DNA of 64,000 bases from assembly GCA_021613535.1 (NCBI GenBank), contig CP075493.1, forward strand, positions 17,856,001 through 17,920,000. Reading direction: 5' to 3'. The DNA is from Adineta vaga. Its lineage: Eukaryota > Animalia > Rotifera. Under the pieces are notes generated by a model, which saw only the letters and a list, made by a program, of their open reading frames with translations, was not told the origin of the DNA and did not search any database. Shown in pieces: positions 1 through 64,000 of the stretch. Made by a program: the position numbers and the translations under genes. Within the stretch, counting starts at the first letter, position 1; every line of letters begins with the position of its first letter.

Positions 1-521
1 AGTTCGAAGCCATGGTAGAAAATATCTATAATCTGATGTGTGCCAACAGATTATATGTTAGGCATTCACAATATGACGTTTCTATTTATTAGGGAGATAT
101 GTTGGGCATTCACAATATAATGTGTCCATTGATCAAAGAAATGTGTTAATCATCGTTTGTTCTTCACACATCTCTATATATATATTGTAACCTTGAGCTA
201 GATCGAGACAAGTAAAGAGAAATTCATGCATAATTAATATAGTCGGATGGGTTATGTATTATTACATAGAACGAGAGCATACGAGTGTCAGATGCTCATT
301 TAATGATTAGAAATTGTTATTATAAGAAAAATGAGTATATTGATATTATTATATTATTCATACGTGTAACTAATTATATTATTTGTTATATGTGTATTGT
401 TCAATGATTTATTGTTTGTGTCCTTTACTTTGATTCAAATAAACTTCATTGAACTCGTAACGTCATATTTTATTTATCATCTTTACAAGAAAGTGATTTA
501 TTAAAGAAATATTTCGTTACA
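1..521. mobile_element. Probable LTR (right end) of an LTR retrotransposon, truncated by the window edge
   Basis: Ends ...TTTCGTTACA at 521 (TGTAAC on the - strand), exactly where the CYP4-like reading frame stops. TATA-like run at ~175-185 and AATAAA at ~438. The other end and the TSD are not visible. Confidence 0.4.
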
Positions 522-952
522 TGATGATTTTGTAATATTTTTTGTACGGGAAAAAAAATTCTAATATAAATAAAAGAAGATATAATTATCTGTTAAGAAG
601 AAAATAGATAACAAACTTCAAGTCCAACCGGATGAAAAAATGCAAGTAAAGGATACGTGCCAAGTCATATTGAAAATAAACTTCCATTTTTTGCACGTTC
701 ATAGTACTCATCAAGTTTTTTCGTGAATTCTACATAAAAAAAATATATGTATCATTATAGTTCTATAAGAAATTATTTCTTACTGTGTGAGTCTAATGGT
801 GTAGTTAATAGATCTCCTAAAATAGGTAATTTAGTTGGTGAACATGGAATATTGTTATAGGCTTTTGCTATTTGAATAGAATGGATAATCCATTTTTGGA
901 ATGTAAGACAAATAAGAATAATAAAAATAATAAATAGTAATAGAAATGACAT
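522..952 (-). pseudogene. Cytochrome P450 (CYP4-like) 5' fragment, 3 exons, premature stop, truncated by an insertion
   Basis: Manual splicing gives MSFLLLFIIFIILICLTFQKWIIHSIQIAKAYNNIPCSPTKLPILGDLL.../KFTKKLDEYYERAKNGSLFSI*LGTYPLLAFFHPVGLE/NFFSRTKNITKSS: N-terminal TM anchor, Pro-rich hinge (PxxLPILG) and CYP4-like ITKS motif. TGA at 665-667 sits where Trp is expected. Two GT-AG introns of ~55 nt. Confidence 0.65.
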
Positions 953-3900
953 AAATGTCCTTTTAATTTTTCTAAAACAAAAAAATATATTATAATTATA
1001 ATGATCATATTATAATAGTAAAAAAGGAAATTTAACAAGTAGAAATCAACTACATATTTGTTTTAGATATAATCGATAGTGAAATCATGTTATGTACTAA
1101 TTTATTAGCTACTTATTATCGAAATGTTTGTAAATCGTTAACAGTAGATAGTTGATAAGTTGAAGTATTATTTGTATTATCAACTTCTCATATATAAAGA
1201 AATATGATATGATAGACAAACGACTCTTTACAATTATAGAATTATTTGTTTATTATATTCGCGAATAAAATGATACAACAAAATATTGATATGTATCAAT
1301 ATATATTTTCATTTCAATATCAAATATTTCATACTTTTATTTTTCTAATTTGTTATATGATTATAATTATGTTTTCAAATATCATATATCTATTTTAATC
1401 ATTTTCAAAGAGACAAAATCAGAATCTATCATTGAATATAATATTATTCAAATAAAATCATTATATATTTTTTATTTTACAAAAAAATCTCAATTGTTTC
1501 TTGAGAATACTTTTAATTCAATACGATAAAAATGAACAGATTTATCTTGATTTCTCATGTGTTTTATTCAAACATATGTTAGAATAACTATGTCGATGAA
1601 AAAATCGAGATAAAATCTTGACTGATAGAGAAATTCTATTACCTTCATGGTATATGAAAAATGAATTCGATGAAATGCTTATTTTACTCACGATATGACT
1701 AAATACAGACAAAGTAAGATCACATGATCGATTCTTCATTATATTCTCTAGTTTTCTTTCAGACATACCAATTCAATGTATGGTATAGAATGTTAGTGAC
1801 AATGTAACACATCATGTAGGTTCAGATGGTCAGAAATTTGGTTGTTTATTGGCAACTTATCCTACAGAACGCTAGACAACAATACTTGATACTTTTTATT
1901 ATTCATATGAAATGCGTATACCATGTCGAGCTTCGATATCTATTCATACTACACATTGTGGAAATTTTCTAGTTTTCGAATTATATTCCGTATCATTTTG
2001 TTCAGCACGTGTTTTCTTATGATTATTCAAGAATTATGTGTTTAAATCATGATCAGACATCAGTTAGTAATAGAACGTTTTATTTTTAGAACACAATAAA
2101 CTGTAGTACGAATATTATGTGATATTAAATCAAGGGAATGGAAATTTAAATCTCATTATCATAATAATCTTCAAACAGTTTTTGTATATTTGCTTTACAC
2201 TTTCATTAATATTTATTTGAACTAAAAAGTTGCATTTAAATCTGGATTTTACCTTTATATTATGATTACAGTTCATAATCAAAATATTTCATTTGCTACT
2301 AAGTTTGTGAAAAAGGACAACAGGTGAAAGAGATACTTTTAATTGTAAACATATCGGTTGTATAAAATTTTTGCCATACGAACTACGATTTGCGATGAAT
2401 TTCGAAATTCTATCTGATCAAATGACTTTTTCACAAAATATTCCCGTAGATACAAATTGTTTTCATTTTCAGATTCGATGTTTTATTAAGATATTGCTGT
2501 GACCGAGTATATATTTTTAACAGCCCTTTTCCAATGCATTTCATTGAAATATTTTCTAATATCGATTTCTGGTAGGTAAAGTAGCAGACACAATCTCAAC
2601 AGACATCAAGAAATCAACGGTATCGTGTTAAAACATGAAAAAATCTTTGGTAATTCTGAACAATCTGAAGAAAGAATAAACACTCATAGATTGTGAACAA
2701 ATGACGCATATAAAAGATACATTGAAGGAGATGATTCAATTGACTTACAATTATTATAATGAATTCCGATCTGACTTCTTCATTTATTAGTATTCCTCAA
2801 TTTTACTTTTAAAGAGAATACAAAGATCTGATATGATTTGCATAGGAAAACAAATATCAAATAAACTAGCATAACGGAAGTTAAAGGAAGTTGAACAAAG
2901 ACTTCGAATCTTTTTATTACACGAGTTTTTCTTTGAATGTTCTTTAATATAGAATGTTTTTATTATAATCTCGTGGATAAGAATGAGATAAACAGTTTTG
3001 TGTGTTACGACATAGAAGTTATCAGTCCTATTTCATCTGAAGTGTTGATTTATGTCGTTACAATCATTATCTTATAAAAATTTCATCCATATATACTTTT
3101 TCTAATCAAAAAGTATTTAATTTAGGTGCATGAAGTGAAATTTTTATTCGAAATATAATTAATCGCAATGAAAATGACTCAAATGATATTGAAAATATTG
3201 ATTTAGTTGACAATTACTGGTCAACAACAATCGATACAACTGTAATACTATCCCTTATAAATGTAGAGTTTCACAGGAAATGATAATCTTTCAAAATATT
3301 GAATCTATGAAATATTGAAGATAAAATTTATGATTAGATGTAATTCAATATATATCAATGAAATAGTCAACATTGTATCTCTATAATCAACAGATGAAAA
3401 TAGATCAAAATTGATTGATTAAAAAGAATATATTTTAATTGTATGAGATAATCTATCAAAAGAAATTGTTTTTTATATAATATAAATTGAATCTTTTCTT
3501 ATTGATTTCATGAAAATACAGTTTGTTTATTCAATTGAAATTCATTAGGTTAAAAAAAAATGTTTACAGATGAAAAAATAAATATATTAAGAAAAAGAAA
3601 AGTTGTTTTTCTTTTTTCAACCATATAATAAACAAATAATATAATAATAATACTAAAAAATTCAACAACTGATATTTTCATATCTGATAATAAACAAAAT
3701 ACAATTGTAAAAAATTTTAAATCAAATACATTAATGAATAAATTATATGAAATGTTAAAATATTTCTAGTTTAAACAATATCGATATAAAATTATTTCAT
3801 GTTTTTCTTTTATTAAATTTGTATTGAAAAGAAAATAGAGAAATATTTAATGAAATATGAAAAATTAAATTATTATTCATACAATTATTGATAATCATAA

Positions 3901-4084
3901 ATAATAATATATTTCGAAATATAATCTATATTTAATATTTCTTTTTCTTTTTCTAAGTAAAACAATTTCTTAGATGAAATAAGAAAAAAAAACAAGTTGA
4001 AATATTTCTATGCAAATATTACTTTGAATTATCGATCTATATTTATATATGAATATATTCATTTATTTTTTCTATTGACTTGAA

Positions 4085-4248
4085 CCCTTTCCGGCCGAAT
4101 GTTGCCAAATGGCAACAATTTTGCCGTAGGGGGGTACGGCATTTTTAAAAAGTCGGCAGTGAAAAATTGATCCCTATAACTAATCAACAAAGAATATATA
4201 GACAGATAACTTCTTGCTTGTTGTCTTCTGGTAGCCGGCCGTAAAGAG
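4085..4248. mobile_element. piggyBac-like MITE
   Basis: Imperfect TIRs CCCTTTCCGGCCG / CGGCCGTAAAGAG; right flank TTAA, left flank TGAA (decayed TTAA). Confidence 0.55.
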
Positions 4249-4259
4249 TTAAATAATAA

Positions 4260-6265
4260 ATGTCTATTCAATCCTATAATGATATTTCAACATTTTCAAT
4301 CAAAGATTTACTAAAACATATTTATAAAAAGAAATTATTATAAAAAGAAAATGGTGTAATTAAATTAATTCAAAATGGAAATTTAAAAAAAAAAACATCA
4401 ATAAATATTTCATTATGTCCAACAAATAAAACAAATTAATAATGAAAATTTAATTTATTCAATAAAAACAATTCCATTTGAAGAAAAAAATAAATGATCA
4501 AATGTTTTGGTTATTATTACCAAATGGATCTAGTACACAAGATATATCAAGTATCTCATCGATTCCAAATCAATCAGTATTTTTAAAACGTGTTGATCGT
4601 GATCAATTTGATTTTCATCAATTACCACATCGATCACTTTTAAAATTATCTGGTAAAGAATTTTGTAATAATCAATATTCATCAACATTAATTAAAGCAT
4701 ATGGACCTGGCGCAATATTTCCTTTATCTTTAAATAAACAAAATCTTTATCAATTTAATTATCATTATCAAGGTGGAATTCGTTATTGGTATATAATACT
4801 TTCAAATGAAAGAATTAAATTAGAAAATCTTTTTAAAGAAAATTATCCATCAATATGTTTAGAACATGATGAAATATTAATTGATCCATTATTATTAAAT
4901 AAATTTAATATTAAATATAAAAGAATAATTCAAAAACCGAAAGAAATTCTTATTTTATCTTCAGGAATTTTTTCACAAGGTTTTGCTCAAGATGAAATGT
5001 TATCTGAATCAATTCATTTTGCTTTACCATCTTGGTTTTATGATCATTTTACTAAAAATTCATCTTCATGTCATTGCAAATTATCTTCAAATTTAGGTAC
5101 AAATGAATCAATTGATTTGAATTTATATAATGATAAAAATATTCAAGAATATATTCAGAAATATCTTCAAATCAATATATATCAAAGTATTTTTCTTTTT
5201 ATTTAAAAATATTTTTTTAAAATTTATTTTATTTAGATGAAGATTCTAAATCAGATACAGATATAACATGTGATGATAATAATACCAATGAGTAAGTTTT
5301 ATCTAAAAACATATTTCAATGAATGAAACGAATTTTTAGAGATGATTTCTTAATGAATATTTTTGATGAATCAATTGATATAATGAAATACTCACAATTT
5401 GATAATGAAACAGATTTCAATGAATTATGTTTATCAGAAGATCTTTTCGATGATATTTTTATGGACAATAATCAATCTGAACCATTAAATACAACTGAAA
5501 CACCGCCATCACCATCAAATAATCAATTAACAAATCAACAAATTCATTTGAAAAAGAAGAAATTTTCGGTAAGTTTACTTAACTTAATTGTTCTTTATAT
5601 TTAGAATATTATTTTAATAAATAGAGAATAATTGATCGAAGTAAATTCATAATTACAACAAATGATAATCAAAGTGAAATTGATGTAAATAAAATCTTAT
5701 ATTTATCAAATCTAAGTGAACAAATATCAAGAAATGAACTTCGAAATTATTTTATTGGTTCAACAAAAATTATTTTAAAACAAAGTCGATTGCCACCATA
5801 TCTGAATTATGCATTTATATTTCATCGTACACATATTCAAGCTGAATTTAATCGAAAAAAAGTAATTCATTCTTCATGTTTTGGATCAAATTGTAAAATA
5901 AAATTTATTAAAAATCTATCTGAACTTTCAAATGAAAATAAATGTGATGAAAATTGGAATATTGTTATTAAACAAATACCTGAAAATGTTACTGAAAATG
6001 ATTTAAAAAAATTATTTTTTAATTCTAATCAAATTAAATATATCCCGTCAAGAATGGTTCAAAAATCAAATACAAATTATAAAACTTTACCTGGGTAAAA
6101 TTTAAATGTAAATATTTTAATTATTAATTTTTTTTATTATTTAGATTTGCATTTTTATCCTTTACAAATATTGAACAAGCTCATGAAGTTATGAAAAATG
6201 CTCATGAATATCAAATAAATAATCAACCATTGATGTTATCTTATCATAATACAATGAATATTTAA
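4260..6265 (+). CDS. KDM4/KDM5-like JmjC domain (Fe-ligand residues degenerate) fused to two RRM domains; 5' part has frame disruptions
   Basis: ORF 4478-5206 has JmjC-like motifs (GAIFPLSLNKQNLYQFNYHYQGGIRYWYII; IIQKPKEILILSSGIFSQGF...ESIHFA). GT-AG splicing (exons ..5186, 5237-5291, 5340-5568, 5625-6094, 6145-6265) keeps frame into RRM1 (ILYLSNLSEQISRNELRNYF...NYAFI) and RRM2 (IVIKQIPENVTENDLKKLF...GFAFLSF). ATG at 4260 is followed by a TAA at ~4340 and A-run frameshifts. Confidence 0.7.
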
Positions 6266-6986
6266 TAATTATTATTCGATTCGATATAGTTGCTAATAAA
6301 CAATCTTTTGTGTAGTTTTATTGTAGTAAAATTGTTATAAAAATTATTTGAAAAATAAATTAGATGAATCTTAAATTTTAGCAGATAATATTTTACATAG
6401 AAAGAAACATTTTAACTTACTATTTTTAAATTGACATTTGATTTAAGCATATTAATTAATTTGTAAACAAGAGATATGCATAGTATTGATTATAATGTAT
6501 CGAAGGTCAAAAAATATTTAAGGTTTAATTTTAGATCTTTCAATATAATAAGTCTTCAATAATTATCTGGATAGATGGTATGAAGCAAAGTATTTAATAT
6601 CTTCATGCAGACAAAATCGATCCATTTTAACATGATGACTATGTAATATAATAAACGTTGTAATTTTCAACGAAGATATATTTTCCCAATTGTTTATGCA
6701 AAACTAATTCTTAAATAAACAGAAATTTCATTTAGACAAAAAGAGTAATAGAACGAATTAAAATGCCATTTAATTTGATTGTAATTAGAGAATTGTAAAT
6801 GAAAACAATAGAATACGAATGAATCGGTTCGTGTACAATAGGTAAAATCATGCTTTCCCATTGGTCCTGAAAGTGAGGTAGGATAAAATTTGGCACGAAG
6901 TCTGGAAAACCTGTATCGCTTCAGATTCGGATCCGATCCACAGAAAGATTTTTGCCTAGGACGAAAAGGCAATACTTCCGTACTCC

Positions 6987-7279
6987 CCCAGGTCAAAGAA
7001 GACGGCGTCGTAAACTGCCTTAAACGGTGGAAAACGATGAAAAAAACGTCGAAAACCGGCGCTAATACGTCGCCGTAATCCGGTAACCCAGAAATGTATA
7101 GAAATACGGTATAAAAAGATGGTCGTTTCATAGCAAGAAACGACCGAAAACGGCAGTCGTAATCCGGAGTAACGGATTACAGTGAAATAGGGTGCAAATT
7201 CGGGCAGTAAATTGCCGTTTTCTAACCGTTTCCGGTCGTTTAAAGCGCCGTTTCCGACCACCGGAATGATCGACCTGGG
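6987..7279. mobile_element. Non-autonomous CMC/EnSpm-type MITE
   Basis: TIR CCCAGGTC...GACCTGGG with a 2-bp TSD (CC/CC); GC-richer interior full of AAACGG/CCGT motifs. Explains spurious ORFs 6694-7261. Confidence 0.6.
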
Positions 7280-8733
7280 CCAGCACTCCTAAGCTATTTC
7301 AGAACATATTAGAATAAAATCAGAACATTATATAGTATTGTTGGAGTGTCGTTTTTCTCCTAGGAATCGATACTTTTATAAAGAAGCTTCCATTCTGAGC
7401 AGTAAGCTGCGAACTTAAAGTAGTGCAGAAATTGCCTTTTGACTACAATAACCCCGCAAAACATACCCATTTTGTAGAGAGTGAAATTCTGCATTGAATG
7501 TTATATGTTGGGACATGTCTTAAAGAAATTTTCTATTTAAAGCATTTAAAACACGACTTTCAGATAGTTTAAAATTTTATTTCTTGATTAAAAAGTTCTT
7601 TTCGTGTGAAATGAATGCCAAATTTGTCATCAGCATTAAAACTGTATCTGGTCGTCTATTTAGAACTTAAGAGTTGTTTTCGATAATCTTTCATCACATC
7701 TCGAAGAATTGATGGGCTCGTCCATCGAAAACCTGTATTGTATTAAAGATTCTTCTCTACCAAGTAGATCAAAACACAACAGACACCAATCTATAGCATA
7801 AAACAATTGTTTTTCCATTTTCAATATTGACTTATATAGAACTTTCTCGTTGTCTCATCGATTTTTAATTAGATTTTCAAATTACACTCGACGTAGTATA
7901 AAAACACTTGCGCAACGAATTTCATTAGAGAAGTTCCGTATGAAGCCTTAGATATTGCACTACTTATAAAAAATTAAAAAATTAAAACTTACTTTAGAAT
8001 GTAACGGATATGCGAATTTGTCTCATAAATTAACAAAATAAAGCATGAATAACGATAAAAGGAGGCTAATATACTATTGAGAACAGATGAGAGAAAAAAG
8101 TATAGCATGTATGAAGACAATAATAAATACGTCATAACCATTAAGTGTGACGGTTATATATGTGTACTTACTTATATCCCCAGGAAAAGTAGTGTATCAA
8201 TGATAACTAGGCATGCATCAGCATAGTCCGACTGGAATTTGGTGCATGCCTACCTCTTTCGTCCTACCAAAGAAACCTATAACTCAACTTTAGTTAGAAA
8301 TACAAACTATAAAAGAGGTTTCAAAAATAGGACTCAAAGAAGAGAATAAGCGGATCTTGAATTCTATAAAGTCTATTGGATCTTTTTAGATAGTAGGATT
8401 TGCTATTCTCTCCTTTGGATTCAAATATAGAACTATAGAAGGTTTCAGGCGTTGCTAAAATCTGTAATGATTCACAACGGCGTCTTTTTTTACAGAGTAG
8501 GTATCGATGTAATGAATTCATATTTGTAGAGAAAATAGCAATCGTATACTGCTGTAAAATCACCTTTCAGTGTTTGATTTCCGTGAGTTTTAAATTATCT
8601 AAATTCATTTTAAATTAATAAATCATCAATCAATTTTTCCTTTTTGTATCATTCATATCTTGATATAATTAATTTTATTAAAAGAGCAAATAAGAAATAG
8701 AAATTTGAATCATAAATGTATCAATCACGGTAT

Positions 8734-9153
8734 CAGACTCGTAACCGGACAGGCTGATCCGGTCCGTTCCAATCTGATTTGTCAGACCGATGAAGACCGG
8801 CATAGTCTTATTTTACTAAAATCTTCTGACTTTTATGACTGCTATATAGAATAATATAAAAATTTTCGAATTTTTGCAAATGCTATGCCAACTAATAGTT
8901 TTTTCTGAGTGTGTAAGTCCACAAATACAATTATGAAAACATTAGAACGTGACATTTACCAGAAAAAAGCCATCTTTTAGTTAATTTTGAGTTGCTAGTT
9001 TTTCAAGATTGAGTTTTACTACTAGAACGGCCGGTTTTTTGCCGGCATTCAGCGGTCTAAGCAAGAGTATAGACTGGCCGTTTCGATCCAATCGAAAAAG
9101 CTAAACCAGTCGGTCCCGTTCGGTCTGAAAAAGTTAGACCGGTTCCAAGTCTA
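8734..9153. mobile_element. hAT-like MITE (old)
   Basis: Imperfect TIRs CAGACTCGTAACCGG / CCGGTTCCAAGTCTA; degenerate 8-bp flanks CACGGTAT / TACGGTGC; ACCGG subterminal motifs. Confidence 0.45.
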
Positions 9154-10651
9154 TACGGTGCTGCAACTCTGACGACTGAGCTATTGAATCTTATTTTCGT
9201 TGGGAAAATTTATGTGAATCCATTTTTGTACATCAAATTAATTTCATAATAAATAAATGCGGAAACTTCGGATTTTATCCGATAGTTATATGTACTACAA
9301 AAAGTGTATGAGAGGTTAATCAATTTAGCATGTATGCGCGTGAGATTCACCATCATAAATGAGAAATATTTTCATAGGCAATATTTCTCATAAGTTATTT
9401 TTGAATAAATTTATGTATGTATTTAAAGGCATTAAGATCGTAAGCAACTTCATGAATCTAAAAGAGATCTATGATAGATGTCGACAAAATCAGCCAGCGA
9501 TCACCTGTCTATGCGGAAGGTTCGATATCATTAGTAAAGAAAGCTCGATCTGTTAATCGAAAGTACATTACGGAATATATAAAATAGATATTGTCAGACG
9601 CTAAATTCTCGATTGTGAGATAGAATTTAAGCTCATTTCTCTTTCAATGGCGTGGTAGTAAACCAAAGGTTTTGGGTTACCACCAAAAAACTATTACTAG
9701 TGATTGATAAATCAACTTTATTGATTCAAAATCGGCAGTAGAATAGAGTTTGATTTGCGCTTTAAGGGTATAAACTCTAGAGATGATTTCAGATATTATT
9801 AAGGTTATGCATAGATGCAGAAAATATATCCATTTTTGAAAAAATTCCGTAAAGAAAAGAGCTTACAATGTGTTCTATTCGATTATATTGAAAATCAATG
9901 TTTTTTAAATTTTATAGCTAGATAGCTGTTAAAAAGATCTATTAGGTGTATTACTTCTGTGAAATATTAATCCCATTTTCATGTACTTATTTGAAAATAC
10001 TGCGTTACGAAATTTCGTTAATATCATAAAAACCGCCTTTTCCTAGATTATTGAATTGTTTTGTGCTATTTTCTTAATAAAAAACATATTCTGTAATATT
10101 ATGACTCACGAGGGAAGGTCACCAACTAGGGATGTGCGATGTCAGTGAATGTACTGAGCAAACTGACACCGACTAACACCGGCGGTGACGGCAGCGCACA
10201 CCGAGCTCACTGACATTAAGTAATTGTTTATTAGATTTTATGAAAAGTAATGTGCTTAGAATAAATAGGAAACGCTTATAACGTAGATATATGTAGTTTT
10301 AAGGTAAATAAGAATTTTATTATCATCATACAACGACAACAATATGATCCAAAAGTTACAATAAAAGAATGAAGAATAAATCTTCCACCGAAATCATCAT
10401 CTTATACATAGAATATGAAAGGAATTTTAATCATATAATTAAAGCAAATGTGTCTTTCGAAGATTATGATTAATCAGATAAAAGCCGGGAGAAATAATGA
10501 ACCACGTAAAAGATACAAGTAACGCTCGTCGAGGGCGACTCACTTTACCCTCGACTGAATTGTTTTACATTAACGTCATATAGTAAAATTTTTTGAAACG
10601 TTTTTTTTTATATCGATAAATTGAAGATAATATTCGCAAGCAAAATAATAA

Positions 10652-10800
10652 GGATGGAAGAAATAACAGTCACTTCACTCACGAGTCACCGTTTCGTTCT
10701 TTCACTGATTCTCACTATTTATTGCAAAGAATAATTAGAATCAGTGACAGAACGAAAAAGTGACTGGTGAGTGAGTAAGCGACTGTTATTTCTACTATCC
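10652..10800. mobile_element. Small foldback MITE inside the hAT
   Basis: ~60-bp imperfect inverted arms GGATGGAAGAAATAACAGTC...GACTGTTATTTCTACTATCC. Confidence 0.55.
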
Positions 10801-11070
10801 ATATTGTTATTATTCAATTAACATTACGAATTGTATGATCTGAAAAATAAGTTTGATGTTGAGCATAAAACAGATTTATTTCTAATTAACACATGTTTGA
10901 TAATATATGAAAACAACGAAATACAACTAAATATCTATATGAATATAACATGAGACAGATTAAAATGATCTTTAAAACAATAAAGTATATAACAATATTA
11001 TGATATGAAAAATTTACCTCTAAAACTACAATTCTATGAGTGTAAAAATGTACAAAAAATTTTATGTTTG

Positions 11071-11517
11071 CTAAACTCTAAAGTCATCTAGCTGAGTATT
11101 TGAGCCATGTTGGAATCCATTCAGCATTGATGATGGTAACTTTCGTTGGAACATATTGTTTTGACTAAAAATTTTGGCCAATTCTATGAGATTGCTGTTA
11201 GATGCAGCTGCTTGTTGATTTGAAAAGCGGCAAAATGAGCGATAAAAGAATGCTAAAATTGATAGAATAATAGCAGCAACAATTATGTAAGTAAGCCAAT
11301 TCTCTTGCATATCTTTTAACCAAACAGCCGGTGAAGCTAAAATATCATCACCACTTTCCAAAACTCTACTGGCAGTATTATGAGTAGCGTCCATTACATT
11401 GCGTAAAGCAGTATTATTCGAACGTAATACAGCTGAATCACCAAGCAATATTTGATTGTTTGAACCTGATCCTGAGATGTATGGACTGACCGATGTTGAC
11501 GAAGTACCGATACCCAT
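11071..11517 (-). CDS. Small single-pass membrane protein with N-myristoylation consensus (148 aa), unknown function
   Basis: Uninterrupted ORF. The ATG at 11517 gives MGIGTS (MGxxxS); TM segment WLTYIIVAAIILSILAFFY followed by RSFCRF. Confidence 0.6.
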   Translation of the reverse strand: MGIGTSSTSVSPYISGSGSNNQILLGDSAVLRSNNTALRNVMDATHNTASRVLESGDDILASPAVWLKDMQENWLTYIIVAAIILSILAFFYRSFCRFSNQQAAASNSNLIELAKIFSQNNMFQRKLPSSMLNGFQHGSNTQLDDFRV

Positions 11518-11699
11518 GATGATCACTTTTTATAAAGAATTTAAAGAATTATTGAGAATAAGTACGGTTAAACAGAGGATAAGTTTCGTTTTATTTTTAT
11601 AAAGGAGAAACTGATTGTGCATTGCTTTTTTGTTCATATAATTGATGTGTATATATATAATATGATGTCAATTCAGTTAGATTTGTATTATCCATACAT

Positions 11700-12400
11700 A
11701 AGAATAAGATATCAAATACTTTTGAAGAAAACTTTATACATTTTTTATGTTCGATTTGAAGTTTTTCATTTGATCTTTTTTTTTGAATAATCATTTCCTT
11801 TCGATAAATATTGATGAAATTCTTGAATAATTTGTTCAATATTAACAATATAATATTCATATAAACGATATTTTGGAATTTTTTCATCGATTAAATAAAA
11901 TATTTTTTAATTAATTCAAATTGATTTTGTAGTATTTCTTTTGAAATATCTTTCGATAAAAGTTTATCTTCATTCTTCATAAATATCACGAGTAAATTGA
12001 ATTAATATTGAATCAAATAAAACAGCTGATTTTAAATATGGACTATTAATTAAATCATATGTTATTTCAGGATAATTATTTATTAATGGACAATCAATAG
12101 CAACATGATTATAAACAAGATCACTTATTGAGAAGATTTTCCATTTCAAATAAATATCTTTTATTAAATTTTCAATTTGTTCATATGAACAACGAAATAA
12201 TGAATTTAATTTATGATAATCACGTATTGAATAGGATGAATTGGATATATTTGAAAGACTTCGTATTGGAGTAAAATGGAGAAAATTATAACCACTATGA
12301 TATGATACTTCAAGACGTGATAATCATTGTGATAATGGACCTAAACATTTCGATAAAATTGTTTGACATGTTATGGAATTTTCATTTAATACTTTATTTT
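11700..12400 (-). pseudogene. AGL: Captured fragment of glycogen debranching enzyme (AGL/GDB1-like), with stops and frameshifts
   Basis: Manual translation CQTILSKCLGPLSQ*LSRLEVSYHSGYNFLHFTPIRSL...SDLVYNHVAIDCP...YPEITYDLINSPYLKSAVLFD matches the GDE motifs KCLGP..W, GYNMIHFTP, DVVYNHTA, YNLVNSPHLKPA (recalled). Boundaries approximate. Confidence 0.8.
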
Positions 12401-13379
12401 ATTCAATTATTTTATTTTTTATTTTTTTTCATCTCGTCAAATTCAGTTTGATCTAAAACAATTGATTTGTTAATTATTCGGTAATAGAATCCAAATCGAT
12501 CGTAATAAGAAACACAATTGTCATAGACGAGAATTGGCTATTCTGTCTAATGCTAATATCGTATAAAGTAATTATTTCTTAGAAATAAATACTTGAACTG
12601 TCATACAGATTTAATCATTTTATTGTCGATAGTATTAATTGAGAAAAATTGTTATTACTATCTAAACCTTTATCATAAAATGAAAACTGATGATTTTCTC
12701 TCTTAACTTTTGATTATTCCATATTATCAAGCAAGTTATCATTTTTCTGTTTTGAGAATTTTATCTTCTATTTCGATGACGCATTATGATGAGTCATTCT
12801 TTTCTGTGGTGTAATAAATAAAGACAAATTTGAGTTGAGAGATCATATTTCTTTTTTTTTTACATTGTTTTGTAATGAATCACAAAGAATAAGACGAACA
12901 CTGTCCTCAAAAGAAGAGAGTTAAAGACTACATAATATACTGATTGACATGATGTTCATCAAATATTAAGTTATTATATGAGATTCCTTTTATTATATAA
13001 TAAGCATTCAGTCACTTCCGCTGAACAATTATCGAAGAGAAATTTGCTATGAAAATTTTGATTATCTTAATAGATATGAAAACCATTCACTATTTTTCCA
13101 ACATAATGAACATTTTCAATCAATTCTTTTAGTCATTTGATGATAAAATATGTTATCAATTCCGTTGGAAATTTAATCCCGTACATATAATTTCATTCTT
13201 CTGGACACTTTCAACCATAAATAAACAATATTCATCATCTCGAACTATGATTGATCAACTTGATATTCCTGTATATCCTTTATACTCGCTTCTGACCGGT
13301 CCATTTTCTGGCTTCGAACTCTGATTGGTCTGTTTTATTATCTCCAATTTCTGATTCGTCGAAGTACTAAATCGAATAA

Positions 13380-13673
13380 TTCTTGTATGTATAATCTTCA
13401 AATTTTTAACTCTGGTCCCTCCCCTCGGCATGGTCCCATTCTACTCTTAGTTTTTCATGGTGCGGGCAGTTTTGAGGAAAATGTTTTATTGACCTTTGAC
13501 CCCCCTCTCCCCCCCCCCCCCCACTCGACCTAACCCCATCCTACCCTCAGTTTTCAATGTTTTAGGCAGTTTTGAAGGAAATGTTTTTTTGACCTGCCAC
13601 AAACATACAAACATACAAACAAACTATTTTCACTTTTTTTCACATACACCCTCCTTTCAGTCGAAGGAACAAT
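13380..13673 (-). mobile_element. Putative Helentron-associated (HINE/DINE-1-like) element
   Basis: On the - strand it starts with the hairpin TTCCTTCGACTGAAAGGAG followed by a (GTAT/GTTT) microsatellite; 3' end not clearly resolved. Confidence 0.35.
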
Positions 13674-13845
13674 CAAAATTAACTAATGAGAAAAATGAGC
13701 AAAATAATTTTAAAGACAAACATATTACTAATATTACAATAACAAAAAATAGAGAGGAATACGAAAGAAATAATTAAGAACGAATTGATTTCAGAAGCTT
13801 ATTTTATCCTTTAAAAAACATACATGTACAAGTTGAAAAGACATT

Positions 13846-14602
13846 TCGAGTATTAAACTTTTAAATTCGAGTATTCGAGTATTAAACTTCTTCGAGTATT
13901 AAATTTATTCTTCGAGCATTAAACTTCTTCTTCGAGTATTAAATTTATTCTTCGAGTATTAAACTTATAAATCTATAACTCGAAGATTCGAGTTTTCGAG
14001 CTTTAAACTATTAAACTTATAAATTTATAAGTCGAAGATTCGAGTATTCGAGTTTTCGACTTTTAAACTTGTAGAGGGTGAGGGTGTGGGGTGCTATTAG
14101 TGAGGGGACTCTGTGTGATGGTGCTCTCAGTGAGGGTGTGGGGGTACTCGGTGTGAGGGTGTTCTTAGTGAGGGGACTCTGTGTGAGGGTGCTCCTGGTG
14201 AGGGTGTGCGGGTACTCTGTGTTAGGATGCTGTTAGGGTGAGGGTGGGAGTGGCGCATGAGCGTGCTTTGACTAGGGGTGAGAGTAGTACTCAGCGCGGG
14301 GGAAAGGGAGGATCCTTTGGGTGTGGGTGCGGCATGAGAGGAGCGGGTGCAGCGTAATATGATAGTTTAGCAGGAAGGGCGATTTTAGAGCGCAACGTAA
14401 AAAGGGGTACTCCCAGTTGCTACAGTTTTCAAGCTCCAAACTCGAATACTCGAATCTTCGACTTATAAATTTATAAGTTTAATAGTTTAAAACTCGAAAA
14501 CTCGAAGCTTCGAGTTATAGATTTATAAGTTTAATACTCGAAAACTCGAATACTCGAATTGTAGATTGATAAGTTTAATACTCGAAGAAGAAGTTTAATA
14601 CT
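13846..14602. repeat. Foldback element with modular inverted arms and a G-rich core
   Basis: Left arm made of TTCGAGTATTAAACTT modules (13846-~14070), inverted right arm (~14440-14602), core of GTGAGGG/TGTGGG-type repeats at 14071-14330. Confidence 0.65.
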
Positions 14603-16699
14603 TGGATCGAGTTAACGATTTCTACACTACTCTTAAAAAAACACTTAACGAAAGATTTTCATCAGATAATCATAAAGAAAGAATATATTACTAGTTCTTT
14701 TATAGAATAGAACATTTCGACGAGACAGCAATTATGCATATAAAAAATATAGCAAATACCTTCGATAGGCTATTTAATTGATTTACTTTCCAACCAATAA
14801 GACTATCCAACGTATCATAATATTTCATCTAAGAGATATCATGATATTTCGTTGATAAGTACAATCAATAAACAGATAACTACTTAATGTCAGTGAGCTC
14901 GGTGTGACTGAAATCTTCAGTGCACCGAGAGGATCAGTGCATCACTGATATACTGAATCAAGGTACGGTGTTTCAGTGCTGTCGGTGTGCGCTGCCGTCA
15001 CCGCCGGTGTTCGTCGGTGCTCAGTTAGTCAACACCGCACATCCCTATCACCAACTTTAAAATCGCTTTCGAGTCAAAACATTGTTTAATAAATGTAATT
15101 GACCATGCTGATTCAGAATATCACGGTCTCTACGGCTAATTCTATCACAAAGATCCGGTTCTCTAAAAACCGGGGCTCTGGAAAATCAACTTTTTTTCCA
15201 CATGTTGTTTTTTATAATCCCAGGTTATAGAGCATATCAAATTATGTATGTATCAACATGTATTTCTTTCTTGGAAGAGTGGACTCTAAGAAAAAAAAAA
15301 ACTTTTGTACTTTTATACGAAAATCCTTTGGCATGCATCCCTTATACGAAGTTGGACGACTGTATGTCTTAGGAAAAATCGATACGAAATAGAAACAACT
15401 CTTGTTTTAGAGACAACTCGATATGCTCTATAACCTGAGATTATAAAAAACAACATTTCGAAAAAAAGTTGGTGTTCCAAAGCCACAGTTTTTAGAGAAT
15501 CGGATCTTTGTGATAGCATTAGCCGTAGAGATCATGTTATTCGGAATCAACATGGTCGATTACCTTTAGTGGACTGTTTTGAATCGAAGGCGATTTAAAA
15601 GTTGGTGACCTCCTCTCGTCAGTATTGAATTGCGAACAAAATAGACTTTACTTTTTCAAAAACTCAACCTTAATTTTTTTCGAAAATTTCTCGGGGTGAA
15701 AAGGTCAAAAAATGAGTTTTACTGGATCCTTATAAAAACCATAGCATTTTATTCATGATTCGATGCTGAGGATCATTGTATAGTTTTTGTGAAGTTTCTT
15801 TCTTTACCTAGCCTGGAATATGATTTTGTGGCAAAAAGGTGAAATTCTCCGACGGACAATACTATCTATCTCTTATTCGACCAACCTAAGCTTACTAAAA
15901 GTAACCTGATATTCTAAAAGCTTGTATAGAGCTGTGTAACCTCTATATACAATATTTTTATCCATATTGTTTTGTTTCGCAGTGAAGCGCCAAACTCTCA
16001 GGTTCCCCTGAAAAAAAAAGAACTACCTGAGGTGTTCTATAACGGGTGATATTCTTTTCAATAACCGCTTTCCGTAGAAAAATATTAATAAAATTTATAC
16101 CGATATTAGAACGAATTAGTCTCTATATACATTACAAATTTCAGGAAGTTTGCATTTATCGATGAGGAGATACGGGTCCTACAATTCGACAAAATGAAAC
16201 TCTGTAACGCTTGCTATACGTTATATGCATCAGTATCTTCACAATAGCTTCCCAATATTAATAGGTACACTGAAAAAAATATCCGCATAGTAATCTACCC
16301 TTGCCCTTAATAACTTTGTCAATCAACCTTTTAAGCGTTTATTTCAAAGTTATCAATCCTTTTAGGGTTGAATACTCCAAGGGTTGAGCACGGGATAAGT
16401 TTATCAAAGTTGAAAGGGTATATGAAAGTTGCTTAAGAGTTTCTTATCAAGATAAGAGTACTTTGTATAACCTATATGAGTAGATTATTGTACGCGTACA
16501 AAAAAAGGATATTTCATTATTCGATTCTGGATTGATTATATTACTTTCGATTTAAATGGGTATGTCACTCTACTTTTCTGAAAATAGCACAGTATTTCTT
16601 GGATAACTCGACTATTATTCTACGCCCATGGGTAGATTATACTATGATTTCTTTCGAAAGGTTTAGTACAGTACGTATAAGGGTTGATTCATCTACTTT

Positions 16700-17360
16700 T
16701 CAATCTAAAAGGTTTATTATTGTACGGAAAGAGTTTTGCTTTATACAAATTGTCATCAAAGATTTATTATTATCCAGTGAAAAACTAATTTATGTATTTC
16801 TTCAGGATTGCAATACATTTCATTTAGTCTCATGATTGTTAGAATGTCTTTTATATGTTGGCTGAAGTTTATTATTCTACATACAAATATTGATTCTTCT
16901 ACTTCTTCATATAAAAAGGTTTATTACTCTACCTAAATTGATTTAGCATTCTACATCTTATTATATAAGTATTTATCATTCAACTGTAATTGATTTAGCA
17001 TTTAGTTCTTTGTAGGAAACGGTTCATTAGTGTACATGAATTGATTAAGTATACACATCCTTTGTGCAAATGCAAAAGAGTATATTACTCTACCTGATTT
17101 GGTTTAGAATTACACATATTGCTATGAAAGGATTTATCATTCCACCATAATTGATTAATCATTCAAAATCTTGGTATGAACAGGTTTATCACTCTACCAT
17201 GATTGGTTTAATGTTCTACTTATTTATATAAAAGGGTATATTACTCTACTTGATTTGGTTTAGTATTCTGCGTATTCTTATAAAACGGCTCATTACTCTA
17301 CACATATAGGTTGATTGTAATATACTTTCTCCGAGAAGCCTTTTATTACTCTATCTCTAC
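16700..17360. repeat. Degenerate ~52-bp-period 5' subterminal array of CACTA copy 1
   Basis: GGTTTAT(T/C)A(C/T)TCTAC-like motifs recur about 52 nt apart (e.g. ~17131, ~17183, ~17235), with TTGATT/TTGGTT half-sites between them. Confidence 0.6.
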
Positions 17361-18076
17361 ACATAGATTATTTTATATATTTTTTAAAAGTAGGTTGATA
17401 TTCAGAATTCAACTCTATTCTTTTCCAGTCTATATTTCAAACGTGAATGGGAAGTAATTATCAATACATGTACATCAAAACAGAAGAAATGTAAAATGAA
17501 TTTTTATTATTGTTTAGAGAACATCTTTGATTAAGAATAATATGAAATACATAAGAAGCTTTTTGTTAGGGCATCTTTTATAATGATTGAAATATTTTGA
17601 GCCGCTATCACCATCTATCAAATTGTTTTACTATTAGATGAATTATAAATAGTAACTATAGACAATTGAATACAATACATCTTTCAGTGGCTTTGTTGTG
17701 TATAGAATTGTTTATCCCTTTGTATTCTAACAACTATATCGTCCGTCGATACATACAGAAGTTTTATTTTCAGAATTTCAAATAATACTTATATAATTCT
17801 CAAATGATGAATTGGTCTTGTGAACAAGTGATTCGTTGGTGTAGAACTTTTATCGATCATGATTCGATTATATCTCGGATTGAAGGTCAGTTTATTTTTA
17901 TTTATTAGAAAAATGCATGATATTATCATTTGTTGACGCTGGTTCTATGTATTTAATTTTAATTTAATCTTTCGTATTTTACATTAGAAATAGATATCTA
18001 ATAGAATATAACTGCGATAGTGTTTATATTTTTTCGATCTGATCTTTCTTTTAATTCTTTTTCTTTTCACTAAAGT

Positions 18077-18145
18077 AGAAGCGCGCATCTATATAATATA
18101 GTAGATTTAAATAGTTCGTGGCTTTTGTTCATTGGTTAGTATTAG
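18077..18145 (+). promoter_or_regulatory. Putative internal promoter of the transposase (GCGCGC box + reverse CCAAT box)
   Basis: AGAAGCGCGC and ATTGGTTARTATTAG are conserved at the equivalent place in copy 2 (~47411-47485, - strand) within otherwise diverged intron sequence. Confidence 0.4.
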
Positions 18146-21100
18146 TTATCAACTGTTTATTTTATCCTTATTATTATATAAATAATCGTAAACTAGAATA
18201 TCAAATAGAAACCGATAAATCAATTCATTTCGTAATTGATATTTTATGTCATCATACATATGTCCGCTTTGCTTGACGGATCGAAAGTTCGCCAGCTTTG
18301 CTAAAATGTTCAAACACATTACACTTTATCATCAAAATGAACCGAATTTCCAAATAGTATGTGATTTACATAACGCATGTGGTGTTCGCTACCGCACTTA
18401 TGCTGCTTATAAGTCACATATATATCGAAAGCATTTAATTGAATTACATTCTACAGAAAAATCCAATAACAATATATTTTCAACTAATGATCAACAAAAG
18501 CAAAATATGAATTTTTATATGGAAAACGATTCATTGAATACTGACGACAATGATGCATTATATTTTAATGATGATCCAGAAACAGTAGCATCAAATGATT
18601 ATATATCTCAGTATACATCATCATTTTATTCAAGTAATAATAGTGAAGAAACAATAGTTTCTATTAAAGATATCAAAAAATCGTTTGTTTCATTTATTCT
18701 ACAATTACGTGAAGAATTTTTATTACCAAAAAATGTTACGAATATTATTGCTACATATATTACTACATTATTATATCATATTGAAATTTTATCTGGTAAA
18801 GAAGCATTTGATTATCATGTGCATAGTCATTCATTTACATCATCATCTTTTCAACATCAAAACACCAAAGTAGTTCAATTTGATCAATTGATACATCTTT
18901 TGAACGATATACGCTACGCAGTTGAGTCCATAACAAAGAATGAATACCAATTTATCAAACACTGTAGTGAATATTCTGATTTTGAACCTGTTGATGAAAT
19001 TGTTGTATCAGCTCCTAATGAAACTTTTGATGCTGGATATTTTATTCCTATCGACAAAACGTTATCTTCAATGTTGAATTGTCAACCATTATCTTTTAAT
19101 ATACTTGAAAATATTCATCAACAACAGTTAGCAACTGAATTAGATGGTGATTTAATGTTCTCAATTAGAAATAGTTATCACGGTTTAAAATTAGATGATG
19201 ATCATTTATTACTTCAGTTATATATTGACGACATCGGATTAACTAACCCTTTGGGGTCAAAACGTGATCAACATAAGATGTCAATGATATATTTCACACT
19301 TGAAGACGTACCTGATCAATATAGATCAAGAATGGATTTCGTCCAGTTGGTTGCGATTTGTGAAAGTAGAATTTTGAAGGTATGAGCCTCATTAAAAACC
19401 CGATAATAAATAGTTTTGTTAATGAGAATTTTCTTTTGTTTTGAGCAAACATCAAATAAATTTTTCCTTCGAATAAATCGTACTAATTTACTTTCGTGAA
19501 AAAATGAAAATATTTGTTACTATTGTTTCATATAATACACTGAAAAAATGTAAACTTTACTATCCATCTTAAAAACAACGATACCATACTATGCTACATT
19601 TATTTTATTTGGATTTTTTGAGGACAATGTCAAAGCAAGACGATTCTTCGAACCAATCATCAAGAACTTGAACCACTTACAGCTGCACGGTCTTGTGATT
19701 AATGGTTTTCATTTTAAATTTACATTTTCCACTGTTGTAGCGGATAATTTGGCGGCTAACTGGTTAGGTGGGTTCCAATCGTGTTTTAACAATGGCTTTT
19801 TCTGTCGAAGATGCTATATTAATTATGCAGAGAAAAGCTTACCAATTACATTGCAACAGATTAAAAGTCGTTCAATTATTGATCATGATCAACTAGTTAA
19901 AGATATTTTAAATGATCCTAATCAATCTTCTCGGATGGGCGTTGTCGGTCAAAGTCCATTAAATGATCTTATTGGTTTTCATCCAACAACATCATTACCG
20001 GGAGATTGTATGCACGATTTTCTAGAAGGAGTATGCCCATTGGTGATAATGGCTCTCTTAAAACAAGCTTCAGCAATGCGTCTTATAACCTATGGTAGGA
20101 AGTAATTTTTTATTTCGGAATATTGTATAAACGTCTATCGAAATATCTAGTCTAGATTCTGTTGTAATTCAATTTAAATTGATTAATTTTAATCATCTTA
20201 ATTTTTATCTAAACAAATTATTTTATGAGAGAGAGAAAAGAGTAAATAATCGATTGAGATAACATTATCAAATTTGAATCAATTTGAATTATTTTCTATA
20301 ATTAGTTCTAATATCTTTATAATTTTTATTGAGAAATATATCAAGAATTCTTGATATAATGCATTTGGTATTTTTTTTTCATTTTCTTTCCGATTTCATA
20401 AGCTTGTACAATAAGGAACAGTTGCTCTAATAGGTATACGAATTTCTGTTGTGGTGAAAAATTTTTTTAAGACTACATTTTTCTTTTCCACATGATCATA
20501 CTTTTTTCTTCTATAAAATTACCGACTTAACTGAGCAAAATAATTTCTTGTTAAATTCTTCAAAATTGATTTACCTTGAGTATCTTCGAGCAGATTATGT
20601 TGAAACATTTTCATCTATAACTGATTAGAATTGATTCACTTTTGAATAATGATATATTTTCATATTAAAAGAAGTACAATAAATTACATCCTGATATTCG
20701 TTTAACAATAAATATCGCCTATCGCAACATATTATATGTTTTCTTTCATCTTTAAAGCTCGTATTCAAGAACGTATGGACAATTTTCAATATGGCTATTT
20801 TGATACCAGTAATCGACCACCACCTATTCAAGTGAAACATTTACAAGCTGAACGTGTTGTTGCGACGGCTTGTCAAAAGTTGTGCCTTTTCAGGCTTTTC
20901 CCGATTATTTTCCATGACTTAATCGATCACTTGCAATCTTTTATGGTTTACAAAATTCTTCGTGAAATACTAGATCTCGTTTTATCATGTCCGTTCAGAA
21001 AAAGTTGGTTGCCTGTTCTTAGTGATTTATGTTTAGCATTTCACGAGAATATGTTACTACATTTTCCCAACAAGATTTCACCCAAAGCTCACTTCGTTCG

Positions 21101-21313
21101 AGAATACGAACGAATCATTCATGATTATGGTCCAGCTACACGACAATGGTGTTTACGATATGAATCTCATCATGCTTATTTCAAAAATATTTCAACCAGA
21201 ACAAATAATTTTAAAAATACTCCAAAAACACTTGCAACTCATTTTCGACTGAAACAGTGTTTAAAATTTATTCGTTTTTCAAAACTTCAAGATTGTTATT
21301 ATGCAATAGGAAT

Positions 21314-21482
21314 TGTCACGGCATTTTGCCGTGATATCTCATGAGTCAAGGCATTCCTTACTCATGTGTATATGATTCCTGAGTCATGTATACATGAGCA
21401 AGGATATATATACGCGCTTCGCTTATGCTTGAGGGTGTCTTCCCTATTGTATTCTCTTTGATCACAATACATACTCATCACA
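21314..21482 (+). repeat. 5' LTR
   Basis: Direct repeat of 27189-27357; differs only at ATGATTCC vs ATGACTCC. Confidence 0.97.
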
Positions 21483-21483
21483 A

Positions 21484-21498
21484 TGGTGCACTGGCCGG
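21484..21498 (+). other. Primer-binding site, probably tRNA-Gly
   Basis: TGGTGCACTGGCCGG lies 1 nt after the LTR and is near-complementary to the 3' end of eukaryotic tRNA-Gly(GCC) (TGGTGCATTGGCCGG, recalled). Confidence 0.65.
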
Positions 21499-21559
21499 TC
21501 TACTGTAACCACTGAACAGTAGATCCTCCACATCAAACAATATTGGTCTCCTCTACTAT

Positions 21560-22738
21560 ATGATCCAAGAAGAAATACGTCAAGCTCGAGAACGTGCTGC
21601 CAAACAAGCTGATCAACGTGACCAACGCTCCGAAGCCCGCAACCAAACAATATCACGTTCTACTTCAACTACTTCCAAACCAACAAAAAATCTTTCAGTA
21701 TCTTCTGAACTTCAAACTCCACCACAACATATTGTATCTCCAACTCCTGTCCCTGCTGCTATTGAATCAACTATCGATATTTCAAATAATAATCTCCAAT
21801 TAGAATCCATCAACTGTGGTACAGAATCGCTTCTCTCTCATAACACTACTCAAAACCACAACGAAATTATAAATATTAAGCCACCTGTCGAAGTCAAACA
21901 CGAATCACTAGATTCTCCTATGGATTCCCATCAATCCAAAGCCATAATTGATAGTATTCCAACTTTTTCTGGAAATACACAAGAAAACGTTAACGAATGG
22001 TTAGAACTCGTCTCCCTCAAATTTGATATTCTTGGATATGATCAAGCACAGAGACGTCGTTTTATACCACAATACTTGACTGGAAATGCTGTTAAGTGGC
22101 ATCTAGCTCATCGTGACGGTCTTGCCAATTGGAATGAATATACAACAGCACTCACTGCTGCATTTCCTCAGACAAATGTCACCTCACGTGATATGAACCT
22201 GCAAAACCTATGTAACCGCAAACAACAACAAACAGAACCATTTGTTGACTACTACGCTTCTATGCTTGAACTTTGTCGTCAACATGATCCAGACATGGCA
22301 GATGTCCAAATTGTGGACTGGTTAAAAGCTGGTATGAAGAACTTTCTATATGAACGTCTTCAAGGTGAAGATTTTACCACACCTCAACTTCTCTTGGCTC
22401 GTGCTCAACGTCTCGAATTGGATCACGCTGTTCTTCAAGCTCGTAGAAATGGTTATGATTCTTCCTCATTTACTACTCCCAACAATACAACATCTGAACC
22501 AATGTATTCTACTTGGCATGACAATCCATCATCATATCAATCTTTTCCCAATCAATCTGTCATGCCATCGTACCCATCACCATTAATGTCTACTCCTGTT
22601 CCGTACCACACAAACACATTTACATCTCGTACAACATCATCACCTCGTTCGCGTTCATCACGCCGTCCTATTATATGCTACACCTGCAATCAACCTGGTC
22701 ATATCTCTCCGCAATGCCCATTACGCCCAAAATACTAA
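21560..22738 (+). CDS. gag: Gag (capsid domain + one CCHC zinc knuckle)
   Basis: IPTFSGNTQENVNEWL, LTGNAVKW, RKQQQTEPFVDY motifs; C-terminal CYTCNQPGHISPQC (CX2CX4HX4C). Confidence 0.93.
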   Translation: MIQEEIRQARERAAKQADQRDQRSEARNQTISRSTSTTSKPTKNLSVSSELQTPPQHIVSPTPVPAAIESTIDISNNNLQLESINCGTESLLSHNTTQNHNEIINIKPPVEVKHESLDSPMDSHQSKAIIDSIPTFSGNTQENVNEWLELVSLKFDILGYDQAQRRRFIPQYLTGNAVKWHLAHRDGLANWNEYTTALTAAFPQTNVTSRDMNLQNLCNRKQQQTEPFVDYYASMLELCRQHDPDMADVQIVDWLKAGMKNFLYERLQGEDFTTPQLLLARAQRLELDHAVLQARRNGYDSSSFTTPNNTTSEPMYSTWHDNPSSYQSFPNQSVMPSYPSPLMSTPVPYHTNTFTSRTTSSPRSRSSRRPIICYTCNQPGHISPQCPLRPKY

Positions 22739-25700
22739 AGGGAGCCCGAGATGGTCGTGCCTCCCTCACCTCAATCAATCCATCACTCATCGTCGTTTCT
22801 ACATACATTAATGGTAATATTATTCCCGCAATGATTGATACAGGTGCTACTCATACATTAATAACCTATTCGCTTTTCAAATCTATTTCTTCTGCTCGTA
22901 TTGAAAAATCCTTCGCTACTACTGCTATGCTTGGTGATGCATCCACTACTATCAAAGTTTACGGTTCGGTTCCCCTATGCATATATATTAATCACATACC
23001 TACACATGTTTCAGCATTTGTTGTCGATTCCTTAGGTGTTGATCTTATTCTAGGACTCGATTGGTGTCGTACATATGATGTCACAATCCGTGTTCGTCAA
23101 CAACAACTTCTCCTGCACCATCCACAATTTGGCTATACAACCGTCTCATTTCAAGATCAATTTTCAATTCCTGTTCGTCTTAAACAATCGATTCAACTTG
23201 CTCCTCACCATGAACATATTGTAACCTTAGTTACACCTTTATCATCTGCTCGTCAAGTAATTTACACTCCCGAATCAAACTTTTGCAAACAAAAGAATAT
23301 TTTTATTCCAGAAGCAATTTTAAATATTAACTCTTTTGAAACTTCTATTGTCATTTCTAATCTTGTCAAAACACCATGTACATTGCGCAAAAATACAATC
23401 ATTGGATTTATTAATTTCTTTCCTAGTCTATCTACTTCAACCAAAATTAGCGATCTTTCTTCTTCTCAAACTACAGCCTCCCTTATCAGTCTCTCTTCCG
23501 TCATAACTAGCCTTCCTTCAGGTCGATTCAGTCATTCAAAACTTAGTTTCCTCTATATCTGATCCAACTGAACGAAATATTTTTTCCACCATTCTTCAAC
23601 GGTATCGTCGAGTATTTGATACATCTCAACATACGATTGCAAAAACCAAACTTCCTCACGTCATCATTACAGGGGATCATTCACCAATTAGCGTTCGTCC
23701 TTACTATCGCAATATTCAACAGCGTAAAGAACTTCAACAAGAAGTTGACAAACTCATCCTCGATAATATTGTCCGACCGTCCACTTCTCCTTGGTCCTCT
23801 CCAGCTTTATTGAAAAAGAAACCAGATGGTACTTTCCGTTTTCTCGTTGATTTCCGTCGACTCAATAAAATTACGAAGAAAGACGCATATCCTCAACCCT
23901 CAGCCGAAGAATTAATTTATCGTCTTTCAGGACATAGCTACTTCACTAAACTTGATTTAAAAAGTGGTTATTTCCAGATTCCTATTGCAGAAGCGGATAA
24001 AGAGAAAACAGCATTCGTAACACCTGATGGACATTATGAATTTAATGTTCTCCCTCAAGGTCTTACGAATGCTCCTGCTAGCTTTCAGCGTGTGATGAAC
24101 AATCTTCTTGCTACTGGTCGTTGGGATTATGTCGTTATCTATCTTGATGACATTGTAGTTTTTTCTCATTCATTGGAGGAACACGAGCGGCACGTCGATG
24201 AAGTCTTATCTATTTTGAACAATGCTCACTTCAAAGTTTCTCCATCTAAATGTACCATCGCCGCAAGAAAAATTGAGTTTCTTGGCCACGTAGTCACTTC
24301 AGCTACAGTTGAACCTTCACCTGATAAATTACAAGCCATTCTAGATATTCCACCACCACGCACATTATCACAAGCTAATCGTTTCCTTGGCAAAATTGGC
24401 TACTACCGTAAATTTATAGATGATTTTGCAAATATCGCCGCTCCACTTCATAAAGTCACCAACAAGACTCGAACCAAAAGGATGAGTTTTACTGGCATGC
24501 AGAACAACAGGCTGCGTTTGAAAAATTCAAGAAAATTCTCACTAGTGCTCCACTCTTTCTTCACTTTCCAGATTCTTCTCTTCCTTTTATTTTATCTACT
24601 GATGCTAGTCTTACACGTATTGCTGGTATACTCAAACAAAATACTCCTAGTGGTATGAAGATTTGCTACTATAAGTCTCGACTGCTGTCAGACACCGAAA
24701 CTAGATATTCGGCTACTGAACGCGAAGCACTTGCAATTTGCTGGTGTTTGGAACAACTTCGATCATGTATCGGCACTTCACCAATCACAATAGAAACTGA
24801 CCATGAACCTCTCTCAAAAATCGATAAAAATTTCACTATCCGCAATAAAAGAATCGATTATTGGTTTCTAAAACTACAGGATATTCTACCGCAAATTACT
24901 GCAATTAAATATCGCCGAGGAGTTGATAATGTTGGTCCTGACTTTCTTACTCGATATGAACCACTCCAAGATGAATCGTCCTTGTCACTATCAACTCCTT
25001 CTGTGGCTCTTCCACCACGAACCCTACCGTCACCAGCAATTGACAATAACTGGCCCGCCGGTACTGAAAATTGGGACCAGATTGTTATCTCTCCTGTCGT
25101 AACTCGATCAAAAGCTCGAGCCATTTCTAATTCGAGTTGTAACACTTCTTCTACTACCACAAATGAGGATGATGGTGATACTCTTATTTCAACTGATCTA
25201 ACTTCACCTCAAAATCTTAGTCTACCACATATTCGCCAAGAGCAACATTCTGATCCTGAGATCTTTAGTATCACAGAACGCCTACGACAGAACCCTTCTG
25301 ATTCACTATTTATCTTAAAAGATGACATGGTCTATCGCGTTCTCTCACCTGGAAAACATTCTAATCCTTCTACTGCTATATATCTTCCAAAATCTCTCCT
25401 TTCTCTTGTTCTTCATTTATATCATGATCACCCATTAAGCGGTCATTTTGGTGTTCATCGTACACTATCTCGAATTCGCGGAAAATACTGGTGGCCTAAA
25501 ATGCACGCATCTGTTCGAAATTATATTGCCTCCTGCTCCCAATGCATACAACACAATATATCTCGAATTAAACCTCCGGGTCATCTAAAATCAATCACTC
25601 CTCCATCGAGTGTTTTTCAAATCCTACACATGGACTTTTGGGGTCCCGTCCGTACACCTTCCGCTAATGGTAATCGATATGTGCTAGTCCTTACGGACAA

Positions 25701-26451
25701 TTTATCTAAATATGTGATAGCTGAAGCTCTACCCGACTGCACTGCTAAAACAGTCGCTCAAGTCCTGATCGATCGATTTATCCTTATTCATGGAGCTCCA
25801 GAACGAATCATCACCGATAACGGCACTCACTTCAATAACCACCTACTGCGTAGCATCACAAACTCCATGAACATACCTCATGCATTCTCCGCTGCGTATC
25901 ATCCGCAAACGAACGGCCAAGTCGAGAGATTCAACGCAACTTTCGCTACCCAACTGGCCAAATATTGTGATGCGGATAAAACAGACTGGGACAAATTTCT
26001 TCCATCGGTTGTATACGCTTACAATACCAGTGTCCATTCCACAACTTAATTAACCTCATACGAACTTGCTTTTGCGCGTCACCCAAAAAGTCCTTTCGAT
26101 CCTATTTCTCCTACCATCACATTACCCCCTTTCCACTCTTTTTATACATACCTAACACAAGCCCGACAACTTCTAACCAATACAGCGCGGACCAACATAT
26201 TACAACAACAGTCTCATTGGCAACAACGGTACAACAATCATCGGCTCAACATCTCCTACCACAATGGTGGCCTTGTTTATGTACATGTCAGTAATGGTCG
26301 TTCCAAACTCGATGCTCGCTATCGGGGTCCATGTACTGTTATTGACGTATCTGGTACCCAACACTATCTCGTACAGGATAATCATACCGGTGCACAAGAC
26401 TGGTGTCACGTTAATCAGCTATTACCTGTTATTAATCGTCATTCATCTTAG
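22675..26451 (+). pseudogene. pol: Pol (protease-RT-RNase H-integrase) with two frameshifts and one stop
   Basis: AMIDTGA protease; RT with LDLKSGYFQI, PQGL, YLDD; RNase H TDAS...EREALA...TDH; integrase HHCC (H..GHFG...C..C) and DFWGP/TDNG/GQVER. Lesions near 23520, near 24480, and TAA at 26047. Confidence 0.92.
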
Positions 26452-26740
26452 TGTTATTGATCTTCTCTTTTACTGTGAAACTTATTGGGATGTGGCAGCC
26501 CGTATTTATCACATAAATTATCATACTGTTTATTTCTGCACGTCATTATCCTTTCCTTTTCTTTCATCTCATTCTTACACCTACCATCATGCGAGTTGTG
26601 GCAGCTCGTATCATCATGGTTTACATGACTCATTCTCAATATACAACATTCTTGTCCATTCTGATTCCTTACATCATTGTTTATTTTTTATCATATATAT
26701 ACTCTCATTACTTGAGTATCTTATATACTTTCTTTTCATC

Positions 26741-27082
26741 ATGAAGTTTTTTCTTCTACTTTTCATTTTGATACAATTACATCTCCTCAATGGCTCATGG
26801 TTCTCACCAAAAGTTGCTTCTCCTACCTCAGATGTCCACGTCAATGTTGTTAACCATGTCGCCGATGTCGTGCATAATTATTCGAATCAATTTCAACCAA
26901 CATGGCGCGATTACTCCATTATCTTTCTTCTTATTGTGGTTATTGGATCTTGTCTCATCGGTTGCTGTTGTCTGGCCTTTGTGTGCTTATATCGTCGGCT
27001 GCTGTTCCAACTTCTTCATCGCACTCCTACTACAGCTCATCATTCTGATAAGCCTACCACTCTTGTCTACATGATTACATAA
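26741..27082 (+). CDS. ORF3: 113-aa env-position type I membrane protein
   Basis: The ATG at 26741 gives signal peptide MKFFLLLFILIQLHLLNG, a ~40-aa ectodomain with an NYS sequon, TM IIFLLIVVIGSCLIGCCCLAFVCLY, then RR. Lies between pol and the PPT. Confidence 0.7.
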   Translation: MKFFLLLFILIQLHLLNGSWFSPKVASPTSDVHVNVVNHVADVVHNYSNQFQPTWRDYSIIFLLIVVIGSCLIGCCCLAFVCLYRRLLFQLLHRTPTTAHHSDKPTTLVYMIT

Positions 27083-27188
27083 ATGCGCGTATTATGGCCA
27101 TCATTTATCTTTTTTCTTCTTTTCTCTCTTTTTCTGTTTTTCAACATTTTTTCGCTACCATGTGCTCTGCTTGTTTGAAGGGGGGAGG

Positions 27189-27357
27189 TGTCACGGCATT
27201 TTGCCGTGATATCTCATGAGTCAAGGCATTCCTTACTCATGTGTATATGACTCCTGAGTCATGTATACATGAGCAAGGATATATATACGCGCTTCGCTTA
27301 TGCTTGAGGGTGTCTTCCCTATTGTATTCTCTTTGATCACAATACATACTCATCACA
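27189..27357 (+). repeat. 3' LTR
   Basis: Preceded by the PPT, followed by TSD GGAAT. Confidence 0.97.
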
Positions 27358-30300
27358 GGAATTAAAAAGATTTATAGCGCATCATTTAATACGTTAATGA
27401 AAAATACTTTACTTGATCACTTTGATTTTATTGATTTTAACAACGATTTCTTCCAATGCGATAAGCTCATCAATGAAAATATTGAATACTGTCGATCAGC
27501 TGTATATGTTATCCAGTTAGATAGTGATAGTGAACAACCATTATTTGCCCAAATAATTTTTATTTTAAAAATCAATGAAAAATGGTGGTTTTTAATGGAT
27601 GTACTTAACACTATATGCTATGACGAAAATTTATTTGCTTGGGAAGTGAAATCAGTTGATCGTTATATAATAATTGATCCATGCCAGTTGAAGTATTATT
27701 GTAAAGGACTAGATATTTACCATGTGAAGAACTCAAGTTTTATTTTATTCATTGGTCGTCTCACCTCGTATTAGTGAGAGTATACACTAGATAATGCTTC
27801 AAAACTCATATCTTGTTTTTATTTTATAGAACTTCACTCTTATAGTTTTATTAACTTTTGATTTTATTCGTTTTCTCGATTTTTTGATGTATTTGATTAT
27901 AACAGCAGAATAGATAGTTTTTATATTAAGAAAGTTATGTCTTTCGTAACGATTTTTTCTTTTAATAAGAGATTTTTCAATAAGAGTAGTTTTAAAAAGT
28001 GAACAAGTTTATTACCTATCGTATCATATGATTTTATCTAAGATATTTACTTTGAAACATTATATATATTTGATCGAGATAGCTATGTTATTTTTTTCAT
28101 GTTACTCTGAACTTTCCTATCTTTTTTATTCATAATATATTAAAAAGAGAAAATTACTTCATTCTTCTGATCTCGACAGCTATACTTTTAAAATAGAGAA
28201 AAGCATTTAAAAAAAGAATCATTTCATTGATACATAATAAATTTTATTCTTTTTAGAATTTGATATTGATGGTCGGACATTGGATATGATGAATACTGTC
28301 GAAAGAATTTCGACAGTCATACCAAAATTCAAATTGCAATTACTCTTTTTAGAAGAACGAGAAAAATTATTTAAACGAAATACTGATACTTTAACTGAAG
28401 GTGATGATTCATCATCAAACATTACAACCAATCCTCAAGCATCATTTATTTCTACTGATTCATCACCTGACTGTATACCAAAATCACTCATTCATAACTC
28501 GATATCTGTTCCATGTAATAATACTACGAATATTAATGCATCATTTCCTGATGAATATACTATTCCACAATTACCAGATGGTTTACTTAAAAATATTGAA
28601 AACGGTACTTTAAAAACATTTGGTCCACATTGTGCAAATCGTCAGATATTGATTGATGCAATTAGTTATGATTTGATCAACAAATACAAACCCTTGTAAG
28701 TTGAAAAAACGAATTGATTATGATAATGATGAGAAAAAGATGCACACATTATTCATTTTTTGATATATAAAAAAATTCTCCTGTATATTTCTTTCGAAAA
28801 TTTATTAGAAATATATAACTAGTACTTCCGCTATCGATAATAATTCCTTTTCCAATGTAGAGATATTCTTAATTTTCTCTTTTATTTCATTCACTACTAT
28901 CAAAATATATTAGTTGTGTTATAGATGGTATATATTCTAAAAACTACGTGAAAATAATTTCTCTTGAAGAGAAAATTCTTGAAGTTCACTCTAGTTCCTT
29001 TCATTCTTTTTTTTCCTTATTAGCTATCCAAAACCAGAATAATTTGATTCAATCGCTAAAGCAATCGTCAAATTCCTGAATTTGCCAAGAACAAAAGAAA
29101 ACATCGTAAGTTCATTTCAATAGTTTAAAATAAAATGTATTTTTTTCTTTACATAGATCATATGGAAGGATACATTACAAACAAAACTAAAACGTAAACG
29201 TACTGAACATTTAGATAATATTATCGTTCAAAACTATCGTTTAAAATATGCACGCTCAGGATCTGGACGTCCTGTAAAACGAAGACTTGATGAAACAGCA
29301 AAACGAGATCGATATACACAAGTAAGTTAAAGCTGAATACTTTATGTTACTTTATCTTTTTTTTCTAGATGATTATGTTGCCGCACAACGATGAAACATC
29401 TGATGATGTTCAAGCAAAAGCAAATGAATTACGAAATTTATCTGAAGTTGATGTTCTTACACAATTAAAATTATGGCAAGAAACAGTATATTTTCGTCGT
29501 CAATCTATCAACAATCAATCAACTCAAGATATAATAAATGATTTTCCTGGCTATTCAAATCCATTACTGGTAAATTAATATGCTTCTTATTAATTTATTT
29601 TACTTAAGAAGTTTATTTTTACAACAGATTTTTGAAGAGGTGAAAATGTTAACGAACACTGATTTACCTGCAGCAGTACGACGACAAGTACCTGAATTAA
29701 TTAATAAAATACCGTCAACATCATTTATTACAGGTAAATATATAAATTAATATATATTGATTGATAGTTATTTGATTTTAGAATCACCTGCTATTCGATT
29801 AATTAAAATATTGTGTAAAGAATTTCGTGAACCTATTCCACATCTATTTTGTGATGAGGTAATTTTTTTTCTATGATAACTAGAATACATCGTTGAGGTA
29901 TTTATATTAAAGAATTTCAATAGAAAAACATATGAGATTCATTTGAACTGATGCATATGTATATCAATAAATAGATATTTCATATAAAAAAGCACATAAA
30001 TAGGCTTGATTTTTTTTTAAAGTAAAAGCAATTTTAATTGGTATTTATTTTATCCAATCATGTTCTCTCTATGATTCATTTGTTCTTATATACTTATATT
30101 TGATTTTAATGATATATTTGACGGAAAATTTAAAAATCATTAATTTGTATAGCAACCATCTACACCATATCCAACATTATTTTATATTGATAACATTATT
30201 CATATTTATGTGGATTTTATTTCAATTGTCTCAACAAATTCAATAGATGATGCTGTTGCACTTCTCATCGCTATGTATACAATTTTTGGTTTAACATTTG

Positions 30301-30493
30301 ATAAAAAAAGTCGTGCAGTTCGACTTCTTTATGCTGTATTACATGCTGAAACAAGATATTTAACTAATTCTGTTCGTATTTTGATGAAGGAAAAAGGTAT
30401 CGATGTTTATGCTGAACAGCAATATCAACCAAAGCAACATCAAACCATATCAAATTCATCTGCAAATATTTCAACAACACCTGCAATCGGGTC

Positions 30494-30533
30494 ACAAACA
30501 CAAACACAAACACAAACACAAACACAAACACAA
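30494..30533 (+). repeat. (ACACAA)n microsatellite encoding a TQ repeat
   Basis: About six tandem ACACAA units in the 30153-30673 exon; absent from copy 2. Confidence 0.85.
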
Positions 30534-32679
30534 TTACAATCACAAACCTCAATCAATTCGTCAAATGATTCTTCGATTCAGATCAATTCTCTTGCTGTGA
30601 ATCAATCAACTGAAAATAAATCATCCAATGAAAATCGTATTTCAAATGAAAATTTAAATTCTGATACAAATGAGTAAGTTCTATTTTCTAGATTGATCTA
30701 TAACATAATGTTTACAATCTTGTTTCGTGTAGAAGAAGTAACAGCATTGAAAAAACATCATCACTCAACCTCGATTCACAACAACAAACAAAACAACGAA
30801 AAAGACAAAGAAAAAATTTGACTTCTGTCGAAACAAATGATCATCAAATTGTATCTATTAATCCAATTCCATTTAATGATCTTACTAACTCGAATTTGAC
30901 TTCACGTCCAAAACGAACACGAAGAATTTAATCTATGTTTAAATTATTAACTAATTCAAATATTCCAGATTTTTTTTTATTTCGTTAAAAAATATTTTCA
31001 TTCAAGATGTGATATCTGATTGTCATTTCTTTTCTATTCATCTTTACCGTTCACTTTTTCTTTAATATACATCATAGTCAAATATACAAATATTAAACTG
31101 TTATAAATTAAGTTCTATTTTTCTTCATTAAATCTGACAAATACAAAAATTATTTCAATTAATTTACATCAATCTATAAAGCAAAAGCTGCATCTACTGT
31201 ATCTTTTTCTTTTTTTTCGTTCAATAAACAGAATTATCTTATTTAAACAAAATCATCCGTTCATAAATAATTTATTTAATCAATTTTTTCGTTTTTCTTG
31301 CTCGGCTGATTCAAGTTAATGTTTTAGTTTATCTTTTAAAAATTTCTTTAAAAAGATATCAATTTTTATTTCTTGTTTTCTTCAACCATCGACCCAATTT
31401 AATATACATCACTTCTGCAGCAATTGTGTACATCCTTGTAATTTACATAAGTACATCTAACTATTTATAATATATACAATTTAAATCCATCGAACGTTCA
31501 ATAATGAATGAATCTTTTAAATAACCTTTGTCTTTTTCGAACATTATCTCAATTCAACCAGAAGCATGCATTGTAATTAACATACGACATTATTTATTTC
31601 TTTTCTTAATCTCTTTATCGATTAATTATGACTTCGTTGAGCAGGATTCATCCTCTCATACACACTTTCACTTTAATTTCTTCGTCTTTTTTTCCTTCAA
31701 TCAGTTTCTCATTTTCATCGATAATCTTAGTTCACGAACATCAAATATTCTGTTTTTTTCGTCTATTCTTTTTTCCATAAGTTTATGAATTCAATTTTGC
31801 TGGTACGAGTTTTTTTCGTGGTGTTTGATGCACATACTCAATTTTTATTCATCGTATTGGAAGGATGAAGTTAATATGTAAGTATTGCTTATATATTTTA
31901 TTTAAAAAACATCTGTTTATATTTACAAAACGATACAATCAACATGTGAGTATTGTTGAAAACTATTTAATGTTTTATAAAATATTCACGATTAGATTTT
32001 AATTTAGATAAATATGCAAACGTCGTTCCAAAGGACAATCTATCTAATTAACATTTATAGAGTGTCGGTAAGTATATAAATAATATTTCAGAAATGTAGT
32101 TTGATTCTTACACATATTTAGATTCTTTTTCAACACATGGGTTTTGCTTTACTTTAAAAACAAATGAATTTAGAAGTAGCGGTGAACGGATTTTTTTTCT
32201 TGTGAATTCAAGTGCATAACAATTCCAAGTCAATTAGTGAGTGGTAATTCGAACAATCGATCATTTTATAGCATAATCAAGTTTCCTTCGAACCGAACTT
32301 ATCAAGTAAACGACATTCACTAAGCAGTTTTTCTCATATTTTCAGGTACATAACAACATCAGACCAACATACAACTATCCTGTAGTAACATTGATTATTC
32401 CCACATAGAATTAAGTTCATAACAACGACAAGTTAATGCGTAAGTGATATTTTGAAAGATTAATTATCCTCTAATACCTTTAGGTGTGCTTTGACTACAA
32501 ATTGTTTGGGCAAAAGCATTTAATTTAACTCTGCCTATATATGGAGGCTCTTTCAAAAATCAGGTGAACGTGAGAGTGATCGTTAATGAAATAAGATTGA
32601 ATAAAATCTTTTCTTTTCTATTTAGTTCCTAACGGTACATCGATTGTCATCTTCTTTTCCATTATTTTCCAATTGAAAC

Positions 32680-33525
32680 AACTAATCAACTGACTGAACA
32701 ACCTTCTGATATATCCTTTGTCAGTTGATACCACTGATCAACCGACTAAACAACCTTTTGATAAACCCTTTGTGAGTTGATGCAACTGATCAACCGACTA
32801 AACAACCCTCTGATATACCCTTCGTCAGTTGATGCAACTGATCAACCGACTGAACAACCTTCTGATAAACCCTTTGTAAGTTGATGCAACTGATCAACCG
32901 ACTGAACAACCTTCTGATAAACTCTTCTACAGTTGATATCACTGATCAACTGATTGGAAAACCTTCTGATAAGCCCTTTGTGAGTTGATGCAACTGATCA
33001 ACCGACTAAACAACCTTCTGATATATCCTTTGTCAGTTGATACCACTGATCAACCGACTAAACAACCTTTTGATAAACCCTTTGTGAGTTGATGCAACTG
33101 ATCAACCGACTAAACAACCCTCTGATATACCCTTCGTCAGTTGATGCAACTGATCAACCGACTGAACAACCTTCTGATAAACCCTTTGTAAGTTGATGCA
33201 ACTGATCAACCGACTGAACAACCTTCTGATAAACTCTTCTACAGTTGATATCACTGATCAACTGATTGGAAAACCTTCTGATAAGCCCTTTGTGAGTTGA
33301 TGCAACTGATCAACCGACTAAACAACCTTCTGATATACCCTTCGTCAGTTGATGCAACTGATCAACCGATTGAACAACCTTCTGATAAACTCTTCTACAG
33401 TTGATATCACTCATCAACCGACTGAACAACCTTTTGATATACCCTTTGTCAGTTGATGCAAGTGATCAACCGACTGAACAATCTTTTGATAAACCCTTTG
33501 TCGGTTGATATCACTGATCAACTGA
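32680..33525. repeat. 52-bp tandem array (~16 units), 3' subterminal region of CACTA copy 1
   Basis: Unit GTTGATGCAACTGATCAACCGACTGAACAACCTTCTGATAAACCCTTTGTAA (starts at 32828, 32880...); a 312-bp (6-unit) higher-order duplication at 32701 / 33013. Confidence 0.95.
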
Positions 33526-33888
33526 GTGAGAGTGGCATACCTTTTCACCATTGTTCACTCTGATATACGTTTTGATAAACGTTTTCTTGAGGATATTATG
33601 ACTTGATCAACTGTTTTTTTCTGTTACTTTTATGGGTAGATTAGTGGGTTTATCACATTCTGATAAATGGTAACAAAGGGTATATTATTCGTTGCACTCT
33701 GATCAACCTTTAAAAGGTTTATCATTCTTCGGATTTTTTTTTCAGTGTATGGAGATCGAATCTTACCATTTAACAGCCCCTCTGATTAACTATACGACTA
33801 CGCATTTGAGAAACCCTGAAGCTGCAGGTTATCTGAGCCATATTTAGGCTACTTGATATCGAAATATACCTTTTTTTCGCATTTTGAG

Positions 33889-34199
33889 TAGCGGCGCCGC
33901 CAGGATTTTCATTCAGGGTGGGCTCACTATTAGCGGTGACGCTAGAGAGAGCAGGGAAAGAAATTTTTTTTGGCCATTTTTAGTAATTTTTGAAAAATTT
34001 TCTCCTGAATTCGAAAAGTTTTCCAGAAAACCAAAACTGACGAGCAAAAAAGAAAAAACGCTGTACCCCCCTCCTGCACTGGTCCGGGTCCACGAACAAC
34101 CGTAAGCCCTAACCACATCTTTATTGAAGCCCCCTTAAAAAAAAATCTGGGTGTTTTCTGAAGCAGGGTGGGCTCAGCCCACCCTTGGCGCCGCCACTA
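33889..34199. mobile_element. hAT-like MITE
   Basis: TIR TAGCGGCG / CGCCACTA; perfect 8-bp TSD ATTTTGAG. Confidence 0.8.
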
Positions 34200-34210
34200 A
34201 TTTTGAGATC

Positions 34211-34648
34211 TTTTTGTGTACTCAAAAAGTGAGTACACTATAGAATCGGTCAGTGTGTCCGTCCGTCCGTCCGTCCGTTTACACGATAACTTTCGACAGA
34301 AGTAGCAGATCGTGCTGAAATTTTTTGCATAGCTCAGTCTCATCAACATCTCGGTCGAGTTCGAAGATGAGAAGGATCCGTCAACATATAGGTGAGTTAT
34401 CGAAAAAATAACCATTTTCGACCAGACCAACCCTGAGGGGGAGTACAGGGATTTTCAAAAATATTTTTTTTTCTCAGAGCTATCTAAACTATATATAGTT
34501 CGACTCAGTTTTTCACGCTGATTCCGAATCTGATATTAGTTTTGAACCAACTTTTAGTTTTCTAGTCGATCGAAACCAAACTGTCGTTGACTTCACTTTT
34601 TAAAGTACACATAACACTCGGATTTCAATCCAAGGTTTCCGCATTTAT
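34211..34648 (+). mobile_element. Helentron-associated interspersed element (HINE, DINE-1-like)
   Basis: 5' hairpin GTGTACTC-AAAAAGT-GAGTACAC, (GTCC)n microsatellite, 3' AGTACAC sub-TIR followed by CTCGGATTTCAATCCAAGGTTTCCGCATTTATT; T-rich ends. Confidence 0.7.
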
Positions 34649-35574
34649 TGAAGCATTGCATCATTAGAAAACTATGGTTTTGTTCAAAACTGAGCTCATC
34701 TATATATGTTTTAAATCATTTTGAGAAAAAAATCTCTTTTTGAAAAAAACCCGTACTCTCTCAAAAATGACCAAGTAGAAAATCACAATTTTTTCAATCA
34801 CTCAGCTATTTCTTTATGAATCCCTCTCGTCTACGAACTCGATCGAGATATTTAAAATTGTTTCTATTGATACTTCGCTAGTTTCCAGTACGACAGAAAG
34901 AATCCCAGCTCAACTTCACTCTATGGGATCCGGCAGGGTCCTCGATGTTTCCGACAACTTCCGACCGACTTCCTGCACCAGGGATTCCGACGAATTCCTA
35001 TTGGATCCGACAAAATCCGGTATTTTTTCGGACAGGATCCGGATGTCGGATTACTCGTCGTGAGATTATTCCAATGCACATAGTGGATTCTTGTACTCTC
35101 CAAAGCATGCATCAATTTCAGTTCGGGTCTAATTCTAGGATTGGTCGGTATTGGTGGGATTAGAATGGGAATCGAGCGGAATTGATTAAAATTGGTTTTG
35201 GAATTGACTACGAATGATTAACAACTTTGACGGGATTAGTTGGATCTGATAGAAAATCAAGTCACATGAGTGTGGTTTTCGAAAAACCGCATATTATTTG
35301 CCGAGACTACTCGAAAGCAGTTTCAATTCTGTTGCACCTACAAATCTCTTTGAACGGATTTGAGCAATTACAAATAGTTTTTGTGTAATGCTAACTAATT
35401 CTTTGCTATTCCGACCGATTGTTGATCAATTTTTGACCAATTTCAATTCCAATTCTAAGCAATTTCAGTTGCAATTCTGACCAATTCCAATTCTAGAATT
35501 AGAACTAGAATTGGTGCATTCCTATACGCTGCATCAGAGATGATCACAGGGTAATTTTACATACGCTGTCCTGC

Positions 35575-36261
35575 TAGGGAACTGCAAAATTACTTTTTCT
35601 TGGTCCAGGTTCCAACTCTGTTGAAAACTTTACGCGAACTTTGGTAATCATCCATCAGATATGATATCGTTTCTGAAATTCAAAGTTTGTTTTTTGATAA
35701 TGAAAATGACCGATTTTGAACCAGCGCTGTTTATCGATTTCAACTGAGTGAATCGAATGAATAGCCTATTGCAATAGTATCCCATTTGTTAAACTTACGC
35801 TCGAAACAGTTTTGGAAGATTGAACACAAGTTTTATACCGATTTTTGTGTTTTGAGGAAGCGTCGACGAATTTTTTGAATACAAAGTAGAACAACAGAAC
35901 TATAGTAGTATCAGGACATAACAAAAAAGTGAGAAAAAGTCCGCAAATATATACTAAAAATATCATCGCATCCATTTAGGCACTTTTTCTTTCGAGTACT
36001 GAAAAACCCGCACAAAATATGGAAAGATTCAGATTATTCAACATGGTATTCGTGCTCAACTAAAAAATTTTATGAGATTTATTGGTTAAAAACTATCGAA
36101 TTCAGAGATTTTCAGCCCAAATAAAATAAAATATAATAAATAATAAACGAATTTTTGATTAAAAGTAATGATCGGGACCAATTGAAAACTTTTGGTCTCC
36201 TACTGGTCTTGTTAAAAACTAAAATTTTGGTTCCTGGTCGGGTCACGATTGCAGTTTCCTA
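35575..36261. mobile_element. Non-autonomous hAT sharing its TIR with the hAT at 59458
   Basis: TAGGGAACTGCAA...TTGCAGTTTCCTA; 8-bp TSD TGTCCTGC / TGTCGTGC. Confidence 0.7.
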
Positions 36262-37059
36262 TGTCGTGCCCTAATTGGGTAATGAAAAAAGAAAAAAACG
36301 CACCCTATCCTGCCCTATAGAGTACCCTGTATATTTGACTTAATATTAGACTTTTCTAATGAATCGAGTTCCAAAACAACACTGGTTCTAGATTATATTA
36401 TAAAACGTTGTTTTAATCAAACTAAATTATAATAGCATAGTCCAACAACTAATGTAATAAAGAAAATAATAGATCTTCAATAAAGATCACTTTTTACTTT
36501 AGTTTAGAACGATCTTTGACAATAGCACAAGAAAATACACAGAAAAAACCTCACTAACAAAAAAAGCAACACAACAAGACAATTTTTTTTTATGCATGTG
36601 TCTTCCTATATATTGAATTATTAACATTTTATCAAGTTTATATGCTTATAGATTTCACTGAAAAAAAAAAGAGTAGAGTGATAAACCTTTAAAACGTTTA
36701 TCAGAGTGCAACGGATAATATACCCTTTTCTACCATTTATCAAAGTCTATTAAACCCTTCTATCTACTCCTAAAAAAAGGTTTAGAGAAAGGTTTATCAA
36801 CTTAAAACACTCTTTGGAATACGGTTTATCAAAACGTTGATCTGATTAAAAAACGCAAAAAGGGTATGTTATTCGTTGCATTCCTATAAACCCTTTGACA
36901 AGGTATTTCAAAATTATATATCCGCTAATACTATTACATGTAGTCGTTTATAATTTGGTATATCATAAAATGATACCCTATTATTTGGTTTAGTACAGCT
37001 AACATAAAGGGTAGATTCGCCTTATTAACTGCAGAAGAGTTGGGCAGGACGTAGTTCAA

Positions 37060-37500
37060 GTGATTGATCAGTTCCATAAACTTGGAAAGGGTTCTTCATA
37101 TGGTACTGCAGATGGTTGATCAGTTCCATGAATCAAGGAAGGGTTCTTCATATGGTACTGCAGATGGTTGATCAATTCCATAAACTTGGAAAGGGTTCTT
37201 CAAATGGTACTGCAGACCGTTGATCAGTTCCATGAACCTAGAAAGGGTTCTTCAAACGGTACTGCAGACCGTTGATCAATCGCATGAACTTGGAAAGGGT
37301 TCTTCAAATGGTACTGCAGATGGTTGATCAGTTCCATGAATCAAGGAAGGGTTCTTCATATGGTAGTGTAGATGGTTGATCAGTTCCATAAACCTGGAAA
37401 AGGTTCTTCAAATGGTACTGCAGATGGTTGATCAATTCCATAAACTTGGAAAGAGTTCTTCAGATGATACTGCATATGGTTGATCAGTTGCATGAACTTA
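37060..37500. repeat. 52-bp tandem array (~8 units), 3' subterminal region of CACTA copy 2
   Basis: Unit GATGGTTGATCAGTTCCATAAACTTGGAAAGGGTTCTTCAAATGGTACTGCA; its reverse complement aligns without gaps to the copy-1 unit (39/52 by manual count). Confidence 0.93.
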
Positions 37501-40500
37501 GGAAGGATTCGTCCAATGACAGTTTGAAGAGATTATCAATTTTATGAAATAATAAGGGTTTTTAAAAAGGTAATTCAGACACTGAAGCACGCTTAATGCT
37601 TTATGTAATTGTTAAAAGTATTGATGCAGTCGTGGAATTCATCTCAAGAAGGAAATAAAATGAAGGAAAGCGTGAAGTGGACTTTAGAAGGTGGACAGTC
37701 AAAAGAGATATATTGAGTTTCTACTGAACCCATAGAAAGTTGAAATGAAAACTATCAACATATGTAGTAAAGAGAAACCATACGCAGGAAGAATAGCATA
37801 TAAGTCTGGCTGTTATGAGTAAGGTCTAACTGTTGGCACTAGGTTGAACTGAAGACAAATATTCTATATACTATTCGAAACACCTACTCTGGAAACTATA
37901 AAATAGGTAACTATGTCATTAGTTAACGATATAATCGCAGGAACTCACATAGAATTTTTGAATATTAGAAAGCTAGTTATGGAAATAGTTAGAGAAACAG
38001 ATTAAAAATCGATTGCGATATCACTTTTATTATTTTAATTTAATCAGATCTTTTCGCTCGGAAAAAGACTTCATGTAAGTTAATTTTTTTCTATGCATTC
38101 TAATCGATTATTAGAAAAATCCCCGTTGCTTATGATTTTCAGCTTTTCTCCTAACTTTTTACACAGATAGTTAAGTAAAATATATGATTATATAATTAGC
38201 AACAGTTTTCTTATTCTGAATTCATATCTGAAAATAAGACATGAATAAATGACTAAATTTCAAAAAATGTTATTAAATCGCTTACCTCGGATTCACTTTT
38301 GTACCACTTTAGAACTGCATGCCGAAAAAGGATATTGTGGAAGATTTATTCAATAATTCATCTTGCGTTACTTGTCGAATGAGATCTAAATAAAAAAAAT
38401 ATGATATATAAATTCATCGTTACTTGATACAATACCCTTTGATTTATATTTCACTTGTATATATAAAAAAAATTTAAAAAAAGATTTTGTTATTGTTCAA
38501 TCGCTTATCTTTAGTATGCATTTGAATCGAGTCTAAATATAACTAATTCATCTACTATTGATCTGTCGTTGACAATATCTAAAGAAAGAAATGAAAACAT
38601 TTTTAATTGTTATGAAATTATTTACCTTTGATTTGGTCCAATGTGAAATCTAAAATAAACCTAAAATAAGTTATATAGTCAATGGTGTATCAGTTGTATT
38701 TTATTGTTTCTCGAATGATACCTAGAAAGCAAACGAAAATATCTGTTCAATATTACAAAATAACGTATCTTACATTCGTCGTTAAATTCAATCCACATAA
38801 AGAAAATAATAATATGTCATTTTGTTGAATTAGAACCTAAATAAAGAAAGCAAATAAGATCATCAATTAATGTATCAATAAATTATTTACTTTTTGTTTA
38901 CTTTAAAATCAGATCTAAATCGAAAGAAAAAGTATTGTTTTATTAAAATTAAATAACTTACCTTTGATTAATAGTTGAAGCAAAAAAGACCATGGAGTCA
39001 ATGTAAAGTTTGATTATTGTGAATTGAAGTATATTTGAATTGTTTTTGAATGACGTCGAAAGGAAAAGAGAAAACTGGAAATAGAAAAGATAGAAAAAAA
39101 ACATCAGATATTAAACATTAGATACTCCAAATAAAATTATAAAACTGATTGAACAAAAAAGAAGTAAATCAGTCTTCTGAGTAACGAAAAATGCACTGAA
39201 ATTTTTAATAATAAATAAAACATTACGATATTGATATTAATTACGTAGTATATTGTTGTGAGAACTAAACAATTAACTGAATCGGTAATTGAAAAAAAGT
39301 GTTGAAAACATAGATGAACATCTTGCTGCATATATCGATGAAAGAAATAAAAAGATTAACTTAGTGATTAAAGTGAACAAAAATGGATGAAGCATTTATC
39401 GAAATGTAGTTTTTTAATAAACGATCTTACTTGAAAAGATGACGTATCGAATCAAAAGGCAATAAGAAAAATTTTTGTTTGAAACATCTTCGTTGATCGT
39501 TAAAATGATTGTCATATGTTAAATTTTATAAGAAAAAAAGTTATACTTTATTTATAATGAATTTAGATATAATTAAGTTGAATCATGTTTTTTGTTAAAG
39601 AAAAAATAATCGATAGAGATGAAGAAAGAGAAAATAGACAAGAAATTCTAGATGATTTATATAAATATTAAACTACCTATATATTATAATCTTCGTTTTC
39701 GTTTTGGTCTTGAATTAAAATTTGAATTCGTAAGATCATTTAATGGAATGGAATTCGTAGTTGTAATTTGATCATCAGCTGTTTCAACCATATTTGAACC
39801 TGTAGAATTTTGATGATCCGAAAATGAATTCTTTTTTTGTCGTTTACGTTGTTTCACATGTGGTTGTGATTTTGAATGTAATGATGATGTGTTTTCCATA
39901 TTGTTACTATTTCTATATGAAATAATATTGTCAATATTGCGAAATAAATATATCAGAATACTATATCTTACTCATTTGTATCAAGATTATCATTTGTTGA
40001 TGTTGTTTCGATTAATTGATTTATCATAAGACCATTATCTTGAACTGGAAGATCACCAGGTGAATGTAATTCAATTTGTGTATGTGATTGAGATTCATTT
40101 TCAGATGTTGCTGAAGAATTTGATAACGAATTTGACATTGCTTGTTGTTGTTGTCGTTGGTATTGTTGCTCAGCATAAATATCGATATTCTTTTCTTTAA
40201 TTAATATTCGAACAGAATTTGTTAAATATCTTGTTTCAGCATGTAATATTGCATAAAGAAGTCGAATAGTTCGGCTTTTTTTATCAAATGCCAACTCAAA
40301 TACTGAATACATAGCAACTAGAAGTGCAACAGCATCATCTGGTGAATCGGTTGATACAATAGAATTGAAATCCACATAAATATGAATGATATCATTAATA
40401 CAAACTAATGTAGGATATGGTGTTGGTGGTTCCTAAATAAATTTTAGTTTTTAAAACCTTCAAAATGAAAAAAAAAGCCTATGAACACATTCTATAACGT

Positions 40501-42499
40501 TATGTTTCTATGCATATATCTGCTAGTTGGTCAATATGTAATTGTGCAATGTATTAGTTGTACAACTATAGATAAATGATTTAGATACCATTTGCTAATA
40601 TCAGTAATGTGAAATAAGAAGAACTCTATATATTAAATTCAAGACAAATGAATTCTACAGAGTATACGATTGAATAAATCAATATCCGTTGCAATTATCA
40701 TAGATTAAAACCTCATTTAGGTAATTTTTTGAATCAATCATTTATCCGTGAATATTCACCACCTTAAACGGTTTTTACATCTTATTCTACTCGAATTTAA
40801 AAACAAATCAACCAAACCATCTGTCATAGATGCTGTCGAAAAAAGCTACTTACATTATTACATAACAAATGTTGAACTGTTTCACCAAATGCTTTGCACA
40901 AAACTTTGATCAATTGAATTGAAGGCGAATCTATAATTAAATATAATTTCCTAAAACATATATATTAATCTGCTATTTGCCTGTTATAAATACTGGTGAT
41001 GAAACAATTTTATTTAAGATAATTGGTGTTTGTCGACGTATAGCTGCAGCTAAATCGATCTTCAACAGCATTCTGGCCTCTTCGAATATCTGTTTGAAAA
41101 AAAATTTTATAAAATTCATTATGTTAATAAACGATAAATATATTTACTAAGAATGAATCGGAATAGCCAGGATATTTCTGAATAACATCAGATGTTGATT
41201 GATTACGTATACATTCACGACGACAGGAAAATGTTTCTTTCCATAATTTCAATTTTGTTTCATCATCAATTTGAGATACATCTTGTAATTGATTTATTTT
41301 TGTTTCAATATCATTGGCGATATGATCATTATATGGAATTATCATCATCTAAAAAATAAAGATGAATTTAAAATAAAAATTAAATTTTAACTTACTTGTT
41401 TGAATCGCTCTCTTTGAGCTATTTCATTAATTCGACGTTTAACAGGTCTACCTGAACCAGCACGTGAATATTTCGCACGATAATCTTGTACGATAGGATT
41501 ATCTGAATGTTCTGAACGTATTCGTTTTAGCTTGGTCTGCAAAGCATCTTTCCATACGGTCTATGTGTCAAAAAATAGATTAATTTCTTATTATTAAATA
41601 AAAAAAACTTACGACATTGTTTTTTGTCATTGGTAAATTCAAAAATTTAACTATTGCATTTCCTACTATATCGAATTGTTTTGACGTTAGATAACTATAA
41701 ATAGAAAGAAAAATTAATAAAAAGTTTGATTGAATATCTATAGTTTTTTTAGAAGCTTCTGTCAAAAATGACCAATGTTTCGTCTCACACTGCTTTTAAT
41801 CCTACTATAGTATTCAATTTGAATACTTAAATAAGTCATTTTGTATGATTTTAACAAAATTAAAAAAACTGTTTTCTATATGGCTTAAAGATTATATTAT
41901 TAATACATACAATCTTTGTTTTTACAATCAACCCAATCAAATACAAGACAAAATCATAGGAATTTCTACACCGTGAAAAGATTTATATTATTAGCAGAAA
42001 TACATTCTGTACATTTTGATAATTATTATGTGAAAAGCTATGTAAAAGATCACTTTCGAAGCATTAAAAATCTAGCAACATATGTACATTTTTCCTTATC
42101 ATGCTCTTAGTCTATTTGCTTTAAATCATTACTTACAAACGTTTGTAATTGTTAATGAGATCGAAAGAAACAGCATCAATAAGAATTTGTCGATTGGCAC
42201 AATGTGGACCAAATGTACTTAATGCTCCATCTTCAATATTTTTGATCACATTATTTGGTAATAATGGAATATTATATTCTTCTGGAAAAGGTTCAAGAAT
42301 ATTTGTATGATGATCATATTGATTTGGTGTAAAACTGTTTGCAGATGGTTTTGGTAAACAATCAGCTGATGGTTCAGTAGTAATAATTGATTTTGGAGGA
42401 TTTGTTGTTGTTGTTGTGGTGGTAAATGATGGAGAAGTATTTGTACTAATTGATGGTGTTTGAGCAGTTGTAATAATTGTTGACGAACCATCGAACTCA

Positions 42500-43118
42500 C
42501 GAGGGAGGTACCCAAAGTGATTAATCGATTTTGAGTCTAGACTCGGTGCATAAAGTAGACTCCGGTGAGCTATGAAAAACCCTAAAAGGATAAGGGCCCA
42601 TAGACTTTCTGCCGAAAGTTATAGGTATTTTACTGAAATATTGGACTCGGGCATGAGATGTGCTAAAAACTCGAATGGCGATATTTCGACCTAAAATTTT
42701 GTCCATAGAAAGGTCTGTTGATAAGTAGAATGGTCTGAAAATTTCAGCTCAAAATAATGTTCCGTTCTCGAGATATTAAAGTTCGAAAAAACAGAAAATT
42801 TTAGCAGCTTTCGTGACATATGAATAATTTTTCACACTGCAATATCTCGAGAAAGGAACGTTATTTTGAGCTGAAATTTTCAGACCATTCTACTTATCAA
42901 CAGACCTTTCTATGGACAAAATTTTAGGTCGAAATATCGCCATTCGAGTTTTTAGCACATCTCATGCCCGAGTCCAATATTTCAGTAAAATACCTATAAC
43001 TTTCGGCAGAAAGTCTATGGGCCCTTATCCTTTTAGGGTTTTTCATAGCTCACCGGAGTCTACTTTATGCACCGAGTCTAGACTCAAAATCGATTAATCA
43101 CTTTGGGTACCTCCCTCG
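42500..43118. mobile_element. Tc4/Tc5-type foldback MITE (619 bp)
   Basis: 278-bp near-perfect inverted arms (42500-42777 / 42841-43118) starting CGAGGGAGG; 3-bp TSD TCA in a CTCAG target. Confidence 0.9.
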
Positions 43119-43771
43119 TCAGGCAAAGTAATCTCTGTTCGAAATATTTTTTCTCTTTCTTCTAAAAAGATTAATTGATGTTTAAATTTGGGAATAATGA
43201 CCGATATTCTTTCAACGGTACTCATTAATTTGAGAGTTGGTCCATCGACATCGTATTCTAAATGATAAATAAAAATAGTTACGTTTTATTAAATGCGTCT
43301 TTCAGCAATATTTGCTTTATGTTTGAAAAAGCTAAGTCAATCAATCTTAAAGAATACAACGAATGTTTTGCTATGCTATGTGAATGAGAAAATGAACACA
43401 AATAGAAAAGAACAAAAACATTCAAAAAATGATCACAACTAGATCGACAACCTATACAATGTTTCAAAACCAACGTTCAAAAATTCATATAGTTTGACAC
43501 GAAACGAATTTCAATCATTTTTTGAAAACTATTTTCGCAAAAAAACTTCATAGAGATTTGATTTTTTTAGTTTATAGACTGAAAATGTTTAAAAATATCA
43601 TGAAAAGATGGAAACAGATAAGAACTATAAACTTTTAATATCCGATCTAATATTTCACAAGAAAATCTATCAGATAAATAAAATCAGAAAGTACTAATAA
43701 ATTTTAATAAAGAAATGAGAAAAAAATGAAACAACATATGAATTTAAAACAATATCAATTGTAAATTCTCC

Positions 43772-46700
43772 TTAATAGAAAGTCAATCGACCGGTGAATG
43801 AAACAAAACTTGAATCTTTTACATGGTAAATATCCAATCCTTTATGTAAATATTTCAATTCACATGGATCAAGAATAGCATAACGATCAAGCGACTTAAC
43901 TTCCCATGTGAATAAATTTTCGTCGAACGATTTGGTATTCAATAAGTCAACCAATAACCACCATTTTTCACTTGTTTTTAAAATGAAAACTATCTGTGCA
44001 AATCTTGGTTGTTCATCCTCATTTCTTAATCCTATTACATAAACAGCTGATCGACAATATTCTATATTTTGATAGATTAATTTGCTACATTGCAATAAAT
44101 TCATTTCACAATCAAGATTACCGAAATGATCAAGTAAAAGATTTTTCATTGTCTTGGTAAATAATGAATTCTGAACTGTTTTTACTCCTACAGAATAACA
44201 AACATTTCCTAATGGAGAAAAACGACTAAATTTGTAACATTGTTTAAAACGAAAATGTGTTGCCAGCATTTTAGGTGTGTTCTTGAAATTATTGGTTCTA
44301 ATAGAAAGTTTTTTAAAATAAGCATGACTCGATTCATATCTAAAACACCATTGTCGTGTCGCTGGACCATAATCACGTATCATTTGACCATATTCACGAA
44401 TGAAATGAGTTTTTGGTATAATCTTATTTGGAAAATGCATAACCATTGAGCGATGAAATGCATCACATAAGTCATCAAGAACAGATAACCATGTTTTTCT
44501 GAACGGACAAGATAAAACTAAATCCAAAATATCACGTAGAATTTTGTAAACAATGAAAGACTCCAATTTATCAATTATATCGAAAAAAATTATTGGAAAC
44601 AATTTGAACAGGCAAAGTTTCTGTGCAGCTGTAGCAATAATACGTTCATTCTGTAAATGTTTCAATTGGATAGGTGGTGGCCGATTAGCAGTATCAAAAT
44701 ATCCATATTGAAAATTAGTCGTACGTTCTTGAATACGAGCTTAGAAAAAAAGAAAAAAAATACTTGGTGTATTTAATATCCGATATTTCTTTTTACTAAA
44801 CAAAGGTGAATCTATCTTTTATCGTTTTTTCCGTCATAAAATGCATCATTATTTAACAAAGTGAATAAATTTCAAATCATTATACAACTGCATACTCAAA
44901 TACATCTTTAACAATATCATTCAACTCAAACAAAGTCTGAAGAACTGAAGAAGAGTCATTGTTTTTTATTATTAAATGAACTCCATATAATAATAAAATT
45001 TGCAATCATATGTGAGAATAGGCCATACTACTTTTAGAAAAGCTTTTCAATAAATTAGAAAGTCATATATCAAACGAAAGTTTTTCTCCCTTTACTATGC
45101 TAACTCACTAAACCAAAATATAAAAAGAAATGACATTTTGGATAAGAAATATTAATATTACCGTTCGATATCTCTCGTTAAACCTGACTGAATTGAAGAA
45201 AGTCATAGAAAAAAATGATTCATATATAAAAATATATAACTCAATCGATTATTGTCGAGTTTGTTTGTTTTCGAATGATTTAATTGTGTAAAAATATAAG
45301 AGGCAAATACTAAATCGACTCTAATTCATTTATGAGGAAATAAAAACAAACTACTATAATAGAAATTCATCAGATAATCTCAATTAACGAACTGATTCTC
45401 ACCATGTGTTATAAGACGCTTTGATGAAGCTTCTTTTAAAAGTGACATTATCACCATCGGACAAAGTCCTTCGAGAAAATCGTGCACACAATCCGCGGGC
45501 AGGCATGTTGTTGGATGAAAGCCAATAAGATTATGTAAAGGACTTCTGCCAACCACACCCATCATAGGAGATTGATTTGAATCATTTAAAATCTGTTCAA
45601 CTATCGAATCATGATCAAAAATCTCTCGACTTTTGAAATCTGATAATGGTGTTAATAAACTTCTATCAGCATAATTGATATAACATCTCCGACAAAAATA
45701 TCCATTACTAAAACATGTCTGGAAACCACCTAACCAATTACTTGCAAGATTATCTGCAACAACAGTTGAAAATGTAAATTTAAAATGAATATTATTGATC
45801 ATTAGACCATTAAGTTGTAGTTCATTTAAATTGTCAACAATCGGTTGAAAAAAATGATTTGCTTTCACAGGATCCTCAAATAAAACAAAGATTCTCATAT
45901 ATTTCAAATATGTCACGATATTGTATTTCTGCTTTTAAATTAGAATAATTAAGGTAATATCTTTTCTATTGTGCTACATATACAATACAAATATACTAGT
46001 TTCAACTATCGAAAATAGATAAGATTTATTCAAATGAGCAATTCAGTTTGCTTTCTTTCAAATCTATTCAATATTTTCTTTTTCAATCGAACTCTTTTCT
46101 TATTTACAGTATATTTCTGATGAAAATTTTTACCTTCAGGATTCTATTTTCACAAATTCCAACAAGCTGGATGAAATCCAGCTTTGATCTGTATTTATCT
46201 GGTATATCTTCAAGGGTGAAATAAATTATACTCATCTTATGGCGATCACGTTTTGATCCCAAAGGATTAGTTAAACTAATGTCGTCGATATATAATTGAA
46301 TTAACAAATGATCATCATCTACCACTAAGCCATGATGGCTATCTCTAATTGAAAACATTAAATCATTATCCAATTCTGTTAATGATTGTTGCTGATGAAT
46401 ATTTTCGAGAATTTCATGACAAAATTGCTGAGAGCTGAGTACCAAAGATAAGCTTTTGTCAATTGGAATAAAATAACCAAAACTAGAATCGTCAACAACA
46501 GACGATACAGGAACTTCTTGTACAGGAGTAAAGTTAAAATGTTCTTCACAATATTTCATAAATTGATACTCACTCTTCGTTATAGAGTCAATTCCATTGC
46601 AAAAATCATCAAATACAAGTTTTAATTGATTAAAATAAATAAATTTTTGCTCTTCATTTTGAGAAATCGATGATGGAAATAAATCACTATTTTGACAAAA

Positions 46701-47267
46701 ATCAAATGCTTTTTTTTCTAATAATACTTGAATATTATTAATTAATGAAGTAACATATGTAGAAATAACACTTGTGACATTTTTTGGTAGTAAAAATTCT
46801 TCACGTAGTTGTAAAATAAATAATGCATATGATTTTTTAATATCTTTTATTGAATTTATGCTTTCTTCTTTACGATTACTTGAAAAATAAAATGATGATT
46901 CAATATCATCAGATAAAGTTGAGTCTGCTTCATAATCCATATAATTTGATTCCTGGTTCCCGGCGTCCTCCATAAACTCAGTTCCAGTTGCAAAATCAAC
47001 ACTTTTTTCTTGTGGATTATCAATAGAAGATGTATATGTATGATTGTTTTCTTTTTCTGATGAATGTAGTTCCACTGAATGTTTTCGATATATATGTGAT
47101 TTGTATGCGGAATATTTTTTGTAAAGCACACCGCATGTATCATGTAAATTACACATAATTTCAAATTTTGGATCATTTTGATGATAAAGAGTTATATGTC
47201 GAAACATTTTAAAGAAACTTGAAAAATCTCTATTCGTTGAGCAAAGTGGACAGATAAACGACGACAT
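43772..47267 (-). CDS. EnSpm/CACTA transposase with C2H2 fingers, copy 2, apparently intact (857 aa)
   Basis: Exons 47267-46134, 45874-45403, 44739-43772; lengths (1134/472/968 nt) are identical to copy 1. Motifs LIQLYIDD, VADNLASNWLGGF..CRRC, DCVHDFLEG, YGP..WCFRYESSH. Confidence 0.92.
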
Positions 47268-48339
47268 TAGATGGTGACGTTAAATGCTTGATGTTGTAAC
47301 AAAAATTGTCCTTTATTTATATATATTAACTAAATAGGTAGCTTTTTCTCTATTTACCGATTTATTTAAAGATTATTTCTTAAACAAGATGATAAAAACA
47401 AAGAAACAATAGCTAATATTAACCAATCAAATATAGACATTCAAAACTATTCATTTCTTTTCTTTCATTTTAAGCGCGCGCTTCTGTTTCACTAGAGATA
47501 AACAAAAGAAGAATTGTAAGAAAAAAGGATAAACAAAAGAAAAATTGTAAGAAAAAAAAGATAAACAAACATAATTCAATGCCTACATCGTTCAATACCG
47601 ATTTCTGGAGCGCTTAACGAAAGATACGATGCGATTAAGTATCTTGAACTACATAGAACGAGCGAAAAAACAACAACAACAACAACACATTTGTCTAACT
47701 AATAAAAACAAACTGACCTTGAATACGTGATAAAATTGATTCATCATTAATAAAAGTTTTACACCATTGAATAACTTGTTCACAAGACCAGTCCATAATT
47801 TGATAGTAATGAAAGATGAGGTGAGACGAAGAAAATGATATAATAATAAGAATGATCAGATATCGACGAACTATCTAAAATTTTAAAAAAAACCTCGATA
47901 AATAGTTACCGAATACATCAATGCTGGAAAATAAACAGACGCTTTTACAGAAAAGAATATCACCGAAGGTTTCTTTTCTTTATTTTATTAAACGGCGATT
48001 GTTGTATTGTTATACTGTGCGATTTATCTAATCGCAAAACAAACCAATAGATGGTGGCAGCACCTCGCAATATTTCGAATATTTATAGACAATTGCTTGG
48101 TAACGGTTTTCAGTGACAACTTCACATAAAACTAAACCATCTCGAATAATTCAAATTATGTCTTATAAACAAAACTTTCAAAAGAATGATCATAGTTCGT
48201 AATCTATTTAGTTTCTCTTGGCATATCCACTTATATCAGACAGTCGCATATATAATGCACTTTGGTGACAGATCAATTTTGAATCAAAAGTAAAATGTAA
48301 TTTAAAACGAAGTAAATAGAATTATCCATTTCCAAGTAT

Positions 48340-48570
48340 AGTTAATAAACTCTTTGCAATGAGAAAGTACAAGAATAAACTGTTCAGCGAAGAATGATAT
48401 ATCTTTTACAATGATAAAGTGCAAGAGTAAACTGTTCAACGAAGAATGATAAACCCTTTGCAATGAGAAAGTACAAGAATAAACTGCTCAGCGAAGAATG
48501 ATAAACCCTCTGCAATTGAAAAGTACAAGAATAAACTTCTCAACGAAGAATGATAAACCCTCTGGAACGC
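48340..48570. repeat. 52-bp tandem array (~4.5 units), 5' subterminal region of CACTA copy 2
   Basis: Unit GAATAAACTGTTCAGCGAAGAATGATAAACCCTTTGCAATGAGAAAGTACAA. Confidence 0.85.
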
Positions 48571-49065
48571 AAAGGGTATAAAACACAATTGTTCCCTTAC
48601 AATAACAAACCCTTTTGATTAAGACGCAGATTGATCAACCTCTATGTGCAGAGTAATAAACCTGTTGTGAGCAAATGGACAAGAATCTACCCTTGCCCGT
48701 TGAATATTAGACTGCATAACGGAGACGTATAATGTTCTATCGTGAAAAGTAGAAAAATATACGCGTTCAAAGAGAAGGTAGCATGATAAATGCCAAAGAG
48801 AATAATAAAATACCCTTATTGGGGAAACGTATAACTATCTATCAATTTTGATTGAAGAACATACTCTCGACTTGGTATAACGAAATAATAAACCCTTATA
48901 TTACTATCATAAACCGTTTCAGTTTTGATAAACTTTTAGTTTGATAAACGATTTGAATACTAAACCTTCGAAGGGTTGATAAAACATATATAAACCTTTG
49001 AAAGGTTTATTGACAAATTTCTTAAGGGCAAGGGTTGATTATTATGCGGATTTTTTTTTCAGTGT

Positions 49066-49448
49066 TGTTTATCCTTCGTTAAGAATGACACCAGCTCACA
49101 ACAATTCCCCTTCTGACATTTGTAGTAATTAGAGAGATAGATAAAATTGGTCTAGTATACTGAGATAGAAACGAAAAAATTTATCATTATGAGTTTTCCA
49201 AAATTCGAATGGTTCTATTTGCTTTTTACTTTTATCAAACTCAAACAACAAGTATTTGTCAAGCTCGTCTCCTTTTTTTCTGTTATACTCATACTCATCA
49301 CTTTCATCACTGCTTTCAGTTCGACTGATTATGTTTTCCGTGAAATTATTAAACGCACATCGACTCAACAAATTATTCTTATGTTTCTTTTCGATGGTTG
49401 CAATAAATATTTGTGATTTTCTCCTACTTTTACTTGTCGTATCTTTAT
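49066..49448 (-). pseudogene. Remnant C-terminal (dimerisation) region of a hAT transposase
   Basis: DELDKYL...EPFEFWKTHNDKF..LS..RSI resembles the hAT dimerisation domain; it appears to continue beyond CACTA copy 2 at ~36600-36655 (KLDKMLII). Confidence 0.6.
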
Positions 49449-49461
49449 CTCTTTCTCGCCG

Positions 49462-52400
49462 CCGCCTGCCAGGGATGTGTTAACATCCACAGGGTCTCGA
49501 GGCTGCAATAGTAGTTTTGAGAGGCGCCCCTGGGCTGCTGGTAGCCACCTTGTCTTATTCTCAGGCTAGCCCCCTAAAAATAGGACGTTTTAAACTTTTA
49601 CTGGCTAATGAAAAGGATCAGAGAAAGTGCATAAATGCAAACAAATCTACTTTCTTTAGTGGATGGAACGTACGTTCGTGCTTTCGGCAAGTCAAGCAAG
49701 ACCTTATATGCAAGCAATTACAGAAACATCGAATTCAAATTGCTGCTTTAAGTGAAACTTCGATGTATGATTCGGGTGTCATTATAAAAGATGACTATTC
49801 GATGGTATACTCTGGTGCTCCAAGTTGTAACAAAACAAGAGCTGCTCATGGAGTTGCCATTTATTTAGACAAACATGCTGCTAATGTTTGGAGGGAATCA
49901 GGGGCGAAATGGGAGGCAGTAAATGAAAGAATACTAATGGTTCGGTTGTGCTGTGAGCCCATTCAGGTGTCAATAATTGCAGTATATTCGCCAATAAATC
50001 CAAACGGAAGTAAAGAGGCAATCGAGGAATCCAATGCCTTTTACGCTAAATTACAACAGACGGTAGATAAAGTGCCGAGAGGAGACATGCTTCTGATATT
50101 GGGTGATTTTAATGCTAGAGTTGGCAAACAACAAAATCTAACATCTAAAAATGTCATTGGACCGCATGCTGTGGATAAAATAAATGAAAATGGAAAGCAG
50201 CTAATAGATTTTTGTTCTCATAACGAGTTGATTGTGGCCAACACTTTTTACCAGCATAAGACATTACATCAGATGACATGGAAGCATCCAGCAACTAAAA
50301 AATACCACATGCTGGACTATACACTTGTTAACAGAAAATTTCGTTCGAGTGTAGAAGATGTCAGAGTATTTAGAAATGCTGCTGGAGCTATTGGTACAGA
50401 TCATCATCTCGTAAAAACAAAACTGAAGTTCCACTTAAGATGGAGGAAGAAAGCTGTAAAACCACAGTGTGTCAGAATGGACGTAAATAAAATGAAAGAT
50501 GTTGATTTAAAAAGAGATTTTCAAGTGCAACTCTCTAGTAGATTAGAAGCTAATGTGGCACAGAAGAAGCTGATAAAGGAGAAATATGACGAATTTACTG
50601 ATTATGTAAAGACTTTGAGTGGTGCAATATTTAACAACAAACACAATAAGTCAAGAAAACCAAAAGAATGGTTGACCGATGAAATTCTTAGTCTTGTTGA
50701 GGAGAAAGCAGCGGTTTTTGTTGAATGGCAAAATCATAGTCAAACTAGGTTGGAACGAAAATATCGAAGCAAATACTACCAACTAAGAAATTTGGTTAAC
50801 AAAAAGATACGTGCTCGACGACTCGAATATTGGGATGAGGTAAGTGAAGAAATCGAAAAGTCTATCAAACAACACGATCCAAGTACAGCATATAGCATGA
50901 TAAGACAGCTTAAAGGTGGAAGAACTAATGTAGACAATATGCCAATACGAAACAAGCAAGGTGATCTTCTCTCAGAGTCAGAAGATGTGATGTGTCGGTG
51001 GAGTGAATACTTCTATGAACTGTTGAATGTGCATTCTATTATTGATCCACATATTAGCCAACAAATCCAGATACCAAATATTCCAACAGCTGAACAAATA
51101 CGACAAGACAAACTTCATCTCTGTCTGAAGTTATGGATGCCATTAAACAAATGAAAAACAGAAAAGCTCCGGGTGTTGACAATATTTCGGCAGATGTACT
51201 CAAAGCTGGCGGCGTGCCAATGGCGAAGTGGGTACATGAAATAGTCTGTGATGTGTGGAACGAGGAAGTAATGGTAGACGAATGGACAACCGCTATTCTA
51301 ATTCGGTTGTATAAAAGTAAAGGGGACCGTTCAGTGTGTGGAAACTATAGAGGCATATCTCTTTTGGCGGTAACTGGCAAAATATTTACACGTATAATTT
51401 TAAATCGAATACAAAATTTAGTTGACAAACAACTCCTTGAATTACAAGCTGGTTTTCGGCGCAATAAGTCTACAATTGATCAAATTTTCACACTCAATTT
51501 AATAATGAAAAAGTCTCAAGAATATAACAAACCATTGTTCTTATGCTTCATAGATATACAAAAAGCATACGACTCGGTTGACAGAAATTTGTTGTGGAAA
51601 GTATGTAGGAGTTATAGTATATCTGATAAGTTGATTCGGTTATTAAAGTTGCTTCACAGTAAAACAAAAGCTCAGGTACGTATTGGAGGTAATTTATCGG
51701 AAGCATTTGAAATAGAAACTGGAGTGATGCAAGGTGGGATTATTTCACCGATGCTGTTCAACATATTTTTCAATTATGTTATACGAAAAGTAATCGATGA
51801 AGCTGGAATAAATGGCATAAGGTTGGCTTTCGGCAGTAAAGATTTTTGTCACACAGATAAAGATCATTTTGAAGACCTTGATGTCGTGGCCTTGGCGTAT
51901 GCAGATGATCTAGTAGCTATAAGTGACAAAGCGGTTGACATCGAGCATTTCATTCGAACGTTCGAGAAAGTTAATCAACAATGTGGGTTAACAATGAATG
52001 TTAAAAAAACATGCACTATGTCTCTCAAACAACTTGAAGTAGATCCTCAAAGTAGGATCATCAAAGGACAAGAGGTTGTTGTACCTAACTTTGATACAGT
52101 AATTCGAAATGAGAGAATTGAATCAGTCGAAAATTTTCCTTATCTAGGATGCATAGTGTCGAGAGATCAATCAATAGATAAGGAGATGGAAACTAGGCTA
52201 GCAAAGGCGTCAACGGCCTTCAACTTGCTTCGTAATACTATCTGGTATAGGAAATCTGTGTCTTATGAAGCAAAGTTTCGAATTTTTCGTGCGTGTGTCC
52301 TACCTGTTTTGTTGTATGGAAGCGAAGTTTGGGCGTTAAATGTGGCACAAGAAAGAAGAATAAACAGTTTCTATATGAAATGTTTACGGACAATTATTGG

Positions 52401-53226
52401 AGTGAATCTGGGTGATAGGATGGCAAATAATATGCTGATAGAAATCACGGGGCAACCACATATCGAAAACATAATGAGGAGAAACAGACTGAGATGGTTT
52501 GGTCATGTCAATATGCTGAACAAAGACGATAATGAGCCATCAATGGTAAGGAAAATTATGTTTTCATATTATCGAAATATAAAGCGCCCGAGAAATGGAG
52601 GTATAAAGAAGAGATGGGAAGATAAGATCATTGATGATCTTACTAAGTGTCAAATTCATAATTGGAGAAGAGATACTCTGCTGAGAGGTAAATGGAGAGA
52701 AATGATTAACAAACCGGTGCAGGTTAAACCAATTCACAACAACATCAAAAACATCGTACAAGAATACAAGAATATGGCCATAAAAAGAAGAGATGGTGTA
52801 CATCAAGTCAAAGTCACAGAAGCACTTAAACGAAATTCAAACAACATGTATACTTGTCCAAAATGCACTAAATCTTTCAGGCCACAAGGAATTACTAATC
52901 ATGTGAGGTCTTGTGCAAAGGAGTGGTGTATACAAAACAAAATTCGCATGTAATGAATCAAGTACGTGCCGAAAACGGTGGGTGTAAATAACTCGTGCAT
53001 CATGATGAGTGAAACTGAAACCTTTCCCGCGCGGCTTTGGAGGTGTCATTCGGACCAAGCACGAGTTTATGGAACTCAACAGCGAACCAACTGGAAATTC
53101 ACCAAAAGAAGATAAAGACTATTTACGTTTTTTTTTTTTGTGTAGTGTGTTCTTCTTTTTTTTTGTATCTTTTTTTTGATCTTCGCCCAACACCGAAAGG
53201 TAAGGGTAATAAAACTAACTAACTAA
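49462..53226 (+). mobile_element. RTE-clade non-LTR retrotransposon (LINE), near full length
   Basis: 13-bp TSD CTCTTTCTCGCCG (49449-49461 / 53227-53239); (ACTA)n 3' tail; single APE-RT cistron, no ORF1. Confidence 0.9.
49517..52953 (+). CDS. AP-endonuclease + reverse transcriptase + C-terminal Zn finger, split by one frameshift near 51115
   Basis: EN: WNVRS, LSET, GDFNARVG, LDY, TDHHLV. RT: KAPGVD, NYRGISLL, QAGFR, DIQKAYDSV, GVMQGGIISP, AYADD, YLG. C-terminal CPKC...HVRSC. Confidence 0.9.
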
Positions 53227-55356
53227 CTCTTTCTCGCCGTACTTTATTCAAAAGGTATCTGCGGAGTATAGGCAGCTCTTTTCGTTCTCTATAACGTTTT
53301 TTGTCATCCAAGGTACGAAATTATATAGGAATTTTTTTAAAAGATGCCTTTTTTTCTAACATAAATACTGTATATATTTGCAGGGTAAAAACCTTAACCC
53401 TACATCCTGCCCTACCCTGTGATCATCTCTACTCTCCACTTCCGAATGTATATAGATGGGTTTTCTTTTCTCGTATTTTGATCGCGAAATCCAACCTATA
53501 AAATCACGTGCTTCAACCGTCGAAAGTAAGTGCACTGTCATTAATTTCGTCGACAAGTCAAATTTTGTTTGCAATTTCAACACTAAACTAAGTTTTGTCC
53601 TTAGTTTCCATATCTCATTTTGAAAGCTGCTCCCAAAGCCTTGAGCCCTAAACAACACATCTATGTGTGATCTTTGCACGTAAATACCAACAAAAATTCT
53701 TGAAACCGTTCAAAACTTCTCAGGGCAGTGTTTTTTTATCTATTTAAACAAAATATTTCGTTTCATGCTTTATGCGAAAAGATATGATTGGTTTAGAAAA
53801 CTGATCGAGGGGGCCCTTCTTAGAAAACCCGACTTTTTGGAAAAACTTGGGGTCGAGTTTTCTACACAGGAAGGGGTGTCGAAGCTTCCCCTTTCAGAAT
53901 ATAGGCAGGCTTTGACCAAACAACCAGAATCTCACAAACTTGTTGATAAAAAACTTTGCCTCTATCACCATATTTTGCGGAACTTTTCGCATACTTCTCA
54001 GTGTTGAAAAAGTGTTTTTACCCGGAAAAGATAAGATCAAAACTAGTTCAACATGATAGATCGTACTAGCGCACTGCGACTGTTATATGTTGTAAACAAG
54101 TCACGCTAAATATATCGAAAATATGCCTCTTACAGATGAGTTTATGAAGTTGAATACGAAATTCGTTCCTGAATTTATTTTCTGGTTCTTCTCAAAGGAG
54201 AATTTTCAATCGGAAAAATTGAAACTAGTCCTTCCGCATCTGGGACTATATCCGATATGTTTTTTTGTTTTACATGTCTGAACCACGGCTAACTTTTGTC
54301 CGAGGCCAATTTTTATAAGTGGCTTTTGAACTGAGAAAAATGAAATTTGTTGTCATTGAACCCCCATTTCTAATACTAATTTGCCGACCATGCCACTAAA
54401 AGTATTCATAAAAAATCATTTTGACTTTCTTTAAAAATTCTGTCCAGACAAACGCTGCGCTCCAAGATTAGCTTTAATTTGAAACCAACCTGAACTCGAT
54501 AGCACATAACAGAATGAAGTTATGCCGGTTTGAAAAATAGGTCATAAACTAGCTGATTCGTCCACTCTAGTAAGACCTAGAGGGCTGATATTTTTACCAC
54601 AAGCGTATTTCATCAGGATCAGCCCTCCCTAAAAAATTCAGCTTAAACCAATAGTATAAAGTGGAAGATCAGTTCTGAGAGGAGTCTCTTAATATATAGC
54701 GAATTTAATAAGATATGCGACGTCTCTACTAACAGAGTTTTGGCTCTGTAGGCAATTTGACAGCTTTTTTCTACTTAGTGTGATATACTAAATATAGAAA
54801 AAAAAATTTTCAGATACTGAAAAAGGTACAAAGCGGATAATCTTACACATCTTGAGAAAAACGACACCTTCGCACTCTTTCGTGTTTTTCGATCGGAAAA
54901 AAGTATTTGTTGAGGCTATAAAGAGAATTTCCGTAATCAGCAGCTCACACGCTATTGAATGACATAAAAAACGGCAGAGTTTTCAAAACAAAAGTGGATG
55001 TGAATGTTGATCTTAATTCCATTCACATCTGACTCATCCTCACAATTTAGCTGAAATGTGACATTACGAGCTGTGAAAAAAGTTCTTAAATGATTCAGAA
55101 AAATTTATGATTTAGTCAATTTTACAACCACCAGCAAAAGATTGCAAAGAATTTTTCAAGATTTTATACCGTTCTCCGAATGTTTGAAAGGGAGAAATGA
55201 TCAGTTCGTGATTTAAATTGATTTTTCATCTGTTATAAAAGTAGCCTTTTTGTGGATCTTTTTTCGTAAAACCGCGTGGTCTCGATCGCTAAAGCTGCAG
55301 TATTATGATCTAATCATTGTATGCGACTTTGTAGATAGCTAAACAGAAATAACATT

Positions 55357-56991
55357 ATGGAATCTCAGCAACATATGAATGGTATTGGCACTTGTGTTGA
55401 CACAATCGATGTTGTCATCGTTGGTGCTGGATTTGCTGGATTATTCATGTTACATCATTTGCGAGAACACGGTTTCGTAGCAAAAGTTTTCGAAAGCGGT
55501 GACGAAATTGGTGGCACATGGTACTGGAATCGTTACCCTGGTGCCCGATGCGATGTCGAGAGTATGCAATATTCGTATTCTTTCTCTGAAGAGCTGCAAC
55601 AGGAATGGCATTGGTCGGAACGCTTTGCTGCACAGCCTGAAATTCTGGCCTATCTGAACTATGTAGCGGACAAATTTGATTTACGCAAAGATATTATACT
55701 AAGCACTCGAGTGGTCTCTGCAATTTTCGATGATACTCTTTTACGTTGGGAGATTAAAACGAACCGCAACAACGTTTTGCTGGCCAAGTTTTGTATCATG
55801 GCAACAGGCTGCCTCTCTGTTCCGAAAACTCCTGATATTAAAGGACTCGATCACTTCAAAGGTAGTATTTATAGCACTAGCAACTGGCCGCATGAGAATG
55901 TGGATTTTTCGAATCGTCGTGTAGCCGTTATCGGAACAGGACCATCAGGTGTACAATGCATCCCAATCATCGCCAAACAGGCTGCTCACGTCTATGTATT
56001 TCAACGAACACCCAATTATTGTATTCCGCCGAACAACCGCCCGCTCGATCTAAAAGAGGAAGAACGGTGGAAGACAAACTATGCCCGATTTCGACGTGAT
56101 ATGCTACAGACAAGTGGTGCACTTTTGCTTGATGGCATTCGAAATTGTCCTGCATTAAGTGTGACACCGAAAGAAAGAGAAGAAGTATATGAGTCGGCAT
56201 GGCAGAAAGGCGCAAACGCATTTACATTACCTTTCAATGATCTCTATATTAATAAGGAAGCCAACGACACAGTAGCAAATTTTATTAAGTCAAAGATACG
56301 TACAATCGTCAAGGATCCCATTACTGCCAGGCTCCTGTTACCATATAATCATCTTTTTGGTATCAAACGTCTCTGTAGGGGTACTGACTATTACGAAACA
56401 TTTAATCGCGATAATGTCACACTTGTTGATCTTCGTTATAGAGGCATTAGTGAAATTCAGGCAACAGCAGTTCGAGTTGGGAACAAGACTTATGAAATAG
56501 ATGATATCGTCCTTGCACTTGGATTCGATGCATTTACTGGCGCATTGCTCAACATAGACATTCGTGGTCGATCAGGTAAAACACTTCAAGAAAAGTGGAC
56601 AGAAGGATGGCGTACTTACTTGGGTCTCATGATTGCTGATTTTCCTAATATTTTTACGATTACTGGTCCCGGTAGTCCTTCCGACTTAGCTAATATGGTT
56701 CCACATATCGAAGAACATGTGAAATGGATAACAAAATGCTTAGTGTATCTACGAACGCATCAAATCAATATGATCGAACCTACGCTCGAGGAAGAAGCTG
56801 CTTGGGTTAAACATGTAACCGACGTAATGGAAAATACTCTATTTCGAACATCCAAATCACTTTACGATGGCGCAAATATTCCAGGGAAACCACGAGTTTT
56901 CATACCTTATGTAGGAGGTTTTGATATTTATATGGAGAAATGCGAAAAAATCGCCACGAATGACTATGAAGGTTTTCAACTGACAAAGTAG
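55357..56991 (+). CDS. Type I Baeyer-Villiger monooxygenase (cyclohexanone/phenylacetone monooxygenase-like), intronless, bacterial type
   Basis: Two Rossmann motifs (GAGFAG, GTGPSG); GGTWYWNRYPGARCD fingerprint; FKGSIYSTSNWP variant of FxGxxxHxxxW; KR catalytic Arg region; 544 aa. Confidence 0.93.
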   Translation: MESQQHMNGIGTCVDTIDVVIVGAGFAGLFMLHHLREHGFVAKVFESGDEIGGTWYWNRYPGARCDVESMQYSYSFSEELQQEWHWSERFAAQPEILAYLNYVADKFDLRKDIILSTRVVSAIFDDTLLRWEIKTNRNNVLLAKFCIMATGCLSVPKTPDIKGLDHFKGSIYSTSNWPHENVDFSNRRVAVIGTGPSGVQCIPIIAKQAAHVYVFQRTPNYCIPPNNRPLDLKEEERWKTNYARFRRDMLQTSGALLLDGIRNCPALSVTPKEREEVYESAWQKGANAFTLPFNDLYINKEANDTVANFIKSKIRTIVKDPITARLLLPYNHLFGIKRLCRGTDYYETFNRDNVTLVDLRYRGISEIQATAVRVGNKTYEIDDIVLALGFDAFTGALLNIDIRGRSGKTLQEKWTEGWRTYLGLMIADFPNIFTITGPGSPSDLANMVPHIEEHVKWITKCLVYLRTHQINMIEPTLEEEAAWVKHVTDVMENTLFRTSKSLYDGANIPGKPRVFIPYVGGFDIYMEKCEKIATNDYEGFQLTK

Positions 56992-57147
56992 CTGTCATCG
57001 TTACATCGGGGTGGTGCAAACCATTCATATTACTGTTGTTGTTTTTTATATATTTCCACGACACAATAGCTTATTGACTTGATGTTTTTATTTGAATAGA
57101 TGCCAGTGTAGATGAGGACCAGTTGTTTTTTTCAACTCTGTCTTCAT

Positions 57148-58292
57148 TAGAGGTTCACACAGTTCAGTTCATGAATCGACTGTAAAGAGCTTTAAAACTG
57201 AACTTTATCATCAATTCAGTTCATCTGAACTGAACTCATCGATCAGTTCTTCTAAAAGAACTGCTGAGTGTATTCAAGTGCTCTTATAGAGAGTATCCTT
57301 CAGTCTTCTACTCCTACCATATTCGATTCTCAATGGTTCTCGAAAACTTGTTCTCTCGACTGAAAAGGGTCGTATCAAGTGAACCCAAGTTGGTGTCAGT
57401 CAAAGTTGAGTCTAAATTCATATTTTACCATTTTTAGCTCATATGAAGCGAATCAAAGTGATACATATTAGCTCATACTATGCCCATTTTAAATATTTAG
57501 TATCCTAGTACCGGAAGTATCGCTCCCAAAACAGAATAATAGTACTCATAATCCGAAAGTATCACTCTCGAAGCAGAACACAACTGTTCTGTTATTGGGA
57601 TGGAACTTCAGAGTTATGAGCACTATTATTCTGTTTTGGAAAGAACAAATCTTTAGATAGCCAACTAATGATGTTCTGGCAACGTTTTTCAGAAGGTATA
57701 AAAGCATTTGGACTATGTTATCCGAACAATTTACATTTTGATTGGCCCACTTTTTTCTATAAGAAGTGAACTACATTTCATAGAATAACGCGTTGAGTTA
57801 ACTTCCTACGACCGAGCTTTTTATACAGTTCAGCTCATTTGAACTGAACTGTTTGAGAAGTGAGCGGTTCTGAACTTGAACTCACTCAAAAAAGAATTGT
57901 CTGTTTGCTGAGCGTTTTAAAGTTCTACAGCAGCTACGAAATCGAAAATGGTTCTTCCCCTGGATACACCGGCAAAATCTTTGATACGAAACCATTTTAA
58001 GATCAGTGGGACTCAACTAGGTTTCCTAAGAAAAATACAAAACCATTGAAGTTTTAGACAAATTGTTAATGATTTGATACGAATCCTCAATAGTTTGATG
58101 CGAAATCCAGATGATTTTATATTTTCCTCACTAAAATTATTTGAATCCACCGATCTTAAAATTGTTTCTTAGCAAAGATTCTGCCGGAGTATATAGGGGA
58201 AGAACCATTTCAGGTTTCGTAGCTGCTGCAGAACTTTAAAACGTTCGGTAGACGGACAATTTTTTTCGAGTGCCAAACTGTGTGTATCTCTA
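57148..58292. mobile_element. Old non-autonomous hAT-like element with a nested foldback (~57883-58272)
   Basis: TAGAGGTTCACACAGTT / AACTGTGTGTATCTCTA; flanks GTCTTCAT / ATCTTCAC; GAACT/AGTTC subterminal motifs; nested CACTC...GAGTG element with ~130-bp inverted arms. Confidence 0.6.
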
Positions 58293-59457
58293 ATCTTCAC
58301 GCGTTCACACACTGACATATTTAATCAAATGTTGCTTCTTTTTAGATATTTCTAGTTTTTACAACACTTGCATACTTACTGTTTTACACGTATAAAACTT
58401 GGAAATACAACGTCGCCAATAATGAAAATGACAGTATTAGAGAAGGTGCAAAAAACAAGCAATGATGTCTCTAATAGCATCAGCAGCTTTTACTGCCTCC
58501 AATTGTTCGCAGAGTATTGCATATTTCGCACAAGAAGGCATCTGGCTCGATGTCTATCGAGCGCATTCGTTCGGCAATTGTTGCTGTTCTTGAATAGAAC
58601 AATATACTACGAGCAGCAGTTCACTTCGATGAAGGTCTGAGTATGTTGGTGCAAACTAGTGATGGGCCGAAGGACGCGTAAAGCGGTATTCGTTTGCTTC
58701 CGTTGCCTTCGCAGTGGCGATGAGGCTACAGTCATTGGTTTCTCTTTCCTACGATTATAGTCGTAGGAAACAGTGGCAGAACGAGAAAGCGCATAAATTC
58801 TTCACGGTGTAATGAACAGCATACATTTTTTACGTAATAAAAATTGTTCTTGCTATGGTCCAGAAACAATTAAAAAGCATTGTCATTCTACAGATGCTAG
58901 TGAATTTTATTTGCAACCGTATTTTCCTCATTCATTTGAGGTAAAAGAATCCGTTTCAACTACAGTTTATTTTTCGATGAACATAATAGAAATATGACAT
59001 TTAATAATTTAATTTAATGTGGACAGGAATATAATCACAGAAGACCGGAACATTGAAGAAAACATTCGAACCGGTTGTTTAGTGATTTCTGCAGTACACA
59101 TAACTTTCGAATAAAATCCGAAGTTTCCGCATTTATTTTATAATATGTTGACGAAATTCAATTCTAATTATATATTTTTGTTCAGCATGAGTCGGCGCGT
59201 TGACTCATGTGTTATTTTTTTACTTTTCGCCAATTTAGTAAAAACTTTTCTCTTTACATACGAAGAGTCACCCGTCCAAATGAGTGGATCAAGATCAATT
59301 TACAGAAACTCTGTTAAGCTACATTACAGGATCTAATCACTTATAGAGTTTTGTAGAGTGAAACATTGCCTATCACATCCTGTATTCAGAATTTTATTTC
59401 ATTTCGAGATGATCGAGATATTGCTACCGACTTTTCTTTCAGGCATTGACCTATGAG

Positions 59458-61177
59458 TAGGGAACTGCAAAGTGGTCCCGGTCCCGCCGTGACCGGGACC
59501 GGGACCGGGACTGGGACCAATTTTTTTTTAACGGGACCGGAACGGGACCGGGACCAAAATTATCAGCTGGTCCCGTCAATTTTTTTTCATTCACAATCAA
59601 AGAATTGATAATTTCCATCAATCTCATAGATTATCTCGTGAATAAAGGCAAAATATATTAATTTGATTGGTTAGTAATTCTACCATTCTCTTCGTTCTTG
59701 CCTCTATAGACAACCAATAAAAATGTGTTACTGTTTCTTTCTGGTAAGTAGTAATGGTAACTTAAAATAAATCTATTAGAAAATAAATATTTGTTTGAAC
59801 ATAACGAACATGGCGACGTCAAGCATTTACAACAAACAACAAATTCTTGAAATAATAAAAGAAAAATATCCCCTCATGGAATTTATTAAACCAAAGCATG
59901 TAAAAAGTGTCAAATGGAACAATTATTTACAGATATATGTTAATGGTGTTGGTCAACCTTTCTTATCAACCAATCATCAAATTCGTTGCTCTTCTTCTTC
60001 TTATATATCAACTATAACGAAGTAAACAGACTAGTATGCTTTTTCATTCTTTCTCTTTCTCTTCGTCTTCTTCTATTCAACACACTTCACACATTCCTCG
60101 TTTACCTCATTATGTCACAAAACGTTTTGATGCTTTACTTTTCTATAACTCCATATAGCCACTTATACTACATGTAACTTTCCTCTTTTTCTTCTACGGA
60201 CATACGACTTTAGCCATGCGTCCGATTTCTTTTCTTTTTTGCCAGCGTTCGTATAATAACATGCATCCGTTGTTTTCCATCGTTCTTGTATTGTTATTAT
60301 ACTGAATAAAGCCTTGTTACCAAAAAAAACCTTTCATATCTTGTATAAGCTGTCATGCTGTTCTTGCATGGAAATCAAGTGATGGAACAAATGTTATGGA
60401 CAAACATGACAAAGCATGTCAAAAACAATTACCATCATCAAAACAACAATCAATCAAATCATTTTGTTCAATAGATAAGGATGCTCAAAGTCGATTGATT
60501 AATTCAACAAAACGAAAAATTACTGATGTGTTAGCCGAATGTTGTGCAATAGATAGTTTACCATTTAGTTTGGTTGAAGGTGTAGGATTTCAAGAACTCA
60601 TTGGAAATTTACTCAAAGCTGGTCGAAAATTAGGTACAGGTGTTTCATCTAGTGATATTTTACCTGATTCAACAACAGTAAATTAAGAATATTTTTTTAA
60701 TTTAATTTTTGCAGATTGTTAATATCATTTTTTTAATTTAAGATCAGTCGTCATATCGATAAGATTTACGATTTTCGAAAAGAACAACTAAAATCATATT
60801 CGAAAACGATGACCAATTACGTAATTATCGTTGATTTTTGGACTGAACATAATACTAAGGTACATTATGGTGGTGTAACTGTTCATACATATTCAGAGCA
60901 ATATGGTCTTCTCGTTTTTGTTCTTGCTTGTAAACCATACGATTTACCAACTCAATCATCGGATAATATTCGATTATATACAAATAAAATACTTGAATCA
61001 TATGATTTAGATTTGGAAAAGGTGAATTATGTGGTCAGTGATAATGAGAACAAGATGCGTGCGTCATTTAGAAGTAATATTATTCGTATTGGTTGTTCAA
61101 CACATTTTATTAATAAAATCATTGAACATTCCTTGTGCAAACAAGATATTGATTGTGATGCTATCCAACAATTATTT
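59458..61177 (+). mobile_element. hAT DNA transposon (left part) with a disrupted BED-finger transposase
   Basis: Left TIR TAGGGAACTGCA, GGGACC subterminal repeats. The transposase reads ...QIYVNGVGQPF/ISCISCHAVLAWKSSDGTNVMDKHDKAC (BED finger), DSLPFSLVEGVGF, IVDFWT, VSDNE, CSTH. Interrupted at 59963 and at 61178. Confidence 0.85.
59963..60327 (+). mobile_element. 5'-truncated retroposed fragment (LINE 3' end)
   Basis: 8-bp TSD AACCTTTC (59955-59962 / 60328-60335); AATAAA plus a short A tail; removing it rejoins the BED finger. Confidence 0.75.
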
Positions 61178-62178
61178 GGGTTACATGAATTTCGGTCCAG
61201 GAATTTTTCGTCCCAGACTTTCGGCCCAGTCCGAAATTCCGGTGACATTTGGGTCCAGGGACGAAAAATTAACGAAATTTCGGTCCAATTCTTAATTAAA
61301 TTAGATTTAATTAATTATCAATTAGTGACTTCATAGTGCTGAGCAACATGAATTTCAAAATGCATAGTGCTAAGCAGTATGACATAGTGCCGAGCAGTAT
61401 GAATATCAAGAGAATCATCTTGCTAAGCAGTATGACATAGTGCCGAGCAGTATGATACAAAGTTCTTCAAGAATTGGTAGTTTTAGTGGTAAAATTATTA
61501 TTAGAAATGCTTGATTAATTTTAGAATTCTTTCGCATTTATACTGGGAAAATAGATGAAAAAAATGATACAAAGCTCAATAAAACGAATACATTTTTATC
61601 ATACAAAAGTATTGTTCGTTGCATGTATTGTTTTCCTGAATAATATATGCACATATGGTTTAATTGTTCGATAGAGAAACTGCTTTGTAGAATTAAGTAA
61701 ATATATGTCAATTTTAGCATAGATGATTATCTATATCTTTCTACGATATTTTTGAAATCTAGTAAATGAAAAGGAAGATATTTTGGATGATTAATACACA
61801 TCCAAGTTTTTATTGGAATCAACGATCAATAGATACATTAAATACTTCCTCAAAGCTTGAAGTACTTTCAGAATGACAATCTGCAAACATCTATACATAT
61901 ATAAATTGTACAATTTGTTTATCTAGGTGTTTCATGTATACATTGTACCTTCAGATTGTTGTCAAATGATTTACTATTTATGTTAATTTCCTTTGAGAGT
62001 TGTTTTATTTTATGTATTCATTTTTGAAATCATATCTATTTTAACATTCATGTGATTTGTATCAAATCTGATTCTTTCCTTTGTAATTGTTCTATACAAT
62101 TTTCGACTAACAATATTAGATTCCCTTTGCACATAGTTATGAACAAGATGAATATTAAATCTTTCTGACTGTTTTGTT

Positions 62179-62310
62179 CGTTCGATCTATAGGTCATTTC
62201 GTCCGTTTTATGCGTTCGATCTATGGGTCATTTCGTCCGTTTTATGCGTTCGATCTATGGGTCATTTCGTCCGTTTTATGCGTTCGATCTATGGGTCATT
62301 TCGTCTGTTT
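62179..62310. repeat. 34-bp tandem repeat (~4 copies)
   Basis: Unit GTTCGATCTATGGGTCATTTCGTCCGTTTTATGC. Confidence 0.85.
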
Positions 62311-62659
62311 TCTTAGAAGATGAATCAAATCTTTTATATTCTATGCAACATGTATTCGAGTAATGCCTGGATTCAATTATATTCATCAAATACTTTCTTT
62401 CTTTGGTGATATTGATCGATCTATTCACAATTATTTCTTTGTTACCCACTATGTTTATATTTCTTTTTTTCCTTCATATCGCTCATGACTTTTAACAAAT
62501 GCTTATCTAAGTATTAACTTTGATTTTTTCAAAAAAAATTAAAACCATCATCTCGTGAACCTCAATTTATATTTATTGTTATATACTCAACTATCAGTAA
62601 GAAAGTGTAGTATATTTAAGTGTTTTACTGATTTTTTAATTTGATTGTTAGGTACTACT

Positions 62660-64000
62660 ATGAATCAAACATTTTCTTCCTACACATCCAGATTATCAAG
62701 AACATCTTCATTTTTGACACCAACTAACAATGACGATCAAATATTAGATCTAATACAAGTGTCTCATGAAAACGATCAATCTACCGATAGCATTTTAGAT
62801 TCTGAATCTGAAGTGGATTGGTTGGATAATAGTGAATACTATGAAGTTGTAGATAAAAATAACATCAATTTTGGAACAACAAATAGAAATGGTCGAGAAA
62901 TGTATATGTGTGGATATTCATATCAAGTGAAAACAGCAAATGTAGTAACAACGCGTTGGAGGTGTATAGTTCGGAAACCATCTTGTGCAGCTACTATTTG
63001 TACAAATAATATTGATGACAGCTTTTCTGATTGGAATGGTGTCCATCATCATCATCCACCAGATGCAAATCGTGAATTGATCAAAGCTATTATGACAAAA
63101 ATCAAAGCAAGAGTTGCAGTCGAACCATATCCAGTTCTTATTATAGCAGAAGAAGAAATTCGTAAAGCAAAACTGACTACAACACAATTAGCAGTTATGC
63201 CACTTCCTTGTCAATTAGGTATGTTCCATCCATATCTATTATCAATGCTTTATAATTATTTTTATAATCTTCCAGAGTCCGCATTACAAAAACATAGACG
63301 GAAAAATATTCCAGCACTTCCGACTTCATTATGTTTTGAAATTCCATCGCTTTATAAACATACGTGGTCAGGTGATCGATTTATTTTAGCTGATGTACAG
63401 AAGAAACGAGTTGGTGGACGTCTTATTATGTTTAGCTCTCCTCAACAAATAGAAATATTGTTGAACAGTTCCATATGGTTTTGTGACGGCACGTTCAAAA
63501 CTTGTCCGAATTTGTTTGGACAAGTTTATATCATTCAATGTTTGGTTGGTAATCAAGGTACGTTTAAAATCGATTTCTATTTGTTGTTATCATAAGAAAG
63601 AGGTTCTCTCTTACTCTGTTCAGCGTTACCAGTATTATATGCTTTGACAGCTAATCGTAAAAGGAAAATGTATGAAGAAATGATTGGAATTATTATTAAT
63701 TTAGCAGCTAGTCGAGGGAGAACTCTTGCAGTTGATACCGTGGTGTCTGATTATGAAGATGCTTGGTTACGTGCAGTAGCAAATACAGTAAGTATTGTCG
63801 TTAATACAATGTTGAACGATTAATTTAAATTTATCTAAAACGTATGTTTTCTTTTTATTCGTGTAGTTGCCTAATGTATCACGACTCGGATGTTGGTTCC
63901 ATTATACCCAAAGCTGTTATCGAAATATCAAAAACTTAGGATTATCTGGTTTATATGATAATGAACCAGATGTGAAATTAGCCTTAAGAAAATTTCTTGC
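62660..64000 (+). CDS. MULE transposase with FLYWCH-type zinc finger (spliced, runs off the window)
   Basis: GYSY...TRWRCIVRKPSCAATI...HHHP; WFCDGTFKTCP; VSDYEDA; GCWFHYTQ. Introns include an in-frame 57-nt intron at 63219-63275. Confidence 0.88.

Follow-up and report, generated by a model that had tools for sequence, protein, structure and literature searches.

Two CACTA transposons, maize En/Spm and Schistosoma SmTRC1, are already known to combine a transposase gene with a second product through alternative splicing. The products of En/Spm come from alternatively spliced RNAs of one unit (PMC1636069), and the Schistosoma mansoni CACTA element SmTRC1 (DeMarco et al. 2006) yields alternatively spliced transcripts of which an abundant short one, without the transposase domain, was proposed to be a TnpA analogue (PMC1636069). 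Plant CACTA elements create 3-bp target site duplications (PMC4158355), while animal CACTA-like elements are associated with 2-bp target duplications (PMC1636069).

The window analyzed here, a 64,000-nucleotide stretch of the Adineta vaga genome, is best explained as containing a large bdelloid-rotifer DNA transposon of the cut-and-paste type in two diverged copies that lie tail to tail. Copy 1 (16268-33747, forward strand) is bounded by CACTG... terminal inverted repeats (16268-16302 and 33713-33747) and a TA/TA 2-bp flanking duplication. Copy 2 (36656-49063, reverse strand) has CACTG termini and an AA/AA flanking duplication, and the two copies, inverted relative to each other, are ~70% identical. 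Tandem arrays of 52-bp period occur at both ends of both copies: at 16897-17301 (5′, with an ATAAACCYTT motif) and 32679-33529 (3′, 52 bp × 16.4) on the forward strand in copy 1, and at 37064-37518 (3′) and 48345-48613 (5′) on the reverse strand in copy 2. For ATAAACCYTT, 15 occurrences were counted where 0.6 would be expected, every one of them subterminal. Each copy also carries a secondary insertion. In copy 1, this is a Gypsy-like LTR retrotransposon on the forward strand (~21310-27358, 6.05 kb) with gag/PR/RT/IN ORFs, 174-nt LTRs that are 98% identical, and a 5-bp target duplication (GGAAT); in copy 2, it is a foldback element (42496-43122, 627 bp; 295-nt arms 98% complementary, 37-nt loop) inside exon 2 of the accessory gene described below.

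The sequence-only reading that preceded this analysis called both copies CACTA elements, and this assignment fared well on some features and poorly on others. Both ends of both copies begin with CACTG followed by an A-run, which fits the CACT[A/G] termini of CACTA/EnSpm (CMC) elements, and the subterminal repeats and the two-gene layout, with transposase and ORF2 in En/Spm-like order in both copies, point the same way. In contrast, the target duplication is 2 bp (TA in copy 1, AA in copy 2) rather than 3 bp, thin evidence from only two insertions, and neither the window ORFs nor full-length homologues matched Pfam Transposase_21 (PF02992), even at E ≤ 10. The language-model neighbors of the transposase include clusters with Transposase_21, DUF4218, and Plavaka (scores 0.95-0.91), so a distant relationship is possible. 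Its AlphaFold model (pLDDT 48) was too poor for fold comparison.

In both copies, the accessory gene (ORF2) is laid out around the transposase gene, and a putative splice that removes the whole transposase would give the accessory protein a full N-terminal SAM domain. We put the probability of this reading at roughly 0.7. Coding exon 1, the N-terminal half of the SAM domain, runs in copy 1 from its ATG to a phase-1 donor (AAG/GTCAGT; 17804-17885, forward strand; 27 codons plus 1 nt) and in copy 2 likewise from an ATG to the same phase-1 donor (47796-47718, reverse strand; 26 codons plus 1 nt). Exon 2 of copy 1 follows a phase-1 acceptor (ttttag/AA) at 28257 on the forward strand, and stays open to 28695, with the C-terminal SAM half followed by a linker and the beginning of a conserved core. 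Its counterpart in copy 2 (42133-43257, reverse strand; phase-1 acceptor tttag/AA at 43257) is broken by the foldback insertion. In both copies exon 2 begins with E-x-D-x-DG..., ~0.5 kb past the transposase stop codon, and is followed by further accessory exons at 29000-30931 (copy 1, forward strand) and 39684-41693 (copy 2, reverse strand), for a protein of ~600-650 aa. These exon coordinates and peptides, and the fit of the donor to the acceptor, agree with what had been read from the letters alone.

The two exons flank the transposase gene, which shares their strand, as that earlier reading had it; the reading also described the whole three-exon gene as nested in intron 1. The gene's position bears this out, and in copy 2 it spans 43772-47267 (reverse strand; blocks 47267-46104, ~45916-45380, and ~44779-43772, with its own ATG at 47267 and stop at 43772). 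The copy 1 transposase is not intact because the Gypsy-like retrotransposon interrupts its third coding block: coding blocks at 18246-19385, ~19614-20105, and ~20736-21309 (forward strand) end at the insertion, and the C-terminal part resumes at 27359-27774 on the same strand, up to its own stop codon (...GRLTSY-stop). Exon 1 lies 360-450 nt ahead of the transposase ATG in these two copies. Across elements, exon 1 is 79-103 nt long and sits ~100-450 nt upstream of the transposase ATG, and exon 2 starts 0.1-0.5 kb after the transposase stop. As the sequence-only reading had it, exon 1 and the transposase do not join in frame: in six of six elements checked, the frame of the transposase extends only 2-19 codons ahead of its own ATG before it closes, and no in-frame junction is possible in any of them.

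Intron length and donor strength count against the splice. The putative intron of copy 1 is 10.4 kb long, including the 6.05-kb retrotransposon, and introns of 3-10 kb would be very long for the A. vaga genome. The donor is a weak site, since position +3 is C or T in 10 of the 11 exon 1 copies examined. The phases of donor and acceptor agree in every element examined, and in more than 60 database ORFs homology sets in exactly at E-x-D-x-DG, immediately past the acceptor and ahead of the first Met; exon 2 thus requires a coding exon before it.

Between the two copies, no segment is better conserved than exon 1, at 81% identity compared with 51-70% elsewhere (51% just upstream, 52-69% in the intron). 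On these sequence comparisons, exon 1 is under purifying selection as coding sequence, with dN 0.15 and dS 0.72 between copies 1 and 2 and pN/pS of 0.22-0.77 over 21 pairs. The exon, again with this phase-1 donor, is found at four further A. vaga loci: a complete but solo ORF that no transposase follows, a copy with transposase ORF1 after it, and two degenerate copies. Five contigs of other origin also carry it: L010, which belongs to a Didymodactylos assembly, L011-L013, and L053. There it measures 79-103 nt, always ends in phase 1, and precedes a phase-1 exon 2 by 2.9-4.2 kb; in L010-L013, transposase ORFs or gene calls occupy the space between the two. Every exon 2 examined starts in phase 1, including those of L050-L052, contigs on which exon 1 is absent. 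Conservation, selection, and recurrence together rule out a chance origin of exon 1.

The identity of the two halves was assessed exon by exon with separate profiles, never with the exons joined, by hhalign comparison to a reference of 12 SAM domains from the same genome and to 200 shuffles. The exon 1 profile aligned to SAM columns 1-24 (probability 93.8%, score 33.0, shuffle maximum 17.2), and the exon 2 profile aligned to columns 28-63 with a probability of only 56% (E 1.1e-4, score 22.9, shuffle maximum 20.0); none of the 200 shuffles reached the score of either exon. Exon 1 carries an N-terminal W-[ST]-x-[ED]-x-V-x-x-W helix that fits the start of the SAM model. In Pfam, it matched SAM_Ste50p at positions 5-22 (E 0.01-0.02, below the gathering score), the sole match of the copy 1 peptide and the better of two for copy 2, and among PDB sequences 11 of 13 matches of its profile were SAM N-termini (Ste50, E 0.004; STIM1, E 0.017; also CNK2, neurabin, and ETV6). 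Exon 2, which would supply helices 3-5 (x-D-G-x-x-L-L...), had no SAM match of its own in Pfam or among PDB sequences. These profile results support the view, first suggested from the spliced peptide, that exons 1 and 2 are complementary halves of one SAM domain, with exon 1 corresponding to helices 1-2. The same reading's description of the domain as "polymer-forming" is unsupported, the best SAM matches being Ste50, STIM1, and CNK2. Because the two halves flank the transposase gene, a complete SAM domain could be obtained only by splicing out the whole transposase.

The conservation of exon 1 and its fit to the SAM model also bear on where the accessory protein begins. In public annotations, translation starts at an internal Met of exon 2 (MLNNVERIS...), in which case exon 1 might do no more than regulate the transposase, as a short upstream ORF or leader, and its SAM appearance would be a relic. 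Consistent with such a start, none of 12 near-full-length NCBI models (376-660 aa) from Rotaria and Adineta includes exon 1, and 10 of the 12 begin at the exon 2 Met (of the others, P0100 is N-terminally partial and P0098 is fused to the transposase C-terminus). The joined product is likewise absent from the records searched: exon 1 joined to exon 2 was found in no protein of the databases covered by phmmer of exon 2 (1.8 billion representatives) and by word-index searches, nor in any of the four contigs recovered by a metagenome scan. The matches in these searches for a joined or unsplit homologue were genomic ORFs with intron read-through or annotation models without exon 1. However, the residues between acceptor and Met (E-x-D-x-DG-x-T-L) are conserved in all homologues and must therefore be translated. 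Exon 1 is under purifying selection and fits precisely the SAM columns that exon 2 lacks, and the donor and acceptor phases agree in every element examined. We consider an internal-Met start highly improbable.

A different set of public rotifer models (P0052, 1352 aa; P0064, 1101 aa; P0010; P0056) splices the last transposase exon in frame to exon 2, which would make one long transposase-accessory protein. These models use different, non-homologous donors (after YYHK, after EVKDR, after FTSQ), each of which removes a C-terminal transposase tail whose conservation runs right to its own stop codon (...GLDIYHVKNSSFVSFTGRLTFY-stop) in copies 1 and 2 and in L011, L012, and L013. Such a fusion would also leave the SAM domain incomplete, and it is scarcely credible.

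If exon 1 is instead joined to exon 2, as we prefer, the phase-1 donor and phase-1 acceptor would together remove the whole transposase gene, giving an accessory protein with a complete N-terminal SAM domain, while an RNA that keeps the intervening sequence would encode the transposase without an intact SAM protein. We infer from gene layout and phase that this splice takes place. The SAM module most likely serves self-association of the accessory protein, and accessory proteins bound to the ATAAACCYTT-bearing subterminal repeats may bring the two ends of the element together, by analogy with En/Spm TnpA dimers. Both the DNA binding and the SAM-mediated association are predictions. By position, the accessory gene corresponds to En/Spm TnpA/ORF2.

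The same splice could also be real in an element whose transposase is an independent gene nested in the long intron, with its own promoter and its own poly(A) site. The two proteins would then come from separate transcripts with no splicing/polyadenylation switch, and at most the transcription units would interfere. The start site of transposase transcription is likewise a prediction. Between 130 and 200 nt before the transposase ATG, copies 1 and 2 share conserved blocks that could act as an internal promoter (GAAGCGCGC and an ATTGG, or reverse CCAAT, box, with TATATAA in copy 1), but these promoter-like motifs are short and AT-rich and show little conservation at loci C6 and C3b. A promoter would have little space in L010, where the exon 1 donor is only 99 nt away from the transposase ATG. 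Two other features are easier to accommodate with a separate transposase transcript: in an RNA that begins upstream of exon 1 and retains the intron, the exon 1 ATG would start an upstream ORF of 31-47 codons before the transposase ATG is reached, and ~100 nt past the transposase stop codon are conserved at 69%. On the other hand, one transcription unit makes all products in En/Spm and SmTRC1 (PMC1636069). A nested independent transposase gene is thus a serious possibility, though we would not expect it to prove correct.

The remainder of the accessory protein points to SAMD3, at lead strength only. SAMD3-like clusters were its top named neighbors by language-model features (0.90) and by shape (TM 0.41/0.45, where a TM below 0.5 is only a lead), and its AlphaFold model again placed a SAMD3-like cluster in the top Atlas row (TM 0.33/0.42; 233 residues aligned at 3.3 Å). 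The earlier suggestion of a SAMD3-like protein is thus borne out to the extent that these are its nearest named neighbors. A profile search with 10 accessory proteins gave no sequence link to SAMD3, returning only the query, apparently swamped by low-complexity words. Pfam searches of the transposase and accessory pieces gave nothing significant, the SAM_Ste50p matches of exon 1 being the only exception, and Foldseek of the accessory model against the PDB gave no significant match; the best VIA Z was 4.7. Weak homeodomain-like or winged-helix-like rows at residues 164-242 were within noise. Vertebrate SAMD3 resembles the rotifer accessory protein in having an N-terminal SAM domain followed by a helical core of ~350 aa. 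SAMD3 is a host gene and, to our knowledge, has not been found inside any transposon.

A bolder interpretation would make the coding, SAM-splitting exon an obligatory either/or device, in which each primary transcript yields one product, transposase or oligomerizing accessory protein, in a ratio set by the conserved weak donor, and would have the vertebrate and arthropod SAMD3 and SAMD3-like genes descend from a transposon accessory gene. We think this unlikely as a whole. If the exon 1-exon 2 splice is true, a folded domain would nevertheless be encoded across an entire nested gene, and the accessory protein and transposase would be mutually exclusive products of any one RNA by construction, a simple control of their balance. 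From the resemblance to SAMD3 follows a testable idea about how SAMD3-like proteins arose and what they do; their post-SAM domain had no match in Pfam or among solved structures. Public rotifer gene models misrepresent this accessory gene family, through either internal-Met starts or transposase fusions.

The arrangement had initially been thought undescribed in animals. This holds for the coding exon that splits a SAM domain, for which we found no published description, but not for the general strategy, given the short alternatively spliced SmTRC1 transcripts without the transposase domain (PMC1636069). SmTRC1 resembles the rotifer element as an animal element with 2-bp target duplications. 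It differs in having CCC... termini and a recognizable Transposase_21 domain, and in short products for which no similarity to other proteins was detected; neither a SAM domain nor a split-domain exon is reported for it.

Maize En/Spm provides the closer match in overall design. Both are cut-and-paste elements with CACT[A/G] termini and subterminal repeats that encode a transposase and a smaller accessory protein, and in both the transposase ORFs lie within a long intron between an upstream exon and the body of the accessory gene. The rotifer element departs from En/Spm in its 2-bp rather than 3-bp duplication, in a transposase without a Pfam Transposase_21 match, and in a SAMD3-like accessory protein that is unrelated in sequence to TnpA; its splicing is a prediction. 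The En/Spm type of gene layout would then reach into bdelloid rotifers, in an element whose transposase has diverged beyond Pfam recognition. The upstream exon of En/Spm is non-coding, whereas that of the rotifer element carries an ATG and half of a folded domain.

The accessory gene of these elements is probably expressed (we put the odds at roughly 70%) by splicing a short ATG exon upstream of the transposase (exon 1) to an exon downstream of it (exon 2), which would yield a product whose N-terminus carries a SAM domain. Self-comparison of the window, AT-rich eukaryotic DNA from a 100.8-Mb assembly of six contigs, shows one large element present twice at ~70% identity, tail to tail and 2.9 kb apart: copy 1 at 16268-33747 (forward strand) and copy 2 at 49063-36656 (reverse strand). 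At both ends of each copy, CACTG leads into an A-run; each copy has tandem repeats of 52-bp period inside each end and is flanked by a 2-bp duplication (TA in copy 1, AA in copy 2). The motif ATAAACCYTT occurs at 15 sites (0.6 expected), none of them outside the four subterminal regions. Every named homologue found in database searches is a bdelloid rotifer sequence, from Adineta, Rotaria or Didymodactylos.

On re-reading the sequence, both short exons in both copies are exactly as the sequence-only reading described them. Exon 1 runs from its ATG to a phase-1 donor (AAG/GTCAGT) at 17804-17885 on the forward strand in copy 1, and at 47796-47718 on the reverse strand, with the same donor and phase, in copy 2. 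The exon 2 acceptors lie at 28257 (forward; ttttag/AA, opening E-F-D-I-D-G) and 43257 (reverse; tttag/AA, opening E-Y-D-V-D-G). Between the exons, on the same strand, lies the transposase, three coding blocks with their own ATG and stop; the proposed nesting stands, except that in copy 1 a Gypsy-like LTR element interrupts the third block. An in-frame fusion of exon 1 to the transposase, for which the earlier reading had found no acceptor, is ruled out in each of the six elements tested, since stop codons block that reading frame 2-19 codons ahead of the transposase ATG.

Searched separately, the two exons differ in how readily they are recognized. With the exon 1 peptides, Pfam gave SAM_Ste50p alone for copy 1 and, for copy 2, two matches of which SAM_Ste50p ranked first (model positions 5-22, E 0.01-0.02, under the gathering score). 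A seven-sequence exon 1 profile matched 13 PDB sequences at E < 10, 11 of them SAM domains matched at the N-terminus, including Ste50 (0.004), STIM1 (0.017), CNK2, neurabin and ETV6. Exon 2 alone, by contrast, yielded no SAM domain by sequence in Pfam or among PDB sequences. In profile-profile comparison with 12 SAM_1 matches from the same genome (200 column shuffles), exon 1 aligned to SAM columns 1-24 (probability 93.8%, E 1.7e-7; score 33.0 versus a best shuffle of 17.2) and exon 2 to columns 28-63 (probability 56%, E 1.1e-4; 22.9 versus 20.0). From these alignments, the exons are predicted to be complementary SAM pieces in the correct order, with the junction codon filling the gap. The claim of a split SAM domain is thereby supported in column coverage and order. 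Together, SAM complementarity and a universal phase match provide strong indirect support for the predicted exon 1-exon 2 splice.

Exon 1 is the most conserved segment between the copies (81% identity), compared with 51% in the 100 nt upstream, 52-69% in the intron, and ~70% in transposase coding sequence and exon 2. Its pN/pS is 0.22-0.77 over 21 pairs with synonymous sites near saturation, and dN is 0.15 and dS 0.72 between copies 1 and 2. Exon 1 and the identical phase-1 donor recur at four further loci of this genome: one is a solo complete ORF, one is followed by transposase ORF1, one has an internal TGA, and one is degenerate. On five outside contigs, from a Didymodactylos assembly (L010), environmental assemblies (L011-L013) and a JGI metagenome (L053), an exon 1 of 79-103 nt with a phase-1 end lies 2.9-4.2 kb upstream of a phase-1 exon 2; transposase ORFs or gene calls sit between the two in L010-L013.

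Exon 2 itself requires an upstream coding exon. More than 60 database ORFs match it, and in all of them homology begins exactly at E-x-D-x-DG, just past the acceptor, preceded by unrelated intron read-through. Because these conserved residues precede the first Met of exon 2, their translation must begin at an ATG elsewhere. Some public models nevertheless begin the gene at that internal Met, and others join the transposase C-terminus to exon 2. We regard the latter as prediction artefacts, since their donor positions differ and every one loses a transposase tail whose conservation extends, in five elements, as far as the transposase stop codon. None of the models P0088-P0101, P0052 and P0064 includes exon 1; annotation of the Rotaria, Adineta and Didymodactylos genomes gets this gene family systematically wrong. 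Searches of protein databases and a metagenome scan yielded neither a protein nor a contig of transcript origin in which exon 1 is joined to exon 2.

Transposase expression could follow either of two routes. The transposase may come from the same primary transcript as the accessory mRNA through regulated use of the exon 1 donor; a pyrimidine at +3 in nearly all copies makes this a weak site, which suits such regulation. Where the interval is retained, exon 1 would act as a short upstream ORF. Alternatively, an internal promoter may drive the transposase, consistent with conserved blocks that both copies carry ahead of the transposase ATG, downstream of exon 1, at 18085-18150 (copy 1) and 47480-47400 (copy 2). 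These comprise GAAGCGCGC, ATTGGTTA (ATTGG, reverse CCAAT) and a TATA-like block, and may be a promoter or a binding site. In 7 of the 10 elements checked, the exon 1 ATG is preceded at a distance of 16-34 nt by a T-rich acceptor-like site ending in ttttag (17770-17775 in the window; L010 ~5745, L011 ~5718, L013 ~3707, L053 ~780); in copy 2 the distance is 79 nt. Exon 1 may therefore be internal and follow a non-coding leader exon like that of En/Spm.

The accessory protein (~600-650 aa) has no Pfam family. AlphaFold, run with 17 sequences, confidently models a helical core (residues 140-250 and 280-510) with disordered linkers, and the model has no significant PDB match. SAMD3 and SAMD3-like clusters are its nearest named neighbours by language-model features (0.90), by Atlas model shape (TM 0.41/0.45) and likewise by the shape of our own model (TM 0.33/0.42, 233 residues at 3.3 Å). 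The suggested SAMD3 likeness survives as a lead, though not as proof of homology. By analogy with TnpA, its expected role would be to bind the subterminal repeats and to associate with itself.

Both copies are damaged, each in a different gene. The insertion in the long interval of copy 1 (~21310-27358), with gag, protease, RT and integrase ORFs, looks recent (174-nt LTRs, 98% identical; 5-bp target duplication GGAAT). In copy 2, a 627-bp MITE-like foldback (42496-43122; 295-nt arms, 98% complementary) cuts exon 2, and related sequence occurs elsewhere in the genome at G000:C2 ~16123985-16124442. Copy 1 retains accessory-gene exons without stop codons inside the matched coding segments, and copy 2 retains open transposase blocks; from this reciprocal damage, mutual complementation is conceivable in principle. 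In the Didymodactylos element, Asn replaces the putative second catalytic Asp of other copies (A-D-N-L-A; L010 ~7200, protein model P0064 residues ~400), and that copy may be inactive. Nearby, a non-LTR retrotransposon with two long ORFs (endonuclease and reverse transcriptase) occupies 49517-52953, ~450 nt past the copy 2 5' end, and on the upstream side of copy 1, dense nested inverted repeats at 13850-14600 and 15048-15608 (84-96% complementary over ≤178 nt) are probably more foldback or MITE elements.

The label CACTA-like rests on termini, subterminal repeats and gene layout rather than on demonstrated transposase homology. No Pfam family matches the transposase even at a cut-off of E 10, and AlphaFold models it poorly; Transposase_21, DUF4218 and Plavaka clusters are among its neighbours by language-model features. 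The 2-bp duplication agrees with animal CACTA-like elements (PMC1636069), unlike plant ones (PMC4158355). The rotifer gene layout mirrors that of En/Spm, and alternative splicing is already known from an animal CACTA element, SmTRC1 (PMC1636069), which narrows the earlier suggestion that the arrangement is undescribed in animals. Our literature search found no description of an upstream coding exon splitting a SAM domain or of a SAMD3-like accessory protein.
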